Source: Treponemataceae bacterium
Lineage (GTDB): Bacteria > Spirochaetota > Spirochaetia > Treponematales > Rectinemataceae
Assembly (NCBI GenBank): GCA_963678065.2
Contig: CAXXVZ010000004.1
Location: forward strand, 224,001-288,000
DNA length: 64,000 nucleotides
Reading direction: 5' to 3'
Below are positions 1 through 64,000 of the stretch, one piece after another (position 1 is the stretch's first letter; every line of letters begins with the position of its first letter). The notes beneath the pieces were generated by a model. It saw only the letters and a list, made by a program, of their open reading frames with translations, had not been told where the DNA came from and did not search any database. A program made the position numbers and the translations under genes.

Positions 1-57
1 CCGGTTCGTCCCGACACCCCCGCCCGGGCGGGGTGTGCCGCCCCGCCGCCGTCACAC

Positions 58-1743
58 TCACTTGCCCGTGAGGATGAATTCGACCCGACGGTTCTTCTGG
101 CGCAGGGCCGCGTTCTTCGGATCGTAGAGGGGAATCGACGATCCCATGCCCCTGGCAGTCATCCGCTTGGGATCGATGCCGTTCACGGAGAGGAGAATGC
201 GCACGAATTCCGCGCGCGCCGTCGAGAGGGGGATAACCTCATTCTTCTCCTCCGCCGCGATGCGGGCGGCGGAATAGCCCGACATCTTGCCCACATTGTT
301 GCCGTGCCCTTCGATCAGTATCGAGAAGGAAGGATATTTCTCGAGAATTGCCGCGATCCGGGAAATTATGCGAGTGTTGGCCGCGAGCCCTTCAGGATTC
401 AGTCCCATGAAGTCGGCGCGGTCAGACCTGAATACAATGGATGGCACCTTGATCCTCAGCCGGCCGGCCTCCCGCACGACGAGGATATCTACGGGCAGAA
501 GCCCCGAAAGTCCCGCTTCCCTGCCGAAGGAATCCTTGACCGCGAATACCCAGGCATAGTCGGTCGCGGATTCGACGAGGCGCCCCGAAGTATCCTTTCC
601 ATCCCAGGTGATCGAATAAGGCGGAGCGCCGATGCCTTTCCACTCCTTGAAAGGTTTGCCCGTTTTCTGAACCGTCGATTCACCGCCGCCTGCGGAGAGT
701 ACCCCCGAGTCCTCGTAGACGGAGAGGCGCCATTCCGAGATCCGCGAGGGATCGGAGACCTTGGGCGTGAAGACGGCGCGGTCGTTGACACCATCGGAGT
801 CGGGACTGAAGGGCATGGGACTCAGCGCCATCTCGATGGTGACTGGATCGAGCCGGGGAGGAACGTCCGCGACGGGAGGATTCGATGCGGCCGCTGCAGA
901 TGGCTCCGGCTGCTCTGAGGGCGCCGCCGGGGCCGGGGGGGGTGCCACCGCTGCCGGCGAAGCGGAAAGAGTCGCCACAGCCTGGTTCGGCGCGGGAACC
1001 GTGGTCGTATTCCTCGAGACATTGGCGGCCTTGCCGGGAACAAGCGGCGAGGCAGGAATTATCGTGGTTGTGGAGTCTGCGCCCGAGGGCGGAAGGACGT
1101 AGAACATTCCGTCGAGATACGGTTGGGCCGAAGTCCCTGCCAGCGGAGCGGGCCCGGAAGGTAGGGGCGAGAGATCCGGCAGGACAGGATCGGGGTACAC
1201 GGGTTTCGGAGCGGAAGGCACAGGCGCAAGGAGCGTCGTAGTTGTTGTGGCCGGGAGCGCCGCGGCGGCCACGGGCGAAGGAAGCGTGGTCGTCGTTGTG
1301 GTTGTGGTTGAGGTCGTCGCTGTCGGAGCGATTGCCGTAGCCGCCGCGGGGAGAACAGGGACAGGAGCGGGGGCGGCCTCCGGAGTCGCCACGGTGGCGG
1401 GAGCGGGGGAAGCCTGTACGATGACGGGCCCCGTCGGCGTGGAAACCGGCGGCGCGACGGTCGTGGTCGTCGTGACGGCGACAGGAGGGCTGACTGGCTG
1501 GGGCTCTGTCGCTGGGGTGACAGCCGGAGTCGGAGCGGCTGCCACTGTTTCGGCGACGGTCTTGGCTGGAAGGTTTTCTGCAGGAAGAGCGGCGGATACG
1601 GCGGGAGAGACACCGGGTGGAAGCTCGGTGACGCGCACATCCTCGACCACATTTTCCACTTCGTCCGGGGAACACACGCATGAGGCTGCCAGAGCCGCGG
1701 CGAATGAGAGGATGATGAACCGTAATCCGGCCTTCCTGATCAT
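58..1743 (-). CDS. OmpA-family lipoprotein with Pro/Thr/Ala-rich stalk and FlgD-Ig/gliding-motility-C-terminal-like domain
   Basis: ATG at 1743 after GGAGG. Signal peptide with lipobox-like LAASC, then a long P/T/A low-complexity region, FSPDSDGVND and ITWDGKD motifs, and a C-terminal OmpA domain (IEGH...LSTARA...RQKNRRVEF). Confidence 0.8.
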   Translation of the reverse strand: MIRKAGLRFIILSFAAALAASCVCSPDEVENVVEDVRVTELPPGVSPAVSAALPAENLPAKTVAETVAAAPTPAVTPATEPQPVSPPVAVTTTTTVAPPVSTPTGPVIVQASPAPATVATPEAAPAPVPVLPAAATAIAPTATTSTTTTTTTTLPSPVAAAALPATTTTTLLAPVPSAPKPVYPDPVLPDLSPLPSGPAPLAGTSAQPYLDGMFYVLPPSGADSTTTIIPASPLVPGKAANVSRNTTTVPAPNQAVATLSASPAAVAPPPAPAAPSEQPEPSAAAASNPPVADVPPRLDPVTIEMALSPMPFSPDSDGVNDRAVFTPKVSDPSRISEWRLSVYEDSGVLSAGGGESTVQKTGKPFKEWKGIGAPPYSITWDGKDTSGRLVESATDYAWVFAVKDSFGREAGLSGLLPVDILVVREAGRLRIKVPSIVFRSDRADFMGLNPEGLAANTRIISRIAAILEKYPSFSILIEGHGNNVGKMSGYSAARIAAEEKNEVIPLSTARAEFVRILLSVNGIDPKRMTARGMGSSIPLYDPKNAALRQKNRRVEFILTGK

Positions 1744-1968
1744 GTTTTTCCTCCAGGGTTTCCGGCCCCGACATCCACGGCGCCACCGGGCTGCGCCGGG
1801 CATGGGCTGTCCTTATCTGCAAAACCCCATCACCTCATATTATCGGCCGGAAAGCCCCGCGATCAAGGAAGGATGCGGTCAGGAAGACGGAAAAGCGCGG
1901 GAAAAGGCAAATTGACATCGCTTGTGCATCTGCGCGCCATCAAGTAGGATTGCTAAGGGAGAGACGAC

Positions 1969-3303
1969 ATGAGAACCACGTATGACTTTACGGTCCGGAC
2001 TCTGGGAGAATGCAAAATTCCCTCCCCCATCAAATTGTCGAGAACCCAGAACGACAGCATCGCGAATTATGTCGGGGACGACGAGCATATCCTCTACGAC
2101 ATTCTCGTCGATCCGGAGGATCCCCGCTCCAACAAGGAGTTCGGCATCATCCAGAATGCCGGTCCGAGGGAGAAGATATATTTCAATCCGCGCCATGTCC
2201 ACGCGGGCGTATTCACCTGCGGCGGCCTCTGCCCGGGCCTCAACGACGTCATACGAGCCCTCGTGCGGGCCCTGTGGAACCGCTATGGGGTCATGCGGAT
2301 AACGGGCGTCCGCTGGGGCTACCACGGCTTCCTCGGCGACGTCCCCGGAGATCCCCTCATGGAGCTCGACCCCGACGTCGTGGACGACATCCACCGATCC
2401 GGCGGCTCCCTCCTCGGCAGCTCGCGGGGAGGAGGAGAACGCACCGAAGAGATCGTCGACGCGATCGAGCGGCTCAACATGAACATGCTCTTCGTCATCG
2501 GCGGCGACGGCAGCCAGAAAGGGGCACTGTGCATCTGCGAAGAAGTGGAAAAGCGCGGCCTCAAGATAGCCGTCATCGGAATACCCAAGACGGTGGACAA
2601 CGATCTTTCCTTCATCGACAAGTCATTCGGCTTCGAGACCGCCGTAGGCAAGGCAGTGGAGGCGGTGACAGCCGCCCACCAGGAAGCCCACTCGGCCATC
2701 AACGGCATCGGACTCGTCAAGGTCATGGGCCGCGACTCCGGCTTCATCGCCGCCTGCACCGCCCTCGCGAGCCACGACGTCAATTTCGTCATCGTGCCCG
2801 AGGTTCCCTTCGAGCTGGAAGGGCCGAACGGGCTCTTCGTCCACCTCACGAAGCGCCTTTCCGAACGGAACCACGCCGTCATCGTCGTCGCCGAGGGCGC
2901 CGGCCAGGATCTCTTCGCCTCCGAGTCCCTCGGCACCGACGAATCGGGCAACCCCAGGCTCGGGGACATCGGGCTCTACCTGAAACAGCAGATACCCGCC
3001 CACTTCAAGGAAGCGGGCATCCCCATCAACCTCAAGTACATCGATCCGAGCTACATCATACGGAGCGCCGTCGCCGACCCGATCGACAGTTTCTACTGCA
3101 CGCGCCTCGCGACGAACGCCGTCCACGCGGCGATGGCAGGCAAGACACGCATGCTCATAAGCGAGCTGCACAACACCTTCGTCCACATCCCCATCGACGT
3201 CGCAGTCTCGACCCGCAATGTCGTTAACCCCGAGAGTTCGCTCTGGCTCGACGTGATCCAGGCCACGAACATGCCTGTCCGCATGACCAATTCATCGCCC
3301 TGA
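1969..3303 (+). CDS. pfkA: ATP-dependent 6-phosphofructokinase (long type)
   Basis: [34 protein letters not shown] and [10 protein letters not shown] motifs. GGDG rather than GGDD indicates ATP use. Confidence 0.92.
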
Positions 3304-3379
3304 TTCCCTGACCGGGAATGCTTTCGTCTGCCGCCCCGGAATGCCGCTGAAGGCCCAGCTGATCGATCTCAAATCGTTT

Positions 3380-3479
3380 TGTATTTTTATACATAGTTTC
3401 ATTTATTGAAACATCTTCAAAATATCGATACTTTCGCCGTAAATAATGACAAAAACATACTTGAGTGTCAGACACCCAA
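3380..3479. promoter_or_regulatory. AT-rich regulatory region upstream of acn with three palindromes
   Basis: TGTAT-N4-ATACA (3380-3393), GTTTCA-N5-TGAAAC (3396-3412) and TTGAGTGTC-A-GACACCCAA (3461-3479, one mismatch). Confidence 0.55.
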
Positions 3480-3537
3480 TCAAGTACACTCCGGGAAAGT
3501 GCATATTGATGCAGTTCAGGATCGAGGGAGGCGGAAC

Positions 3538-5586
3538 ATGGGCAGAAGTCTGACGCGCAAGCTGATCGAGTCGCACCTGGTATCGGGAAGCTGGCGGCCC
3601 GGGGAAGAAATCGGCATCCGCATCGACCAGACTCTCACTCAGGATGCCACGGGAACCATGGCCTACCTGCAGTTCGAGACCATGGGCGTATCCCGCGTGC
3701 GCACCGATCTCTCGGTCAGCTACATCGACCACAATACGATGCAGATCGGCTTCGAGAACGCCGACGACCACCGCTATCTGACCGGAATCGCGGCCAAATA
3801 CGGCATATACCTCTCCCGGGCCGGCAACGGCATCTGCCATCAGGTCCACCTCGAGCGATTCGGGAAACCCGGGGCGACCCTCCTCGGTTCGGACAGCCAC
3901 ACCCCTACGGGCGGCGCCCTCGGCATGATAGCGATCGGAGCGGGCGGACTCGACGTCGCCCTCGCCATGGCGGGCAAGGCCTTCTACCTGACCTGTCCTA
4001 AGGTCATCGGCATCAGGCTCTCCGGAAAGCTGCCTGCATGGTCCTCCGCCAAGGATGTCGCGCTCAAAATGCTCGAGATTTTCGGGACCAAGGGCAATGT
4101 GGGCCGCGTCTTCGAGTACTTCGGCGAAGGGGTCGCCACACTTTCCGTTCCCGAACGCTCCACCATCGCGAACATGGGCGCCGAGTGCGGCGTCACGACC
4201 TCGGTCTTTCCGGCCGACGCCGCGACGGCGGTCTTCCTCGGCTCGCGTTCCCGGGGCGCGGACTGGGCGGCGATGGAGGCAGAGGCAGAGGCCGACTACG
4301 AAAGGGTTGTCGAGCTCGACCTCTCCGCCGTTGAACCGGCCGTCGCCCTGCCGCATTCTCCGGGAAATGTCGCGACGGTCAGGTCGAAAGCCGGGACAAA
4401 GGTCGACCAGGTCTGCATCGGCTCCTGCACGAACTCCTCGTACAAGGATCTCGCGACAGTGGCCGAGATGCTGCGCGGAAAGGTCGTCCACCCCCAGGTC
4501 AGCTTTGTCGTGACCCCGGGATCGAGACAGGTTCTCCGGAACATCGCCGCGGACGGCTACCTCGAAGCCCTCGTCGCCGCCGGAGCGAGACTCGTCGAAC
4601 CGAGCTGTGGCTTCTGCATCGGCAACGGCCAGTCCCCCGCGAGCGGAGCGGTGTCGCTCAGGACATCGAACCGCAACTTCGAGGCCCGTTCGGGAACGGC
4701 TGACGCGGGCGTCTTCCTCGTCAGCCCGGAAACAGCCGCGGCCGCCGTCATCACGGGGCGGATCACCGACCCGCGCGATCTCGGCGTCGATCCCCCCGCG
4801 ATACGGGAACCGGAAAAATTCACGGTCGACGATGACATGATCATTCCTCCCGCGGCTGAGGCCGATGCCGCGTCGGTGGCGATTCCGCGCGGGCCGAACA
4901 TCGGCGAGCCGCCCGTCGCCGAGCCTCTGCCGGATTCGCTCACTCTGACCGTGGCCATCAAAGCGGGGGACAAGATCACCACCGACCACATCATTCCGGC
5001 CGGCGCGCGCATGAAGTACCGCAGCAACATCGCGGCCTATTCCCGCTATGTCTTCGAAAACCTCGATCCGGCCTTCGCGTCCCGCGCCCTCGCACTGCGC
5101 GAGGCGGGGAAAAACAGCGCCATCGTGGCGGGTCTCTCCTACGGCCAGGGGTCCTCTCGGGAGCACGCGGCTATCTGCCCGGCCTTCCTCGGCGTCAGGG
5201 CCATCCTCGCGCGCTCCTTCGAGAGAATCCACGCCGCCAATCTCGTCAACTTCGGCATCCTGCCTCTCGTCTTCAAGGATGAATCCGACTACAGGGACCT
5301 CGCCGCGGGCGATGTTCTCGAGATCACGGAGATTCACCGGCTTCTGGCGGCGGGCAAGCCCCTCGTGGTCCGCAACAGGACGAAAGGCGGCCGTTTCGAA
5401 GTCAGCTATGACCTGAGCGAACGGCAGAAGGCCATCGTGCTCTCTGGCGGAGTGCTTGCTTCGGCGAGTGTGGCGCCAGAGAACTCCGGGGGCGTGCTTG
5501 CTTCGGCGAGCAAGACTCCGGAGAACCCGGCCGGCCTGCCCGCGAAGGCGGACGGCGGGTCGACAACAGAGGAAGGAAAATCATGA
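3538..5586 (+). CDS. acn: Aconitate hydratase (small AcnA/LeuCD-like type)
   Basis: ATG at 3538 after GGGAGG. TQDATG, GICHQ, DSHT, GSCTN, CGFCIG, SNRNFE, TTDHI and GQGSSREHA motifs. Confidence 0.92.
5443..5526 (+). repeat. Imperfect 42-bp tandem duplication at the aconitase 3' end ([14 protein letters not shown] x2)
   Basis: Units 5443-5484 and 5485-5526 share GTGCTTGCTTCGGCGAG and end in GAGAAC. Confidence 0.85.
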
Positions 5587-6914
5587 AAATAGCGGTAAAA
5601 AACCCTCTCGTGGAGATGGACGGCGACGAGATGACCAGGGTCATCTGGGCGGCGATCAAGGACAAGCTCATCCTTCCTTACCTCGACATACAGCTCGAGT
5701 ACTACGATCTCGGCGTCACCCACCGCGACGCGACGGAGGACAGCGTCACCGTCCAGGCGGCCGAGGCTATCAGACGTCTCGGCGTCGGGGTCAAGTGCGC
5801 GACCATCACGCCGGACGCCCAGAGGATAGGCGAATACAACCTCAAGAAGGCCTGGCCCTCGCCGAACGGGACAATACGGGGAATCCTGGACGGGACCGTA
5901 TTCCGCAAGCCCATCACCGTGAAGACGGTGGCGCCGGCGGTGCGCAGCTGGGTCAAGCCCATCGTCATCGGACGCCACGCCTACGGCGATATCTACAAGG
6001 CGGCGGACTTCGTCGTCCCCGGTCCCGGACTTGTCGAGCTGGTGTATACACCCGAGGCCGCGTCGTCGCAGCCTGGCTCGGGGACGCCGTCCACAGCCGC
6101 CGAAACATCCGCGTCTTCCGCTGGTCCCGGCGCCGCCGCGACGAGGATGGTTGTGCACAAATTCAAGGGTCCCGGCGTCGTCATGGGCATGCACAACACA
6201 GATGATTCCATCCGGTCCTTCGCGCGGGCATGCATCCGCTACGCCGTCTCCGAGAAGACGGAGCTCTGGTTCGGCGCAAAGGATACGATCTCGAAGCGCT
6301 ACCACGCGCGCTTCAAGGACATCTTCGCCGAGGAAGCCGGGGCGAGCGCGGCGGCCCTGGAAGCAGCGGGCATCTCCTACCGCTACATGCTCATCGACGA
6401 CGCGGTGGCGCAGATCATGAAGCACCCGGGCGGCATTCTCTGGGCATGTATGAACTACGACGGCGACGTCATGTCAGACATGGTGGCCGCGGGCTTCGGC
6501 AGCCTCGGCATGATGACATCCGTACTCGTCTCGCCCGAGGGGCATTACGAGTACGAGGCCGCCCACGGCACAGTCCGCCGTCACTACTACGAGCACCTCA
6601 AGGGAAAGGCGACGAGCACGAATCCCGTCGCCTCGATCTTCGCCTGGACCGGCGCGATCGGCAAGCGGGGGGAACTCGACGGCACTCCGGAAGTGAGCGC
6701 CTTCGCCAGGACCCTCGAGAGAGCCGTCATCGAGACGATCGAGGCAGGGACGGTGACGAAGGACCTCTTCCTCCTCGCCGAGCCGAGGGCGGCCGGATTC
6801 GCGACGACGACGGAGTTTCTCGATGCGGTAGCGTCGCGCCTCGATGCCGCCGTGTCGAGAACCTCGGCGACGATCGCCTCCGCCGGGGTCCCGCCCGCGG
6901 GCCTGGGCTCCTGA
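5583..6914 (+). CDS. icd: NADP-dependent isocitrate dehydrogenase (eukaryote-like dimeric type)
   Basis: [33 protein letters not shown] and EAAHGTV motifs. ATGA overlap with acn. Confidence 0.95.
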
Positions 6915-6925
6915 AGGCGAAGCCC

Positions 6926-8200
6926 ATGAAATCCGAAAGCCTCACCCTGACCGACAACAGGACGGGAAGGGTTTACGAGCTGCCCATAGCGGACGGGACG
7001 ATCCGCGCCCTGGACCTGCGCGCGATCAAGGTCGACGAGGGCGATTTCGGCCTCATGACCTACGATCCGGGACTCACCAACACCGCCGCGGCCAAGAGCT
7101 CGATCACCTACATCGACGGGGACAAAGGGATACTGCGCTACCGGGGCTACCCGATCGAGGAACTGGCCGAGCATTCGACCTACCTCGAGACCGCCTACCT
7201 CGTCATGTTCGGCGAACTTCCGACTCCCTCCCAGCTCACGACATGGGAGGGCGAGATCAACCGCCACACCATGCTCCACCTGAACATCCAGAGGCTCATC
7301 GAGACCTTCCGCTACGACGCCCATCCCATGAGCGTGTTCATAAGCGCCATAGCCTCGCTCTCGACCCTGTATCCGGACGCGCGCCATGTCACGGACCCGG
7401 TCGTGCGCCGCGTCCAGGTCGAGCGCATGCTCGCGAAGGCTGCCACCATCGCCGCCTTCACCTACCGCCACAACCAGGGCTGGCCCTTCGTCTATCCCGA
7501 CGACAGTCTCAGCTTCATCGGAAACTTTCTCAAGATGATGTTCCGGATGACCGAAAAGACCTACAGACCGAATCCGGTGCTCGAGCGGGCGCTCAATGTC
7601 CTCTTTATCCTCCACGCCGACCACGAGCAGAACTGCGGCACGAACGCGATGCGCGTCATCGGCTCATCCCAGGCCGATCCCTACTCCGCCCTCGCTGGCG
7701 CCGCGGCGGCCCTCTACGGCCCACTGCACGGCGCGGCCAACGAGGCCGTACTTCGCATGCTCGAAGAGATCGGATCGCCAGCTCGCGTTCCGGCCTTCAT
7801 AGAGTCCGTGAAGCGCAACGAGGTGAGGCTCATGGGCTTCGGTCACAGGGTTTACAAGAACTACGACCCCCGCTGCCGCATCATCAAGCGGATCGCCTAC
7901 GAAGTCTTCGAGGTCATGGGCCGGAATCCGCTGCTCGATGTGGCGCTGGAGCTCGAGCGCATAGCCCTCGAGGACGACTACTTCGTTTCGCGCAAGCTCT
8001 ACCCCAATGTCGACTTCTACTCCGGCCTCGTCTACCGCGCGATGAAACTGCCCGCGTCCATGTTCACCGTCATGTTCGCGGTGCCGCGCACCTGCGGCTG
8101 GGTCGCGCAGTGGCTCGAAATGCTGACCGACCCCGAGCAGAAACTCTCGCGGCCGCGGCAGATCTACCTTGGGCCTGAGGAGCGGCGCTACCCGAGGTAG
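6926..8200 (+). CDS. gltA: Citrate synthase
   Basis: YDPG, GILRYRGYPIE, HADHEQN, GPLHG, MGFGHRVYK and YPNVDFYSG motifs. The true start is MKSESL at 6926; the ORF-track extension overlaps icd. Confidence 0.95.
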   Translation: MKSESLTLTDNRTGRVYELPIADGTIRALDLRAIKVDEGDFGLMTYDPGLTNTAAAKSSITYIDGDKGILRYRGYPIEELAEHSTYLETAYLVMFGELPTPSQLTTWEGEINRHTMLHLNIQRLIETFRYDAHPMSVFISAIASLSTLYPDARHVTDPVVRRVQVERMLAKAATIAAFTYRHNQGWPFVYPDDSLSFIGNFLKMMFRMTEKTYRPNPVLERALNVLFILHADHEQNCGTNAMRVIGSSQADPYSALAGAAAALYGPLHGAANEAVLRMLEEIGSPARVPAFIESVKRNEVRLMGFGHRVYKNYDPRCRIIKRIAYEVFEVMGRNPLLDVALELERIALEDDYFVSRKLYPNVDFYSGLVYRAMKLPASMFTVMFAVPRTCGWVAQWLEMLTDPEQKLSRPRQIYLGPEERRYPR

Positions 8201-8230
8201 ATTCCTTCCCTACACGGATCTCTATTTTTG

Positions 8231-8294
8231 TTGACAAAATCGAAAAACGCCCGCAAAATGTTCTCATACACGAACGCAGTTCATGTATGAGAAC
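8231..8294 (+). promoter_or_regulatory. Sigma70 promoter followed by a 16-bp inverted-repeat operator
   Basis: TTGACA (8231)-17 nt-CAAAAT (8254), then GTTCTCATACACGAAC-gca-GTTCATGTATGAGAAC (8260-8294, one mismatch). Confidence 0.75.
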
Positions 8295-8304
8295 AAGGAC
8301 GTGT

Positions 8305-9060
8305 ATGGTCAACACGGTTTTCAAGGCACTCCGGATTCTCGAGAAGCTCGGCGAGGGTCAGGTTTTCGGGCTGAGCGAGCTGGCGCGGGAGCTCGGGCTT
8401 CCCAAGAGTTCGGTCCACGGGATTCTCGAGACCCTCTCGGCCAGGAAAATGGTGGAAAAGAACGCAGTCACCGGAAAATACAGCCTGGGCCTCCGCCTCA
8501 TCGAACTCGGAAACCGGGCACAGATGGGCCTCGACATCTGCCGGATAGCCGCACCCTTTCTGAAGGGACTGAACGTCGAATTCGACGAAACCGTCCACCT
8601 GACCATTCTGGACAACGACGAGGTCCTGTACGTTGACTGCATCGAATCGCAGAAGCGCCTTCGCACCTACTCCGTCATTGGAGTCCGCGCCCCCCTGTAC
8701 TGCACCTCGGTCGGAAAGGCGATCCTGGCATTCCAGTCCGACGAGGAAATCAGGAGGATCGCCCGCGAAAAAGGCCTCGCCCGCATCACGCCGACGACGA
8801 TTACGACCGAGGAGGCTCTGTTCGAAGAGGTCGCGGTCATCCGGAAACTCGGCTACGCGGTCGACGAAATGGAACACGAAGACCATCTGCGCTGTGTCGG
8901 TGCTCCGATCAGAAACGCCCGCGGCGAGGTCTTCGCTTCGATCAGTCTCTCCGGCCCGGCCGAACGGAACACGCGAGAGAGGATTGTCCAGATGGCCCCC
9001 TTTGTGGTCAGGGCTACGGAAGAGATATCGCGGAGGCTCGGCTTCAGGCCAGGGCCATGA
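8305..9060 (+). CDS. IclR-family transcriptional regulator
   Basis: N-terminal HTH (LSELARELGLPKSSVHGIL), PLYCTSVGKA, and GYAVDEMEH...CVGAPI IclR effector-domain motifs. Confidence 0.92.
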   Translation: MVNTVFKALRILEKLGEGQVFGLSELARELGLPKSSVHGILETLSARKMVEKNAVTGKYSLGLRLIELGNRAQMGLDICRIAAPFLKGLNVEFDETVHLTILDNDEVLYVDCIESQKRLRTYSVIGVRAPLYCTSVGKAILAFQSDEEIRRIAREKGLARITPTTITTEEALFEEVAVIRKLGYAVDEMEHEDHLRCVGAPIRNARGEVFASISLSGPAERNTRERIVQMAPFVVRATEEISRRLGFRPGP

Positions 9061-9166
9061 ACCAGTCGCGTTTTTGACCGGACCTGGATGCCCATCGGCA
9101 CAGAGTCCGGGAAGGCTGCCCGTCGGGGCGGCGGATACAGGAATCATTTTTTAGAGGGAGGTTCTC

Positions 9167-10168
9167 ATGAAGAGGACAGTATTGATTCTTCTCGCTCTCA
9201 GCCTGATCGCGGGTCCCGCCGTGTTCGCGCAGAAGGCCGCCCCCATCAAGCTCGTGTTCACCTCGGTCTCCGTCCCCGGCGACGCCCACACTCAGGCCAT
9301 GACTGTCTTCAAGGATGAAGTCGAGAAGCTCTCCGGCGGACAGATTCAGGTCGACGTCTACCATTCCGGCCAACTCTTCACCCAGCAGGCCGAGCAGGAC
9401 GCCGTCCGCAAGGGCACCGTCGACATGATCTACAGCTCCGCCCAGTGGCTCGCCGAGTTCATCCCCTACCTCTCCATGTTCGGCGCTGCCTACACCTTCC
9501 AGAGCTACGACCAGATGACCAAGACCTTCAACGGCCCCATCGGCAAGAAGATCTTCGAGGAAATCGCGAAGACGCAGGGCATCCGCCCGCTGACCGCCTA
9601 CTACCTCGGAACCCGCCAGCTCAACCTCACCGACAAAGTCGGCGCGGTCACCAAACCCGAGCAGATGAAGAACGTGAAGATGCGTGTGCCCAACAGCGCC
9701 ACCTGGATCGCCATGGGCAAGGCTCTTGGTGCCAACCCCACCCCAATGGCCTTCGGCGAAGTCTACATGGGCCTCAAGACCGGCGCGGTCCAGGGCCAGG
9801 ACAACCCCCTTCCCACGGACAAGAACGCCAAGTTCTACGAGGTCACCAAGTACATCGTCCTGACGAACCACGTCGTCGACTCCACCTGGCCCACCATCAA
9901 CGAGAAGCGGTGGAAGAGCATGAACAAGGAGCAGCAGGGCTGGATGATGACCGCCGCCGAGAAGGCCCGCGCCTTCTGCGACAAGACCAACCTCGACAAT
10001 GAGAAGAACATCCTCGACTTCTTCCGCAGCCAGGGCCTCACCGTGATAGAGAACCCCGACCGCGCCGCCTTCGCGGCCTATGCCAAGAATTCCTACCTGA
10101 CCGAGAGCAAGGACATTTCCAAGAGCTGGGATCTCGATCTCTACGAGGAAATTCAGAAAATCAAGTAA
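9167..10168 (+). CDS. dctP: TRAP transporter substrate-binding protein
   Basis: Signal peptide, KMRVP (conserved carboxylate-binding Arg), PTPMAFGEVY and GQDNP motifs. GGAGG RBS. Confidence 0.92.
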   Translation: MKRTVLILLALSLIAGPAVFAQKAAPIKLVFTSVSVPGDAHTQAMTVFKDEVEKLSGGQIQVDVYHSGQLFTQQAEQDAVRKGTVDMIYSSAQWLAEFIPYLSMFGAAYTFQSYDQMTKTFNGPIGKKIFEEIAKTQGIRPLTAYYLGTRQLNLTDKVGAVTKPEQMKNVKMRVPNSATWIAMGKALGANPTPMAFGEVYMGLKTGAVQGQDNPLPTDKNAKFYEVTKYIVLTNHVVDSTWPTINEKRWKSMNKEQQGWMMTAAEKARAFCDKTNLDNEKNILDFFRSQGLTVIENPDRAAFAAYAKNSYLTESKDISKSWDLDLYEEIQKIK

Positions 10169-10180
10169 TCTCCTTAGAGA

Positions 10181-10227
10181 CGGATGGACCGGCACCTGCA
10201 CTTCGGGGCAGATTGCCGGTCCGTCCG
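10181..10227 (+). other. Intercistronic stem-loop after dctP
   Basis: CGGATGGACCGGCA...TGCCGGTCCGTCCG pairing with no U-tract, typical of an mRNA-stabilising or partial-termination hairpin after a binding-protein gene. Confidence 0.6.
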
Positions 10228-10257
10228 GACTCGGATTTCATCACGGAGCCCACCCCC

Positions 10258-10758
10258 ATGCAAACACAAGGCCCCCTCGTTCGAACCGGAAAATTCCTTC
10301 TCAACCTCATCGAACTCTATGTTCCGGTGGCCGCCTTCGTCGTCCTCTTCCTCTCGTTCATGACACAGATCGTCTGCCGCTATTTCTTCAAACCCCTCAT
10401 CTGGCCCGAAGAGCTCTCGCTCATCTGCTTCGTGTGGGTCGCCCTTCTCGGCGGACTCTATGCCAAGCGGGACAACTCCCACGTCGCCTTCGCCATGCTC
10501 TATGACGCACAGAAGCCGCGAACACAAACATGGATGCGCGTCGCGGGCAACATTCTCCTTCTCGTCGCCTTCGCGGCGGCCCTCGTCCCGTCATGGGAAT
10601 ACGTGATCTTCATGGGATACAAGCACTCGGACGCGCTCAAAATATCCATGACCCTCGCCTATTTCCCCTTCGTCATCTTCCTCGTCGACATCATCGTCAG
10701 ACTGGCCGTCGACATCATCGGGGACATAGCCCTGCTCCGGAAAGGGGAACGCCCATGA
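10258..10758 (+). CDS. dctQ: TRAP transporter small permease
   Basis: About four TM segments, QIVCRY and WPEEL motifs, located between dctP and dctM. Confidence 0.9.
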   Translation: MQTQGPLVRTGKFLLNLIELYVPVAAFVVLFLSFMTQIVCRYFFKPLIWPEELSLICFVWVALLGGLYAKRDNSHVAFAMLYDAQKPRTQTWMRVAGNILLLVAFAAALVPSWEYVIFMGYKHSDALKISMTLAYFPFVIFLVDIIVRLAVDIIGDIALLRKGERP

Positions 10759-12062
10759 ACCTGCCGCTCATCATTTTCTTCGCCTCCTTCATCGCCATGT
10801 TCCTTCTCCGCATCCCCATCGGCATGGGCATGATGATGTCCGCGATCTTCTATTTTATCGCGTCGACGAATCCCGCGGCGACGGTCGACATGGTCGCGAC
10901 CCAGTTCCTCACGAACATGAACTCGAGCTTCATCCTCATCGCCGTCCCGCTCTTCGTCTTCATGGCCGAGATCATGAACTCGAGCAAGGTCACCAACATC
11001 ATCTTCGATTTCGCCAGCTCCCTCGTGGGCAGGCGACGCGGCGCCCTCGCCCAGGTCAACATCATCAACTCCATCATCTTCTCCGGAATGACAGGCTCCG
11101 CCATCGCGGACGCCTCCGGTCCCGGCAACATGGAGATGAAGGCGATGAAAGACGCCGGCTACGAGGACGGCTTCACCTGCGCAGTGACGGCGGCCAGCGC
11201 CACGGAGGGCCCCATCATTCCGCCCTCGATTCCCATGGTATTCTACTCGATGCTCTCGGGCGCCTCCGTCGGAGCCCTGTTCATGGGCGGCGTGGTTCCC
11301 GGACTCATACTCGGCCTCGTCATGATGGCCTACGTCGCGGTCATCGCGGTGAAGCGCGATTTCCCGCGCGGAAAGGCCTACACGGTCAGGCAGTTCATCG
11401 TCCTCACCCTCAAGTCCATCCCCGCCCTCTTCACCGTCGTCGTCCTCCTCGGCGGGATCTACACGGGTATCGTGACGCCGACCGAAGCGGGAGCCCTCGC
11501 CGCGGCCTGGGCCCTCATCATCTCCGTGTTCTTCTACCGGGCCTTCAAGTGGAAGGAGCTCAAGGAAGTCCTCATCAACACGGTGAAGACGACGGGGACG
11601 CTGTCCTTCCTCGTCGGATCGGCCTACGCCTTCTCCTACATCGTCGCGATCGAGCACATCCCGGGCGCTGTGGCCAACCTCCTCATGGGCATGACCACGA
11701 ACAAATATGTCATGCTCCTCATCGTCAACATCGCCTTCCTCATCCTCGGCATGTTCATAGACACGATGGCCATCACTCTCGTGTTCATACCGATGATCCT
11801 GCCGGTGATGCGGGCCATGGGCGTCGACCTCGTGCACTTCGGCGTGGTCGTCGTGCTCAACATGATGATCGGTCTCTCGACGCCGCCCTACGGCATGCTG
11901 CTCTTCGTCGTCTCGGGCCTCACCGGCGCGAAGCTGAAGGACGTAATCAGAGAGATGATTCCTTTCATCATCCTCTTCATCGGGGTGCTGTTCCTCATCA
12001 CCTACATCCCGGACCTCGTCCTCTGGCTCCCGAAGATGTCGGGATACAAGCCAGGGCTCTGA
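10755..12062 (+). CDS. dctM: TRAP transporter large permease
   Basis: AVPLF, SGMTGSAIAD, IIPPSIP, TPTEA and TPPYG motifs. ATGA overlap with dctQ. Confidence 0.93.
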   Translation: MNLPLIIFFASFIAMFLLRIPIGMGMMMSAIFYFIASTNPAATVDMVATQFLTNMNSSFILIAVPLFVFMAEIMNSSKVTNIIFDFASSLVGRRRGALAQVNIINSIIFSGMTGSAIADASGPGNMEMKAMKDAGYEDGFTCAVTAASATEGPIIPPSIPMVFYSMLSGASVGALFMGGVVPGLILGLVMMAYVAVIAVKRDFPRGKAYTVRQFIVLTLKSIPALFTVVVLLGGIYTGIVTPTEAGALAAAWALIISVFFYRAFKWKELKEVLINTVKTTGTLSFLVGSAYAFSYIVAIEHIPGAVANLLMGMTTNKYVMLLIVNIAFLILGMFIDTMAITLVFIPMILPVMRAMGVDLVHFGVVVVLNMMIGLSTPPYGMLLFVVSGLTGAKLKDVIREMIPFIILFIGVLFLITYIPDLVLWLPKMSGYKPGL

Positions 12063-12131
12063 TATGGCAGAGAACTACAGTGAATATTATTCCGGCGTTC
12101 TGAAAGCCGGAGAACACCAAGGAGCAGAGCG

Positions 12132-13058
12132 ATGAGCAAGAAAACGATTCAGGACGGCGTATGGCCGACGATGATCACACCCTATAACCCGGACGGAACG
12201 ATCGATTATCCGACGCTCGGGAAACTGATCGACTGGTACATCGAGCGCGGCGTCACGGGACTTTTCGCCGTGTGCCAGTCGAGCGAGATGTTCTTTCTGA
12301 GCCTCGCCGAGCGACTCGAACTCGCCAGGACCTGCGTCAGACTCGCGGCGGGCAGAGTTCCCGTCATCGCCTCGGGCCACGTCGCCGAAACGATCGCCGA
12401 TCAGATCGAGGAGACGAAGATGATGGCCGATACCGGAGTGGAGGCCGTCGTCCTCATCTCGAACCGCTTCGCGCGCAAAAACGAAGGCGACGATGTGTTC
12501 AAAAAGAACCTCGAAACCTTCCTCGCGGGGATCGACGAGAATACCCTTCTCGGATTCTACGAGTGCCCCGCGCCCTACAAGCGCCTCGTGAGCCCGGAGC
12601 TCATGAAATTCGGTGTCGAGACCGGGCGTTTCGGCTTTCTCAAAGACACGAGCTGCAGGATGGCCGACATCAGGGCCAAGCTCGCGGTGGCGGCCGGCAG
12701 CAACTTCAAGCTGTTCAACGCCAACGCGGCGACTCTCCTCGACTCGCTCAAGGCGGGAGGCGCCGGCTACTCCGGCATCATGACCAACTTCCACGCCGAC
12801 CTGTACTCGTGGATATGCGCCAATTGGAAGAGAGAACCCGAGCGGGCGAAAAAACTGCAGGATTTCATCGGCCTCGCCTCGGTGATCGAGTACCAGCTCT
12901 ACCCCATCAACGCGATGTACTCCCTCAGGCTCGAAGGTCTGCCGTTCAATCTTGTGTCGAGGCGCGCGGATGCCTCGCTGTTCACGGAATCCATGAAGCT
13001 CGAGGTCGAGCAGATGATGGCTGTATCGCATCTGTACTCCGAAGAGTACAGGCACTGA
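12132..13058 (+). CDS. DHDPS/NAL-family class I aldolase or dehydratase (sugar-acid catabolism)
   Basis: MITPY, variant CQSSE motif, YECP and Schiff-base KDTS. Confidence 0.85.
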   Translation: MSKKTIQDGVWPTMITPYNPDGTIDYPTLGKLIDWYIERGVTGLFAVCQSSEMFFLSLAERLELARTCVRLAAGRVPVIASGHVAETIADQIEETKMMADTGVEAVVLISNRFARKNEGDDVFKKNLETFLAGIDENTLLGFYECPAPYKRLVSPELMKFGVETGRFGFLKDTSCRMADIRAKLAVAAGSNFKLFNANAATLLDSLKAGGAGYSGIMTNFHADLYSWICANWKREPERAKKLQDFIGLASVIEYQLYPINAMYSLRLEGLPFNLVSRRADASLFTESMKLEVEQMMAVSHLYSEEYRH

Positions 13059-13077
13059 TGGCAAGGAGATTTTCATA

Positions 13078-13542
13078 ATGATCATCACGACGGCGACGGA
13101 GCTCGGGCGATACCGCGGCCTCTCGGCCGCCCTGGACAGGGCAATAAGCTGGATCAGGGAGGGCGGCTTGGAATCTCTCGCTCCCGGGAAACATGAGATC
13201 GACGGGGACAGGGTCTTCGCGCTCGCCTCGTCCTACGAGACGAAGCCCGCCGGGGAGGTCCTCTTCGAGACTCACAGAAAGTACATCGACATACAGATGC
13301 TCTCGGCAGGGCGCGAGTACATCTTGGTGCGCGACGCCGCGCCCTTGCCCGTGAGGACAGCGTACAGCGATGAAAAGGATATCGCGTTTCAGGAGGACGC
13401 CCCCGGAGAAGTGCAGCGAGTGGCCCTCGCGCCGGGAATCGTCGCCATCCTCTTTCCCGAGGACGCCCACAAGCCATGCCTGCGGACCGGCGAGGGCCCG
13501 GAATCCGTCAGGAAGATCGTGGTGAAAGTCCGCGTTTCCTGA
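13078..13542 (+). CDS. YhcH/YjgK/YiaL-family protein
   Basis: FETHRKYIDIQ, FPEDAHKP and KIVVKV motifs. Confidence 0.9.
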   Translation: MIITTATELGRYRGLSAALDRAISWIREGGLESLAPGKHEIDGDRVFALASSYETKPAGEVLFETHRKYIDIQMLSAGREYILVRDAAPLPVRTAYSDEKDIAFQEDAPGEVQRVALAPGIVAILFPEDAHKPCLRTGEGPESVRKIVVKVRVS

Positions 13543-13557
13543 AGGTCCGGCCGGCCA

Positions 13558-14754
13558 TCATCCTTCGCGGCTCAGGTCATTCTCCCGCCCCGTCCTGACC
13601 ATTTCCCGTTCGGGCTTCGGCTTGATCCGGCCGGCCAGTGTCCAGAGGCGGGCCTTCCAGGACCCGAGTCCCACCTCGAGCTGCCAGATGTCCGTGGAGC
13701 CAGTGGCCCAATCCTTTTTCCAGCCAAGACATTCGCCGCCAAACTCGATGAGGCGTCCTTTGCGCGCGTGCCAATCCTCGAGGCTCCGGAAGAGGAGCAC
13801 GTTGCCGACGCCGTGGCGCGCAAATGCTCTGTCGTAGGCGAACACCACAAGCCAGGTCGCTCGGGGCATCATCAGCCAGAACTGGGCCGCGGCTGGCTGG
13901 CCGGCGATCTCGAGGGTCTGAAGGCTCGTCCAGCCCCTCTCTCCCCACAGGATAGCCATGGTCCGGTAATATCGATCCACGGCAAAGACCTCCGCCCGGC
14001 CGGAATCCTCGATCCATTTTTTTTGCCAGGAGATGTCCCTGCAGGCCTGGAACACCTTCCAGGCGTCCGCGCCATCGTCCTTGTCAGGATGGGTGCCCCA
14101 GAGATGGCGGATTGTCACTGATCCGGGATTTTCCGACCGCATTCTCCGCTCCCGCCGCCTGATGTCGGTGAGGACATTGCGTCTTTCTCCGCAGAAAGCC
14201 TCGAAATCCTCGCCCGGCTTCAGCTCCGGGCTGATCGTGAAAAGCCGCCTTTGGACCGGGTAACCCTGCTCCGACAGGGAAGCCATCCAGAGCCCCGCCA
14301 GGTTCCCGTCAGGGCCTTCTTCCAGTCTGTATTGGATGAAGAGGTCGGCTCCGACATACCGCGCGACCGGCCGCATGGCCTGTGCGAGAAGGGAAGAAGC
14401 CTGCTCTCCTGCCCCCATTCCGCAGAGGAAGGGAGGCAGGCGGAAGGCCATATGATCAAGAGCCCGGAGCACTTTCAGGTCCAGGAATTTGCGCCTCTGT
14501 TTCTCCTCGGTGAGGAATACTCCGCCAACCGGGAGGGTTTCGCCCGAGGCGTGCACTTCAAGATACCACGTCCTCTGACCGGAGAGGAAACATGTCCACA
14601 AGGTCGAGAAGTATTCCCAGATCGACCAGGGATTCCCCGCCTCGATGCCAGCGACGAAGCCGGCAACCCGAGGTCGTATCGCTTCCCACGCTTCCAGACT
14701 GTCGAGAAGGATGAGATCGGCCCTGCCGCCGCGCAGCGAAAAATCCACCTTCAT
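13558..14754 (-). CDS. GNAT-family acyltransferase (CelD/BcsL-like)
   Basis: IRRRERR helix and C-terminal AYDRAFARHGVGNVL...IEFGG...WKKDWA acyl-CoA-binding pattern. ATGA overlap with the upstream gene. Confidence 0.75.
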   Translation of the reverse strand: MKVDFSLRGGRADLILLDSLEAWEAIRPRVAGFVAGIEAGNPWSIWEYFSTLWTCFLSGQRTWYLEVHASGETLPVGGVFLTEEKQRRKFLDLKVLRALDHMAFRLPPFLCGMGAGEQASSLLAQAMRPVARYVGADLFIQYRLEEGPDGNLAGLWMASLSEQGYPVQRRLFTISPELKPGEDFEAFCGERRNVLTDIRRRERRMRSENPGSVTIRHLWGTHPDKDDGADAWKVFQACRDISWQKKWIEDSGRAEVFAVDRYYRTMAILWGERGWTSLQTLEIAGQPAAAQFWLMMPRATWLVVFAYDRAFARHGVGNVLLFRSLEDWHARKGRLIEFGGECLGWKKDWATGSTDIWQLEVGLGSWKARLWTLAGRIKPKPEREMVRTGRENDLSREG

Positions 14755-17477
14755 CTACGCCTCCGGTGCCGGCCTGAGAGCGAGGCCAGGTTGCGCTTCA
14801 GACTCCAGAGCGCGTCTTTCCAGCCGCCTATCGGGAAACGGATGCTCCACACAGGCACATCGTGTGTGGCCCACTCCTTTTTCCAGTCCTCGCCCTCCCC
14901 TCCCAGTTCGACAAGACGGATTCCCCGCGCGTGGCTGACCGAGAGGAAATTCCTGAACAGGATGCGGCCGGGACTGAAGCGGAAATGCTCTTTGTCATAT
15001 GCCATCACGGTGACGATGAGGCGGCCGGGACGCAGGACATTGACTTGCCCCGCGAGGATCTTTCCATCCGAGACCAAGACGAGCAACTCCATCGTTTTGT
15101 CCCTCGTCCACGCGGAGAAAATCGCGCGGTGATAGGCCGCAATCGCCGAAGGAGAAAGGTCTTCGCCGGTGGCGGCGCGATCCTCCGCCCATCGGTACAG
15201 GAGGTCGAGAAAGGCCCCGAGGGCCTTTGCGCCTTCGGGACTGCCGAGATCGTCAGCCGAGAAATGACGGGTCAGGAGGGAATGCCCCGTCACCTCCGAA
15301 AGCAGGCGCTCGGACCTCCTGATATTGTAAAGTGATTTCGAACTCTTCGATTTCCAATATTCGTCGATGTCCTCAGGCAGGCGTATGTGGAAATTCCTGT
15401 TGAAAACCTGCTTCGTGTAAGGAACTTTTCTGGCGATGAGCCTGTCTTCAAGGTCGGTGGCGCAGGAGTCCGCGAGCTTGTACAGGCAGATGAGGCTCGC
15501 CCCTGTTTCGAAGCCGATATCGCCGCGGGATTCGAGCAGGGCATCCCAGACCCGCAGCCCTCCTTTCCTGCTCACACAATACAGATCCATGCTTGTGGCA
15601 TGGTAATCGATCGTCCTTATCGTTCTGATCCTGCCAAACCTGCTCTTGTCTTCGGCAAGGACAAAATACGCCTCGTCTGTGCACATGGAGGAATTTTCTC
15701 CGTCAGTCGCCTGCAGATCGAGCCTGAGCGACGCGGGTCCGCCGAGGATGTTCCTCCAGACCGCCTGCTGGTACCCCATGCCGGCGAAGGGATCGAGACC
15801 GCGGGGCACGAAGATGTCCTGATCCGCCACTTTGTCCCAGTCTTTGTCTTCTCTCAGCCAATGAAGCGAGATCCGGAGATCGCCCGTATAAGGCGGCTCC
15901 GAAGGCCCTCCGGAGTCTTCTCCGGCTGTACCGCGGGGCAATCCGTCGGACTGGAATCTGCCCGATTTTTTTATCGCATGCATGAACAGTTCCTTTTCGG
16001 CGGAATCGACGAAAAGGAACCAGAAGATGACAAGGCACGCCGCCGCTCCGGGAAGCGCGGCAAAACCGAGCGAAAGAAGCGTGTCGGGGTGAAAAAACCT
16101 CAGCGCGAGCCGGGTGATCGCGAGATCGACCAGTCCCGGGATCAACACCGAGGGAATGACCCTCGCCGCATATTCGGGGACTCCGATGCGGTACAATTTC
16201 AGGACCCGGGGAAGTATGATTCCCAGGTCGATGATTATGCACGCGGCGAGCGTGCCGAAAGCCGCTCCGACGATCCCCATCATGGAAACGAAGACTATGC
16301 TGAAACCGACATTGAGCAGCATCCCGGCGATGGCGGCCTTGCCTGTCATGCGGTGGTGACCCGTCATCGTGAGCACTGCGGATGCCATCATCTCGGGAAC
16401 GGTGAGCATGATCGCGCAGACAGTGACGATGAGGGGGGCAGCCGCAGCCGAGAAATCCGGTCCGACCCAGGCGAGGAGAAGCGGCCGCGCCGTGGCGAGC
16501 AGAAAGACCCCTATGACTGTGGCGGGTAAAAAGGCGTATTTCGTGCCTGTAGTGAGGAGGAAACGGATCTTGCCCTCCTCGCCTTTTCCCTTCAGCTCGG
16601 CTACGAGCGGGGAAATCGCGTTCCCGAACTGCTTGATCATGAGCAGATAGTATTCCCCGATCTTGGTCGCGACCGAGTATACGGCGACGGCGCGCAGCGG
16701 GTTTGCGACGATGGCGTTGATGATGAAAGAATCCGTCCGCATCTGGATGAGGACCGCAAGGTTGATGAGAAAGGAAAACATGCTGACGGAAGTCACTTCT
16801 CCGAACTCGCCGCGATCCGCGAGCCTCGGGGAAATGCGCGGCCGGTCCTTCGAGACGAGGACAGGTACGATGTACAGCACATGTTCGAGGATCATCACCC
16901 CGAAATTCACCCAGGCCACGGCGATGATCCCTCCGCCTGCACGGAGGGCTAACACGGTGCCGATGCCATACGCAGCGGTCGTGAATGCCTGGATGGAATT
17001 CACGAGCCAGATTTTCTGCCTGCCATAGAGAATGTGCCGGAAAAGGCTCAAGGGGAGGTAGAGAACCGCGCTCCGAAAAACGAGAATCCAGTAGAGGATG
17101 CGGGCCTTGGCCGCCTGCGCGCCTGAGAGGCCGAGAATGCCGTCCAGGAAGGGACTGAGGGCCAGCGCGACAAGAGCCGACACGAGGGCGAGCACAATGT
17201 ACGAGGCCGACAGCGTGCCCACCAGTCTGTCCCGCCTTTCATGATCTTTGCTGCCGGATAACTGCGCTATGTACTTCACGGAAGCTGTCCCGAACCCGAG
17301 ATCGAAGAGTCCGAAAAAACCGGTCACGGAAAAAACCAGGGTCCAGATCCCGTAATCATCCGCCCCGAAGCCCCGGATCATGACAGGCGTCATGAACATG
17401 AACACGAGGAACATCGTGCCGAAACGGAGATAGTTGCTCAGGGTATTGATCGCCACGCGGCCGGTCCTTGTCAGCAT
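14751..17477 (-). CDS. Wzx/MOP-type oligosaccharide flippase fused to a C-terminal CelD/BcsL-like GNAT domain
   Basis: About 500 aa with 12-14 TM segments (DYGIW, DLGFG, GIVGAAFGT), a polar linker, then AYDKEHFRFSPGRIL...VELGG...WKKEWA. Probable ATG at 17477 after GAAGGA. Confidence 0.8.
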   Translation of the reverse strand: MLTRTGRVAINTLSNYLRFGTMFLVFMFMTPVMIRGFGADDYGIWTLVFSVTGFFGLFDLGFGTASVKYIAQLSGSKDHERRDRLVGTLSASYIVLALVSALVALALSPFLDGILGLSGAQAAKARILYWILVFRSAVLYLPLSLFRHILYGRQKIWLVNSIQAFTTAAYGIGTVLALRAGGGIIAVAWVNFGVMILEHVLYIVPVLVSKDRPRISPRLADRGEFGEVTSVSMFSFLINLAVLIQMRTDSFIINAIVANPLRAVAVYSVATKIGEYYLLMIKQFGNAISPLVAELKGKGEEGKIRFLLTTGTKYAFLPATVIGVFLLATARPLLLAWVGPDFSAAAAPLIVTVCAIMLTVPEMMASAVLTMTGHHRMTGKAAIAGMLLNVGFSIVFVSMMGIVGAAFGTLAACIIIDLGIILPRVLKLYRIGVPEYAARVIPSVLIPGLVDLAITRLALRFFHPDTLLSLGFAALPGAAACLVIFWFLFVDSAEKELFMHAIKKSGRFQSDGLPRGTAGEDSGGPSEPPYTGDLRISLHWLREDKDWDKVADQDIFVPRGLDPFAGMGYQQAVWRNILGGPASLRLDLQATDGENSSMCTDEAYFVLAEDKSRFGRIRTIRTIDYHATSMDLYCVSRKGGLRVWDALLESRGDIGFETGASLICLYKLADSCATDLEDRLIARKVPYTKQVFNRNFHIRLPEDIDEYWKSKSSKSLYNIRRSERLLSEVTGHSLLTRHFSADDLGSPEGAKALGAFLDLLYRWAEDRAATGEDLSPSAIAAYHRAIFSAWTRDKTMELLVLVSDGKILAGQVNVLRPGRLIVTVMAYDKEHFRFSPGRILFRNFLSVSHARGIRLVELGGEGEDWKKEWATHDVPVWSIRFPIGGWKDALWSLKRNLASLSGRHRRRR

Positions 17478-17623
17478 CCGACGGTCCTTCGCATCGCTCC
17501 ACCTCTGCAGGTACACAGCTCGGGTACACAGCTATAGTAGGCATCGGCGAAAAACAAGCAATTCTTTACAGATTTGTCCTGTGCTCGGTTGCAGGATCGC
17601 GCCGGAACGGGAATGCGGCGATC

Positions 17624-18514
17624 TCAATTCCCCGCCCACTCGCTCGGGGCGACGCCGCTTTTTTTCTTGAAAAGCCTCGAGAAATAGTACTGGTCGTCGA
17701 AGCCGAGCCTGTAGGCGACCTCCTTCACGGAGATCCCGCCCGAGGCGAGCAGCTCCTTGGCCCTGTTGATCTTGAGCTGGATGAAGTACTGGTAGGGAGT
17801 CATCCCGGTGTAGGCCTTGAAGGACTCGTAGAAGCGGGCCTGGGCGACGCCGAGCTTCTCTCCGACTTCGTCGACGCTCATCGTGCCATATACGTTCTCG
17901 CGCATGAGGAATTTCGCCCGCTCGACGAGAGCCTCCGATTCGCTGTGCTGCTCGGCCTTCCGCGCGCGGCCGAGAATCTCGGCGAGGAGGACCATGACAA
18001 GGGCGCCCGCGCGGAACTGGTAATACGGCTCCTGAGACTCGACGACGGAAAAAATATCCGAGAAAACCGAGAGGATGGACTGCTGCACGCCGACGGGGAA
18101 AAAGGGCGTCGTTGGCGAATGGAAGCCCGAGTCGCGCAGCTCGTCGGCGGAAGGCCCCCGGAATCCGACCCAGTATTCTTCCCATCCTGAGTCCGGGTCG
18201 GGACGGTAGGAGTGCCGCACGCCTGGGAAGACCGCGAGGACGGAACCGGCCAGGACGGGCCAGCTGCGGTCCCCCGAGGTGAAGCTTCCCCTGCCCTTGG
18301 TCACGTAGACGAGTTGGTATTCGTTGACCACCCTCCCGGTGGCGACAGTCTTGTAGGCGGAGGGGTGTCCTACTCCCGAAGGAGGATAGGGGCTGCCGGG
18401 AAGAACCTCGGCCATGCCGACATCGGTGCAGACGATAAGGCGCCTCTCGTCCTCATCGCTCCAGGTGAGATAGGAAGAAAAATTCCTTCGTTCCATCGCC
18501 CCATGATCGGGCAT
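17624..18514 (-). CDS. AraC-family transcriptional regulator
   Basis: Cupin N-terminus (YQLVYVTKGRG, HSY) and C-terminal HTH (VKEVAYRLGFDDQYYFSRLFKK). Confidence 0.92.
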   Translation of the reverse strand: MPDHGAMERRNFSSYLTWSDEDERRLIVCTDVGMAEVLPGSPYPPSGVGHPSAYKTVATGRVVNEYQLVYVTKGRGSFTSGDRSWPVLAGSVLAVFPGVRHSYRPDPDSGWEEYWVGFRGPSADELRDSGFHSPTTPFFPVGVQQSILSVFSDIFSVVESQEPYYQFRAGALVMVLLAEILGRARKAEQHSESEALVERAKFLMRENVYGTMSVDEVGEKLGVAQARFYESFKAYTGMTPYQYFIQLKINRAKELLASGGISVKEVAYRLGFDDQYYFSRLFKKKSGVAPSEWAGN

Positions 18515-18559
18515 GAGGCGAGGTCTTGTCCACAGTCATCGCCGCGCTGCGCGGCGCGG

Positions 18560-18588
18560 TTGCACAGATTGCATAGAAACAGTATACT
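18560..18588 (+). promoter_or_regulatory. Sigma70 promoter of the DEAD-box helicase
   Basis: TTGCAC-17 nt-TATACT. Confidence 0.65.
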
Positions 18589-18738
18589 CTTCCTGTATTC
18601 GGTAGTCCGCGCTTCATGAATCGACTTCTTCTCAACCGTAAGTCGAGCGCATTCCTTCCGAAATCTTCAAGCCCGACCATCACGGCACATTCAATTGCAC
18701 CGGTTTCATGCCGTCCCTGCATTGCAAAAGGATTCTCA

Positions 18739-20202
18739 TTGAACTTCTCTTCCTTCTCATTTCACGCACAGATCCAGTCCAACATCGAGGCACAGGGGTA
18801 TACGACTCCGACTCCGATCCAGAATCAGACCATTCCCGCCATCCTCGAAGGGCGCGACGTCCTCGGACTCGCGCAGACGGGAACGGGCAAAACGGCCGCC
18901 TTCGCGCTTCCCATCCTCCAGCGCCTCCTTGACAAAAAGCGCGACGACAGTGAATCGATTCCCGGAGTACCCCGCAGCAGGATCCCCTCGGGCACGACGC
19001 CAGCCAGGCCCCGCGCCCTCATCCTCTCGCCCACGCGCGAACTCGCCGGACAGACTTGCGAGGCCATCGGAAAGCTGGCCGCGAAGACCGGTGTCTACGC
19101 GACGGCGATCTACGGCGGCGTCACCGTCAAATCGCAGATCAAGGCTCTCGCGAACAGCGCAGTCGAAATCATCGTCGCCTGTCCCGGGCGCCTCCTCGAC
19201 CTCATGCAGCAGAGGGTCATCTCCCTCGACTCGGTCGAAATCCTCGTCCTCGACGAAGCCGACCAGATGTGCGACATGGGCTTTCTGCCTTCGATCAAAC
19301 GCATCATCGCCGCCCTTCCGCGCGCGCGGCAGACCCTGCTTTTTTCCGCGACCATGCCAAGCGAAATCCGCGGCCTCACGCGCGAGTTCCAGCGCGACCC
19401 CGTCCGCGTTGAAATCGGCAATTCCAGGCCGGTCGAGACAGTGAGTCACGCCATCTATCCCATCGGCCAGGCCGACAAGTACGAACTCCTCACGGCCCTG
19501 CTTCCCGACATGGGCGAGGGCCAGGCCCTCATATTCACCCGCACCAAGCACAGGGCCAAGAAACTCGCCCTCCAACTCTCCCGCGCGGGTCTTTCTGCAA
19601 CGGCCCTCCAGGGCAACCTCTCCCAGAACCAGCGACAGATCGCCATGGACGACTTCCGTTCAGGGCGCGTGAAGCTCATGGTCGCCACCGACATCGCGGC
19701 GCGCGGAATCGACATCTCACTCATCTCCCACGTCATCAATTTCGACATCCCCGACACGCCCGAGGCCTACACCCACCGCATCGGCCGCACAGGGCGCATG
19801 CTCAAGAAAGGCACGGCCCTCACCCTTGTCACGCCCGAGGACCAGGCCATGCTGCGCAGCATCGAGAAAGTTGTCGGCGCCCCGATCGAGCGGAAGACCC
19901 TGGAGGGATTCGTTCCCGCGAAGGGGGAAAAGGCGCCCTTCGACGCCCGCTCGCCCAAGGCCAGACCAGAGAGGCCACAGCGGAGCAAGACTGCCCAGAC
20001 TTCCCGTGCTCCGGGCGCAGCCCGGACTCCGAGTGCGGCGCCCCGGACTCCGAGCGCGCCCCGCGCGTCAGGCCCAGCCCGGACTCCCAACGGCTCCCGC
20101 GCCCCCCGCTCACCGTTCACCTCTCCCTACGCCGCGCCGTCGAGGCCTGGCCGCGTGGCCCATGGGCGCCCCCAGACCCGCGCGGAGGGCTGGAGCCGGT
20201 AA
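18739..20202 (+). CDS. DEAD-box ATP-dependent RNA helicase (RhlE-like)
   Basis: TTG start after AAGGA. Q motif, AQTGTGKT, PTRELA, DEAD, SAT, ARGID and HRIGRTGR motifs, with a basic Pro/Arg-rich tail. Confidence 0.93.
   Translation: MNFSSFSFHAQIQSNIEAQGYTTPTPIQNQTIPAILEGRDVLGLAQTGTGKTAAFALPILQRLLDKKRDDSESIPGVPRSRIPSGTTPARPRALILSPTRELAGQTCEAIGKLAAKTGVYATAIYGGVTVKSQIKALANSAVEIIVACPGRLLDLMQQRVISLDSVEILVLDEADQMCDMGFLPSIKRIIAALPRARQTLLFSATMPSEIRGLTREFQRDPVRVEIGNSRPVETVSHAIYPIGQADKYELLTALLPDMGEGQALIFTRTKHRAKKLALQLSRAGLSATALQGNLSQNQRQIAMDDFRSGRVKLMVATDIAARGIDISLISHVINFDIPDTPEAYTHRIGRTGRMLKKGTALTLVTPEDQAMLRSIEKVVGAPIERKTLEGFVPAKGEKAPFDARSPKARPERPQRSKTAQTSRAPGAARTPSAAPRTPSAPRASGPARTPNGSRAPRSPFTSPYAAPSRPGRVAHGRPQTRAEGWSR
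20021..20087 (+). repeat. Short direct repeats encoding the RTP(S) tail of the helicase
   Basis: CCCGGACTCC at 20021, 20042 and 20078. Confidence 0.65.
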
Positions 20203-20335
20203 GTAAGGAATTCGACAGAAAGATTGTGGAGGAGCACAGGGGCCGGAACGCGGAACCTGCCTTCACCGCTTTAATCCATCCCGCGGAAGGTCTTTGTCCA
20301 TTCACGGATCGGGAAATGCGCGTGATACTGTCACC

Positions 20336-21457
20336 ATGAGCATCAAAGACCTTGTCGCGGTATCGCGACGATATGGAGCCGACCCCGACTACGTCGTCGC
20401 GGGCGGCGGCAACACTTCCTGGAAAACGGAGACCGAGCTCTACATCAAAGGTTCGGGGTCGGCCCTCGAATCGATCGACGAAAACGGCTTTGTCCGCATG
20501 GACCGCGCGAAGCTCGCCGCCGTCTGGACCGCCTCCTATCCCGTCGATACCGACGCCCGCGAGAGCGCCGTCCTCGTCGACCTCATGGCGGCGAGATTTC
20601 CCGGCGAACAGGACAAGCGTCCAAGCGTCGAGACCCTCCTCCACGATATCCTCCCCCCGGCCTTCGTCGTCCACACCCACCCCGCCCTCGTGAACGGCAT
20701 CACCTGTTCGGCACAGGGCGAGAAGGCCGCCCGGCGACTCTTCGGAGAAGATGCCCTCTGGATCCCCTCCATGAACCCAGGCTATGTCCTCTCGCGCGCC
20801 GTGAAGGAAGCCTTCGAGGCTCACTGCGCGCGGACCGGACGCGCGCCCGCCTTCATACTCCTGCAGAATCACGGCATCTTCATCGCAGCCGATTCGGTCG
20901 CCGGGATCGACGCGATCTACGGCCGGGTCATGTCGACGATCGGAAACCGGATCGCGCGCGCACCCGATTTCTCAGGAGCTGTCTCGACATATGGAGCCTC
21001 CGCCGAAATCGCGGTCCGCCTCACCGCGCTTGCGGGGAATCCGGACGCTCCGGCGAGCGTAGTCTTCCGCAGGGACGCCGAGCTCGCCCGCCTGACAGTC
21101 GACGCCGCGGCCTTCGCGCCCGTCGCTTCAGCCTATTCCCCCGACCACATCGTGTACGCGGGGAGCGACCCGCTCTTCGTCGACTCGCCAGAGGGGATCG
21201 AGGCCGCGTGGCGGCGTTTCCTCGACACGAAAAAACGCACGCCCAAGATACTCGCCCTCAGGGGAACGGGAATCTTCGGAATCGGCGCAAACGAAAAGGC
21301 CGCCCGGCTCGCGGTGGAGCTCTTCATGGACGCGGCCAAGGTCGCGGCCTATGTCGAATCCTTCGGCGGACCGCGCTTCATGAGTCAGGACCAGATCGAT
21401 TTCATCAACAACTGGGAAGTCGAGCGCTACCGCTCGAAGATCTCCACAAAAGCTTGA
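20336..21457 (+). CDS. Class II aldolase/adducin-family protein (rhamnulose-1-phosphate aldolase-like)
   Basis: GGGNTS, IKGSG, PSVETLLH, HTH, LQNHG and NWEVERYR motifs. Adjacent to rhaA. Confidence 0.85.
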   Translation: MSIKDLVAVSRRYGADPDYVVAGGGNTSWKTETELYIKGSGSALESIDENGFVRMDRAKLAAVWTASYPVDTDARESAVLVDLMAARFPGEQDKRPSVETLLHDILPPAFVVHTHPALVNGITCSAQGEKAARRLFGEDALWIPSMNPGYVLSRAVKEAFEAHCARTGRAPAFILLQNHGIFIAADSVAGIDAIYGRVMSTIGNRIARAPDFSGAVSTYGASAEIAVRLTALAGNPDAPASVVFRRDAELARLTVDAAAFAPVASAYSPDHIVYAGSDPLFVDSPEGIEAAWRRFLDTKKRTPKILALRGTGIFGIGANEKAARLAVELFMDAAKVAAYVESFGGPRFMSQDQIDFINNWEVERYRSKISTKA

Positions 21458-21478
21458 ATCGTGCACAAGGAGAATCAT

Positions 21479-22762
21479 ATGGGCAGATATTCCGACACCG
21501 ATTCGATCGAAAAAGCCTACAGCCTCGCCAGGGCGCGCTACGCCGGCCTCGGCGTCGACACCGAGGCCGTTCTCGCGTCGACCGCGAAGATTCCCGTCTC
21601 CCTCCACTGCTGGCAGGGCGACGATGTCGGCGGCTTCGAGAACAAGGACGGGCTCACGGGCGGCGGCATCCTCGCGACGGGCAACTATCCTGGCAAGGCG
21701 CGGAACGCGACCGAACTCCGCGCGGACGCTGACTTCGCCTTCTCCCTCATTCCGGGGACCAAGCGCTTCAACCTCCACATGATCTACGCCGAAACCGGCG
21801 GGGAAAAGGTCTCGCGCGCGAAGCTCAGCCCCGAGCACTTCACAGCCTGGATAGACTGGGCGAAGGGAAAGGGCATCGGCCTCGATTTCAACCCCTCCTT
21901 CTTCTCTCACCCCATGGCCGAATCGGGTTTCACACTCTCCAGCGCCGACGACGCAGTCCGAGAGTTCTGGATCGAGCACGCGAAGGCGAGCCGCCGCATC
22001 GCGAGCGCCATGGGAACGGCGCTCGGCACTCCTTCGGTCAACAATATCTGGATTCCCGACGGATCGAAGGATCTCCCCGCCGACCGCCTCGCGCCGCGGG
22101 AGAGACTTCGCGAGTCTCTCGATGAAGTCCTCTCCGAAAAGCTCCCCGCAGGCAGCCTCGTCGACGCGGTGGAGTGCAAGCTCTTCGGAATCGGGAGCGA
22201 GGCATACGTCGTCGGATCGCACGAGTTCTACATGGGCTACGCCGCCACGAGGGGCGTGAAACTCACCCTCGACATGGGACACTTCCACCCGACCGAGACC
22301 ATCGCCGACAAAATCTCCGCCATGCTCCTCTTCACGCCAGGCCTCTTGCTCCACATCAGTCGCGGCCTTCGCTGGGACTCCGACCACGTCGCCCTCTACT
22401 CGGACGAAGTGCGGGATGTCTGCCGCGAGATCGCCCGCATGGACGCCTTCGGCAAAATCGACATCGCCCTCGACTACTTCGACGCATCGATCAACCGAAT
22501 AGCCGCCTGGGCCATCGGGGCGAGGGGACTGCAGAAGGCCATCCTCGACGCGAAACTCGAGCCGACCGCCCTCATCAGGAAGGCCGAGGCCGGGGGACGC
22601 AACCACGAGCGGCTCGCCCTCATGGAAGAGTCCAAGACCCTCCCCTTCGGCGCCGTCTGGGACAAGTACTGCCTCGACCAGGGCGTCCCCGTCGGGACGG
22701 ACTGGATCGAAGAGGTCTCTGGCTGGGAAAAGAGGACGCTCGCGGGGAGAACCCAGGGCTGA
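21479..22762 (+). CDS. rhaA: L-rhamnose isomerase
   Basis: HCWQGDDV, NIWIPDG, KLFGIGSE, DMGHFHPTE, RWDSDH and DYFDASINR motifs. AGGAG RBS. Confidence 0.95.
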   Translation: MGRYSDTDSIEKAYSLARARYAGLGVDTEAVLASTAKIPVSLHCWQGDDVGGFENKDGLTGGGILATGNYPGKARNATELRADADFAFSLIPGTKRFNLHMIYAETGGEKVSRAKLSPEHFTAWIDWAKGKGIGLDFNPSFFSHPMAESGFTLSSADDAVREFWIEHAKASRRIASAMGTALGTPSVNNIWIPDGSKDLPADRLAPRERLRESLDEVLSEKLPAGSLVDAVECKLFGIGSEAYVVGSHEFYMGYAATRGVKLTLDMGHFHPTETIADKISAMLLFTPGLLLHISRGLRWDSDHVALYSDEVRDVCREIARMDAFGKIDIALDYFDASINRIAAWAIGARGLQKAILDAKLEPTALIRKAEAGGRNHERLALMEESKTLPFGAVWDKYCLDQGVPVGTDWIEEVSGWEKRTLAGRTQG

Positions 22763-22765
22763 AGC

Positions 22766-23974
22766 CTAGCCTTCCGGGAACAGTGTCTCGCGCGTCCGCG
22801 CGTCGAGTTTCGAAATAGTGCAGGCCGGAATCGTGTACATGGCGATGAAGCGCGGAAGGAATTTTTTCAGCGGGGATGCGAAGACCAGAGCGACAAGGGC
22901 GCCGCGGGCGGCCGACCAGGCCGCGCCGCCGCCTGTCCCCGCCCTCATCATGAGCCAGGCGCGCGAGGCGGCCCTCCTGGCCGCGCGCCGTCTCACGCGG
23001 GTGTAGGCCCGGCCGAGGGCTTCGAGCGAATCCGGATTTTCCAGCGCCCGCCCGATGACGCGCGCGAGGAATTCCGCGTCGGCGAAGCCCGTGTTCATAT
23101 TCTGGCCGCCGATGGGGGACATGAGGTGGGCCGCGTCCCCCGCGAGGAAGACCCGCCCGGCGGAGTAGCTCCCGGCCGTGAAGCGCTGCACTCCGAAGGC
23201 GCTTTCCCAGACCATCTCCGAAGCTTCCGGCTTCAGCCCCGCGCGCAGGGCGATGTTCCGCACGAGGTAGTCCTGTCCACCCTCCTTCACGAAGCCTTCG
23301 GTCCTGAGAACGAAGCGGCGCAAGCCCCCGGGCATCGGGAATGATTCGACACTGCCGTGGCGCGTGAAGAACATCCTGACTTCTTCGCCCCAGCCGCTTC
23401 GGTCGACGAAATCCCCCATAAGAAAAGTATCCCCGTAGGCCGCGCCCCGGAAGGCTATCCCCGCCGCACTCCGGACGACGCTCTTTCCGCCGTCGCAGCC
23501 CGCGAGAAAATCCGCCCGAAACTCGAAACTCCCCTCTGGCCCCGTTCCGCGCAAAAGCGGGCGGCCGCCCTCGTCGAAGGCGATCCTTGTGACCTCGTGG
23601 CCGTAGCGCAGCCTGATATGCGGCGAGCGCGAAGCCGCGTCCGCGAGGAGTCTCTCCGTCTCTCCCTGCGGCAGGGAGAGAATGAAGGGGTACCGCGATC
23701 CGAGCGAATGGAAATCCAGGGAACCCAGATACAGCCGCGTTCCGTACACCCTGCTCTCGCGGACCCGGACGCCGCGCGCGACGAGAGCTTTTGCGAGCCC
23801 TAAGCTTTCGAATATCTCGAGCGACGGAGGCGTGATCCCGATGGCGCGGGCGTTGGCGACGGGCCCGGATCGCTTTTCGAACACGACGACGCCGATCCCC
23901 GCCGCAGCGAGGAGGTTGGCGGCGAGGAGTCCGACGGGCCCCGCCCCCACCACGGCGACAGTGGCTTCGGGCAC
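22766..23974 (-). CDS. FAD-dependent monooxygenase (UbiH/PHBH-type aromatic hydroxylase)
   Basis: GTG at 23974 after GAGG. GAGPVG, GCDGGKSVVR and GDAAHLMSPIGGQNMNTG motifs. Confidence 0.88.
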   Translation of the reverse strand: MPEATVAVVGAGPVGLLAANLLAAAGIGVVVFEKRSGPVANARAIGITPPSLEIFESLGLAKALVARGVRVRESRVYGTRLYLGSLDFHSLGSRYPFILSLPQGETERLLADAASRSPHIRLRYGHEVTRIAFDEGGRPLLRGTGPEGSFEFRADFLAGCDGGKSVVRSAAGIAFRGAAYGDTFLMGDFVDRSGWGEEVRMFFTRHGSVESFPMPGGLRRFVLRTEGFVKEGGQDYLVRNIALRAGLKPEASEMVWESAFGVQRFTAGSYSAGRVFLAGDAAHLMSPIGGQNMNTGFADAEFLARVIGRALENPDSLEALGRAYTRVRRRAARRAASRAWLMMRAGTGGGAAWSAARGALVALVFASPLKKFLPRFIAMYTIPACTISKLDARTRETLFPEG

Positions 23975-23978
23975 CGCC

Positions 23979-25649
23979 TCACTCTCTGGCGGCGGGCTTC
24001 TTCGGCCCGAGCTTGACGAAGACCGCGTGGACGAGGGATGCGCCAATGAGTCCCAGGAAGGCGCTCATGGCGAAGCCGACGAGATTGCAGGCGAGGAAGA
24101 GCAGCAGGCCAGGGCCGGTTCCGAGCCCCGCCGAATCGGCGAAGTACAGCATTCCGAGGGAGGAGGCGAGGAAAATCCCCGCAAGAAGCATCTTGCGCCT
24201 CAGAAGCCTCGTCGAAGTCTTCTTGAACCGGATTTTTCCGTCAAAGAGCCCGGAACCGAAGGCGGCGAGGAGCGAGAAGGGCAGTATCCAGGCCAGCACT
24301 CCGATGGACGTGAGAATATCCGGCTTCCAGCCGGGCACGATGATGGCGGCCAGGGCGAGAACCAGCATGATCAGGGTGAGGGCCTGGGGGGCGTGGACGA
24401 TGATGGGGTGGATGTCGAGTTTCAGGATGAACGCCCGGTCGCGTTCGACCGGGTCGACGTAGGTTTCGAAAACCTTGGCGCTGACCCCGCAGGCCGGGCA
24501 GACATCCTTCAAGGCATCTTCGGGCATGATGTACCCGCAAATCTTGCAGCGGACCAGTTTTTTGTCGCCGGCCAGCTTTCCTATCAGATTTCCTATCAGA
24601 TTTCCGACCATGGATTTTTTTTGAGTCATATCCGCCTCCGGATTCAGGTCGTGGTAAAAATCGGCAGGGCGCACCTTGCCCTTGAAAATCGCGTAGACGA
24701 ACAGGGAGTAAACCGCCACGAGGCCGAGACCGACGCAGGCGATCGTTCCCAGGAGCCGCAGGCTGTACTCGGACGCGGCGGCTGAGTAGATCGTGAGACT
24801 CGCGGCGGGATTGGCGCTGTCGGCGACTAAAACCGGATACTGCGAGCTTCCCGCGGCGATGAAGACCCCTGCCGCCTGAAGGAAGGAAGCCGCGAATGCG
24901 AGTTTCTCGCGGCGCGCGCGGAAGACCGCGATCCCGGCGAGCCCGATAGCGCTCAGGATCGTCCCGACAAGGAATCCCGCCGATCCGCCCGACTTCCGTC
25001 CAAAGGCGACGAGGGCGAGGAAGAGGCCGGTAAGGAGGGCGGAGAGAGGCCATAGGTAGGCGAGAGAGCGCCCCGCGACGGCCCGAGCCTCTCTCTCCGT
25101 CTTGAGCCCGAGGTAGAGTGCCCCTTGCGAAAGGCTGAAGGCCACAAAGCAGAGTCCGGAGACGAGAGGCAGGAGTCCGAAGGCGGCGGCGAGGGAGCCG
25201 CCGTAGGGATCGGTTCCGGACAGAGGCATTCCACCGATGAAGAGGCCGAAAAGGTCCCCGACGAGGAAGGCCGCGAGAAACCCGCCCACCGTGAAAACCC
25301 TTTCCCAGACGGCGCGACTCGCAGGCGCCGCCTGTCTGAACCACATCTCGAAGGCGACGGGTCTCAGAATGAGGCAGGCCATCAGGATGAACACGAAGGG
25401 GTACAGGAGGGGAAGCGCGCCGGCGAAGACCGCCGGAAAAACGGCGAATGAAGACCCCACCGCGATGAGCCCCCAGAGTTCGTTCCCGTCCCATACAGGC
25501 CACATGCTCGAGAGCGCGTCGCGCTTCGCCGGGCCTTCCTTCGGCAGGAAGGGCAGCAGCATTCCGATTCCGAAATCGAATCCGTCGAGCGTCATGTACA
25601 TGCAGAAGGCTATCCCGATCAGGAAAAACCACAGTGTGTTGATATCCAT
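23979..25649 (-). CDS. cydB: Cytochrome bd oxidase subunit II fused to a rubredoxin-like domain and a 4-TM membrane domain
   Basis: LDGFDFG, PVWDGNELW and LRPVAFE motifs with the usual CydB end FKGKV. The frame continues without a stop into CKICGY...CPACG and HPIIVHAP plus four TM segments. Confidence 0.85.
   Translation of the reverse strand: MDINTLWFFLIGIAFCMYMTLDGFDFGIGMLLPFLPKEGPAKRDALSSMWPVWDGNELWGLIAVGSSFAVFPAVFAGALPLLYPFVFILMACLILRPVAFEMWFRQAAPASRAVWERVFTVGGFLAAFLVGDLFGLFIGGMPLSGTDPYGGSLAAAFGLLPLVSGLCFVAFSLSQGALYLGLKTEREARAVAGRSLAYLWPLSALLTGLFLALVAFGRKSGGSAGFLVGTILSAIGLAGIAVFRARREKLAFAASFLQAAGVFIAAGSSQYPVLVADSANPAASLTIYSAAASEYSLRLLGTIACVGLGLVAVYSLFVYAIFKGKVRPADFYHDLNPEADMTQKKSMVGNLIGNLIGKLAGDKKLVRCKICGYIMPEDALKDVCPACGVSAKVFETYVDPVERDRAFILKLDIHPIIVHAPQALTLIMLVLALAAIIVPGWKPDILTSIGVLAWILPFSLLAAFGSGLFDGKIRFKKTSTRLLRRKMLLAGIFLASSLGMLYFADSAGLGTGPGLLLFLACNLVGFAMSAFLGLIGASLVHAVFVKLGPKKPAARE
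24577..24605 (-). repeat. 12-bp tandem repeat (GNLI-GNLI-GKL) in the cydB fusion linker
   Basis: TTTCCTATCAGA x2 followed by TTTCC. Confidence 0.8.
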
Positions 25650-25650
25650 C

Positions 25651-27015
25651 TCACTTGTCTCCCAGGCCATTTCTGACCAGGCTCGGCAGGAACTTCAGGA
25701 AAAGTCCCAGGAGGATAGCGTACAGCGCGACGAGAAGGATGAGCGAGCCGAGGACATATGCCGCGGGAACCCCCGAGGCGGCGTCTTTAGTACGGAGAAT
25801 CCCGTAGATCGTCCAGGGTTGGCGTCCGAGTTCGGCCGTGACCCAGCCGAGATCGTTCGCGATGACCGGCAGCGGAATGGCGAAGGTCAGGACCTTGAGG
25901 AGCCAGGGATTCGACTCAAGCCTGTTCTTCCTGCGCAGGATCGCGGTGAAAAGGAGGAGGGCGATCATGAAGACCCCGATGAGCACCATGAAGTGGAAAG
26001 ACTGGAAGACAGTCTGGACGGCGGGCCACTGGTCCTTCGGAAAATCGTTCAGTCCCTTCGAGACGGCGGTAAAACTGCCCGATTCCAGAAAGCTCAAGCC
26101 CCCGGGAATGCCGAGCCCATAGGTCTTGCCTGCGGCGACATCGACGAAGCCGACTCCGTAGAGCGGAGCTCCGGCCTGCGTCTGGAAGATGCCTTCCATG
26201 GCCGGGCTCTTGGGGCCCTGCCAGCGGATGACCTCCATGATCTGGTTGTGGCCCCACAGGGGTTGAACGATGGCCGTCACGACGCACAGCGAGAGGGCGA
26301 TGCCCATCATCTTCCGCGCCGTGTCGGGCTTCCGGCCCTTCCTGAGATACCAGGCTCCGATTCCCAGCATCAGCATCCCTCCGGAAAGCCATGCCGCGGT
26401 GACGGTGTGCAGAAAGCGCCTGAGCATGGTGGGATTGAAGAAAACCCGGAAATAATCGCCGAGGACTATCCTGCCGTTCTCGATCGTAAATCCGTTCACG
26501 GCAGGATCGATCGTCCCGGAAGCCATGTACTGATCGAGAGCCTCGACGGTGTGGAAGGGGGTCTGCATCCAGGAATTGGCCGCGGTGATGATGAGGGCGG
26601 AGAGATGGGCCCCGAGAAACACCATGAAGGCCGAGAAAAGGTAGAGCCCCTTGCCCACCCGGGCGCGGCCGAAGAGGAGGATTCCGGCGAAGGCCGCCTC
26701 CATGGTAAATGCGACGATAGCCTCGATCGCGAGGTTGGCGCCGAGTAGCGGGCCGGCCATGGCCGAGAAGGCCGCCCAGTTCGTTCCGAAGGCGACAGGC
26801 AGGGTGATGCCTGTGGCGACGCCGAAGGCGAAGACGAGCCCGACCATGTTCACCGCCAGCTTCGATATCTCCCGGTACGGCTCCCTGCCTGTCCTGACAT
26901 GGAGGATTTCCACTGCCAGGATGTAGAAGGTGAGCCCCAGAGTGAGCGAGGGGAAAATAAAATGGATGCCCAGCGAAATTCCCGTCTGCATGCGTGAAAG
27001 CGTGGCCGCGTCCAT
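25651..27015 (-). CDS. cydA: Cytochrome bd oxidase subunit I (short Q-loop)
   Basis: HFIFP, FGTNW, NSWMQTP, RFLHT, KxxAME, FHFMV and ELGRQPW motifs. GGAGG RBS. Confidence 0.95.
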   Translation of the reverse strand: MDAATLSRMQTGISLGIHFIFPSLTLGLTFYILAVEILHVRTGREPYREISKLAVNMVGLVFAFGVATGITLPVAFGTNWAAFSAMAGPLLGANLAIEAIVAFTMEAAFAGILLFGRARVGKGLYLFSAFMVFLGAHLSALIITAANSWMQTPFHTVEALDQYMASGTIDPAVNGFTIENGRIVLGDYFRVFFNPTMLRRFLHTVTAAWLSGGMLMLGIGAWYLRKGRKPDTARKMMGIALSLCVVTAIVQPLWGHNQIMEVIRWQGPKSPAMEGIFQTQAGAPLYGVGFVDVAAGKTYGLGIPGGLSFLESGSFTAVSKGLNDFPKDQWPAVQTVFQSFHFMVLIGVFMIALLLFTAILRRKNRLESNPWLLKVLTFAIPLPVIANDLGWVTAELGRQPWTIYGILRTKDAASGVPAAYVLGSLILLVALYAILLGLFLKFLPSLVRNGLGDK

Positions 27016-27027
27016 AGGCCCTCCTCC

Positions 27028-27888
27028 TCAATAGAATAAGGCGGATATGAAAAATGCGTTCATGAAGGTCGACGAAAGCAGGTTCATCCGCGCCATCCCC
27101 CGGTAATCGGCCGCGCGCGGGTCGCGGAAGACTCGTATCGTCCAGAGGGCGAGATAGGCGACAAGAGGCAGCTGGGATACGAAATAGAGCGCCGCCTTCA
27201 GGACCGAAGCCATCGCATACATGTAATATGCCATAAAGAGAACCGTCGCCACGGCGAGGAATATCCATCCGAAGATGAAAGTTCCCCTGATTCCGAGGAG
27301 CATGCTCATCGTCCTGTCCCCGCGCGCCGCGTCTTCTTTGTGCTGGTATACCTGAGTGAGGGGATAGGCCGCGAGGAGGAAGACCGAGATGGCGCCTGCG
27401 CCGAGCCAGAATCCCCGCTCTGCGGTCGGAAGACGGCCGCCTCCGACCCAGGCGGTGAGGACATAGACGAAGAGACCCTGGGCCAGGCCGACGAAGATCC
27501 AGCTGGCCACGGCGTAGCGCTTCCATCTCGTCTTGTCCCAGCTGTAGAGCTTGGAACCGACTCCATAAAGGAAACAGGCCAGAGCGAGCCAAGGACTCAG
27601 AATGAAGCCGAGGGCGATTCCCAGCGCGTCGAGCCCGAGAGACCAGTGGAGCAGCTCGCGCGTAGGCATGGGAGGATGCTCCACTCCGCCGATAGGCCCG
27701 GTATCCCTGTCGTAGTACGAATTGAATGAGTTGCTCGCCGTATAGAGGCAGAGATGGAGGATCACGAAGAGCAGAGCGCAGGGGAAGAAAGCCGGTGAGG
27801 TCACCGCGCCGAGGCCGAAAAAGAAGGCGGGGGCGAGGAAGAAGGAAAAGGGAAAGCGCAAGAGGATGAAGGTCTCGCGGCTCGGCAT
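27028..27888 (-). CDS. UbiA-family prenyltransferase
   Basis: About nine TM segments, with Asp-rich NSYYDRD and YQHKEDAARGD motifs. Confidence 0.85.
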   Translation of the reverse strand: MPSRETFILLRFPFSFFLAPAFFFGLGAVTSPAFFPCALLFVILHLCLYTASNSFNSYYDRDTGPIGGVEHPPMPTRELLHWSLGLDALGIALGFILSPWLALACFLYGVGSKLYSWDKTRWKRYAVASWIFVGLAQGLFVYVLTAWVGGGRLPTAERGFWLGAGAISVFLLAAYPLTQVYQHKEDAARGDRTMSMLLGIRGTFIFGWIFLAVATVLFMAYYMYAMASVLKAALYFVSQLPLVAYLALWTIRVFRDPRAADYRGMARMNLLSSTFMNAFFISALFY

Positions 27889-27897
27889 CGTGACTGG

Positions 27898-27926
27898 ATT
27901 ATAGTCTCCGCCCCGACTGCGGGCAA
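27898..27926 (-). promoter_or_regulatory. Sigma70 promoter of the ubiA-cydAB operon (near-leaderless)
   Basis: Minus strand TTGCCC-17 nt-TATAAT, 9 nt before the ATG, with no SD sequence. Confidence 0.7.
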
Positions 27927-28011
27927 CGCCCCTTCCTTCGGTCAGCTTTCTGGTTGAGGCAACACGGCGCGGCCTGCGCCGCCCAATTTCCGGAGGATGT
28001 CGCCGGAAGGT

Positions 28012-28998
28012 TCAGATCTTCCGGGCGTACTCTTTTAAAAGGGCGGCATATATGCGGTAGTTTTCCAGACTGACATCGGGCGGCGTCTGATGGTCGCAGG
28101 AAGGTATGAACCCGCCGGAGCGCATCGCCGGCAGAAGCCTCTCGAACTCGTCGCGCATCGCGCCTTCACCCGACTTCATCACCCGCTTGTCGAATCCTCC
28201 GATAAACAAAAAATGTGGGTGCGCCTTCCGGAGCTCCGCGACATCGACGCCCGACTGCCGTTCCAGGGGCAGGATTCCGTCGACGCCGAGAGCCTCGAAC
28301 CAGGGTATGACGGGGCGGACATCGCCGTCCGAATCGACGAAAACCTTTATTCCGCGCGCGTGGAGGGCCGGAACGAGGACACGGTAAAAGGGCGCGAGAA
28401 ATTCCTCGAAGGCTGCGGGCGAGAGCATAGGCCCCAAGTTGTAGGACAGATCCTCGGCCAGGGTGACGAAATCGGGAACCGCGACGCCGCAGAACTCGTC
28501 CAGGATTTTCAGGTTGAATTCGAGCAATCGACTGTTCATCTCGTTCATGAGTCCGGGCTCGTCGTAGAAGGCGAGCAGATGATTCTCGATGCCGAGAAGC
28601 TCCCGCGGATGCCAGAAAAACCCCTCGAAACTCGCCCAGACGACAAGATCGCCGCGCTCCTGCGCTTCGCGCCAGCCGGCCACGCGGGCCTTGTCGAAAC
28701 GATCGATCCTGTACAGCTCCGGAAGCAATGCCCGGTATTCTTGCGCGCTCCGGACAATGGCGGCGCCGTGGGTCGCGGGTTTCGGACATCCGGGGCCCAG
28801 TGCCTCGATCCAGTATTGGCGGTGCTGGTCGAGACCGAATTCCGAAAAGAGGGCGCCAGGGACCGAGGAGGGCACAGAGAGTCCCTCGGAATTCCAGCGC
28901 TGAAGAGTCGATGTCCACCAGGAGGCCCATTCGATGACAGGCAGTCGATCCGGTCGGCCAAATCCCAAGACGGTGCAAAAACGTTCGCGCGTGTTCAT
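28012..28998 (-). CDS. URO-D/MtaA-superfamily protein (putative cobamide methyltransferase)
   Basis: MNTRERF..RPDRLP, EDLSYNLGPMLSP, DSDG, GGFDK and GGFIPSCDH motifs. Confidence 0.85.
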   Translation of the reverse strand: MNTRERFCTVLGFGRPDRLPVIEWASWWTSTLQRWNSEGLSVPSSVPGALFSEFGLDQHRQYWIEALGPGCPKPATHGAAIVRSAQEYRALLPELYRIDRFDKARVAGWREAQERGDLVVWASFEGFFWHPRELLGIENHLLAFYDEPGLMNEMNSRLLEFNLKILDEFCGVAVPDFVTLAEDLSYNLGPMLSPAAFEEFLAPFYRVLVPALHARGIKVFVDSDGDVRPVIPWFEALGVDGILPLERQSGVDVAELRKAHPHFLFIGGFDKRVMKSGEGAMRDEFERLLPAMRSGGFIPSCDHQTPPDVSLENYRIYAALLKEYARKI

Positions 28999-29069
28999 GG
29001 CTTGACAGTGTAGAAAGAGGATGTCTCAATATCAACGCATTATTTTGCAAATAATAAGGCTATTTTTGC

Positions 29070-30011
29070 ATGAGATCGATTTCGCTGCCCGAACACCGTT
29101 TCCCGACGATGAGAACCATCGGGCTCGCCGTCCAGCATTTCCCCTCGTACATCCACACCGAGCCCGAGGGGCCACACAGACACGAACATCTCGAAATGTT
29201 CTGCGTCGTCGCGGGGAATGCGCGAAGCGTGGTGGACGGACATCCCTTCGTCGAGTTCCCCGGCTCGGTGGTCATCCTGCCCTTCGGCGACTCTCACGAG
29301 CTTCTGACAGGCCCAGAAGGAGTCGAAGTCATCAATGTCTACCTGGACCTGAGGCGTTTCGTCCCGCCGGCCTTCCCTCCCGAAATCGAAAGCCTGATCG
29401 CACCCCTTTTGCCCACTGGCCTCGCTTTCCGGCACCGGATGAATGAAAGGATTCTGGTCCTGCCCGAAAATCCCGAGCGCATCCTCGGCCTTTTGTCCAC
29501 CCTCGTCGAGGAACAGGACAGAGCGGAGGCTGTCGGGCGGGAAGAGTGCATGACGGCAGTCTTTTCGCTTTTCCTGCTGGAATTGGCCCGCGGTGTGTCG
29601 AAGATGGCGAAAGAGGGAACCTTCGGCATTTCCTCTCCCGCCACTTTGCGAGCGGGCTGCGCCAGCCCGGCGGAGCGGATGAGGATACGCCTGGATTTCC
29701 AGCCCGAGCGCGATGTCGATGTGGCGCACTCCGCACAGGAGCTCGGAATATCTGCCGCGGGGCTGTGCAGATCCTTCCGCTCACTCACGGGGCGGACGAT
29801 CCTCGAATACCTGCATCGCAGACGGATCGAGCGAAGTCTTCGCCTTTTGCGAACATCGGAGAGAAAAATCGCCGACATAGCTTTCGAGACGGGTTTCAGG
29901 GATCTATCGTTTTTCAACAGGAAATTCAGGGATATTGTCGGGATTTCCCCGAGGGATTACCGGAAATCCGCGCACCGTCCGCGCCCGGGATCTCCCGGAT
30001 TCCCTGTCTAG
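29070..30011 (+). CDS. AraC-family transcriptional regulator
   Basis: Cupin HRHEHLE and C-terminal IADIAFETGFRDLSFFNRKF. Divergent from the URO-D gene. Confidence 0.88.
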   Translation: MRSISLPEHRFPTMRTIGLAVQHFPSYIHTEPEGPHRHEHLEMFCVVAGNARSVVDGHPFVEFPGSVVILPFGDSHELLTGPEGVEVINVYLDLRRFVPPAFPPEIESLIAPLLPTGLAFRHRMNERILVLPENPERILGLLSTLVEEQDRAEAVGREECMTAVFSLFLLELARGVSKMAKEGTFGISSPATLRAGCASPAERMRIRLDFQPERDVDVAHSAQELGISAAGLCRSFRSLTGRTILEYLHRRRIERSLRLLRTSERKIADIAFETGFRDLSFFNRKFRDIVGISPRDYRKSAHRPRPGSPGFPV

Positions 30012-30021
30012 ACCTCAGCTC

Positions 30022-30996
30022 TCACTGCCCGAGAAGATGGCTCTGGTACTTTTCCGCGAACAGCGCGGGTTGCCCGCCCGTGTTCCAGAACAGGATGGTC
30101 TCGTCCTTGCGGAAATAACCCAGGCGGATGAGGTCGATGAGGCCGGCGGCCGCCCGCCCCGTGTAGACGGGGTCGAGGAGGAGGCCCTCGTACCGCGCGA
30201 AGAGCTGCACGGCCTCCCGCTCCGCCGGAGTCAGGACGCCGTATCCGGCCGAGCAGTAGGCGTCGGTCGCGAGCACATCGCCCGGCCCGAACGCGATCCT
30301 CTCGCCCAGCAGTTCCGAGGCATCCGAGGCGAGGGCGGACACGCGGGCTTTCAGCCAGCTCTCCGACTCGTCGATGCTGATTCCGAGCACCTTTCCCGCA
30401 TAGCCGAAGACGCGCGAGCCGAGAACGAGTCCCGCGTGTGTCCCGCCGGAGGAGGTGCCGAAGACCATGCAGTCGGCGCGAAGCCCCTGGCGCAGGAACT
30501 CGTCCACGGCGAAGGCGTAGCCGAGGGCGCCCGTCGGGCTCGATCCGCCGTATGGCACGAAATAGGGCTTTCCGCCCGAATCCTCGAGCTGTCTGAAGGT
30601 CTCCTTCTGGACGCGCTCGCGGTCGGCCCGCTCGGCGACCCATACGATCCTGGCCCCGAACAGGGTATCGAGGAGAAGGTTGGCCGAGAGTTCGGAGGGT
30701 TTTTCTCCGTTGAGGACGAGGACGCAGTCGAAGCCGCCGCGCGCAGCAGCAGCCGCGGTCTGGCGGCAGTGGTTGGACTGCGCAGCTCCCGCCGTGATGA
30801 GGGTGCGCGCCCCGCGCCCGCTCGCCTCTGCCACGAGGAATTCGAGTTTGCGCGTCTTGTTCCCGCCGAAGGCGAGCCCTGTCTGGTCATCTCTCTTGAC
30901 GAAGATCCTCGGCCCGCCGAGCAAATCCGACAATCGCGGCAGCTCTTCTATCGGAGTCGGCAGATGGGCGAAATGACTTCTCGGTACCGTTTTCAT
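30022..30996 (-). CDS. D-cysteine desulfhydrase-family PLP enzyme
   Basis: PTPIE, KRDD, GGNKTRKLEF (PLP lysine), QSNH, SGGT and DPVYTG motifs. TAATG coupling to the upstream gene. Confidence 0.88.
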   Translation of the reverse strand: MKTVPRSHFAHLPTPIEELPRLSDLLGGPRIFVKRDDQTGLAFGGNKTRKLEFLVAEASGRGARTLITAGAAQSNHCRQTAAAAARGGFDCVLVLNGEKPSELSANLLLDTLFGARIVWVAERADRERVQKETFRQLEDSGGKPYFVPYGGSSPTGALGYAFAVDEFLRQGLRADCMVFGTSSGGTHAGLVLGSRVFGYAGKVLGISIDESESWLKARVSALASDASELLGERIAFGPGDVLATDAYCSAGYGVLTPAEREAVQLFARYEGLLLDPVYTGRAAAGLIDLIRLGYFRKDETILFWNTGGQPALFAEKYQSHLLGQ

Positions 30997-32066
30997 TAGT
31001 CCCTCGGATATTGTTCGTAGATTTTTCCGTCCAGGAAAGCCTCGGCCGCGTCGGGAGCGAACTGGCTTCCCATGCAGGAGGCGATCTCCGAAATGGCCTT
31101 TTCCACGGGAAGGGCGGATCGGTAAGGGCGGGTAGAAGCCATGGCGTCGAAGGAATCTCCGACGGCGATGATCCTCGCGAGCGGGTCGATGGCCTCGCCC
31201 GCGAGCCCGTCGGGATAACCCTTGCCGTCCCAGCGTTCGTGGTGCTGGCGGACGGAAGGCAGACAGGGCGCGAAGAATTCGACGTGGGAGAGTATCTGGG
31301 CTCCCGTGACAGGGTGCTGCCGGATGAGCTCGAACTCCTCGGGCTCGAGCTTCGTGCTCTTGTTGAGCACGCTCTCGGGGATGCCGATCTTGCCGATGTC
31401 GTGCAGGAGGGAGGAGTACTCGAGAATCTCGATGTTCCGGGCCGAGAGGCCGAGCACCTTGGCTATGCCGACGGCGACGAGGCGGACCCGCTGACAATGG
31501 CCCCTTGTGTACTGATCCTTCGCCTCGATGGTCTCCGCGAGGACCTTGACCGTCTCCATGTTGGTCCGCCGGAGCTTGACATAGGCGTCGTTGAGCTCCA
31601 TCGTCCTCGCCTCGACCTTGAGTTCGAGCTGGAGGCGGTATTCCTCGTTGCGGCGGGCGAGTTCGGCGTTCTCCATGAGAAGCTCGCGGTGCGAGAAGGC
31701 CCTGTCTATGGCCTGGAGCAGTTCTTCGAGCCGGACAGGCTTGACGAGATAGTCGAAGGCTCCGTCGCGCATGGACTCAATGCCGTTGGAGAGGTCGTTG
31801 AAGGCTGTCAGCATTATGACGGGGACGGTCGGATTCCGTTTTTTGATGTGAGGAAGCGCCTCGCGGCCCGTCATCACCGGCATCCTTATGTCGAGAAGCA
31901 CGCAATCGGGGTCGAAATTTCCCGAATCCAGGGCATCGAGGGCCTCGCGGCCGTCGCGCGCGACGGAAACGGCGAATCCGGATTTTTCAAGTCCGAGCGA
32001 GAGCACTTTCCGCATCGCGGCGTCGTCGTCGACGACGAGAATATGGCGCTTGTCCGTTGGATCCAT
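30996..32066 (-). CDS. Response regulator with HD-GYP phosphodiesterase domain (RpfG-like)
   Basis: REC domain (VDDD, LLDIRMP, KP), coiled coil, HDIGK and HHERWDGKGYPDGL. Confidence 0.93.
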   Translation of the reverse strand: MDPTDKRHILVVDDDAAMRKVLSLGLEKSGFAVSVARDGREALDALDSGNFDPDCVLLDIRMPVMTGREALPHIKKRNPTVPVIMLTAFNDLSNGIESMRDGAFDYLVKPVRLEELLQAIDRAFSHRELLMENAELARRNEEYRLQLELKVEARTMELNDAYVKLRRTNMETVKVLAETIEAKDQYTRGHCQRVRLVAVGIAKVLGLSARNIEILEYSSLLHDIGKIGIPESVLNKSTKLEPEEFELIRQHPVTGAQILSHVEFFAPCLPSVRQHHERWDGKGYPDGLAGEAIDPLARIIAVGDSFDAMASTRPYRSALPVEKAISEIASCMGSQFAPDAAEAFLDGKIYEQYPRD

Positions 32067-32283
32067 GGTTGTCCTTGTCCGTCGATTCCGGCTTTCGGAA
32101 AATCACTGTCACTTTAGTGATCGTCATCTCACACTCATAGTTTAGTATAAAAATAATCTTTGAGGTACCACCTGCCGATAATTTCATCGTGATTTGTACA
32201 AATAGCCCGATACCATTGGGTTTTTACATATGGTATAGTTTCTGCGATCCGCCTGCGAGGCGGATGGGTTCAAGGGGGATTTG

Positions 32284-35200
32284 ATGATTCTGGACGCAAC
32301 ATCGCTGGTGCCCGCACTGTCCTTCCTCATATACATCCCATTCGCCATTTTCGGACTCTACAATCACAAAGAAAAAGTAAATATCTATTTTTTGGTCTAC
32401 ATGTCTTTCATGGCCCTGTGGAGCTTCGGCTCCTTCATGATGCACGCCAATACGGGCATCTTCACGCCCCTCATCTGGAACCGCGTCATGCTGATCGGCA
32501 TGCTCGGGGGGCCGATCTCGATTTTCGGGACCCTCATGGGCCTGTCGGGCGCGGAGAAGCAGCGCTACAACACCATTCTCTACATCGGTTACGCGATCTA
32601 CATCATCCTCCTGTACTTCAATCTCTCCGGAGGGATTGTCTCCGACGCCGGATTCGACGCGAACGGTTTCCACTACACCCTCGGCAAGGGTTCGTTCATC
32701 GCCTACTCCCTCTCCTATTTCTATCTGATACTGACTATCTTCCTCCTCACCCGCCAGCTGAAGGCGAACACGAACCGTTTCGCCCGGAAGACCCTGAGAC
32801 TCGTCACCGCCGGAGCCTTCATCATGCTGGTCGGCATCGCGGTAAACCTCTACGCCCCCCTCGGCCGCTACCCCATCGACCTCTTCTCCGCCACTATCAA
32901 CGCGGCCATCATCTTCTATGCCGTCTACAAGTACCGGCTCGCAAACTACTCAGCCGTCGTCCTCAACATACTTCTGATCATCTTCGTGGCCGTCCTCAGC
33001 GCGCTGGTATTCGCGGTGATATTCCTCGTCGTCTTCCATCTCGAACGCGCTATCCCCTTTCAGAACATCTTCCTGTTATCCCTCATCCTCGGATTCATCT
33101 CCTCGGTGATTCTGTCGCCGCTGCGAAACACCACTCTCATGTTTCTGGAGAAGATATACGGCGGAAAGACATTCAACTATTACAAGGGCCTGCGCGACTT
33201 TTCGGCCAGTCTCACCTCCATCGTGGACCTCGAGACTCTCGGAGACCTCACGGTGGAGAAAGTGATGTCCACCTTCAGCCTGGAATGGGCCTGCATGCTC
33301 GTCAACGATTACGGTTCGCGGAGCTACAAGATCAATATGGCCAAAAACGTCCCTTTTCGCGGCGGGACGCTGGATGGGCACGTCCAGAATGTCTCGCTGA
33401 AGCGTTCGGAAGAGCTCACCAAGGAGTTCGGCAGCCACAGCACCCAGGTGAAAGACAACATTCCCGCGCACAGGTCGAAGGGCAGCCACAAGATACTCCT
33501 CACCTCGATGGATCAGGGCGAGGAGGAGGTCGAGGTCAGTCTCATCGTGCCTCTGCGCTTCAAGGAAAGGCTAAACGGCTTCCTCATTCTCGGCCCGCGC
33601 TCCGACAAGGACTACTACAACCAGTTCGACACCGACATCCTCCAGCTTCTTTCGGACCAGTGCTCAGTGGCCCTCGAGAACGCGATCTCCTTCGAGCGCC
33701 TGCGCCAGCAGCAGAAGCGCCTGCAGTACGTGAACAACGAGCTGGTCATCAGCCGCAACAAGCTCGAGGCTTTCTTCGACGGCATCACTACCCCGATCGC
33801 GATCCAGGACATCAACTACAACATCGTCGCGGCCAACTACGCCGCGAGGCGGTACTTCGAGCTCTCGGACGACAGCCTCGTGGGCAAGAAGTGCTACAAG
33901 GTCTTCTTCGACCGGGACCGGCCCTGCAACGAGTGCATGGCCCAGGACTGTCTCCACTCCCGCCTGCCCTTCACGGCCGAGCGTCAGGACGCGAAAGGCC
34001 TCATCACCTTCGCCCTCAACTTCTACCCCATTCCCGTGCCGAAGGATTCGACGATGATCTTCCTCGAGTTCTTCCAGGACATCACGAAGCAGAAAACCCT
34101 GCAGGAAGAGCTCATCCAGTCTGAAAAGCTCGCCGGAATCGGAACTCTCGTATCCGGAATAGCCCACGAGATCAACAACCCTCTGGGCGGAATCATCGGC
34201 ACGGCGGAGCTCATGCTCCCGGAAACCGGGGAGGGCACGAGTCTCAGAGAGTATACGACGGACATCATCAAATACGCCCAGACCGCCGCCGAGGTCATAT
34301 CCGACCTCATGACCTATTCGCGCAAGACAAAGACGGGCTCCGAACCGGTCGACGTCACCGAGATACTCGAGACCTCGCTCAAGCTGGCCATGCGTGGAAT
34401 CGATTTCGGCAAGATCACGATAAAGAAGAACTACAGCCAGATCGATCCGGTTCAGGCCAACTCGACCGAGCTCCAGCAGGTTTTCCTCAACCTCATCGTG
34501 AACGCCAGCCAGGCCATGGACGGGAAAGGGAGCCTCACCCTGGAATGCCTCCAGGAAGATGGCGACATCTTCGTTTCAGTCCGGGATACGGGACACGGCA
34601 TCGACAAGAAGAATCTCGACAAGATATTCAACCCCTTCTTCACGACGAAGGAGCCGGGAGCGGGCACGGGGCTCGGTCTCAGCATCGCCCACCACATCGT
34701 GTCCAAGCTGGGCGGCCGCATTCTCATCGACAGCAAGGAGGGAGAGGGAAGCATTTTCCGCGTCATGCTCCCGGCGGCCGGAGGAGACCGCGAGCGCCTG
34801 CGCTTCATCCACGCCACCGAGAAGCGCGAAGAGGAAGATTGTTTCTTCATCCAGCGAAAAGTTCTGGTCGGCGAGAAGGGTTACCAGGAAGAGACGATCA
34901 GGAGGAAGGAAGACGAGAGAGCCTTCCACGTCTCGGCCTACAAGGGCATGCAGCCGGTCGGTACGGTGACCCTCATCACGAAAAACATGGCGGGACACGT
35001 TCCGATAGAGGAGAATTTCGACATCAGTACCTGGCTCGACGACTCCAACTACGCGGAGATCGATCGCCTCGCTGTCATGAAGGAAGACAGGGGAGGTATC
35101 GTTCCCTTGAGCCTCATGACCCTCGCCTACCTCTACGCGCGAGCGGAAGGGGCGCGCAAGATCTTCCTCGATGTGTTCTCCGACGAGACGAAACTCATAA

Positions 35201-35451
35201 AGATGTACGAAAAACTCGGTTTCCAGACCATCGGGAACTACAGCGCGCCCCTGCCCTGCACGGTCATGATGATGGACCACCAGTCAGAGTACGAGAGCAA
35301 GGCGACGCGCATGGAACACTTCGTCAAGCCATTTTTCTCCCGCCTTCAGCCGAGGATCGATTTCCGGGGCCACGACAGGGAGATGGTTCAATCGGTGATC
35401 AACAGGATCTCGCGCAATTTTGCCAGGGAAACAGAGGGCGAACAGGAATGA
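32284..35451 (+). CDS. Membrane sensor histidine kinase (multi-TM, GAF, Cys-rich PAS, HisKA, HATPase) with a C-terminal FeeM/LuxI-like GNAT domain
   Basis: About ten N-terminal TM segments, GAF (LIVPL..GFLILG), [28 protein letters not shown] and GTGLGL. About 220 extra residues follow with VGTVTL, EIDRLAV..RG and MYEKLGF. Confidence 0.88.
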
Positions 35452-35548
35452 GCGGGACCGGACCGGAGCGCAGACCCTGAGCGCGGAAGGAACCGGCGCG
35501 GGAGCCGGGACGAGTGGGGCGGGCAAAACGCAGATACGGCAGAGGTAA

Positions 35549-35585
35549 AGAAGAGGGACCCGCCGGAATGGAGGGTCCCTCTTCT
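35549..35585. terminator. Hairpin between convergent genes (probable bidirectional terminator)
   Basis: AGAAGAGGGACCC-N11-GGGTCCCTCTTCT, a perfect 13-bp stem. Confidence 0.75.
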
Positions 35586-35599
35586 AACGCTCAGCGCAC

Positions 35600-35637
35600 A
35601 TCAACAACCCCGTAGCGCGCTGCGGGGTATGAAACCC
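35600..35637 (+). repeat. IS200/IS605-end-like or REP-like palindromic element
   Basis: TCAACAACCCCGTAGC-GC-GCTGCGGGGTATG, with the stem at 35607-35628. Confidence 0.45.
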
Positions 35638-35646
35638 GCCTGCGAA

Positions 35647-36282
35647 TCAGGCTGCGGCAAAAATGGATGCGACGACTTCGGCCGCGCTCGCGGCATCGGC
35701 CGTATAATAATCGGCTCCGATGGACTGACGGTAGGAGTCGGTGACGGGGGCTCCTCCGATCATGATCTTGATGCTGCCGCGGATCCCGGCTTCATCGGCC
35801 TTCTGGATTATGTTCTTCATCTCGGGCATGGTCGTGGTGAGGAGTGCCGAGCACATGATGATGGACGCGCCCTGCTCTTTCGCGGAGGTGATGAACCTGT
35901 CCGCCGGAACATCGGTGCCGAGATCCACGACCTCGACGCCGCGGCCTTCGACCATCATCCGGACGAGGTTCTTGCCGATGTCGTGGAGGTCGCCCTTGAC
36001 CGTGCCGATGACGACCTTGCCCTTGGCCTTGACACCCTCGGAGACGAGGAAGGGTTTGAGGATGGCCATTCCGCCGTTCATGGCGCGCGCGGCGATGAGG
36101 ACTTCGGGAACGAAGACCTCATTCTTCTTGAACTTCCCGCCGATGACCGTCATGCCGTTCATGAGGGCGTCGAGAATCTCGCCCGCGCCGATCTTTGCGT
36201 CGAGGGCGGACTGGACTCTTTCCTTGGTTTCCTTCAGCTTGCCAGCCTGCAGGAATGTGGAAATCTCTTCGAGTACGGACAT
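35647..36282 (-). CDS. Corrinoid (B12-binding) protein of a methyltransferase system
   Basis: Cap domain FVPEVL, then GDLHDIGKNLV, SALLTTT and GGAP motifs. GGGAGG RBS. Confidence 0.95.
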   Translation of the reverse strand: MSVLEEISTFLQAGKLKETKERVQSALDAKIGAGEILDALMNGMTVIGGKFKKNEVFVPEVLIAARAMNGGMAILKPFLVSEGVKAKGKVVIGTVKGDLHDIGKNLVRMMVEGRGVEVVDLGTDVPADRFITSAKEQGASIIMCSALLTTTMPEMKNIIQKADEAGIRGSIKIMIGGAPVTDSYRQSIGADYYTADAASAAEVVASIFAAA

Positions 36283-36462
36283 GATTGCCTCCCAAATGAC
36301 CTTTCTGACGTTCTTCCGGAGGATGCTTCTGGCAGCATCTCTTTTTTCTTAATAATAATAAATGCGCATTTTCCGGCTGTCTCTCATTTTTTTATGAATT
36401 GCGACAGTCCTATCGTAAAATATTCGTATACCGCGGATTAAAGCCAAAGTATCATCGTGACC

Positions 36463-38325
36463 ATGGAACACCGAATTTCCGGCCTGCGCGGAGAGAAGCT
36501 TTTCGAAGCCCTCGTCAAAGCCGGCCTTCCCCTGGAATCGCCCTGCGGAGGCGCGGGAACCTGCGGGAAGTGCCGCGTCCGCGTCCTGTCCTCTGACCTC
36601 GATGAGCCTGCCGGCAGCTCCGCTTTCGCGGGCGGAGCCGATCCTTCGCAGGAAGCAAAGACCATCTGGACGGAGAGGCTCTCCTGCAAGACCCGCTTTG
36701 TCCGGGACGGCTTCGCCCTCGTCGACGTGGAGGAGAAGGCCATGCGCATCGTCGACCGCTTCGAGCTGCCCATGCCGGAGGGCGCCGCCGCGCTCAAGGT
36801 CTTCGATGTCATCCTGCCCGAGCCCCGGCTCGAAAACTCAGGGTCGGAGCTCGCGCGCCTGGAAGAAGCGACAGGCATCCAGGCGGGATCCTCCCTCGAG
36901 CTGCCGAGGGCGCTGGCCCAGGCATTGGCCAGGACAGGGACCGCGGAGCCCGGCGCCGCCGATACCGCCGCGCGGGAGCTCCGTCTCATCCTGCAGGAAG
37001 GGGGCCGGCTCTCCCTCGCTGGCGGCAAGGATGTTCCGGCCCTCGCCGCCGCCGTCGATATAGGGACGACGACAGTCGCCGTCCGCCTCCTTAACGCCGG
37101 AACGGGAGAGGCCATCGCCTCGGGAGCCCAGGCCAATGTCCAGAAATGGGCGGGGGCCGATGTCATCTCCAGGATTGGCACCTGTGCCTCCCCGGAAGCC
37201 TTTTCGCGTCTGTCCTCCGGCATCGCGGCCCAGATCGGCAAGATGATTCTCTCCCTCGCCGCAGGAGCGGGAAGAGCGGCTTCCGCGGTGAAGCGCATCG
37301 TCATCGCCGGCAACCCCACGATGCTCCACATCCTCGCCGGTGTGTATCCCGCGGGCATAGCGCGCGCGCCCTTCGTCCCCGTCTTCACGGGGGCCTTCGA
37401 CCTCGCGCCCGCAGACTCGCCGCTCGGCGGACTCTTCGGCGGAGACTGCCGGACCATCCTCGTCCCGGGCATCTCGGCCTACGTCGGCGCGGACCTCGTC
37501 GCGGGGGCTCTCGCCTGCGGACTCGGCCAGGGGCCATCGGAGAAGGAGCCCGCCCTCCTTCTCGACCTCGGCACGAACGGCGAGATCATGCTCTTCACGC
37601 GGGCCGGATCTTTGTGCACATCGGCCGCCGCGGGGCCGGCCTTCGAAGGCGCCTCGATCGAGTTCGGCCTACCATCCATCCCAGGCGCGATAGACCATGT
37701 GCGGCTCGAAAACGGCGGAATCGCGACGACCGTGATCGGCTCGGGCGCAGCGACGGGCATCTGCGGCTCGGGAATCCTCGACGCCGTCGCCGCCCTTCTG
37801 GACTGCGGGGCAGTGGACGAGACGGGCAGGATAGATCCGGATGGCGCTGCCGCAGCCGGAGCGGCCGGAGATCATGCCCATCTTGGCCCGGAGTGGCTCA
37901 CGGAATACAAGGGCAAGCCGGCCGTCATCCTCGACCGTACATCGCGAATTCTCATAACCCAGAACGATCTGCGACAGGTTCAGCTCGCCAAGGCGGCCGT
38001 CGCCGCGGGCGTGGATATCCTCCTCGCCCAGGCCGGACTGACGGCCCGCGAAGTGAGGACCGTCTACCTCGCGGGCGGATTCGGTTCCCGCCTGGACGCC
38101 CATTCGGCCCTGAGGATAGGATTGCTCCACAGGGACTTTGCCGGACGCATCGAGGCGGTGGGCAATTCTTCCCTGGCCGGCGCGGAAATCGTCGCCCTCC
38201 GCGGAAATGCCCTTGAAACCTGCTCCCGCATCGCGCGGGAATGCCGCGCGATCGAACTTTCGGGACGACTCGACTTCGTTTCCGCTTTCTCCGAAGCCAT
38301 GTTCTTTCCCGAATCCGAATACTGA
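36463..38325 (+). CDS. ASKHA-type reductive activator of corrinoid proteins (RACo) with N-terminal 2Fe-2S domain
   Basis: CGGAGTCGKC...RLSC, DIGTTTV, GADVISRI, DLGTNGE, AAGPAFEG and AGGFG motifs. Alternative GTG start at 36457. Confidence 0.9.
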   Translation: MEHRISGLRGEKLFEALVKAGLPLESPCGGAGTCGKCRVRVLSSDLDEPAGSSAFAGGADPSQEAKTIWTERLSCKTRFVRDGFALVDVEEKAMRIVDRFELPMPEGAAALKVFDVILPEPRLENSGSELARLEEATGIQAGSSLELPRALAQALARTGTAEPGAADTAARELRLILQEGGRLSLAGGKDVPALAAAVDIGTTTVAVRLLNAGTGEAIASGAQANVQKWAGADVISRIGTCASPEAFSRLSSGIAAQIGKMILSLAAGAGRAASAVKRIVIAGNPTMLHILAGVYPAGIARAPFVPVFTGAFDLAPADSPLGGLFGGDCRTILVPGISAYVGADLVAGALACGLGQGPSEKEPALLLDLGTNGEIMLFTRAGSLCTSAAAGPAFEGASIEFGLPSIPGAIDHVRLENGGIATTVIGSGAATGICGSGILDAVAALLDCGAVDETGRIDPDGAAAAGAAGDHAHLGPEWLTEYKGKPAVILDRTSRILITQNDLRQVQLAKAAVAAGVDILLAQAGLTAREVRTVYLAGGFGSRLDAHSALRIGLLHRDFAGRIEAVGNSSLAGAEIVALRGNALETCSRIARECRAIELSGRLDFVSAFSEAMFFPESEY

Positions 38326-38347
38326 ACCGCGATGAGATGAAAGGAGA

Positions 38348-39721
38348 TTGCCGGTGAATCACGAGTCCTTCGCCCCGGACGGACTGTCCGCCGATCCCGC
38401 TCCGAACGAAACCGCAGCTCTCCTGGAAAAGACCGCCCGGACGTATGCCCTGGCGACAAACACACCCTGCCACGCCGTCGACCCCGACGGACGTTTTTTC
38501 GGCTCCGACTCGAAATCCATACGCTGCGGGCTCTGCATGGCGACTGGCCCCTCAGGCTGCGACGACGAGCGCCCCTCCTCATCCTGCGACGAGGTCCTGC
38601 GCTACGGAATTCTTCAGGCGGAACGATTCGGCGGCGCCTATCTCTCTTTCTGCCCGAACAGCCTTCTCATTACCACGGCCGTCGTGCGCAAGGAGGCCGA
38701 AATCGTGGGCGCCCTCATCGCGGGCCCCGCCCTCCTCGTCGACAAGGACGAGCTCATCAGCGAGGAATTCGCGCGGATACACGGAGAGCTCGCCCCGGGA
38801 ATGCCGGGCCTCATGGACCGGCTCGCGACCATGCCGAGCCTCGACACTCTGCGGGCCAAGGCCCTCGCGGACATGCTCGAGGCGGCGGCCAGGGACGCGG
38901 GCGCGGAGCTCGAAGGCCGGGTCGATCCCAGGATCGAGGCCTCGCGCCGGAACGCGCGGATAGCCGAGTACATCCAGAGCCTCAAGGCGGCGGGCCTCGA
39001 CTCCGGCGACGGGGAGGAGAATCTGCGCGGCTATCCCTTCGAGAAAGAGAGGGAACTGGTCGCCTTGGTCGCGCGGGGAGACAAGGCCGGAGCGCGGAAG
39101 GTTCTGAACGAAATTCTCGGCGCGGTGTTTTTCGAGGGAGGAGGCGCCCTGCAGGGCGTTCGAGCGAGGGCTCTCGAACTCGTCGTCCTCCTGTCGCGCG
39201 CCGCGGTGGAAGGAGGGGCGACGGCCCAGGAAGTATTCGGGGCGAGCGAGGACTTCATCAAGCGCACGGCGACGGCGCGGAGCGTCGAGGATCTCGCCTC
39301 CTGGCTCGCCGTCGTGCTCAACCGCTTCACCGACTTCGTCTTCACCCTGAAGAGGGCGAAGCACGCGGACACCATCCGCAAGGCGGAACGCTTCATCAAG
39401 GAGCGCTACCGCGAGGAACTCACGCTGGAGGATGTCGCGAAGGAAGTCGGGCTTTCGCCCTCGTACTTCAGCTCGGTCTTCAAGAACGAAGTCGGGACGG
39501 GCTTCGCCGCCTACCTGAACGAGGTCAGGATCTTCAAGTCGAAGGAGCTGCTCAAGAACCGGGCCATCCCCATCGTCGAGGCGGCGGGCATGGTCGGCTT
39601 CCTCGACCAGAGCTATTTCAGCCGGGTCTTCAAGTCGATAGTCGGGGTGTCGCCGGGCGCCTACCGGAACGGGCGCTTCGCCCCCGACTCCGGGATAGAG
39701 ATACACGGAGAGAACGCATGA
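38348..39721 (+). CDS. PocR-sensor/AraC-family regulator
   Basis: Cys-containing PocR-like N-terminus (CGLC..C..AERFGGAYLSFCP), YPFEKE, and AraC HTH GFLDQSYFSRVFK. Confidence 0.85.
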   Translation: MPVNHESFAPDGLSADPAPNETAALLEKTARTYALATNTPCHAVDPDGRFFGSDSKSIRCGLCMATGPSGCDDERPSSSCDEVLRYGILQAERFGGAYLSFCPNSLLITTAVVRKEAEIVGALIAGPALLVDKDELISEEFARIHGELAPGMPGLMDRLATMPSLDTLRAKALADMLEAAARDAGAELEGRVDPRIEASRRNARIAEYIQSLKAAGLDSGDGEENLRGYPFEKERELVALVARGDKAGARKVLNEILGAVFFEGGGALQGVRARALELVVLLSRAAVEGGATAQEVFGASEDFIKRTATARSVEDLASWLAVVLNRFTDFVFTLKRAKHADTIRKAERFIKERYREELTLEDVAKEVGLSPSYFSSVFKNEVGTGFAAYLNEVRIFKSKELLKNRAIPIVEAAGMVGFLDQSYFSRVFKSIVGVSPGAYRNGRFAPDSGIEIHGENA

Positions 39722-40842
39722 GACTGCACATCGTCGGAGGTTTCCTCGGCTCGGGCAAGACGACTGCCATCGCGCGGGCCGCGAAACTTCTGGCCGGGCG
39801 CGGACTGAAGGTCGGAGTCGTCACGAACGACCAGGGCAAGAGCCTCGTCGACACAATCTTCATGGACTCTGCGGGCGCGCCGAGGACGGAGGTGACGGGC
39901 GGATGCTTTTGCTGTCGCTACGAAGATTTCACGGACAGACTCGCCGCCTTCGCCGCAGAGGAGAGGCCCGACTGGATCTTCGCGGAGGCCGTGGGCTCCT
40001 GCGCCGACGTCGTCGCCACCGTCGTGCTGCCCATCGCGCAGGCCATCAGGGGAGCGAGCTTCGGGGCGCTGGGATTCACGGGCGCACCGACTTTTTCCGT
40101 GCTCTGCGACTCCCGCCTGCTGCAGCGCAGGCTCCTCGGCCAGCCCCTGCCCTTCTCGGAGGACCTCACATACCTCTTCGACAAGCAGATCGCCGAGGCT
40201 GGCCTCATCGTCGCGAACAAGTCCGACCTCGTCGCCGACAACCAGGCCTTCCGCACCCTCTTCGAGGAGAAGTTCCCTGGAAGGCCCTGGCGCATGCAGT
40301 CCGCGAAGTCCGACGCGGACATCCTGGGCTGGACGACCGCGCTGGATCAGGCGGGCGCGGAACTCGCCGGCAGGCCCGAGGAGGTCGACTACGAGCGCTA
40401 CGGGCGCGCCGAGGCCGGGCTCGCCTGGGCGGACTCGGAGATCCTCCTCGAATCCGCGCCGGAAAATCCGGGAGTCGAGCTCGGGGCGGCCTTCCGCAGC
40501 CTCTTTCTCGCCCTCGTGGCGCGGGTGAAGAAGGAAATCGGCCCGGCCGGCCACGCGAAGGCCTTCGCGGGCGACGCTCGCGCCGGCGGGAAAATCAGCA
40601 TCGTCTCCGCGGGGACCGACGAAGGCATCAGGATGGAATTGCCCGAGTTCCACGACTCTCTGCCTGTCCTCCTCAACCTCAGGATCGAGGGATCGCCAGA
40701 GCGGCTGGAAGCCGTCATGCGGGCAGGACTCGCGGAGCTCGGCGCAAAGCTCGGGATCGCCGTCACCATCCGCTCGATGAGTGTCTTCAGCCCCTCGCCT
40801 CCCCTGGTGCCGGCGCAGAGGGTCGGGCAAACAAAGGCGTGA
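39718..40842 (+). CDS. CobW/COG0523-like G3E GTPase (metallochaperone)
   Basis: GGFLGSGKTT, NDQG, GCFCC, EAVGSC and NKSD motifs. ATGA overlap with the upstream gene. Confidence 0.88.
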   Translation: MRLHIVGGFLGSGKTTAIARAAKLLAGRGLKVGVVTNDQGKSLVDTIFMDSAGAPRTEVTGGCFCCRYEDFTDRLAAFAAEERPDWIFAEAVGSCADVVATVVLPIAQAIRGASFGALGFTGAPTFSVLCDSRLLQRRLLGQPLPFSEDLTYLFDKQIAEAGLIVANKSDLVADNQAFRTLFEEKFPGRPWRMQSAKSDADILGWTTALDQAGAELAGRPEEVDYERYGRAEAGLAWADSEILLESAPENPGVELGAAFRSLFLALVARVKKEIGPAGHAKAFAGDARAGGKISIVSAGTDEGIRMELPEFHDSLPVLLNLRIEGSPERLEAVMRAGLAELGAKLGIAVTIRSMSVFSPSPPLVPAQRVGQTKA

Positions 40843-40924
40843 CGGGGAACGGAATCCGGAGGGCCACAATCAGAGGGCCTGGGTCCGCGATCAGGGGTCT
40901 GGGGGCCGAGAGCCGCGCTCCGGA

Positions 40925-43201
40925 TCAGCCTTCCTTCCGGTTCAGGAGCCCGATGAGTTCATCCATTTTCTCCGGCGAAAACCGCCCTCCCGACATCCGC
41001 ACGATGTTGCGCAGCGGCATTTCGTCGACCATCGCGCCGATCATCAGGGCTTCGACGGAATCAGGATCGGAGTGCCCGAACGAGGCGAAAAGGGCGCCGC
41101 GTATGTCGGCGGCGAATTGCGCGCCGACCGGATGGGCCGCCAGCTCCGCGACTGAGCTATTGAGGTCGAACTCCCTCGCCGACTCCTTCGATGAGGCGAT
41201 GGAGATCCTCTTCGTCAGGCGGATATCCCGACTCGAGGCGCCGGCCATGATGTCGATCTTTCCCGTCTCGACCCTCCACCCGCGCAGGTCGGAGTCCCAG
41301 AACGCGAAGGCCCGTCCGGAAAGCGTGAAAACGACGGTCTTCTCTTCGCCAGGCTGGAGGAAAACCTTCTCGAAGGCCTTCAATTCCTTCACCGGGCGGG
41401 CGATGGAGGATCCTGGGTGCCCGAGGTAGAGTTGCACGACTTCCTTGCCGGGAACGCTCCCCGTATTCCGCACCCGCAGGGATACCTTCAGCGTATCCGC
41501 GTCGGAGATCGAATCCCTGTCCGTTTCGAGGCCTGAGTATTCGAAGCTCGTGTACGAAAGGCCGAAACCGAAGGGGAAGAGCGGCTCGATGGCCAGGGCG
41601 TCGTAGTGGCGGTACCCCACGAAGATGCCTTCCCTGTAATGGACTCTTCGCCCCTGTCCCGGGAAATCGAGGTAGGAGGAATTGTCCTCGAGCCGGCGCG
41701 GAAACGTTTCCGCGAGCTTTCCGCTCGGGTTCACGTCGCCGCTCAGGATATCGGCCACCGCGCCGCCCCATGCCTGCCCTCCGAGGTAGCTCTCGAGCAC
41801 CGCCCTCGCATCGCCGAGCCAGGGCATCTCGACGGGAGAGCCGTTGCTGAGAACGACGACTATGTTCTTCTGCGCTTCCCTGACGGCCGCCAGGAGGGCG
41901 GTGTGGCTCTCCGGAAGGCGGATGTGCTGCCGGTCAAAGCCCTCGGACTCGTAGCGGTCGATGAGGCCGATGAACAGCACCGCGACATCCGCCTCCCCGG
42001 CGACCCGTTTCGCTTCCTCGATCAGAGCCGCGTCGGGCTCGGGCATGCGCGGGTCGTAGCCGGGCGCGTATGTGAGGATCGCGGCTCCTCCGAACTTCTT
42101 TCCGATTTCTTCCACCGCGTCGTCTACGCAAGTCGGCGCGATGTGCGAGCTTCCTCCGCCCTGATAGCGGGGACTGCGCGCGAAGGCCCCGATCAGCGCG
42201 ATCTTCCCGGAACCGGCGAGCGGCAGGATGCCGTCGTTTTTCAGGAGCACCATGCATTCGCCCGCGATGCGCCGCGCCTCGGCGTGGTGCAGGTCCGCGT
42301 CGAATCGCGCCGCAGGCGACAGGTTCTCCGCGGCCATGAAGGTGACATTCAAGAGGCGTTCCAGCGCGCTGTCGAGGATCGCTTCGTCGAGCGCGCCCGA
42401 CCTGACTGCCTCGATGATGGCCTTGTCGTTGATGCCGCCGTTGCCGGGCATCTCGAGTTCCTGGCCGGCTCTGAGTCCTTCGACGCGGTCGTCGCAGGCG
42501 CCCCAGTCCGTCACGACGATGCCCTCGTGTCCCCATTCTTCCTTGAGGACTTCCGTGAGGAGCCATCGGTTCTGCGAGCAGTAGGCGCCATTCAGCTTGT
42601 TGTAGGCGCACATGACGGTCCAGGGCTGGCTCTCTTTGACCGCGGTCTCGAAAGCGGGCAGATAGATCTCGCGCAACGTCCTCTCGTCCACGACGACGTC
42701 GGTCAGCATGCGCGATTTTTCCTGGTTGTTCGCCGCGAAATGCTTGATCGAGGCGCCGACACCCTGCGACTGGACTCCCTTGATGTGGTGCTTGGCCATT
42801 TCGCCCGCGAGGAAAGGATCCTCCGACAGGTACTCGAAATTCCTGCCACAGAGGGGGCTCCGCTTGATGTTGACGGCGGGGCCGAGCAGCACGGACACTT
42901 GCTCCGCCTTGGCTTCGGCGCCCGCGCTCCGCCCCATGCGCTCGATCAGTTCCCTGTCCCAGCTCGCGGCGAGACCCACGCCCGAGGGGAAACAGGTGGC
43001 CGGAACGCTGGCGTTGAGCCCCACGTGGTCGGCGGCTGCGCTCTGCTTGCGCAGGCCATGCGGGCCATCGGTCATCATGATCGACGGGATGCCCAGGCGC
43101 GCGATTTCTTTGGTTGTCCAGAAATCCTTGCCCGAGCAGAGCGAACTCTTTTCCTCGAGCGTCATGCGGGAGATGATTTCCCTGATCTTCGCTTTATCCA
43201 T
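40925..43201 (-). CDS. GH3 beta-glucosidase with Fn3-like domain
   Basis: TDGPHGLR, GRNFEY.SEDP, KHFAAN, TDWG, ESEGFDR and YREGIFVGYR motifs. No signal peptide. Confidence 0.95.
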   Translation of the reverse strand: MDKAKIREIISRMTLEEKSSLCSGKDFWTTKEIARLGIPSIMMTDGPHGLRKQSAAADHVGLNASVPATCFPSGVGLAASWDRELIERMGRSAGAEAKAEQVSVLLGPAVNIKRSPLCGRNFEYLSEDPFLAGEMAKHHIKGVQSQGVGASIKHFAANNQEKSRMLTDVVVDERTLREIYLPAFETAVKESQPWTVMCAYNKLNGAYCSQNRWLLTEVLKEEWGHEGIVVTDWGACDDRVEGLRAGQELEMPGNGGINDKAIIEAVRSGALDEAILDSALERLLNVTFMAAENLSPAARFDADLHHAEARRIAGECMVLLKNDGILPLAGSGKIALIGAFARSPRYQGGGSSHIAPTCVDDAVEEIGKKFGGAAILTYAPGYDPRMPEPDAALIEEAKRVAGEADVAVLFIGLIDRYESEGFDRQHIRLPESHTALLAAVREAQKNIVVVLSNGSPVEMPWLGDARAVLESYLGGQAWGGAVADILSGDVNPSGKLAETFPRRLEDNSSYLDFPGQGRRVHYREGIFVGYRHYDALAIEPLFPFGFGLSYTSFEYSGLETDRDSISDADTLKVSLRVRNTGSVPGKEVVQLYLGHPGSSIARPVKELKAFEKVFLQPGEEKTVVFTLSGRAFAFWDSDLRGWRVETGKIDIMAGASSRDIRLTKRISIASSKESAREFDLNSSVAELAAHPVGAQFAADIRGALFASFGHSDPDSVEALMIGAMVDEMPLRNIVRMSGGRFSPEKMDELIGLLNRKEG

Positions 43202-43254
43202 GCTGCCTCTCCTCGTCTACTGTACAAAAATCATTCGATCGAATCCGTTCCGGC

Positions 43255-44094
43255 TCAGGTTCGCCGTGCGGGGAATGTCCGACAGAGGAATTCGTCGATC
43301 CATCCGTCCAGGAATTCCCAGGTATGGCCACCCTCCGCTTCGTGCCATTCCAGTGCAAAGGGATCGCCGGGAAGAAAGGCGAAGTAGTCGCGCGTCCGGC
43401 GCGCGTTCTCCAGGAAGGGATCGTCGCGACCGCAGGCCATGAAGACGGCGGGCGCACGGGCTTCCGAAGAGAGGGCCCGGTCGGCGAGGTGGAAGATGTC
43501 GTTGGGCGATCCCATCAGCCGTGGAAGGTCGTAAATCGTCGCCGCTCCTCCGATGCCGAATGAGAGAAGAGGGACGCGTTCTTGAGCCGCCGGCATAGCC
43601 GAAAGGACTGCAGGGGACGGAGAAGGGCCTGCCGGGAAGTTGCCGCCCGAGAGGCAGGCGACGGCGCGATAGTTTTCGGGGAAGCTCAGCGCGATCTTGA
43701 GGGCGCCGTATCCTCCCATCCAGCCGCCCGCGATGACATTGTCTTCTCTCCGGGCGGAGAGGGGAAAGAAATCCCTGCAGATCGCGGGAAGTTCCCGCGA
43801 AACGAAATCGAAATACCGGAAGCCGTACTCCATGTTCGCGTAGAAGCTCGTCTCCGCGGCCGGCATGACGACGGCGACGCCCAGCTTTTCCGCGTATCGC
43901 TCGATGGAAGTGTTCCTCTGCCATGCGGTATGGTCCCCGCCTTCGCCGTGCAGGAGCCAGAGCACCGGCAGCGCAAGGGCCCCGGAATCCCTCGATCCGG
44001 CCAGGGCGCGGGCCGCCTCGAGGGGAAGCACCACGTCCATGCTCACGTTCAGAAGGAGAGTCTCGGAAAAAAAATTCGCGTGCAACAGCGCCAT
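43255..44094 (-). CDS. Esterase-family alpha/beta hydrolase with the nucleophile Ser replaced by Trp
   Basis: LWLLHG, TSIERYA, AVVMP and GGHTWEF motifs. The nucleophile elbow reads GGWMG instead of GxSxG. Confidence 0.8.
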   Translation of the reverse strand: MALLHANFFSETLLLNVSMDVVLPLEAARALAGSRDSGALALPVLWLLHGEGGDHTAWQRNTSIERYAEKLGVAVVMPAAETSFYANMEYGFRYFDFVSRELPAICRDFFPLSARREDNVIAGGWMGGYGALKIALSFPENYRAVACLSGGNFPAGPSPSPAVLSAMPAAQERVPLLSFGIGGAATIYDLPRLMGSPNDIFHLADRALSSEARAPAVFMACGRDDPFLENARRTRDYFAFLPGDPFALEWHEAEGGHTWEFLDGWIDEFLCRTFPARRT

Positions 44095-44100
44095 GATTGC

Positions 44101-44904
44101 CTATCCTTGTCGTTCGAGAGGGATGGTCGCCAGAAACTTCCTGATCCATTCGTCCCAGAACTCCCAGCTGTGGCTCCCGGGAGGGGCGTGGAACTCGTAG
44201 CGGAAAGGATTCCCGGGGAAGGATTCCATGAAAGCCTTCAGTTCCAGAGCATTCCCGTAGGCGAAATCTTCGCTGCCGCAGGCGTGGAAAAATCGCGGGA
44301 GTCGCGACCCGCTCAGGACCGCGGCTTTTGCGAGGTGGTAGAGATCGTGCTCCGTCCCCGCGAGCGCAAGGGAATTCTCCACCCCGAACACAGTCATGTT
44401 GCGCTTCGCGATATCGAAGAACGCCGGAATGTTCCGGTTGAATATCGAGTTTCCCGCCGAGAATCCGCCTGCGGCCGCATACCGTCCGGGATGGCTGAGG
44501 GCTATTTTGAAGGCGCCGTAGCAGCCCATCGAAAGGCCCGCGATGAAATTGCGCGCAGGCTCGGCGGACATTTTCGGAAAGAGCGATCTGCATATCTCCG
44601 GCAATTCTTCGGCGATATAGGTAAAGTAGTCCTTGCCGTAGACCATGTCGGTGTAGGAACTGAGGGCGGCGGCCGGCATCACGACGGCCAGTCCGAGGGG
44701 GGCGACGTAGCGCTCGATCGCCGTCCGGCGCCGCCAGATCGTGTGGTCGTCAGTCGCGCCGTGCAGAAGCCACAACACGGGGTGCTCGGTGTCCCCCTTT
44801 GCACCGCTGACGCCCACGCCGCTCGCCCGCTGGGGGAGTATGACGTCGAAGGATACGTCCCCGCCCAGAGCGCGGGAGACGCAATGTACCTGGAATAATG
44901 CCAT
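44101..44904 (-). CDS. Esterase-family alpha/beta hydrolase (putative acetyl/feruloyl esterase)
   Basis: LWLLHG, GLSMG, CGSED and GSHSWEFW triad motifs. Confidence 0.88.
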   Translation of the reverse strand: MALFQVHCVSRALGGDVSFDVILPQRASGVGVSGAKGDTEHPVLWLLHGATDDHTIWRRRTAIERYVAPLGLAVVMPAAALSSYTDMVYGKDYFTYIAEELPEICRSLFPKMSAEPARNFIAGLSMGCYGAFKIALSHPGRYAAAGGFSAGNSIFNRNIPAFFDIAKRNMTVFGVENSLALAGTEHDLYHLAKAAVLSGSRLPRFFHACGSEDFAYGNALELKAFMESFPGNPFRYEFHAPPGSHSWEFWDEWIRKFLATIPLERQG

Positions 44905-44929
44905 GTGTCGCTTTCCTCCGTCAGTCGGC

Positions 44930-45820
44930 TCAGCCTTTGATGGAGCCGATCATCACGCCTTTCACGAAGTATTTCTGGACGAAGGGGTAGACACAGAGTA
45001 TCGGCACCGTCGATACCACGATCGTCGCATATTTTATCAGCGGTTTGTAGATGTCGAGATTGTCGGACACCATCTGCCCGGCCGAACTCATCCCGCTCGT
45101 CTGATTCTCGAGGAGTATCTCCCGCAAGAGGAGCTGCAGGGGATACATGCTCCGGTCCTTGATGAATATCGACGCGGAGAACCATCCGTTCCATTGCCCG
45201 ACTGCGTAGAAGAGGACGAGCACGGCGAAGGTCGCTTTCACGACGGGCAAGAGGATGCGGAACATGATCGTGAGGTCGCCGGCTCCGTCGAGCCGGGCCG
45301 ATTCCTCGAGGCTGTCGGGCACCGCGAGGAAGGCAGTGCGCATGATGATGATGTTCATGACCGAGAGGGCTGAGGGGATCAGGAGCGCCCACCGCGTGTA
45401 GATGAGGTGGAGGTTCCTCACAAGAAGGAAGAAAGGAATGAGTCCGCCGTTGAAGAGCATGGTGAAGGTCATGAAAAACATCAAAGCGCGGCGGTATTTC
45501 AGGCGCTTCCGGGACACGACGTAGCCCGCCGTCAGCGTCAGCACCGCGCTGATCGTCGTACCGGCGACGACGTAAAAGATCGTGTTGAGGTAGCCGGTGA
45601 CGATATTCGGATTCCGGAAGATCAGCCTGTAGCCGTTGAAACTCACTTCTCCCCGCGGCCAGAGCATGATCCCCGACATCGAATTGACGATTCCCGGTTC
45701 GCTTATGGACATGAAGAACACATGCAAAAGGGGCGCGATGCAAAAGAAGGCAATCGCCGAAAGGATCAATGTGTTCGTCCCGTCAAAAACCCATTTTCCG
45801 AAGCTTTTTCTTCCCACCAT
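44930..45820 (-). CDS. Carbohydrate ABC transporter permease (LplC/YtcP-like)
   Basis: ESARLDGA EAA loop, QWNGWF and YPFVQKYFVKG motifs. Confidence 0.92.
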   Translation of the reverse strand: MVGRKSFGKWVFDGTNTLILSAIAFFCIAPLLHVFFMSISEPGIVNSMSGIMLWPRGEVSFNGYRLIFRNPNIVTGYLNTIFYVVAGTTISAVLTLTAGYVVSRKRLKYRRALMFFMTFTMLFNGGLIPFFLLVRNLHLIYTRWALLIPSALSVMNIIIMRTAFLAVPDSLEESARLDGAGDLTIMFRILLPVVKATFAVLVLFYAVGQWNGWFSASIFIKDRSMYPLQLLLREILLENQTSGMSSAGQMVSDNLDIYKPLIKYATIVVSTVPILCVYPFVQKYFVKGVMIGSIKG

Positions 45821-45830
45821 CTCGCGTTCC

Positions 45831-46742
45831 TCAGAAAAGACTTGTTTCCGTGTATTTCCTGCTAAGGAAATTCGTGAACAGGAGCATCGCGGAGTTGATC
45901 ACGGAATTGAAAATTCCGACCGCGGTGCTGAAGCTGAAGTTCATGTCGAGAAGTCCCTTCCTGTACGTGAATGTCGAGATGATGTCCGAGGTCTCGTAGG
46001 TCGCGGGGTTGTACAGCAGCAGCACTTTTTCGAAACCGACGTTGAACATCATGCCCATCCTGAGGATGAGCAGGATCACGATCGTGGGCGCGAGGCAGGG
46101 AAGCGTGATGCTCCATGTCTGCCGCCACCGGCCCGCTCCGTCGATCTTCGCGGCTTCGTACAGTTCGGGATCTATCGAAGACAGGGCCGCGAGATAGATG
46201 ATGCTGTTGTAGCCCATGCCCTGCCACATGTTGGACCCGACATAGATGGGGCGGAACCATTCGGGATTGCCGAGGAGGTTACCCCTGGGACCACCGAAGA
46301 GGCGGACGAGCTGGGACAATACTCCGGTGCTCGCGCTGAATTCCGACACTATCCCGCAGATGACCACGAGCGAGACGAAGTAGGGCATGTAGCTGATGGT
46401 CTGTATCGTGCGTTTGAAGGCCTTGTTGATCACTTCGTTGAGCATGAGCGCGAAAATGATCGGGAGGGGAAAATTGAAGAAGAGATCGAAGAAGCTCAGG
46501 AGGAAGGTATTGCGGAAGAGACGCCAGAAATAGTAGCTGCCGAAGAAATCCGTGAAATTCTTCAGTCCGACCCAGGGGCTCTTGATGACTCCGAGACCAG
46601 GCTCGTAATGCTGGAAGGCCATGACGACTCCTGTCATCGGGATGTAGCTGAATATGATGAAATAGGCGAGTATCGGCAGAGCCATGAGGTAAACCGCCGT
46701 ATTCCTGCGGATGTCCAAAGCGAGGCTTCTGAAGAATTTCAC
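45831..46742 (-). CDS. Carbohydrate ABC transporter permease (LplB-like)
   Basis: GTG at 46742 after GGGAGA. SPWVGLKNF, YEAAKIDGA and FEKVLLLYN motifs. Confidence 0.92.
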   Translation of the reverse strand: MKFFRSLALDIRRNTAVYLMALPILAYFIIFSYIPMTGVVMAFQHYEPGLGVIKSPWVGLKNFTDFFGSYYFWRLFRNTFLLSFFDLFFNFPLPIIFALMLNEVINKAFKRTIQTISYMPYFVSLVVICGIVSEFSASTGVLSQLVRLFGGPRGNLLGNPEWFRPIYVGSNMWQGMGYNSIIYLAALSSIDPELYEAAKIDGAGRWRQTWSITLPCLAPTIVILLILRMGMMFNVGFEKVLLLYNPATYETSDIISTFTYRKGLLDMNFSFSTAVGIFNSVINSAMLLFTNFLSRKYTETSLF

Positions 46743-46770
46743 ATCGTCTCCCGTATGAAGATTCATCGGA

Positions 46771-46801
46771 CCGGCCGATCCCCGTCGGAAGGATCGGCCG
46801 G
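46771..46801 (-). other. Intercistronic stem-loop after the binding-protein gene
   Basis: CCGGCCGATCC-N9-GGATCGGCCGG. Confidence 0.65.
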
Positions 46802-46868
46802 CGCTGTCCGGAATCGCCCCATGCTGCGGCGCCAAACAGGGACGTCGCGGCCATGATGGGCGCATCCT

Positions 46869-48443
46869 TCACTTGCGGGCGTTGTACCGGTCGAGGGCGG
46901 CCTGCTGGATCTGCAGGGCGCGGTCGATCTTCATGCCGGAAATCTGTTTCACGAAATTGCCGAAGTTGGAGAGCGGCTCTCTGCCGATGATGAACTTCAC
47001 CGTCATCTCCGTCACGTAGGTCGTGATGTCGGGCATGATGTTGCTGTTCTCGGTGGCTTCGGTCTGCGTCAGCGTGATGGGAGGCATCACGTAGCTGATG
47101 TCGTCTTTGCTCCACACCTGCAGAGCCTTGAGCATCGCACTCTGGCCGGAGGCTTCGTAGACCTGCCACATGCGCTTGAAATCCACGACTCCGGGACCGT
47201 CCCAGCGCACGGACTTGGCGAGCGCCTGCTGGGCCGTGAGTCCGCTTGCAGGCTTGGTCACTTTCTCGGTGAACACCGGGATTCCGTTCTTGAGCGTGTA
47301 TGTGTCGCCTTCGGCGCCGTAATTGATGGTGTTGGACCCCTCGGTGGAGTACATCTGGTCGAGGTAGCGCACGGCCGCGACAGGATCCTTGCAGGCCTTC
47401 GTGACAGCCACCGCCTCGCGGACTTCGTACGAGGGGTAGTTGAAATGGATCTGCTGCCCGAGCGTCTTTTTCGGAGCCTGCACTGCCTGGAGATAGAACT
47501 CGGGATTGTTCTTCACATCGCCGCGGAGGACATAGGCGTTGGCTGTCCTTCCCCATATGGTCGGGAAGAGGCCGGCCTTGCCCGTCGCCACGAGGTTGGT
47601 GGGCGCGAGGATCTGGAAACCCGCATCGGTTCGTCCCATGAAATCCGGATCGAGCAGACCTTCCTTGTACCACTGGTTCATGAGCGTCAGGTAGTCCCGG
47701 TATGAGGGCTGCATCGGACCATAGTTCACCTTGCCCTTGACCTGGTAGAAATCGCCGCCGATATCGAAGGCCGAGATGATGTGGTTGTAGAGCGGGACGC
47801 CGGTGTTGTAGACCAGAAGCGGAGCCTCCGCTTTTTTCTTGTCCCGGAAGGTCTTGAGGACAGTATGCCAGTCGTCGAGCGTCACGGGCGCCTTGAGTCC
47901 CAGCTCGTCGAGCCAGTCCTTCCGGATGGCGTAGCCTGTCCAGGCGGGTTCGGCGCCGTCGGTGACATGGTACATTCCCCAGCGCTTGCCTGAGTCGGTG
48001 ACCGTCAGCTTGGCGATGTCGTCGTTCTTGGCAAGCCACTTCTTGTAGTTCGGGGCGTACTGGTCGATCAGCTTGGTCAGATCGAGATAGACCCCATCGG
48101 CGATCGCCTTGTCCGGTCCGCCCGGATAATACAGATTGCCTTCGCGCTCCTGGATCATGTCGGGCAGATCGCCGGAGGCCAGCATCAGATTGAAGTTCTG
48201 TATTTCCTGACCGACCGTCGGATGGATGAAATTGATGTGCACGCCGGTCTTCTTCTCGAATTCTTTCATGCTGGCGGTGTCGTTCCAGCTCTTCAGGATA
48301 TCCACGTGGGCGGGATTGAGTCCTACCCAATACGAAAATGTCGCCGGGGCGAGTTTCTGTACGGTAGCCGCCTGGGAATATCCCGCGACGGCCGCGACGA
48401 GGGCGAATGCCGCGATACAGAGAATGAGTTTCCGATTCTTCAC
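46869..48443 (-). CDS. Oligosaccharide ABC transporter solute-binding protein (LplA-like)
   Basis: GTG at 48443 after AAGGAGG. Signal peptide, LMLASGDLPD, IRKDWLDELGL and KFIIG motifs. Confidence 0.9.
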   Translation of the reverse strand: MKNRKLILCIAAFALVAAVAGYSQAATVQKLAPATFSYWVGLNPAHVDILKSWNDTASMKEFEKKTGVHINFIHPTVGQEIQNFNLMLASGDLPDMIQEREGNLYYPGGPDKAIADGVYLDLTKLIDQYAPNYKKWLAKNDDIAKLTVTDSGKRWGMYHVTDGAEPAWTGYAIRKDWLDELGLKAPVTLDDWHTVLKTFRDKKKAEAPLLVYNTGVPLYNHIISAFDIGGDFYQVKGKVNYGPMQPSYRDYLTLMNQWYKEGLLDPDFMGRTDAGFQILAPTNLVATGKAGLFPTIWGRTANAYVLRGDVKNNPEFYLQAVQAPKKTLGQQIHFNYPSYEVREAVAVTKACKDPVAAVRYLDQMYSTEGSNTINYGAEGDTYTLKNGIPVFTEKVTKPASGLTAQQALAKSVRWDGPGVVDFKRMWQVYEASGQSAMLKALQVWSKDDISYVMPPITLTQTEATENSNIMPDITTYVTEMTVKFIIGREPLSNFGNFVKQISGMKIDRALQIQQAALDRYNARK

Positions 48444-48641
48444 GTCCGAATCCTCCTTGGTGCCGTCCTTGGACGGTCCTTCGCGATTGTAGGGGCGCTT
48501 TTCCGAATCCCGGAAGAGACACATTTTTCGCTGCGACAGAATTTGATACTTTCGTGAATTCCCGCCGGAAACGGGCGATTTCGCCGAAACCGGCTTTTCG
48601 GGGCATTGACTCCGGGCGAAAAGCGAATTATAGGCAGCTGC

Positions 48642-50042
48642 ATGAACCAGAATCTTTTTGCCGCCGTCCGGAATGCGTTCCCTGAAAATCTCGACTCGGT
48701 CGCTATCGAAACGGCCGACGGTCCCGATGCCCCGAGGACATGGTCATGGGCCGACATCGACCGGGAAACCGCCCGGATCGCCAACCTGATCGACTCGCTC
48801 CGGATTCCCGCGTCGAGTCGCATCGCCGTGCAGACGGAAAAATGCGTCGAGGCACTCATCCTGTATCTGGGTATCCTGAGGGCGGGCCACGTCCACCTCC
48901 CCCTCAACACCGCATACCGTGCCGCGGAGATGGAGTATTTCCTTTCCGACGCGGAGCCGGCCGTCGTCGTCTGTTCAGGCGTCAATCTGGGATGGATCGC
49001 CCCCCTCGCGGCGAAGGCCGGCTGCCGGCACATATTCACGCTGAACGAGGACGGTTCGGGGAGCCTGGCCGAGTGCGCGGCGGCCTTCGGCGTCTTGCAG
49101 GAACCGGCAGCGCGGAAGGCTGAGGATCTCGCGGCCATCCTCTATACGAGCGGAACCACCGGCCGGAGCAAGGGGGCGATGCTGAGCCACGGAAACCTGC
49201 TCTCGAACGCCCTGGTCCTCAAGGAATACTGGGGATGGCGAAAGGACGACGTCCTCATCCACGCTCTGCCGATTTTCCACGTGCACGGGCTCTTCGTCGC
49301 CTCGCACGGCGCTCTATTCTGCGGCGCGAGGATGATCTGGTTCGGAAAGTTTTCCGCGCCCGCCGTCCTGTCCCGCCTGCCGGAGGCGACCGTTTTCATG
49401 GGCGTGCCGACGCTCTACGTGCGTCTCCTGTCCGAGCCTTCTCTGACCCGCGAGGCCTGCAGGAAGGTCAGGCTCTTCATCAGCGGTTCGGCTCCCCTCG
49501 CCATCGACACCTTCGAGGAGTGGAAGTCGCGCACGGGCCACACCATACTGGAGCGATATGGAATGAGCGAGACACTCATGCTCACCTCGAATCCCTACCG
49601 GGAGGAAGACGGAGAGCGGAGGGGCGGCACGGTCGGATTCCCCCTCCCGGGGACAGGGCTCCGCATCGTCGGGGAGGGAGAAATCGGGGGAATCGAAGTG
49701 CGCGGTCCGAACGTGTTCTCCGGATATTGGCGGATGCCGGAGAAAACCAGAGAGGAGTTCACGGCCGATGGCTGGTTCAAGACAGGCGTCGCCGCCGCAG
49801 TGGTGCCGCGGCAGGGATCGGTCCTCGATCCCGACCGGATACGCGATTTTCTCAGGACGGAAATTGCGGGATTCAAGGTTCCGAAGAGAGTGTTCGTGAT
49901 TCCGGAGCTGCCGAGGAATACGATGGGGAAGGTGCAGAAGAATCTGCTGCGCGAGCGCTACCGGACAGTATTCTCCGCTTTCTCCGGGACGGAGACGCAC
50001 GAAGGACAGGTTCGACCGGAACCAGGCCAGTCAGGTCTGTAA
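48642..50042 (+). pseudogene. matB: Malonyl-CoA synthetase-like acyl-CoA ligase with an internal in-frame deletion
   Basis: YTSGTTGRSKG, HALPIFHVHG, ERYGMSET and PRNTMGKVQK motifs are present. WFKTG is joined directly to VAAAVV, so the TGD, GRxKD and YPxEIE segment is missing. Confidence 0.75.
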
Positions 50043-50109
50043 CGAGGGTGGAGCTGATCAGAGAGGGAGTGATCGGCGGAGTCGGCCTCCCGCCTCGCCC
50101 CTCGCTGGA

Positions 50110-52452
50110 TCAGCCGAGGTCGCGGAATGCTGCGGGCGCCACTCCCTCATAGCGCTTGAAAGCCCTCGCCAGGGTGATCCGGCTCCCGCAGCCGACTTTC
50201 CCGGCGATTTCCTCGATGCTCAGTCTGCCTTCCCGTATGAGGGCCTCGGCCTCCCTGACACGGAGGATGTGGATGTAGTCCAGGAGTCCTACCCCGGCAT
50301 CCCTCTTGAAGGTGCGCGACAGATGGGGCAGGCTGACTCCGAAGCGATCGGCGATCGAGTTCACGCTGAGATTGCGGTCGCGGAAATTCTCCTCGACATA
50401 CCTGGCCACCGCGTCTTTCAGATTGACGGCGGGATCGGTCTTTCTTTCGCGGAAGTGCGATTCGAGCCTGATGAAAATTTCATCCACCTGCCGCTGCAGT
50501 TCAGGGATCGATTTCACGCGCGAGAGGCGGTCGACAGGATTCAGCTCCTCCATGAATCCCGGATTCAGGGAGGGACGGAGTTCGAACAGGATTTCCGACA
50601 CCATGTTCATCACGCCCGACATGCGCAATTTCGCCACCTGCAGGGACATTCCATTCTCCCCGGGCCCGCTCGCGAGGTAGCGGCGGACCTCGGTGGCCAC
50701 GGCGGGAAAGTCTTCGGCGTAGGCCCGTTCGGCGATCAGACGGTGGAGGGCGAGGCTTCCGCCGGGCGAGGTCACGGGACCCGTCATGTCGACGCTGTCG
50801 GCCAGGATGGTGACGTTCTTCTTCTCGAACAGGCCTATGGATTCGACGATCCTGTCGACTTCGGCGGCGGCGAGGGGCAAGGCCGAGAGGGTTTCGTAGA
50901 CGGCGCTCACGGCGAAGGAAAGCCCGATGTCGAACTTGTCGCGGAACAGGGCCCGGACTTTCACGGCGATCGTCACCATCTCGTCCATGGTCTCTTCCCA
51001 TCCCGGATCGGAGTCCTTCGTGACAGAAAGGTCGACCAGGCACATCGTCACGCCTTCGACATCCGTCGCGTAGGCGCGGTGGCGCTCCCCTGCGAGTTCC
51101 TCGAGAACACTCCGCAGCATGTACCCCACGAGGGCCACGGCGTCGGACTCTCCGGGCGGGCTCTGGCCCTCGATGGTCGCTCCCCTCTCATCGACGAGGA
51201 CCGCGATGAGGAGGAAATTTTCGGTGGGAAAAGCGATGCCGCATGCCGCGCAGGACTCGAGCAGGCTCGCCGTCTGGGAGGGGTGACTCCGGACAAGACG
51301 CGCGAGAAGGCTCCCGCGCACGGTCTCGTTCTGGCTGCGGATCGTCTCCTCGAGGTCCGCGTTTTCCTGGAGAAGCCGCTTGAGAGCCTCTTCCAGAAAG
51401 GGAAAATCCTTGCCGGCGCTCGTTTCGTCCCCGCCGAGCCGGTCGAGGAATATCTTCGTGAGGCGGCGGATCGGCGTATAGTTCTTCATCGCCATGAAAT
51501 ACGACAGCAGGAAACCGCCCGTGAGGCAGAAAATGACATAGCCCAGCATCACCCGCCTGATGAAGACGATGCTGCGCTTGTAGATGTCGGCGGGGATCAG
51601 GCTGACGTACCGGAGATCGGCCGCGTCGGAGCCTATTCCCGCCATGATATGGCGTTCCCCGCCGAGTCTCTTCTCGCGCATGCCGTACTGTTTCGACAGT
51701 GAACCGTATGCCAGCCAGGCCGGAGGGCTCGATCCGTCAGGGTCGCTGCGGAAGATGCCGTCGGGGGCCGAGATGACGAGCTTCGCGCGGCTGTTCCACC
51801 GCACCGTGTCCAGGAGTTCCGAAAGATTGCGGCCGTCGATCTTGATGGCCAGAACCGCGGGGACGCGGTCGATCCCCTCGAGGATGAATTTCTGCGTGAA
51901 CACGAACGAAGGGTTGACAGCCGGGCTTGAGGGCCGCAGCGCGAGGATGCGACGGTATCGTCCCGACCTGAGCATCGCTTCCCACTCCGACATCGGCATG
52001 CCGAAGCTCGTTCCCGCCGTCAGCTCGAATTCGTCCCCCTTGTAGCGGCTGACGTCCGAGAGCACATAGCCCGTTTTCGGAAGATACAGGTAGATGCCCT
52101 CGATGAAGGAATTGACCAGCTTGGCCTGCTGCAGAAGGTTCTGGACCTCCTTCATGGACATCCGCTGGAAGGGCGAGACCGGAGGGTTGGCGATCGCGAC
52201 GGATTGGACTTTCTCGTTGATCGAGAGCTGATCGGCCGTGATGAAGAGTTCCTTGAGTTTCGCATCGACGACTTGTCTCAGCAGCATCAGGGATGCCTTG
52301 TTGGCCTGCTCGGTCTCTTTCGCGATCATCGAGACGGAGGCGATGTAGATCATGAAGCTCACGGCGAGCGGCGCGAGGAAGAGAAGGGAGTAGGAGACCA
52401 GGAGATTGCGGAATGTCTGGAGTGTGAAGAGGAAAAAATTGCGCTTCTGCAT
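50110..52452 (-). CDS. Membrane-anchored AraC-family regulator with extracytoplasmic sensor domain (YesS-like)
   Basis: Two TM segments flanking a large sensor region, YTPI post-TM motif, and C-terminal AraC HTH. Confidence 0.85.
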   Translation of the reverse strand: MQKRNFFLFTLQTFRNLLVSYSLLFLAPLAVSFMIYIASVSMIAKETEQANKASLMLLRQVVDAKLKELFITADQLSINEKVQSVAIANPPVSPFQRMSMKEVQNLLQQAKLVNSFIEGIYLYLPKTGYVLSDVSRYKGDEFELTAGTSFGMPMSEWEAMLRSGRYRRILALRPSSPAVNPSFVFTQKFILEGIDRVPAVLAIKIDGRNLSELLDTVRWNSRAKLVISAPDGIFRSDPDGSSPPAWLAYGSLSKQYGMREKRLGGERHIMAGIGSDAADLRYVSLIPADIYKRSIVFIRRVMLGYVIFCLTGGFLLSYFMAMKNYTPIRRLTKIFLDRLGGDETSAGKDFPFLEEALKRLLQENADLEETIRSQNETVRGSLLARLVRSHPSQTASLLESCAACGIAFPTENFLLIAVLVDERGATIEGQSPPGESDAVALVGYMLRSVLEELAGERHRAYATDVEGVTMCLVDLSVTKDSDPGWEETMDEMVTIAVKVRALFRDKFDIGLSFAVSAVYETLSALPLAAAEVDRIVESIGLFEKKNVTILADSVDMTGPVTSPGGSLALHRLIAERAYAEDFPAVATEVRRYLASGPGENGMSLQVAKLRMSGVMNMVSEILFELRPSLNPGFMEELNPVDRLSRVKSIPELQRQVDEIFIRLESHFRERKTDPAVNLKDAVARYVEENFRDRNLSVNSIADRFGVSLPHLSRTFKRDAGVGLLDYIHILRVREAEALIREGRLSIEEIAGKVGCGSRITLARAFKRYEGVAPAAFRDLG

Positions 52453-52515
52453 TGTCTCAATCCTGCCCCGGGGCCAATCCTAACCGTCCGGCGGCCCGCC
52501 CGCAAGCTTTTAGTT

Positions 52516-52851
52516 TCACGCGGAGTCGACGCCGGCATCCGCGTCCCGGTCCGGAATCCCGATTCCCAGAAGCGCCGAAGCGAGGCTCTTGCCGTGCGCG
52601 TCGATCGCCAGGGATCGGGTCACGCCGCCGCCCAGCGCCTTCTTCATGACAAAATTCAGCGCGCCGAGTTTCGGAAGCTCGTAGCGGACAACCTCACCTT
52701 CGACGATCCCGGAGAACCACTTTCGGACTCTGTCTGCGGTGAGGAATTCCGCGATGCGGAGGTAGTCCGCCATGTCGAAGGCGATGACCGAGATGTTCGA
52801 AATGTCGCCCTTGTCGCCAGCCCTGGCGTGGGCGATTTCTCTGAGTATCAC
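52516..52851 (-). CDS. AtuA-associated small protein
   Basis: AHARAGDKGD, RYELP and LGGGVTRSL.IDAHGK motifs. GTGA overlap with the AtuA-family gene. Confidence 0.85.
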   Translation of the reverse strand: MILREIAHARAGDKGDISNISVIAFDMADYLRIAEFLTADRVRKWFSGIVEGEVVRYELPKLGALNFVMKKALGGGVTRSLAIDAHGKSLASALLGIGIPDRDADAGVDSA

Positions 52852-54236
52852 TTTGATCCCCTTCCCGCGCGGACTTCCCCGCAGTGCGCCGCGATCGCGA
52901 CATCATTCCTGTCGATGAAGATGGAGGCCACGGAGATAACGTCCCGCAGGTATTTCCGCGCGCCTCCTCCGCCCGACGGACCGTTCAGATAGAGCGCCTC
53001 GACCTCGTTGCCTATTCTTTCCGCGTCGCGCCTGTCCGCGGCCCGCGCAGCGACGCGGAGACGGACCTCGCAGGGTCCCCGGACCCCGCCGTCCGACCGG
53101 GCGCACAGGCGCTCTCCCAGTCGGTCCCCGTAGAGTGAGTCGACCCCCATATGCTCGATCCGCAGCTCCTCAAGCGGGATGCCGAGATGCTCAAGCCGCC
53201 TGCGCACGACGGAGCCGGCGAGCGCGGCGCGCTCCCGGGCTCCGGGCCCGCCGTAGCTGATCTCGCCCTCGCCGATGAAGCCGTCCGAGTAGCCGACGCT
53301 GACTTTCAATAGCCCGCTCCCCGCCTTCCCCGTCGCCCCCCGCACGCGGACCCTGTCCTTGCCGGCCTGATCGACCGTGACGCCCCTGTAGTCGGCGACA
53401 CCGTCCGGCGTGTGGTAGTTCGCAGGATCGTGGATCTCATAGATGATCTGCTCCTTGCAGGTGGCGGGAGAGACGAGTCCCCCGCTTCCCTCCAGCTTGG
53501 TGATGACGAAATCGCCGCTCTCGTCGACCTCCGCGATGGGAAATCCTACGTTCCAGAGCTCGGGCACTTCCTTCCAGCCCGGGTCCGCGAAGTATCCGCC
53601 CGTCACCTGGGAGGAGCATTCCAGCATGTGACCTGCCAGGATTCCTTTCCCGATCCGCTCATAGTCATCCGGATTCCAGCCGAATCCGTACATCAGCGGA
53701 GCGAGGAAGAGCGAGGGGTCGGCTATCCTGCCGCCTATGACTATGTCCGCCCCCTGGCGGAGCGCATCGACTATGCCCAAGGAGCCGATGTAGGCGTTTG
53801 CCGATATGATGCGGGAGGCGATACTCTCGAGCCTCTCGCCCGTCTCGAGGATTTCGTTCCCGAGATAGCGGTCTATCCTCCCAAGAACATCGTCTCCCGT
53901 GATGGCGGCGACCCGGAATCCTTCCATGCCCAGCCCGGCGGCCATCGCGCGCACGAGCCCGGCCGCGGCAAGGGGATTCGCCGCCCCCATGTTGGTGATG
54001 ACGCGGACCCTGCGATCGCGCAGAAGAGGGAGCATCCGCTCCATCCGATATTCCAGCAGTTCGTTGTAGCCGGTGGAGGGATCCTTCAGTTTCTGCCGCT
54101 GCGCCAGGGCGATCGTCCTCTCCGCGAGACATTCGAAGCCGATGTAATCGAGATCGCCCCTTTCGATAAGATCCAGGGCAGGCTCGATCCTGTCTCCGCC
54201 GTAGCCCGCGCCCGAACCGATTCTGAGTGTCTTCAC
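52848..54236 (-). CDS. AtuA/DUF1446-family protein
   Basis: GTG at 54236 after GAGGAG. RIGSGAGYGGDR, FECLAERT, GRIAD, GHMLEC and YEIHDP motifs. Confidence 0.9.
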   Translation of the reverse strand: MKTLRIGSGAGYGGDRIEPALDLIERGDLDYIGFECLAERTIALAQRQKLKDPSTGYNELLEYRMERMLPLLRDRRVRVITNMGAANPLAAAGLVRAMAAGLGMEGFRVAAITGDDVLGRIDRYLGNEILETGERLESIASRIISANAYIGSLGIVDALRQGADIVIGGRIADPSLFLAPLMYGFGWNPDDYERIGKGILAGHMLECSSQVTGGYFADPGWKEVPELWNVGFPIAEVDESGDFVITKLEGSGGLVSPATCKEQIIYEIHDPANYHTPDGVADYRGVTVDQAGKDRVRVRGATGKAGSGLLKVSVGYSDGFIGEGEISYGGPGARERAALAGSVVRRRLEHLGIPLEELRIEHMGVDSLYGDRLGERLCARSDGGVRGPCEVRLRVAARAADRRDAERIGNEVEALYLNGPSGGGGARKYLRDVISVASIFIDRNDVAIAAHCGEVRAGRGSK

Positions 54237-54280
54237 ACTGTCTCTCCTCGCGATATTTTCAGGGGAATTATCATATTCGT

Positions 54281-54323
54281 CCAATATATTTTTCTGATCA
54301 AACTAATATGTTTGAAGTATAAT
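54281..54323. promoter_or_regulatory. AT-rich divergent promoter with a probable LysR operator
   Basis: TCAAAC-N6-GTTTGA (54298-54315) and TATAAT between the divergent AtuA-family and LysR genes. Confidence 0.45.
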
Positions 54324-54373
54324 TTGAAGAATCTTCCGACAGACTGTCGCGGGATCGGAGATGGAGGCAGAGA

Positions 54374-55258
54374 ATGGAACTCAGGCATTGCAGGTATTTC
54401 ATCGCCGTGGCCGAAGAGCTGAGCTTCACAAAGGCCGCCGGCCGCCTCGGCATATCCCAGCCGCCGCTCAGCCAGCAGATCCGGAGTCTGGAAGAGGAAA
54501 TCGGGGTGCCGCTCTTTGTCCGGACCAAGCGCTCGGTGAGACTGACGGAGGCAGGGCGTCATTTTCTCGAGAAAGCATACCGAATACTCGGGGAGACGGA
54601 TCGAGCCGTGCAGGCGGCCAGGAGGGCGTCCCGGGGCGAGATCGGCGATCTGACGGTAGGCTTCGTCGCCTCCGCCGCCTTCGATTTTCTGCCGAGGGTC
54701 GTCGCGCAGTTCATGGCCCGGTACCCCGACGCGAAGCTGGAGTTGCGCGATCTTACAACGGTCGAACAGCTCCGGGATCTGGCGGAGGGCAGGATCGAAC
54801 TCGGCCTGATGAGGCCGCCGGTGGACGATCCGGAACTCCGGCAGGAACCCGTGATCCGGGAAGAGTTCGTGGCTGTCCTGCCTTCGAACCATCGGCTGGG
54901 ATCGCTCGCGTCGGTCGATCTCCGCTCTCTGGCCGAAGAATCCTTCATAATGGTTCCGGGCCGGGTGGCGCCCGGGCTGCGCTCCCAGACGGAACGTATA
55001 TGCCGCTTTGCGGGATTCGAGCCGCGAGTGCGTCTCGAGGTGGGGCAGCTCGATCTGGCGGTGAGCTTCGCGGCGGCGGGATTCGGCGTGGCCCTGCTGC
55101 CCGCTTCCATAGCCCTGTTCCGGCACGCGGGTGTCCTCTTCCGCCCGCTTGCAGGCCTCGCGGAGCGGGCGGAAATCGTGGCGGTATGGAAGCCCGGGGA
55201 GGAGTCCCCTACCCTGGTCAACTTCATGGAGATGGCGAGGTCCGCGGCGAAGCTCTGA
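54374..55258 (+). CDS. LysR-family transcriptional regulator
   Basis: MELRH.RYFIAVAEELSFTKAA..LGISQPPLSQQIR..LTEAG. Confidence 0.95.
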   Translation: MELRHCRYFIAVAEELSFTKAAGRLGISQPPLSQQIRSLEEEIGVPLFVRTKRSVRLTEAGRHFLEKAYRILGETDRAVQAARRASRGEIGDLTVGFVASAAFDFLPRVVAQFMARYPDAKLELRDLTTVEQLRDLAEGRIELGLMRPPVDDPELRQEPVIREEFVAVLPSNHRLGSLASVDLRSLAEESFIMVPGRVAPGLRSQTERICRFAGFEPRVRLEVGQLDLAVSFAAAGFGVALLPASIALFRHAGVLFRPLAGLAERAEIVAVWKPGEESPTLVNFMEMARSAAKL

Positions 55259-55323
55259 TTCGCAGGCGGGTCCATACCCCTCAGGATGTCGGAAAAATCG
55301 CTTTCAAGCCCCCGGAGGCGCCG

Positions 55324-55998
55324 CTAAAGGCAGGCTATCGGCGCGAGCTCCGGCAAACTGGCTTCGTAGCGGGTTTCAAGAAGATAGCGGGCGAGGTCGA
55401 AGACGGGCGCGCGGGCCCTGCACACGATGCCGGAATCCGATGTGGCGATGGCATCCCCCTCCCACGACGCGACGGGGCCATCCGCGCTGTGCACGAGGAA
55501 CACCTCGCCCTCGATTCCGCGGGCGGCGAGGAGCCCCCTCAGGGCGAGAGCGTGGGACGCGCTCCGGGAGACGGGTTCGTCGATATAGATGGCGGCGTAG
55601 GCGACGGCGAGCCGGGCAAGAGTCTCGCAGAGCCGGCTGGCCACATCGAGGAACTGGGACGAGTCCGCCACGCGTCCGTGGGCTCCGCCCGCGTCGCGGA
55701 GAAAGCCGTCGGTTGAGATGAACAGGGGATGTCCGCGCAGATAGTTCATCACGGTGAAAAGAACGTTGTAGCCGTCGATTGCGATGCGCGATCCGGCCGG
55801 CAATGTGGAGACGAGGCGCGTGGCGTTCCGGACAGAGACATCGCCCGGCATGATCCCGCGGAAAAGAACCATGCGCTCGGTCTTGCCCAGACGGTACCGA
55901 TCGCCGACGAGCTTGAGACTCGCCGCGAGGGGGTAGCCTCTGTCGAGGAGAAGGCGGTAGTCGCGCGCCGCCCGCACGAAATCTTCGGAAAACATCAT
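55324..55998 (-). CDS. DUF434-family protein (PIN-like fold)
   Basis: LLDRGYP..LKLVGDRY, IDGYNV, DGFLRD and TSDS motifs. Confidence 0.8.
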   Translation of the reverse strand: MMFSEDFVRAARDYRLLLDRGYPLAASLKLVGDRYRLGKTERMVLFRGIMPGDVSVRNATRLVSTLPAGSRIAIDGYNVLFTVMNYLRGHPLFISTDGFLRDAGGAHGRVADSSQFLDVASRLCETLARLAVAYAAIYIDEPVSRSASHALALRGLLAARGIEGEVFLVHSADGPVASWEGDAIATSDSGIVCRARAPVFDLARYLLETRYEASLPELAPIACL

Positions 55999-56021
55999 GC
56001 AGGTCCTCTCCGCACAGCGGG

Positions 56022-56063
56022 AAAAAGGGGACTGCCGAGGAATTGCTTCCCCGGCAGTCCCCC
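56022..56063 (-). terminator. Rho-independent terminator of the rhaM-URO-D-ABC operon
   Basis: GGGGACTGCCG...CGGCAGTCCCC stem followed by TTTTT on the minus strand. Confidence 0.8.
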
Positions 56064-56090
56064 TGGGAGCGATCGATCACATGAGGCCGA

Positions 56091-57287
56091 TCACCACTGG
56101 GGAGGATAGAAGGTGGCGACGTCCTTGGCGGTGATGATGTGCTGGGGCAGGTTGCGGCGGACCTCGACGGCCAGGCCGTTGAACCAGTCGGAGGCGGTCT
56201 TCACGGCGAGGGCGCCGTCGCCTTCGGCGGTCTGGTAGGTGATGGCGAAGAGCCTTCCGTCCTTGACCTGGTCCATGCCGATCTTGGAGTTGCCGGCGGC
56301 CACGACGACGACGTCCGAGCGTCCGGCCTTCTTGAGGGCCTCGGCGATGCCGAGGGCCTGGGCGGAGTCATCGGCGGCGAAGACGCCCTTCAGCTTGGGA
56401 CCGAAGCGGGTGAGCCAGTCGGAGACGAGCTGCATGGTCTTGTCGGCTTCGAAGCCGGGAGCCTGCTTGTCGAGGGTCTTGATCTCGGGGGCGTAGGTGG
56501 CCAGCTCGGAGATGGGGCCGAAGCAGCGGGCGAAGTAGGGCGAGCCGCCGGGGGCGTGCTGGACGTAGGCGACGCCGATTTCCGCGGCGCCGGGGTTGCG
56601 GCGGCGGAGCTCGTCGGCGAATACCCTGGAGAGGAGGCGCATCTGGCCGAAATCATCCGGGCCGGTCCAGGCGATGGCGTAGTTCATGGCCTCGGCTTCG
56701 GGGAGGGTGTTGAAGAGGATGAGGGGAATGCCGGCCTGGTTGATCTTGCGCGCCTGCTGGGGAGCGGTCTTGGCGTCGAGCGGGATGAGGAGGATCATGT
56801 CGGGCCTCTCGTTGATGGCCTGATCGATCATCTGGTTCTGGACCGCGAGGTCCCAGTTCGGAGAGAGGGCCTTGAAGCTCATCTTGTAGGCGTCGGCGAC
56901 TTTCTTGGCGCCCAGGGTGCAGGCCGTGGTCCAGGGATGGTCGCCGTGGACGATGAAGATCACTTTCTTCCCGATGGCGCCGTCGGCGGGGGACTTGGGA
57001 ATGTTCACTTTCTTGGTGTTCCAGCCGGCCCACTCCATGTCGTACCAGTGCATGGGATCGGTTTCGGGCAGGGAATCGGCGTTGGCGGGACGGACGGGAA
57101 CCTTGCGGTTGTCCGTGGAAGCCTTGAGAAGGGACTGGGTGTCGGCGGCCTTGAGCACGCTCGTGTCGACCTTGAGGGAAGCTGCGAGATTGGCTTTCTG
57201 GGCCGCACTGAGATTCTGCGCGAATCCCGTGGCCGCGACGACCATCATGAGGGCGATGGCGGCGAGGGCGATGAGAGATTTCTTCAT
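56091..57287 (-). CDS. Monosaccharide ABC transporter substrate-binding protein (RbsB-like) with N-terminal extension
   Basis: Signal peptide, HPWT, QNQMID and AADD...ALG motifs. GGAGG RBS. Confidence 0.88.
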   Translation of the reverse strand: MKKSLIALAAIALMMVVAATGFAQNLSAAQKANLAASLKVDTSVLKAADTQSLLKASTDNRKVPVRPANADSLPETDPMHWYDMEWAGWNTKKVNIPKSPADGAIGKKVIFIVHGDHPWTTACTLGAKKVADAYKMSFKALSPNWDLAVQNQMIDQAINERPDMILLIPLDAKTAPQQARKINQAGIPLILFNTLPEAEAMNYAIAWTGPDDFGQMRLLSRVFADELRRRNPGAAEIGVAYVQHAPGGSPYFARCFGPISELATYAPEIKTLDKQAPGFEADKTMQLVSDWLTRFGPKLKGVFAADDSAQALGIAEALKKAGRSDVVVVAAGNSKIGMDQVKDGRLFAITYQTAEGDGALAVKTASDWFNGLAVEVRRNLPQHIITAKDVATFYPPQW

Positions 57288-57416
57288 CCGAATGCCTCCT
57301 GGAAAAGTGATGTTCCTCCCGGTATCACACCCGACGGGCGATCCGGTTATGGAATCCGAACGGTATCGCGGGTCCTGCGGAGAGGTGGATACCCACCCAC
57401 CCGCGAAAATCCGCGT

Positions 57417-58436
57417 TCAGGCCCTCGGCCGCGTCTCCAGCTCCTTCATGAGCTGGGGTCTGCGTCCGAGGGTCCGCTCGTGCTTGTAGAGGACATAGGC
57501 CTCGTAGAGCACGACGAGGGCGAGGATGAGTCCCGCGAAGAATATCTTCACCTCGTTTCCGAGGCCGAAGAGAATGATCCCTGTGTACAGCATTTCGAGA
57601 GAGAGGATGGCCACGACGGTCTTGAGCACGCCGCCCTTGCCCCCCGCCATCGAAGTGCCGCCGATTATGGTCGCGGAGATGACGTACATGAGGGACTGGT
57701 CGCCGAGCTTCAGGGTGGCGGCGCTCGATTCCATCGCGAAGAATATCCCGCCGATCGCGGCCATCGCTCCTGAGAGAACGAAGGCTCCGATCGTGTAGTT
57801 GTCGGTCTTGATGCCGGCGAGCCAGGCTGTGTTCCTGTTTCCTCCGACGAGGTAGAAATTGCGGCCGGTCCGCGTCTTTCGGAGGAATACCTCGGCGAGA
57901 ATCACGAACAGGGCCGTTATGAGCACGCGGGGGGTCACGAGGGGGAGGAGCATCTTCGCGAGGAAGTCCGAGACCGCGAAGGCGTCCTCGGAGGAGAGGC
58001 TCACGGAGTTGCCCCCCGTGAACTGGTAGATGGCGCCCTGGAGAATCGTCATCGTGCCGAGGGTGACGATGAAGGAATTGATTTTCGCCTTGGCCACGAG
58101 AAGGCCATTCACGAGACCGACCAAGGCGCCTGCCGCGATCGCGAGGGGGACAGAGCCGAAGTAGCCGAGTTGCTCCTTCATGCCGAGGCCGATGACGCCC
58201 GCGAAGGTGATGACCGTGCCGATCGAGAGGTCGAGCTGGCCGCAGATCATGACGATCGTGAATCCGATCGCGACGCAGGCGTTCATGCCCACCGAGCGCA
58301 TGATGGTGGTCAGGTTGAATACGTTGAAGAACTTCGGAGCGAAGAGCGACATGAACGCGAAGACCGCGATGAAGAGGATGAAGATCCTGTACTTGTCTCC
58401 CCAGGAGAGGAGTTTGCTTTTGTCTATTTTACGCAT
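57417..58436 (-). CDS. Monosaccharide ABC transporter permease (RbsC-like)
   Basis: DLSIG, FIVTLG, VGGN and IIGGTSMAGGKG motifs. Confidence 0.92.
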   Translation of the reverse strand: MRKIDKSKLLSWGDKYRIFILFIAVFAFMSLFAPKFFNVFNLTTIMRSVGMNACVAIGFTIVMICGQLDLSIGTVITFAGVIGLGMKEQLGYFGSVPLAIAAGALVGLVNGLLVAKAKINSFIVTLGTMTILQGAIYQFTGGNSVSLSSEDAFAVSDFLAKMLLPLVTPRVLITALFVILAEVFLRKTRTGRNFYLVGGNRNTAWLAGIKTDNYTIGAFVLSGAMAAIGGIFFAMESSAATLKLGDQSLMYVISATIIGGTSMAGGKGGVLKTVVAILSLEMLYTGIILFGLGNEVKIFFAGLILALVVLYEAYVLYKHERTLGRRPQLMKELETRPRA

Positions 58437-59580
58437 CGTCGCGCCCCAGGCTTCGCAAGGATTTGGCATTGATTCCGACGACGATGATGAAGATGGCGCC
58501 GCGTATCATGTCCTGTGAGAATGTCCCGATACCGAGAAGGGTCATGATGTTGTTCATCATGCCGATGACGAGGGCGCCGCCGAGGACGCCTACGATGGAG
58601 CCGCGGCCGCCCGCGAGGGTCATGCCGCCGATGACGATGGCGGTGACCGCCTTGAAGTCGTAGCCAGCGCCGTTGTACCAGGCTCCGACGCGTCCGAGCG
58701 AGGTCACCGTGAGTCCGCCTATCGTCGCCGCGAAGGCGGAGATGACGAAGGCCGCGCCTATGATCCTCTCGACGTTGATGCCCGAATATTTGGCCGTCCG
58801 TTTGGCCGAGCCCGTCAGCTTGAGGCGCGCGCCGAAGACGGTCTTTCCGAGCACGAATTGTCCCGCGACGACCATGGCGACGAGCATGATGACGGGGAGA
58901 CCGACGATGTCGAATAACCTGTAGCGGAAAATGCCGTCGAACATCCTGTTGGTCCACTCGCTCGCGCCCGTCATGTCGGGGTAGATCTGCTTGTTGACCC
59001 AGACGAGGCGGATTACGCCCATGGTCACGTAGTTCATCGCGAGGGTCCAGATGATGGGGTTCGCGCCGAACTTGCCTACGACGAGGCCGTTCACGAGACC
59101 GATGAAGAGGCCGACCGCGAGGGCGAGGGCTATGGCGGGCCAGAAGCCGTATTTCAGCATCTGGATGCAGACGATGCCGGTGAGGGCCATCGTCGTCGGG
59201 ACGGACATGTCGGAGAAGTTGCCCGAATACGTGACGAAGGCGATGCCGACGGCGACGATGCCGAGCATGGCCACTGCGTCGACGATGTTCATCATGTTCT
59301 GTGCGGACAGGAATCCCCGGATAACGCCCGTCGCCTGGAGAACACCGCCCAGCGCGAGGAAGAGGATCGCGATGCCGTATATGCCGGCCGTGCTGACGAT
59401 CCTTCCCATGCGGTTCGAACCCGTGGAGCGCAGATCCACTGCGCCCGGGGCCGCCGCGCCGGCCGGCGCGGCCTTCGCCTTTGCCGGCGCGGCCTTTGTC
59501 TTCGCCTTTGCCGGCGCGGCCTTTGTCTTCGCCTTCGCCGCCCTGCCCCGCGAGGCACCAGAGGAGGTTTTTGCAGCCAT
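58429..59580 (-). CDS. Monosaccharide ABC transporter permease with Lys/Ala-rich N-terminal tail
   Basis: TGATG coupling at 59580. IIWTLA and VIGGMTLAGGRG motifs. Confidence 0.9.
   Translation of the reverse strand: MAAKTSSGASRGRAAKAKTKAAPAKAKTKAAPAKAKAAPAGAAAPGAVDLRSTGSNRMGRIVSTAGIYGIAILFLALGGVLQATGVIRGFLSAQNMMNIVDAVAMLGIVAVGIAFVTYSGNFSDMSVPTTMALTGIVCIQMLKYGFWPAIALALAVGLFIGLVNGLVVGKFGANPIIWTLAMNYVTMGVIRLVWVNKQIYPDMTGASEWTNRMFDGIFRYRLFDIVGLPVIMLVAMVVAGQFVLGKTVFGARLKLTGSAKRTAKYSGINVERIIGAAFVISAFAATIGGLTVTSLGRVGAWYNGAGYDFKAVTAIVIGGMTLAGGRGSIVGVLGGALVIGMMNNIMTLLGIGTFSQDMIRGAIFIIVVGINAKSLRSLGRDDA
59462..59535 (-). repeat. 27-bp tandem repeat encoding KAKTKAAPA
   Basis: CTTCGCCTTTGCCGGCGCGGCCTTTGT at 59473 and 59500, with partial flanking copies. 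Confidence 0.9.
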
Positions 59581-61085
59581 CACCTGCCCCCTTCGCCGTT
59601 GGCCGCGAGCAGAACCGATTCCTCGGAGCACTCTTCGTACTTCATCTCGCGGGTGAACCTTCCGTTGCACATGATCATGACCCTGTCGGAGAGGCCGACG
59701 AGTTCGGGCAGATCCGAAGAGATGAGGATGACCGAGGTTCCGGCCCGCGCGAGCTTTTCGATCGACTGGTGGATGATCATCTTGGCGCCGATGTCGACGC
59801 CGCGGGTCGGTTCGTCCAGAATGAGAACCTTGGGTGAACTCGCGAGCCACTTCGCGAGGAGTACCTTCTGCTGGTTGCCGCCCGAGAGGTTGCCGACGGT
59901 CCGCGAAGGATCGGGCGGGTAGATGGCGAGTTCCTTTATGAGCGAGTCGACCGTGGTCCCACCCGCGCGCTTCGAGTAGACGGAGAATTTCGAGAGGCGG
60001 TGGATAATGGGCGAAAGAATGTTGTCGTCGACGGCGAGCCTGAGGGCGAGCCCTTCGACCTTGCGGTCCTCGGTAAGGTAGGCGATGCCCTCGTCGACGC
60101 GCGAGGCCATCGAGCGGCCTTTTACCCGCTTTCCATCCAGCTCGACCGCGCCTTCGTCGGCCCGGTCGAGGCCGACGAGTACGCGGGCCAGCTCCGAGCG
60201 GCCGGCTCCCGACAGGCCGCAGATACCCATGATTTCGCCGCGCCTGACCTCGAAGCTGACATCGTGGAAGAAGCCGTAGCGCGTCAGCTTCGCGACCTTG
60301 AAGCGGGATGGACCGATGGCGCGCTTGTCGCGGTTGTAGAATTCCTTGACAGAGCGGCCGACCATCATCTGGACGATCTCTTCCCGCGTGACTTCGACGA
60401 TCTCCTTCGTGGCTACCTTCTTTCCGTCGCGCATCACCGTGACGCGGTCGGCTATCCTGAAGATCTCCGGAAGATGGTGCGAAATGAAAACGATGGCGAG
60501 ACCCCGCTTCCTGAGAGTGTCGATGATTCCGAATAACCTCTCGACTTCCTCGCGGGAGAGCGCGCTCGTGGGTTCGTCCATGACGAGAATGCAGGGTTTC
60601 GTTCCGAGGACCTTCGCGATTTCGACGAGCTGGGCCTCGTGCTGGCTGATGTCCTCTATGGGAAGTCCCGGGTCGAGTTCGAGGCCGACCGAAGCGAGGA
60701 GACGTCTGGCCTCGGCATCGGCGGCCGCGCGGTCGAGAAGCCCGCGTTTTTTCGGAAGCCTGCCTGCGAGAAGATTCTCAGTGATGCTGATGGGCCTCGC
60801 GAGACTCAGCTCCTGGTAGATCATTCCGATGCCGTATTTTCGGGCCTCGGAGGGAGAGTGCAGGAGAACCTTCTTGTCGTTGATGAAGATGTCTCCGGTG
60901 TAGTCGTCGAATGATCCGGCGAGCATCTTCATGAGGGTCGATTTGCCCGCCCCGTTTTCCCCGACGAGGGCGTGCACTTCGCCCGCGTAAACCTGGAAGG
61001 TGACGTTGTCGACGGCTATCGTTCCCGGATAGCGTTTGCCGACTCCTTTCATCTCCAGCGCGACCCCTATCTCGTGTTCGCTCAC
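59580..61085 (-). CDS. Monosaccharide ABC transporter ATP-binding protein (RbsA-like, two ATPase domains)
   Basis: GTGA overlap at 61085. GENGAGKST, MDEPT, LSGGNQQK and LDEPTRG motifs. Confidence 0.95.
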   Translation of the reverse strand: MSEHEIGVALEMKGVGKRYPGTIAVDNVTFQVYAGEVHALVGENGAGKSTLMKMLAGSFDDYTGDIFINDKKVLLHSPSEARKYGIGMIYQELSLARPISITENLLAGRLPKKRGLLDRAAADAEARRLLASVGLELDPGLPIEDISQHEAQLVEIAKVLGTKPCILVMDEPTSALSREEVERLFGIIDTLRKRGLAIVFISHHLPEIFRIADRVTVMRDGKKVATKEIVEVTREEIVQMMVGRSVKEFYNRDKRAIGPSRFKVAKLTRYGFFHDVSFEVRRGEIMGICGLSGAGRSELARVLVGLDRADEGAVELDGKRVKGRSMASRVDEGIAYLTEDRKVEGLALRLAVDDNILSPIIHRLSKFSVYSKRAGGTTVDSLIKELAIYPPDPSRTVGNLSGGNQQKVLLAKWLASSPKVLILDEPTRGVDIGAKMIIHQSIEKLARAGTSVILISSDLPELVGLSDRVMIMCNGRFTREMKYEECSEESVLLAANGEGGR

Positions 61086-62329
61086 TTCGCGCTCCCGTTG
61101 AATTGTGCGATCGCATCGTACATCGCGATGATGTTGGCGGGCGGGACATCGGGCAGGATGTTGTGGACCGTGTTGAACACGAATCCGCCGCCGGCCGAGA
61201 ATATTTCGAGCCTGCGCTTCACCTGCTCCGCGACCTGCGCGGGTGAGCCTGAATTGAGCACCTCGCGCGTGTCGACGCCGCCGCCCCAGAAACAGATATC
61301 TTTCCCGAATTCTTTTTTGAGTTTTTCCGGCCCCATGTCCTTCGCGTTCGTCTGGACCGGATTGAGAATGTCGTAGCCCACATCGATGAGGTCGGGCATG
61401 AGGCTGTAGAGCGATCCGCATGAATGAAGGAAGGTCTTCATGGAGCTGTGCTTCTTCACGTAGGCCACGAGTTCGGCGTGACGGGGCTTGAAGAGGCTCC
61501 GGTAGGTATCCGGGTTCATGAAGGGCCCCCCGTCGTGGCCGAGATCGTCCCCGAAGCGGATGATGTCGGCCACGTCGCCGACGGCCTCGCAGACCTTCTC
61601 CAGAGTCGCGAGGTGGCTCTCCATGAGGGCGTCCAGAAGCCGACCGACCTCTTCGGGCTCGCACAGGAGGTCCATGAGGAAATTGTCGATGCGCCGGAGG
61701 AAGGTCCCCCACTCGAAGAGGTTGCAGCCGGCGACGATCACGAGGGCGCGGTCGGACTTCGCCTTGAGCGCGAGCGCACGGGCGCGGAGATCCGCCCAGA
61801 AGTCATCGGCGGCGGCGTGATTCCAGGGCGAGTGCACGAGGGCGGACCAGAGAACCGCGCCCATCGCCTCTGGCAGGCCGGAATACTCGGCGGGATAGCC
61901 TTCCAGGTATGGAAAGCAGCGCTGGTCGTAGAAGGTCGCGCCCGCAGGCCGCTCGGCGATGAGCCGGCCAGAGCGATCGCAGGCGTAGAAGGAATCGCCG
62001 CGCCGCACCGGCTTGAACCAGGCCGGGTACTGCACCTTCCAGCCGCCGGGAAGCTCGATGTCGCTCCAGTCCGAGGGACTTTCGTCGAAGGCGCGCCCTA
62101 TGTCGACCACATCCACGCCGAAGCGGCCTAAGGCCCAGTCGTCGGGCTGGGCGAGTTCCTGCACGACGTCGTAGACTTTCACGGGCAGGTCGGAGTGTCC
62201 CAACTCGGCCGCGAGGCGCGAATAGGCGATCGCCGAGATGCCGGAGCTCGGCGTGGCTCCGAGGTCGACCGGAACTTTGTCCGGCTCCCGGTGCTCCACG
62301 GCCGAGAGGATGCGTTCGCGGGAAGTCAT
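61082..62329 (-). CDS. URO-D/MtaA-family cobamide methyltransferase
   Basis: MTSRER..PDKVPVD, FGDDLG, HSCG, NPVQ, FWGGGVDT and NTVHNI motifs. Confidence 0.88.
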   Translation of the reverse strand: MTSRERILSAVEHREPDKVPVDLGATPSSGISAIAYSRLAAELGHSDLPVKVYDVVQELAQPDDWALGRFGVDVVDIGRAFDESPSDWSDIELPGGWKVQYPAWFKPVRRGDSFYACDRSGRLIAERPAGATFYDQRCFPYLEGYPAEYSGLPEAMGAVLWSALVHSPWNHAAADDFWADLRARALALKAKSDRALVIVAGCNLFEWGTFLRRIDNFLMDLLCEPEEVGRLLDALMESHLATLEKVCEAVGDVADIIRFGDDLGHDGGPFMNPDTYRSLFKPRHAELVAYVKKHSSMKTFLHSCGSLYSLMPDLIDVGYDILNPVQTNAKDMGPEKLKKEFGKDICFWGGGVDTREVLNSGSPAQVAEQVKRRLEIFSAGGGFVFNTVHNILPDVPPANIIAMYDAIAQFNGSAK

Positions 62330-63612
62330 CAGGCTTTGCCCACCTGGCCGGCATCGACGACATCACCGGCGGCGCCCGATGCATCGCCGGACGGACCGCC
62401 CGCGGCGAAGGCCCCGCGCCCGGCCGATTTTCCGGCGCGGAACAGGTCCATCTCGGGCATGTCGTACTCGCCGAGCTCGAGAGGATATTTTCCGTATTTC
62501 TTCACGAGATCGACGACGAAGCCGTAGCGCTCGGCCGAGACATTGCTCGGCACCGAGTGGTCGGACTGCACGATGTAGCCGCCGCCCTTGGCCGCGTTGA
62601 GCTTTCGCATAACCTGGGCTTTCAGCTCGTCCAGGGAGGCGTTCGCCCAGGCGAGAGCGTCGATATTGCCGCAGAAACCCATCTCGTGGCCGTACTGCTT
62701 GCGGATTTCGACGACATCGAGGCCGGACTTGGCCTCCAGGGGATTGTAGGCGTCGAGGCCTATCTCGATGAAATCGTCGTAGATCATAGTCGCGTTGCCG
62801 CAGCCGTGGTAGATGACGGGGATGCCTGCATCGTGGCAGACTCTGATCTGCTCCTTCACGATGGGCTTGAAATGCTCGCGCCAGAATACCGGCGAAAAGA
62901 GCATGCCGTTGCGGTAGGCCACGTCGCCCCAGATGACCATGCCGTCGAGCATGCCGTCCGCGGCCTTTATCTGGGCCTTCGTCATCTCGGCGAGGAAGCT
63001 GCCGACCCTCTCTATGAAGGCGCCCAGCTCATCGGGATACAGGCCCATCCACATGAAGGTGTTCTCGCTGCCGATGATGCGCCAGAGCTGCTCGTGACCC
63101 TCGCAGATCGAGCCGTAGACGGGGAAATCGGGATGAATGCTCTTGACGGTGTCGATCCAGGCGGGGGAATTGCGGGTGATGACGTCGCCCACGCCGGCGA
63201 GCTGGTTGTCGCCGGCACAGAAGTAGCGCCTGTCGTCCCAGGGATCGTCGAACTGGAAGGCCTCCATCTTCTCGATCGAGTCCGTGCCGAAGGACTCGAA
63301 GTAGGGCATCTGCGTGCCGAGCTTCTTGCGGATGACGGCCTCGTACCCGGTCCTGAGGATGATGTCGTCCTCGTGCTCGGAGAGGATTTCGAAGGGTTTG
63401 ATGTGCGGGTCCATGTTCGGGGTCGTGGATACCCAGTCGAGGTCGTAGTAGCGGTAGACGTCCACGTCGTCCGCGAGCCCGAGCTCCTTTCTCCATCGCT
63501 GGATGAAGGTCGTCCAGAAAAAATCGCTCACGGGAACCCTGTCCGCCTCTTCGTGGCGCAGGGTCGCGTTCATCCTTTCGAGCTTCTGCAGGCACTTCTC
63601 GGTTCTCTTCAT
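62329..63612 (-). CDS. URO-D/MtaA-family cobamide methyltransferase
   Basis: DRVP, WGDVAY, YHGCG, NPLEAK, CGNID and QSDHSVP motifs. TGATG coupling to the next gene. Confidence 0.88.
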   Translation of the reverse strand: MKRTEKCLQKLERMNATLRHEEADRVPVSDFFWTTFIQRWRKELGLADDVDVYRYYDLDWVSTTPNMDPHIKPFEILSEHEDDIILRTGYEAVIRKKLGTQMPYFESFGTDSIEKMEAFQFDDPWDDRRYFCAGDNQLAGVGDVITRNSPAWIDTVKSIHPDFPVYGSICEGHEQLWRIIGSENTFMWMGLYPDELGAFIERVGSFLAEMTKAQIKAADGMLDGMVIWGDVAYRNGMLFSPVFWREHFKPIVKEQIRVCHDAGIPVIYHGCGNATMIYDDFIEIGLDAYNPLEAKSGLDVVEIRKQYGHEMGFCGNIDALAWANASLDELKAQVMRKLNAAKGGGYIVQSDHSVPSNVSAERYGFVVDLVKKYGKYPLELGEYDMPEMDLFRAGKSAGRGAFAAGGPSGDASGAAGDVVDAGQVGKA

Positions 63613-63670
63613 CGCGTTTCGTCCTTATTCTTCGCCATTCTTCGCCGCACGCGCGTTCATCCCCGCGCGC

Positions 63671-63994
63671 TCAGTCCTGGTGAAAGACTTCTTCCATGGT
63701 GGACCACCATTCGCCCTCGGCCCTGTTCGCGACAGGCTCCTGCATCGGCATCATGATGTCCCACCATTCCTGTGTTTTTTTGTCGGCGGCCATTCTGGCC
63801 ATATCGGCGGCGAAATCGCTGCCCGTGTACTCGAAATACGCGAAGAGCGTGCCGTCTTTGTGGTATATGGAATAATTTTTGATATTGCAGGCGCTGATCA
63901 TGGCGGCGACCTCGGGCCACACCGAAGCGTGAAATTTCTTGTATTTCTCCAGTACACCGGGCTTTATACCAATTATCTGACCGTAGCGAACCAT
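63671..63994 (-). CDS. rhaM: L-rhamnose mutarotase-family protein
   Basis: YKKFHASVWPEV, NYSIY, LFAYFEY, TQEWW and MEEVFH motifs. Confidence 0.9.
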   Translation of the reverse strand: MVRYGQIIGIKPGVLEKYKKFHASVWPEVAAMISACNIKNYSIYHKDGTLFAYFEYTGSDFAADMARMAADKKTQEWWDIMMPMQEPVANRAEGEWWSTMEEVFHQD

Positions 63995-64000
63995 GGCGAC

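Follow-up and report, generated by a model that had tools for sequence, protein, structure and literature searches.

LuxI-family synthases are recognised by a conserved set of residues comprising an N-terminal Arg, Phe and Trp and an Arg on strand β3. In the Rpf system of Xanthomonas the synthase RpfF, a member of the crotonase family, is paired with a hybrid membrane kinase, RpfC, and a REC-HD-GYP regulator, RpfG. RpfC binds RpfF and represses it (PMC5391125). N-acyl amino acid synthases of the FeeM type are GNAT-fold enzymes whose catalytic glutamate is Glu95 in FeeM and Glu103 in Nas354, and among the members described some are associated with signalling domains (PilZ) or cAMP control (PMC4897644). 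Finally, in the OlsH-OlsG-OlsI operon of Singulisphaera acidiphila, a bacterial GH3 enzyme that makes N-acyl ornithine shares an operon with a methyltransferase, and the two are described as building a trimethyl-ornithine lipid (PMC12493201).

The locus analysed here lies in a 64,000-nucleotide stretch (the window) of a Treponemataceae bacterium genome, G000. Like Rpf, it combines a candidate lipid-signal synthase, a multi-helix membrane kinase and a REC-HD-GYP output. The candidate synthase, however, is a GNAT domain covalently fused to the kinase, whereas RpfF is a separate protein; a Pfam search found neither a REC nor an HPt domain in the kinase, which takes its inputs through HisKA_7TM, GAF and PAS domains; and a membrane methyltransferase belongs to the cassette. 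The sequence-only reading of the window had likened the locus to the Rpf circuit, and the likeness is a fair one, with membrane kinase and REC-HD-GYP regulator paired, in divergent orientation, in 54 of 58 informative loci. Our best reading of this analogy is that the cassette works like Rpf yet is a member of neither the Rpf nor the LuxI family.

The kinase-acyltransferase fusion and its neighbours

A single open frame on the forward strand (32281-35451) encodes the kinase, with 1056 residues from a TTG start or 1055 from the ATG at 32284, which is preceded by the site AAGGGGGA; we place the gene at 32284..35451 and count residues from the TTG at 32281. The product comprises seven plus two transmembrane helices, GAF, PAS, HisKA and HATPase domains and a FeeM-like GNAT domain, and the one frame runs on past the HATPase into the GNAT fold, just as the sequence-only reading had it. 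The GNAT motifs quoted there are also all present, but the spacing from AEIDRLAV to DRG is three residues, not two. Pfam places HisKA_7TM at residues 13-222, HisKA at 622-683 and HATPase_c at 728-832; the GAF match, at 24.9 bits, falls under the Pfam cut-off and the PAS match lies close to it.

Could the fusion be a product of read-through or assembly? The acyltransferase lies within the kinase's own reading frame in 78/80 loci, nearly all of them from spirochaetes. There are 152 long homologues of the fusion, none of the 31 strong matches contains an internal stop (the open frames are 1025-1145 residues long in 26 and shorter in five near contig ends), and in two public runs belonging to separate studies, one of which may be the source sample, contigs bridge the kinase/acyltransferase junction without differences. 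A frame break just before the GNAT domain in one locus (L132), with breaks further upstream in three others (L076, L105, L135), might be taken to favour an artefact, but against the evidence above that explanation retains practically no probability and is ruled out. We conclude that the fusion is genuine and conserved. When short forms were sought, the matches were kinase-sized fragments, two stand-alone proteins already included in the query alignment and ordinary GNATs of 140 residues. In a metagenome scan for stand-alone relatives, one 1.6 kb contig was seen. Two metatranscriptomes hold only scattered contigs of 150-280 nt, with small word shares, that fall on the regulator gene, the PLP gene and the part encoding the GNAT; such contigs cannot show transcription. 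Literature searches, with subscription papers mostly outside their coverage, returned nothing relevant on this kinase architecture.

The membrane sensor region (32284..33183, forward strand) consists of the HisKA_7TM bundle, with a predicted GPCR-like topology, and two further helices. Foldseek gave no match to a model of it at E ≤ 0.001, and a shared 7TM fold by itself shows no function. The PAS domain (33757..34095, forward strand) carries the motif C538-x10-C549-x2-C552 in 125/125 full-length proteins, possibly as a metal or Fe-S site; a comparison with PDB sequences gave no meaningful match to the domain, and a literature search did not find this cysteine spacing. In the HisKA and HATPase core (34111..34785, forward strand) the H box and the N, G1, F and G2 boxes of a histidine kinase are all present: the phospho-acceptor H629 (codon 34165-34167) is found in 124 of the 125 proteins, and N737/N741, D769-x-G771-x-G773, F786 and G795-x-G797-L-G799 are present in 97% or more.

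The divergent partner in the window, at 30996..32066 on the reverse strand, is an RpfG-type REC-HD-GYP response regulator (REC 107 bits, HD_5 126 bits). The motifs listed for RpfG-type c-di-GMP phosphodiesterases (bioRxiv 10.1101/2021.11.05.467447), namely HD, HHExh(D/N)GxGYP, RxY[K/R], an N-terminal Glu and the REC Asp/Thr/Lys, are each found in 95% or more of 56 sequences, and the window copy has them all (D59, T87 and K109; E181, H190, H222, D223, H251, H275, H276 and D304; GYP 283-285; R313-x-Y-R316), bearing out the claim that its HD and GYP motifs are intact. The intergenic region between the two genes (32067..32280, unstranded, 214 nt) is the slot in which relatives carry an ICMT/PEMT-like gene; no methyltransferase remnant was detected in the window, this gap included. 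An AT-rich divergent promoter had been proposed here. The divergent gap is there, but we reject its AT-richness as a special feature: it has 44% GC, with a core at 34%, equally AT-rich short gaps occur elsewhere in the window (35-41%), and a promoter scan found 2 sites, not above the 1.1 ± 1.3 of shuffled sequences.

On the same strand, the regulator gene is coupled by a TAATG overlap, present as previously described and in this locus only, to a gene for a D-cysteine desulfhydrase/CuyA-like PLP enzyme (30022..30996). The product is a PALP protein for which CuyA and D-cysteine desulfhydrase are the closest models; it scores, however, below every NCBIfam cut-off. Might the PLP enzyme belong to a single circuit with kinase and regulator, turning over an amino-acid substrate or supplying sulfide? 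The coupling suggests co-translation in the window genome, and the PAS domain has three invariant cysteines, as does, with a different spacing, the sulfide-sensing PAS domain described for NreB (PMC13478379). Yet the gene is linked to the kinase in 0/80 and 0/30 loci, its orthologue in one relative (G029) shares the contig but at a distance of 553 kb, and orthologues were not found in genera g18 (0/7) and g20 (0/7), where the kinase is carried by 7/7 and 5/7. We therefore reject this circuit as highly improbable. Being present at none of the 80 loci, the PLP gene is not part of the system; it is a lineage-specific neighbour and a bystander to the cassette.

The acyltransferase domain

The GNAT domain (34786..35448, forward strand) scores in isolation 42.2 bits against Pfam FeeM (PF21926, curated cut-off 27) and 38.3 bits against Acetyltransf_1, which also passes its Pfam cut-off; the ESM Atlas returned generic GNAT clusters only. 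In structural comparison FeeM ranks first (rmsd 2.7 over 172 aligned residues, Z 17.2), although less than one Z unit separates it from YjcF (Z 16.4, 137 aligned) and the two count as tied, and of the five structural alignments shown that with FeeM alone spans the β3-β4 insertion. E926 (codon 35056-35058) is kept in 125/125 full-length proteins; its counterpart in the deposited FeeM chain, 2G0B, is the Glu at position 96, which is equivalent to Glu95 if the numbering of that chain is offset by one residue. The P-loop of CoA-dependent GNATs, R/Q-x-x-G-x-G/A, is absent: the region reads R937-G-G/S-I-V/I-P, and at positions 940 and 942 the four commonest residues, together accounting for at least 120 of the 125 proteins, do not include Gly. 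A non-canonical P-loop is described as a trait of carrier-protein-dependent GNATs (PMC11685415). Both ACP and FabF are encoded in G000, FabF being non-discriminating because it is present in 97/101 relatives. Near-invariant columns number 42/165 in the GNAT core and 38/145 in the HATPase (n = 125 proteins); by this count the core is as conserved as the kinase.

The resemblance to FeeM-type synthases that the sequence-only reading had put forward is thus upheld by the PF21926 score, the FeeM-like fold and the retained catalytic Glu, and extends to the β3-β4 insertion and the lack of a canonical CoA P-loop. Structural identity to those synthases is 17-19%, and several features set the domain apart: it is fused to a membrane histidine kinase, is prolonged at its C-terminus by additional helices, contains an invariant QRKxLxGEKGY segment, and has a methyltransferase and an HD-GYP regulator as partners. 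The LuxI likeness suggested alongside is not supported. LuxI-family proteins (BjaI, RpaI, TofI and LasI) share the fold (Z 13.7-14.3), and their Asp, Glu and Arg have equivalents in D878, E926 and R929, but the N-terminal Arg, Phe and Trp are replaced by Q858, L862 and Y868 (125/125) and the β3 Arg by Ser, Thr or Ile at position 897; the LuxI set is visible in BjaI when the two are aligned. YjcF and SACOL1063, which give the best sequence match to the first 60 residues and the top Foldseek E-values, differ in turn, having no 20-residue insertion and keeping an RxxGxG P-loop.

The methyltransferase-like gene and the GH3 sister cassette

A gene for an ICMT/PEMT-like membrane methyltransferase is linked in 50 of the 58 informative loci: 49 carry it together with the regulator and 1 without, while 5 have the regulator only and 3 neither. 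The conserved unit is a spirochaete cassette of kinase-GNAT, REC-HD-GYP regulator and, usually, this third gene, found across dozens of species. The circuit had been read as possibly self-contained; its kinase and regulator are indeed a conserved pair, but the linked methyltransferase gene is absent from the window, with a paralogue some 32 kb off (G000 C4:290795-291379) that groups in the tree with GH3-type copies, on a long branch (support 92/79). Strong methyltransferase matches occur in 11/11 fusion carriers among 401 genomes of the phylum, the remaining five belonging to one contig-truncated cassette and four GH3 cassettes, and in 29/31 carriers among 101 relatives, with seven more in two truncated and five GH3 cassettes; the genomes are kin, and these counts overstate independence. 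In genome G015 (92% complete, 380 contigs) the methyltransferase was not found.

The assignment of this enzyme is weak, a likeness at superfamily level only. Nine of 15 family members match ICMT at E ≤ 0.1, PDB 4a2n gives E = 0.38, the best score against NCBIfam NF040696 is 24.1 bits (cut-off 160) and that against Pfam ICMT 19.5 (cut-off 24), and PEMT exceeds its cut-off in three GH3-side or unlinked relatives. The product shares an RHP motif and a C-terminal Y-x-x-Y...P pattern with ICMT, PEMT, LmtA and MddA, but has QD, QE or ED where EE is usual, and falls far under every NCBIfam cut-off.

In eight other spirochaete genomes a member of this methyltransferase family accompanies a GH3 amide ligase, together with a kinase whose seven-helix sensor belongs to the same subfamily as that of the fusion. 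All eight of these kinases reach 74-92 bits with the sensor profile, the other HisKA_7TM proteins of G000 at most 18 bits, and W47, S51, N189 and Y197-P198-x-D200 are common to the two kinds of sensor. Since methyltransferase family and sensor subfamily are the same, two unrelated amide-forming enzymes fill one slot, and this swap yields a prediction of the chemistry that does not depend on how either enzyme is annotated. One query found no GH3 gene in G000. The adjoining amide-forming enzyme and methyltransferase, and in the sister cassette the GH3 chemistry, recall OlsH-OlsG-OlsI as described (PMC12493201). In contrast to that operon, the sensor kinase is always adjacent and no conserved O-acyltransferase was seen, none occurring among the annotated conserved neighbour clusters of 17 representatives; with the OlsH model, whose cut-off is 620, the sister-cassette GH3 reaches 22.6 bits.

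In one lineage (L096, L100, L102) regulator and methyltransferase orthologues were not found genome-wide, and of the conserved sites 13-15 of 50 in the sensor, 16-18 of 72 in the kinase and 3-4 of 44 in the GNAT have changed; at all other loci the changed sites are at most 5, 4 and 2. Judged by these sites, sensor and kinase have decayed here and the acyltransferase is largely intact, a co-decay that represents a single event. At L072 the regulator is lost and the kinase intact.

Possible function of the cassette

What might such a cassette do? Our best reading of these likenesses is that it comprises an N-acyl-amide synthase, a methylase and a sensor with c-di-GMP output. The GNAT domain would transfer an acyl group, with acyl-ACP the probable donor, to an amino acid or similar amine, a step that we regard as probable. 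That the membrane methyltransferase then methylates the product, in G000 from the unlinked paralogue, seems somewhat better than an even prospect, and the chances are evenly balanced that the seven-helix domain binds the lipid-like product or reads its methylation state. Phosphorylation of D59 in the regulator by H629, altering c-di-GMP hydrolysis, is very probable. Through the fusion, synthesis would depend on the state of the kinase, as RpfF is controlled by the binding of RpfC. Taken whole, the proposal of a cassette that produces a methylated N-acyl amide and responds to it by lowering c-di-GMP is a tentative one, which we hold at slightly under even chances. In G000 the kinase-regulator pair has left its ancestral position, no longer has a methyltransferase gene linked to it and has come to lie next to the unrelated PLP gene.

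The GNAT domain and methyltransferase might instead make an aminolipid or secreted metabolite as a kinase-controlled output, with the seven-helix domain sensing some other cue, such as membrane state, and no autoinducer loop. N-acyl amino acid synthases under second-messenger control have been described, as NAS-PilZ fusions and the cAMP-activated NasP (PMC4897644), stand-alone relatives of the domain are fused to REC (P0135) and PilZ (P0146), and the Singulisphaera lipid is made by a GH3 enzyme and a methyltransferase (PMC12493201). The persistence of the GNAT where the kinase has decayed fits as well. Weighing against such an output are the want of an O-acyltransferase among the annotated conserved neighbours, the company of one sensor subfamily with both enzyme types, and the decay of the sensor's conserved polar membrane residues upon methyltransferase loss, which together leave it unlikely, if worth keeping in view.

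Protein acylation, of the kinase, the regulator or another target, is a different matter, as is mere binding of acyl-CoA or acyl-ACP by the domain as an internal sensor; the methyltransferase would then act on an unrelated protein or lipid. The closest solved proteins by sequence are the CoA-dependent SACOL1063 and YjcF, not FeeM, many protein N-acetyltransferases stand close behind the top matches in the fold lists, Q858, invariant in the fusion, occupies a position that is Arg in at least 90% of wider relatives, and ICMT itself acts on proteins. We nevertheless consider these roles unlikely, given the retained FeeM-type insertion and Glu, the lack of a CoA P-loop, the retention of the domain after kinase decay, and the occupation of the equivalent slot by GH3 ligases, enzymes that join small acids to amino acids.

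If the methylated N-acyl amide is indeed both made and sensed, the cassettes could form an autoinducer family of free-living spirochaetes: the ligand of the GPCR-like seven-helix kinase would be a methylated N-acyl amino acid, its amide made by either a receptor-fused FeeM-like domain or a separate GH3 ligase. This wider proposal is speculative, and we think it plausible but not probable. A cultured carrier is available in Rectinema subterraneum SURF-ANA1 (locus L070), and the 221-residue GNAT domain can be expressed on its own. N-acyl amino acid synthases have been proposed, in the discussion of PMC4897644, as makers of bacterial messengers, and literature searches found no dedicated receptor for their products. 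If true, the proposal would place synthase and receptor in one polypeptide, provide a ligand class for HisKA_7TM and give these synthases a dedicated receptor. By joining candidate synthase, modifier, receptor and second-messenger output, the cassette makes the receptor question directly testable.

A kinase and an acyltransferase domain in one reading frame

The sensor kinase gene (32281-35451, + strand) is a single unbroken frame encoding a seven-helix membrane region, GAF, PAS, HisKA and HATPase domains and a 221-residue GNAT domain; the sequence-only reading had described its in-frame run from the kinase into the GNAT domain. Residues are numbered here from TTG 32281; the ATG one codon on is the likely start. 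That reading had also called for a search for the same architecture elsewhere. Among long proteins, 152 of 688 candidates matched residues 836-1056; the 120 matches listed all belong to kinases, and wherever their source name bears a taxon it is that of a spirochaete. The fusion is matched in 33 of 101 related genomes (31 strongly, without internal stops) and in 11 of 401 genomes drawn across the phylum. Scanning a collection with one genome per species confirmed 136 loci, the best 80 of which are, by title, 77 spirochaetal, two otherwise and one nameless; most contigs retrieved before it recur in this set, and the locus sets are therefore not independent. GNAT domain and kinase core share a frame in 78 of these 80, the exceptions being one contig end and one frame break, and contigs from two public runs bridge the junction with zero differences. 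Chance read-through or assembly error is thereby ruled out.

The GNAT domain passes the Pfam cut-offs for both FeeM (42.2 vs 27 bits) and Acetyltransf_1 (38.3 vs 20.7 bits). Its predicted model (pLDDT 88) aligns best with FeeM (Z 17.2, 172 residues, rmsd 2.7), with YjcF tied (Z 16.4, 137 residues) and AHL synthases lower (Z 13.7-14.3). Foldseek E-values place YjcF and SACOL1063 first, the highest query-normalised TM-score being that of FeeM (0.62), and sequence searches too favour SACOL1063 and YjcF, via the first 60 residues. The central part alone gives a one-piece FeeM alignment spanning the insertion, in which E926 falls on the glutamate at position 96 of the deposited FeeM chain. This we take to be FeeM Glu95, whose equivalent in Nas354 is described as essential (PMC4897644). 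Across 125 proteins of at least 950 residues, shorter ones being excluded, E926, R929, R937, D964, Q858, K860, E865, Y868 and E871 never vary; conservation in the GNAT core matches that in the HATPase. The domain has no CoA P-loop, a feature that carrier-protein-dependent GNATs are likewise described as lacking (PMC11685415), and the LuxI-type positions are substituted. Because of the glutamate and insertion alignment, the absent P-loop and the replaced LuxI positions, we conclude that the domain is FeeM-like by anatomy and reject a LuxI identity, so that only the FeeM half of the kinship first suggested survives. Its catalytic activity is a prediction.

Stand-alone GNAT relatives (25-35% identity) are in some cases fused to REC or PilZ (P0135, P0146 and L141:382-1567), one having a class I SAM methyltransferase directly upstream; published examples include NAS-PilZ fusions, NasP being described as activated by cAMP (PMC4897644). 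A distant match, P0175, is a 666-residue fusion of PAP2_C, FeeM-like GNAT and class I/II aminotransferase. The stand-alone relative P0152 and a weakly related 7TM kinase, P0351, both named Candidatus Margulisiibacteriota, are possibly an unfused version.

Partners and genomic setting

The HD and GYP motifs of the divergent REC-HD-GYP regulator (32066-30996, - strand) are confirmed as intact: every HD-GYP metal and substrate motif listed in bioRxiv 10.1101/2021.11.05.467447 is there, the N-terminal Glu and RxY[K/R] among them, and the REC residues D59, T87 and K109 are kept as well. An RxGG(D/E)EF motif occurs in 15 frames of the source genome, G000, which also has nine other HD-GYP-like frames; as judged from these motifs, c-di-GMP signalling is therefore in place. 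The 214-nt gap between fusion and regulator is AT-rich, as had been noted of the proposed promoter, but no more so than other gaps in the window.

The synteny with HD-GYP is conserved. A full sensor region is present at 66 of the best 80 loci, 58 of them with at least 1.7 kb upstream; 49 of these 58 carry both the regulator and, between it and the kinase, a 180-220-residue membrane gene that has an RHP motif and matches ICMT/PEMT weakly. Five others have the regulator only (54 with a regulator in all), one the membrane gene only and three neither. The family relatives examined mostly have exbB-exbD and a tonB-like gene directly ahead of the cassette, and an oxidoreductase often follows it.

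The PLP enzyme gene (30996-30022, - strand) does overlap the regulator stop as TAATG. Its proposed membership of the circuit fails: it was found at none of 80 and none of 30 cassette loci, and its homologues, in 36 of 101 genomes, are unlinked to the cassette and were not found in two kinase-bearing genera. Because other genes occupy the ancestral slot in G000 (contig C4, about 776.7-779.6 kb), the fusion-regulator pair has moved and the PLP gene is a recent neighbour. By eye, the genes in the slot (C4:776823-779565) resemble a membrane pyrophosphatase and a HotDog thioesterase.

Other neighbours vary. At 10 of 31 family loci the cassette has a diacylglycerol-kinase-family gene close by (L045:11095-12153 is one), mostly directly downstream of the kinase; in G000 this gene is elsewhere, and the proximity may simply reflect genome order. 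The genes around the window cassette are of kinds typical of methyl-transfer clusters, namely corrinoid-protein, RACo activator and URO-D-family genes (28012-28998 and 35647-38325, assigned by scan; 61082-63612, by eye and a 30% match); in relatives they lie away from it. A cytochrome bd-like pair (23979-27015, - strand, by eye) has a second subunit extending into a CxxC...CxxC rubredoxin-like segment and then a further membrane domain.

The methyltransferase and a sister cassette

Strong matches to the methyltransferase (E<=2e-21; next-best 8e-11) occur in 16 of the 401 sampled genomes, covering all 11 fusion carriers; in six of these, including G000, it is unlinked to the fusion. The other five comprise one cassette cut by a contig end and four with the order methyltransferase, GH3 ligase, HisKA_7TM-GAF-PAS kinase. 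Among the 101 relatives it is present in 29 of 31 fusion carriers, and seven further strong matches are two truncated cassettes and five GH3 cassettes. Methyltransferase presence thus tracks amide-forming enzymes. The distinct GH3 cassettes number eight (L142-L147, L149, L150), each with an ICMT-like gene, a GH3 amide ligase and a kinase whose output varies (HisKA_2, or hybrid with REC). One genome, G243, has the fusion, an unlinked methyltransferase and a broken GH3 (C45:10988-12588, two frame pieces). A bacterial GH3, OlsH, is described as making N-acyl ornithine from an operon shared with the methyltransferase OlsG (PMC12493201, PMC12971839).

In a tree of 42 methyltransferases the six unlinked copies join the GH3-type ones with support (92/79) short of strong, the G000 copy being long-branched; because of this placement, the tree suggests that either paralogue can serve. 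The G000 copy groups in this way, yet no GH3 was found in that genome with one query. It lies 2.8 kb past the window end (C4:290795-291379; L159:6796-7377), convergent with a DUF1638 gene amid uroporphyrinogen-decarboxylase-family genes.

The two cassettes also share a sensor subfamily. A profile of the first 300 fusion residues scores 74-92 bits on all eight GH3-cassette kinases, as against at most 18 bits on other HisKA_7TM proteins of G000, and W47, S51, N189 and YP-x-D200 are common to both groups; 24 of 27 further homologues have the motif without a GNAT. The HisKA_7TM region (32284-32950) is predicted to have GPCR-like topology, with seven helices and a short beta-hairpin loop. Its matches to designed GPCR folds, AdipoR2 and GPCRs (Z 15-17, 5-15% identity) are evidence of predicted shape only. 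The PAS domain has an invariant C-x10-C-x2-C (33892-33936), with a fourth cysteine in 96 of 125 proteins; these cysteines may provide a redox input through a metal or Fe-S site, with a spacing that differs from the CX2CX11C of NreB.

A proposed circuit and its decay

What would such a cassette do? The most likely reading, which we hold tentatively, is that the fused GNAT domain would synthesise an amide, which would be methylated in the membrane and sensed by the seven-helix domain, the kinase then passing phosphate to the HD-GYP regulator. The closest working model is RpfF-RpfC-RpfG, in which RpfC is described as binding and repressing the synthase RpfF (PMC5391125); the Xanthomonas parallel drawn earlier holds to that extent, but the defining Rpf synthase and kinase types are absent from the cassette. 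No description of this architecture and cassette was found in the literature searched, most subscription papers lying outside its scope. Of the two main rival readings, one, in which an aminolipid or metabolite is made as an output under kinase control and there is no self-sensing, is rather unlikely. That the GNAT domain serves in protein acylation or ligand binding we consider less likely again.

Loss of the partners bears on the self-sensing circuit that we favour. Three loci, L096, L100 and L102, belong to a single lineage (76-96% identical), in whose draft genomes no regulator or methyltransferase orthologue was found. Their sensors have changed at 13-15 of 50 conserved sites, including S51, H55, W66, N67 and N189, and their kinases at 16-18 of 72, including the F and G2 boxes; the GNAT has changed at just 3-4 of 44. 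The maxima in the remaining 64 sequences are five, four and two, respectively. The retained GNAT beside decayed sensor and ATP-binding sites is a possible pseudokinase-anchored enzyme. Decay with partner loss counts here as a single event, and L072, with the regulator absent and the kinase intact, shows that the two are not immediately coupled. The pattern in the three loci fits a kinase dedicated to the regulator, a sensor tied to the cassette product and an acyltransferase that has a function in its own right.

Follow-up and report, generated by a model that had tools for sequence, protein, structure and literature searches.

Organization of the locus

Why should a sugar mutarotase and a sugar importer share an operon with two proteins of the uroporphyrinogen decarboxylase (UroD) superfamily in a spirochaete? 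A preliminary description of the locus proposed that a methylated, rhamnose-like sugar is imported and demethylated onto a corrinoid protein. In the gut methylated sugars are resistant to breakdown, and in sea water they build up. The carbohydrate demethylases described in PMC6292453 are P450 monooxygenases and, according to PMC12168206, rhamnogalacturonan-II contains 2-O-methyl-fucose.

The operon was found as described: seven intact genes with concordant Pfam families, all on the minus strand, occupy positions 56091–63994 of the window, the whole 64,000-nt stretch of DNA analysed. The upstream gene encodes a mutarotase of the RhaM fold and L-fucose-mutarotase type (FucM; 63671–63994; 107 aa; PF05336). 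It is followed by UroD-superfamily protein A (62329–63612; 427 aa), a predicted methyl donor:corrinoid methyltransferase, and protein B (61082–62329; 415 aa), a predicted second methyltransferase. The HGCG and HSCG motifs noted previously lie at residues 269–272 of A and 302–305 of B. The remaining genes specify an AraG/XylG/RbsA-like monosaccharide ABC ATPase (59580–61085), two BPD_transp_2 permeases (58429–59580 and 57417–58436) and a periplasmic sugar-binding protein of the Peripla_BP_4 family (56091–57287). Four of the six junctions overlap (by 1, 4, 1 and 8 nt), in keeping with the mostly overlapping stop and start codons reported earlier; at the remaining two, the genes are 58 and 129 nt apart. 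The terminator placed at the operon end corresponds to a hairpin at 56022–56063 on the minus strand, with a 17-bp stem followed by a T run. It was absent from the output of a simple terminator scan; the 96-nt terminator region folds with a z-score of −5.4, and none of 200 shuffles was equally stable.

The ATPase fell under the AraG, XylG and RbsA equivalog cut-offs, each of which was tested. The binding protein had no match to the RhaS profile TIGR02637 at E 0.001, and its PDB relatives are distant (best E 2e-20), too far to name a ligand. Past position 64000, where inspection had been advised, we found divergent promoters, a divergent LacI gene, the gene for a Pfam-silent, probably UroD-like protein (U) and a DUF1638 gene. 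The LacI, U and DUF1638 genes belong to the same system as the operon.

The mutarotase and the identity of the sugar

The first gene had been labelled rhaM. Its assignment to the RhaM family stands, but that to the L-rhamnose mutarotase equivalog does not (47.9 bits against TIGR02625, cut-off 99.6). The best PDB match, which is full-length, is L-fucose mutarotase 7byu/7byw (E 1e-32; E. coli YiiL, 3e-7), and the bit score was 115.7 against L-fucose mutarotase and 35.2 against the best rhamnose mutarotase. By its closest characterized relative in sequence the operon mutarotase is of the L-fucose type; unlike 7byu/7byw, it precedes a UroD-fold gene. A true RhaM (TIGR02625, 122.5 bits) is encoded elsewhere in the genome, in a RhaM/RhaS-like locus (C5:632220-640593) that includes a further URO-D gene. 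FucI lies 25 kb past the window end, and FucI, FucU, kinase and aldolase candidates in the genome cover plain fucose catabolism. The window itself encodes RhaA and a RhaD-like aldolase.

Neighbourhoods were counted by tblastn at 80 loci of A orthologues. FucM was found at 61 of these, 51 times directly upstream, and at 55 of the 67 loci with room upstream; a mutarotase was absent from the other 12 of the 67. FucI-family genes occurred at 11/80 A loci and RhaA at 1/80; chance alone would place any single-copy gene at about 0.2 of these loci. GH29 genes were present at 4/80 A loci and at 4 of the 12 Bacteroidales B loci; a RhaT-family transporter is carried by 3 of the 12. The link to deoxy-sugar catabolism made in the preliminary description has indirect support. 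RhaM-RhaA-RhaD adjoin the operon in one relative (L137), and in several Bacteroidales and Ignavibacteria A has no sugar genes nearby. Creatininase-family amidohydrolases were found at 6/80 A loci; at two acidobacterial loci A has an SDR gene next to it, which resembles many SDRs alike. Counts per genome did not tell the two sugars apart: FucI was present in 40/50 A carriers and in 11/21 A-less relatives, and RhaA in 36/50 A carriers and, in a further count, in 47/66 A genomes.

We favour a sugar of the fucose type because of the mutarotase match, the presence of RhaM elsewhere, the FucM, FucI and GH29 neighbourhoods, and FucI in the organism's own genome. The mutarotase match, the separate RhaM locus and the neighbourhood counts led us to drop the rhamnose pathway as first-choice outlet, and they lend no support to the earlier proposals that rhamnose is the sugar and that it is handed over to RhaM and RhaA.

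Proteins A, B and U

Proteins A and B are members of the UroD superfamily: they score 80.0 and 77.7 bits against PF01208 (cut-off 23.9), and both are predicted to adopt the UroD barrel fold. Structure comparison of A gave Z 25.6–27.9 to UroD and MtaA, with UroD best and the next family at 16, while a PDB sequence search with A alone returned no match. The top PDB match of B is MtaA (4ay7; E 7.9e-14, 17% identity). Neither protein scores as a HemE uroporphyrinogen decarboxylase (23.0 and 24.5 bits for A and B against TIGR01464, cut-off 302.95), and both fall below the MtaA/CmuA family cut-off (27.6 and 45.6 bits against TIGR01463, cut-off 235.4). Invariant residues are H269, C271, E293, D351 and H352 in A and H302, C304 and H389 in B. 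The H-x-C pair is kept, and the third metal-site position is His (H352 in A, H389 in B) in place of Cys, which sets both proteins apart from the His-Cys-Cys zinc site of MtaA-type S-methyltransferases. HemE also has His at this position. Published rules assign His-Cys-Cys to S substrates and carboxylates, or none, to O substrates (PMC10418091); the His-Cys-His site of A and B agrees with neither.

Protein U has no Pfam match. A weak PF01208 match was seen in 13 of its 112 homologues, atlas values were 0.97–0.98, and the HHalign figure for U against B was 0.6% at first and 54% in a later comparison. PDB searches with profiles of U, shallow or deep, yielded no meaningful match. We regard U as probably UroD-like. 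The genome as a whole contains 36 URO-D matches and two free corrinoid proteins.

A corrinoid module accompanies A

A free corrinoid protein, the predicted methyl carrier, is encoded in the window at 35647–36282 on the minus strand, with a DxHxxG motif at D98. On the plus strand follow the corrinoid reductive activase RACo (36463–38325), of which we detected no second copy genome-wide, and a PocR-AraC regulator with a CobW-family GTPase (38354–40842), which have the same neighbours in relatives. The module is some 23–25 kb from the methyltransferase genes here and 7–25 kb from them in four relatives. The genome holds a DxHxxG corrinoid protein, RACo and a pterin-binding methyltransferase II, the folate methyltransferase at C4:68964. 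Genes for a methyl sink are present (MTHFR, EtfAB, FolD and Fhs); ACS was looked for in the genome and not found.

Genomes behind 50 of the 80 A loci were tested for RACo: 48 have it and two lack it. It was present in 9/9 relatives with A versus 9/51 without, and, in a 151-genome sample of the acidobacterial class, in 5/5 genomes with A versus 45/146 without (31% background); kin in these counts do not represent independent cases, and the sets have three genomes in common. A close orthologue of the folate methyltransferase was found in 6/9 relatives with A, versus one partial match in the 51 without. RACo lies within 20 kb of A in 6/8 relatives fetched, and in three genomes (G005, G032 and G024) the operon, RACo, the corrinoid protein and the folate methyltransferase form one block. 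Outside close relatives, corrinoid genes seldom adjoin A: within 10 kb, a free corrinoid protein was found at 1/80 loci and RACo at 1/80.

The modelled complex of A with the corrinoid protein scored 0.88, and the best of three controls, none of them a UroD-fold non-methyltransferase, scored 0.00. The score mark used is reached by 116/157 solved pairs and 2/215 mismatched pairs. Model runs had at least 95% of contacts in common, with a partner pLDDT of at least 93. The interface takes in D98-H100 of the carrier, whose cobalamin-binding loop sits at the mouth of the barrel of A. The model may pass through its likeness to solved barrel–corrinoid complexes. Co-occurrence, clustering in relatives and the modelled complex give indirect support to the proposal that the URO-D proteins are tied to methyl transfer by a corrinoid system. 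The name 'cobamide methyltransferases' remains a prediction, given the low MtaA/CmuA scores and the missing third Cys.

A proposed route and its alternatives

We think it probable, if only just, that the system O-demethylates methyl-fucose-type sugars in a corrinoid-dependent manner and that the methyl group is then oxidized via folate to formate. The ABC importer would bring in the methyl-sugar (methylated L-fucose or one of like configuration), and the mutarotase would supply or clear the anomer required. Proteins A and B, and probably also U, would each act on another position or sugar; they would hold the substrate at the His-Cys-His metal site and methylate the cob(I)amide of the corrinoid protein, which RACo would keep reduced. 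Tetrahydrofolate would receive the methyl group from the corrinoid through the pterin-binding methyltransferase, and its oxidation to formate would fall to MTHFR with EtfAB, FolD and Fhs. The freed fucose would enter catabolism through FucI, a kinase and an aldolase.

The same chemistry could act on O-methyl-rhamnose or another sugar outside the fucose type. RhaA and the RhaD-like aldolase in the window, the frequency of RhaA among A genomes, the rha genes that adjoin the operon in one relative and the RhaT-family transporters of the Bacteroidales would fit such a substrate; we nevertheless consider it unlikely, given the fucose-type mutarotase, the local scarcity of RhaA relative to the FucI family, the lack of a RhaS match in the binding protein and the RhaM/RhaS-like locus at C5, which already has a URO-D gene. 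The methyl donor might also be something other than a ring O-methyl ether (a methyl glycoside, an S- or N-methyl sugar, or glycan-derived methanol), and one of A, B and U might accept methyl groups. Retention of two soft ligands (His and Cys), the thiol methyltransferase MtaA as closest structure to B and the nearby amidohydrolases are consistent with this. Replacement of the third Cys of S-methyltransferases, a separate folate methyltransferase that travels with the cluster, and GH29 fucosidases with a mutarotase, which suggest a free reducing sugar, make it improbable.

A further departure from O-demethylation of a fucose-type sugar would do without the corrinoid. A and B could be sugar epimerases, dehydratases, decarboxylases or hydrolases built as metalloenzymes on a UroD barrel, with the corrinoid module serving other paralogues or present by lifestyle. 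The superfamily has non-methyltransferases and UroD itself is the best structural match of A; the excess of URO-D matches over corrinoid proteins and the rarity of corrinoid genes beside A outside relatives point the same way. Against this, RACo and the folate methyltransferase track and cluster with A among relatives, the modelled complex reaches the score mark and places the cobalamin-binding loop at the mouth of the barrel, and other candidates already account for the catabolism of plain fucose. We therefore give this explanation little weight.

If correct, the proposed route would name concrete proteins for anaerobic sugar demethylation and explain what large families that currently bear the label 'uroporphyrinogen decarboxylase' do. 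It would let a non-acetogenic fermenter use glycan methyl groups, provide a spirochaete with an oxygen-free means of unlocking methylated sugars and make regioselective, oxygen-free demethylation catalysts available. A wider proposal, tentative and somewhat short of an even chance, is that A, B and U represent new cobamide-dependent sugar O-demethylase families across many anaerobic phyla. Much of the 36-member URO-D set would then be a library of such enzymes, each encoded next to a dedicated importer, with a single corrinoid protein, activase and folate branch serving them all. Together they would allow methylated glycan sugars in general to be used anaerobically; the C5 locus would be a second, rhamnose-directed copy.

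Comparison with known systems

Our literature searches, two of which covered the best 25–30 of 651 and 567 matches, found no description of corrinoid-dependent sugar demethylation. The known O-demethylases MtvB, OdmB, VdmB and MtoB belong to the UroD superfamily (PMC13222342). As outlined in PMC8630106 and PMC13222342, the aryl methyl ether systems (MtvABC, Odm/Vdm and MtoABCD) have four parts in common with the one proposed here, a UroD-superfamily methyltransferase I, a corrinoid protein, a reductive activase and a pterin-binding methyltransferase II, along with paired methyltransferase I paralogues and an adjacent transporter and regulator. Their substrate is aromatic, whereas here an alkyl sugar ether is predicted; and the partners here are a mutarotase, a sugar ABC importer, FucI and GH29. 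A, B and U are likened to the aryl methyltransferases I by description; the B profile weakly matched the related CdmB (E 0.0099).

MtaA-type and type 1 mlp systems have in common with ours the fold, the H-x-C motif and several UroD paralogues per corrinoid protein and RACo. They differ in structural identity (16–17%), in having Cys rather than His as third ligand, and in the TIGR01463 scores, which here lie far below the cut-off. Here a folate methyltransferase goes with the cluster, and the context is sugar rather than sulfur or selenium. The locus is not a type 1 mlp cluster, in which corrinoid protein and activase genes are co-directional and within 2 kb of the methyltransferase genes; the distance here is ~23–25 kb. 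The P450 demethylases for 6-O-methyl-D-galactose do the job proposed here, taking a methyl ether off a monosaccharide before catabolism, but as portrayed in PMC6292453 they are one-sugar monooxygenases, whereas oxygen-free cobamide chemistry on fucose-type sugars is predicted here.

Operon and upstream region

The genome measures 5.27 Mb, with the window at C4:224001-288000 (C2, C4 and C5 are contigs), and the closest homologues are recorded under spirochaete names. Seven intact genes run along the minus strand from 63994 to 56091, encoding a RhaM-family mutarotase, two URO-D proteins (A, 62329-63612; B, 61082-62329), an ABC ATPase, two permeases and a binding protein; four of the six gene junctions overlap, and 3' of the operon stands a hairpin with a 17-bp stem and a run of Ts. 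Immediately beyond the window (L001:27-105, L numbers denoting fetched loci; C4:288027-288105), a pair of divergent sigma-70-like promoters flanks a candidate palindromic LacI operator. These elements were assigned to the system, as were the divergent gene for a LacI-family regulator (L001:133-1239, plus strand) and that for U (L001:1317-2615, plus strand), a protein of 432 aa with a YYGCCE motif and no Pfam match. A promoter scan gave four sites versus 1.5 +/- 1.2 in shuffles, and the candidate operator recurred in 24 equivalent intergenic regions, two being duplicates, a count taken without a shuffle baseline. A DUF1638 gene (L001:3414-4178, minus strand), which in relatives adjoins the gene for the corrinoid reductive activase RACo, is probably also part of the system. 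The PEMT-like membrane protein encoded between U and DUF1638 (L001:2795-3379) was not seen in any of the 80 related loci. On the other side (52516-55998), an AtuA-family gene pair and a LysR regulator come before a DUF434/DUF5616 gene that adjoins the terminator.

Identity of the sugar

The preliminary description had proposed import and corrinoid-dependent demethylation of an O-methyl or methyl-glycoside rhamnose-like sugar; we favour a fucose-type sugar instead. The operon mutarotase scored 47.9 bits on TIGR02625, failing the cut-off of 99.6. Its match to 7byu/7byw, a solved L-fucose mutarotase, reached E 1e-32, whereas four rhamnose mutarotase entries gave 1e-7 to 4e-4. We take 7byu to be the structure from a 2020 fucose mutarotase paper. 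FucI and mutarotases of this fold may also accept D-arabinose or L-galactose, which makes 'fucose type' the more cautious label. The genome encodes FucI (C4:313352) and a FucU-family protein (C4:316866). A true RhaM (122.5 bits) lies elsewhere, at C5:632220, in a run with a RhaS-like sugar ABC system, a URO-D protein with HSDG and a DeoR-sugar-binding regulator (L115:6221-14594; C5:632220-640593), a candidate equivalent of the operon directed at rhamnose. Within the window, a RhaD-like aldolase and RhaA (20336-22762) have no adjoining kinase or mutarotase.

Neighbourhoods were sampled from the 573 loci that encode relatives of A by taking the best 80 (59-81% identity) and counting their contents by tblastn; record titles place these loci in Spirochaetota, Chloroflexota, Acidobacteriota, Ignavibacteria, Bacteroidota, Aminicenantes and other groups. 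A single-copy gene would give about 0.2 chance matches, though related genomes are not independent. A fucose-type mutarotase was found in 61 loci (58 under a stricter length rule) and in 55 of the 67 with room upstream, directly upstream in 51. B occurred in 31-32 of the 80, the binding-protein orthologue in 28, U in 24, a LacI match of at least 40% in 19, GH29 in four, a GH95-like gene in two and RhaA in one. FucI-family genes occurred in 11, five being true FucI-like and six belonging to a divergent form that Chloroflexota loci carry together with an FGGY kinase (L057:5450-7168 and five other loci, in some of which Pfam-silent proteins come next); the substrate of this divergent isomerase may be a different sugar, or one that still bears its methyl group. 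Seven genomes encoded A and 11 encoded B in a sample of 401 from the order to which a Bacteroidetes carrier belongs, one locus reading RhaT-family transporter, B, three GH29, mutarotase, A; 12 Bacteroidales B loci held GH29 (four), mutarotase (three), RhaT-family transporter (three), sulfatases (two) and a corrinoid protein (one).

Enzymes and the proposed corrinoid link

A and B (415-427 aa) belong to very large, conserved families of the UroD superfamily. Their predicted structures are confident (pLDDT 83 and 92) and match UroD and MtaA at 13-20% identity. Both proteins fell short of the HemE, MtaA and MtaA/CmuA sequence models by wide margins. H302-x-C304 of B aligned to the H-x-C of MtaA, and H389 to the last MtaA cysteine; the equivalents in A (H269, C271, H352) were invariant across 30 homologues. 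According to PMC10418091, S-methyltransferases carry His-Cys-Cys, from which the His-Cys-His of A and B departs, and O-methyltransferases lose one or both cysteines to carboxylates or non-ligands, His-Cys-His not being among the sites listed there. U, against which 699 representatives (50% identity) scored at E 1e-30 or better, is probably a very distant, putative UroD-fold member.

The window holds a free corrinoid protein (35647-36282, minus strand) and the only RACo found in the genome (36463-38325, plus strand), some 23-25 kb from A and B. In a predicted complex the corrinoid protein and A(1-390) scored 0.88, the best of three controls (none HemE) scoring 0.00; in a benchmark of this score the mark was reached by 116 of 157 solved pairs but by just 2 of the 215 that were mismatched. 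The runs had 95% or more of their contacts in common, partner pLDDT was at least 93, and the modelled interface includes carrier residues 97-100 and A residues 233-240, 272, 295-296 and 355-357. The model supports putative carrier-A binding, though likeness to barrel-corrinoid complexes solved earlier may have raised the score.

RACo was present in 48 of 50 A-carrying genomes (a subset of the 80 loci, picked mostly for longer loci) versus 1 of 14 control genomes, in 9/9 relatives with A versus 9/51 without among 60, and in 5/5 with A versus 45/146 without in a sample of 151 genomes from the class of a Terriglobia carrier. Close orthologues (63-66%) of the folate methyltransferase occurred in six of nine relatives with A and, as a partial match, in one of 51 without. 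RACo lay within 20 kb of A in six of the eight A-carrying relatives whose regions were compared. One relative (G005) has the order binding protein, permeases, ATPase, B, A, mutarotase, LacI, U, DUF1638, RACo, PocR, methyltransferase, corrinoid protein; the order is similar in G024, which adds MTHFR-EtfAB, and G032, which adds FucI.

Between the corrinoid module and the operon (40925-52452) lie a GH3 glycosidase, two esterases, an oligosaccharide ABC system, an acyl-CoA ligase and an AraC regulator.

Proposed mechanism and alternatives

We favour, by a modest balance of probability, corrinoid-dependent demethylation of an O-methylated fucose-type sugar, all chemical steps being inferred. The sugar would be imported and its anomers exchanged; A, B or U would pass the methyl group to cob(I)amide, RACo reactivating the corrinoid; the methyl group would then move to folate and be oxidised to formate, and the freed sugar would enter FucI catabolism. 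A run of genes for a pterin-binding methyltransferase, short MTHFR, EtfB, EtfA and a PocR-AraC regulator (L119:5965-11219; C4:68964-74218) is a candidate methyl-folate oxidation module. The genome also encodes Fhs and FolD; a search of it for ACS found none. Besides full MetH, a stand-alone N-terminal half with homocysteine and pterin domains (L118:5744-7597; C5:489743-491596) is a possible second methyl acceptor. 2-O-Methyl-fucose is listed among RG-II constituents (PMC12168206). Fucose pathways are set out in PMC11199699, which refers to a fucose mutarotase paper from 2020.

A sugar of some other type appears unlikely given the mutarotase matches, although FucI (40/50) and RhaA (36/50) did not discriminate between sugars per A genome. 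Another methyl donor or enzyme role has a similarly small chance. Sugar chemistry without a corrinoid is likewise improbable beside the co-occurrence of A with RACo, although the 10-kb flanks of the 80 A loci held RACo just once and a free corrinoid protein just once.

Aryl ether O-demethylases have the same architecture as the system here (PMC8630106, PMC13222342). The sole sugar demethylases found in print are P450 enzymes for 6-O-methyl-D-galactose (PMC6292453). No corrinoid-dependent sugar demethylase was found in the literature searched, which covered few subscription papers.

Other URO-D genes

The genome gave 36 URO-D matches, of which 32 could be called as genes, seven of these sharing His-Cys-His. 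Among 23 other regions with URO-D genes, 16 lay near a solute transporter or a sugar enzyme, as judged by eye. Conceivably, if with some doubt, a single carrier and a single activase could serve many of these proteins. One run (L097:7693-18440; C2:333692-344439) holds a GH29 fucosidase, a U paralogue (44-48% identity), two URO-D genes, an ABC system and a GHL6 protein. Another match (L109; C4:426704-427601) is in two pieces, a TAA standing inside it, and lies close to genes for cobalamin synthesis. In a Bacteroidales locus (L187:9945-12351), a B orthologue, a corrinoid protein, an MtaA-like URO-D and a MetH activation-domain protein stand in a row.
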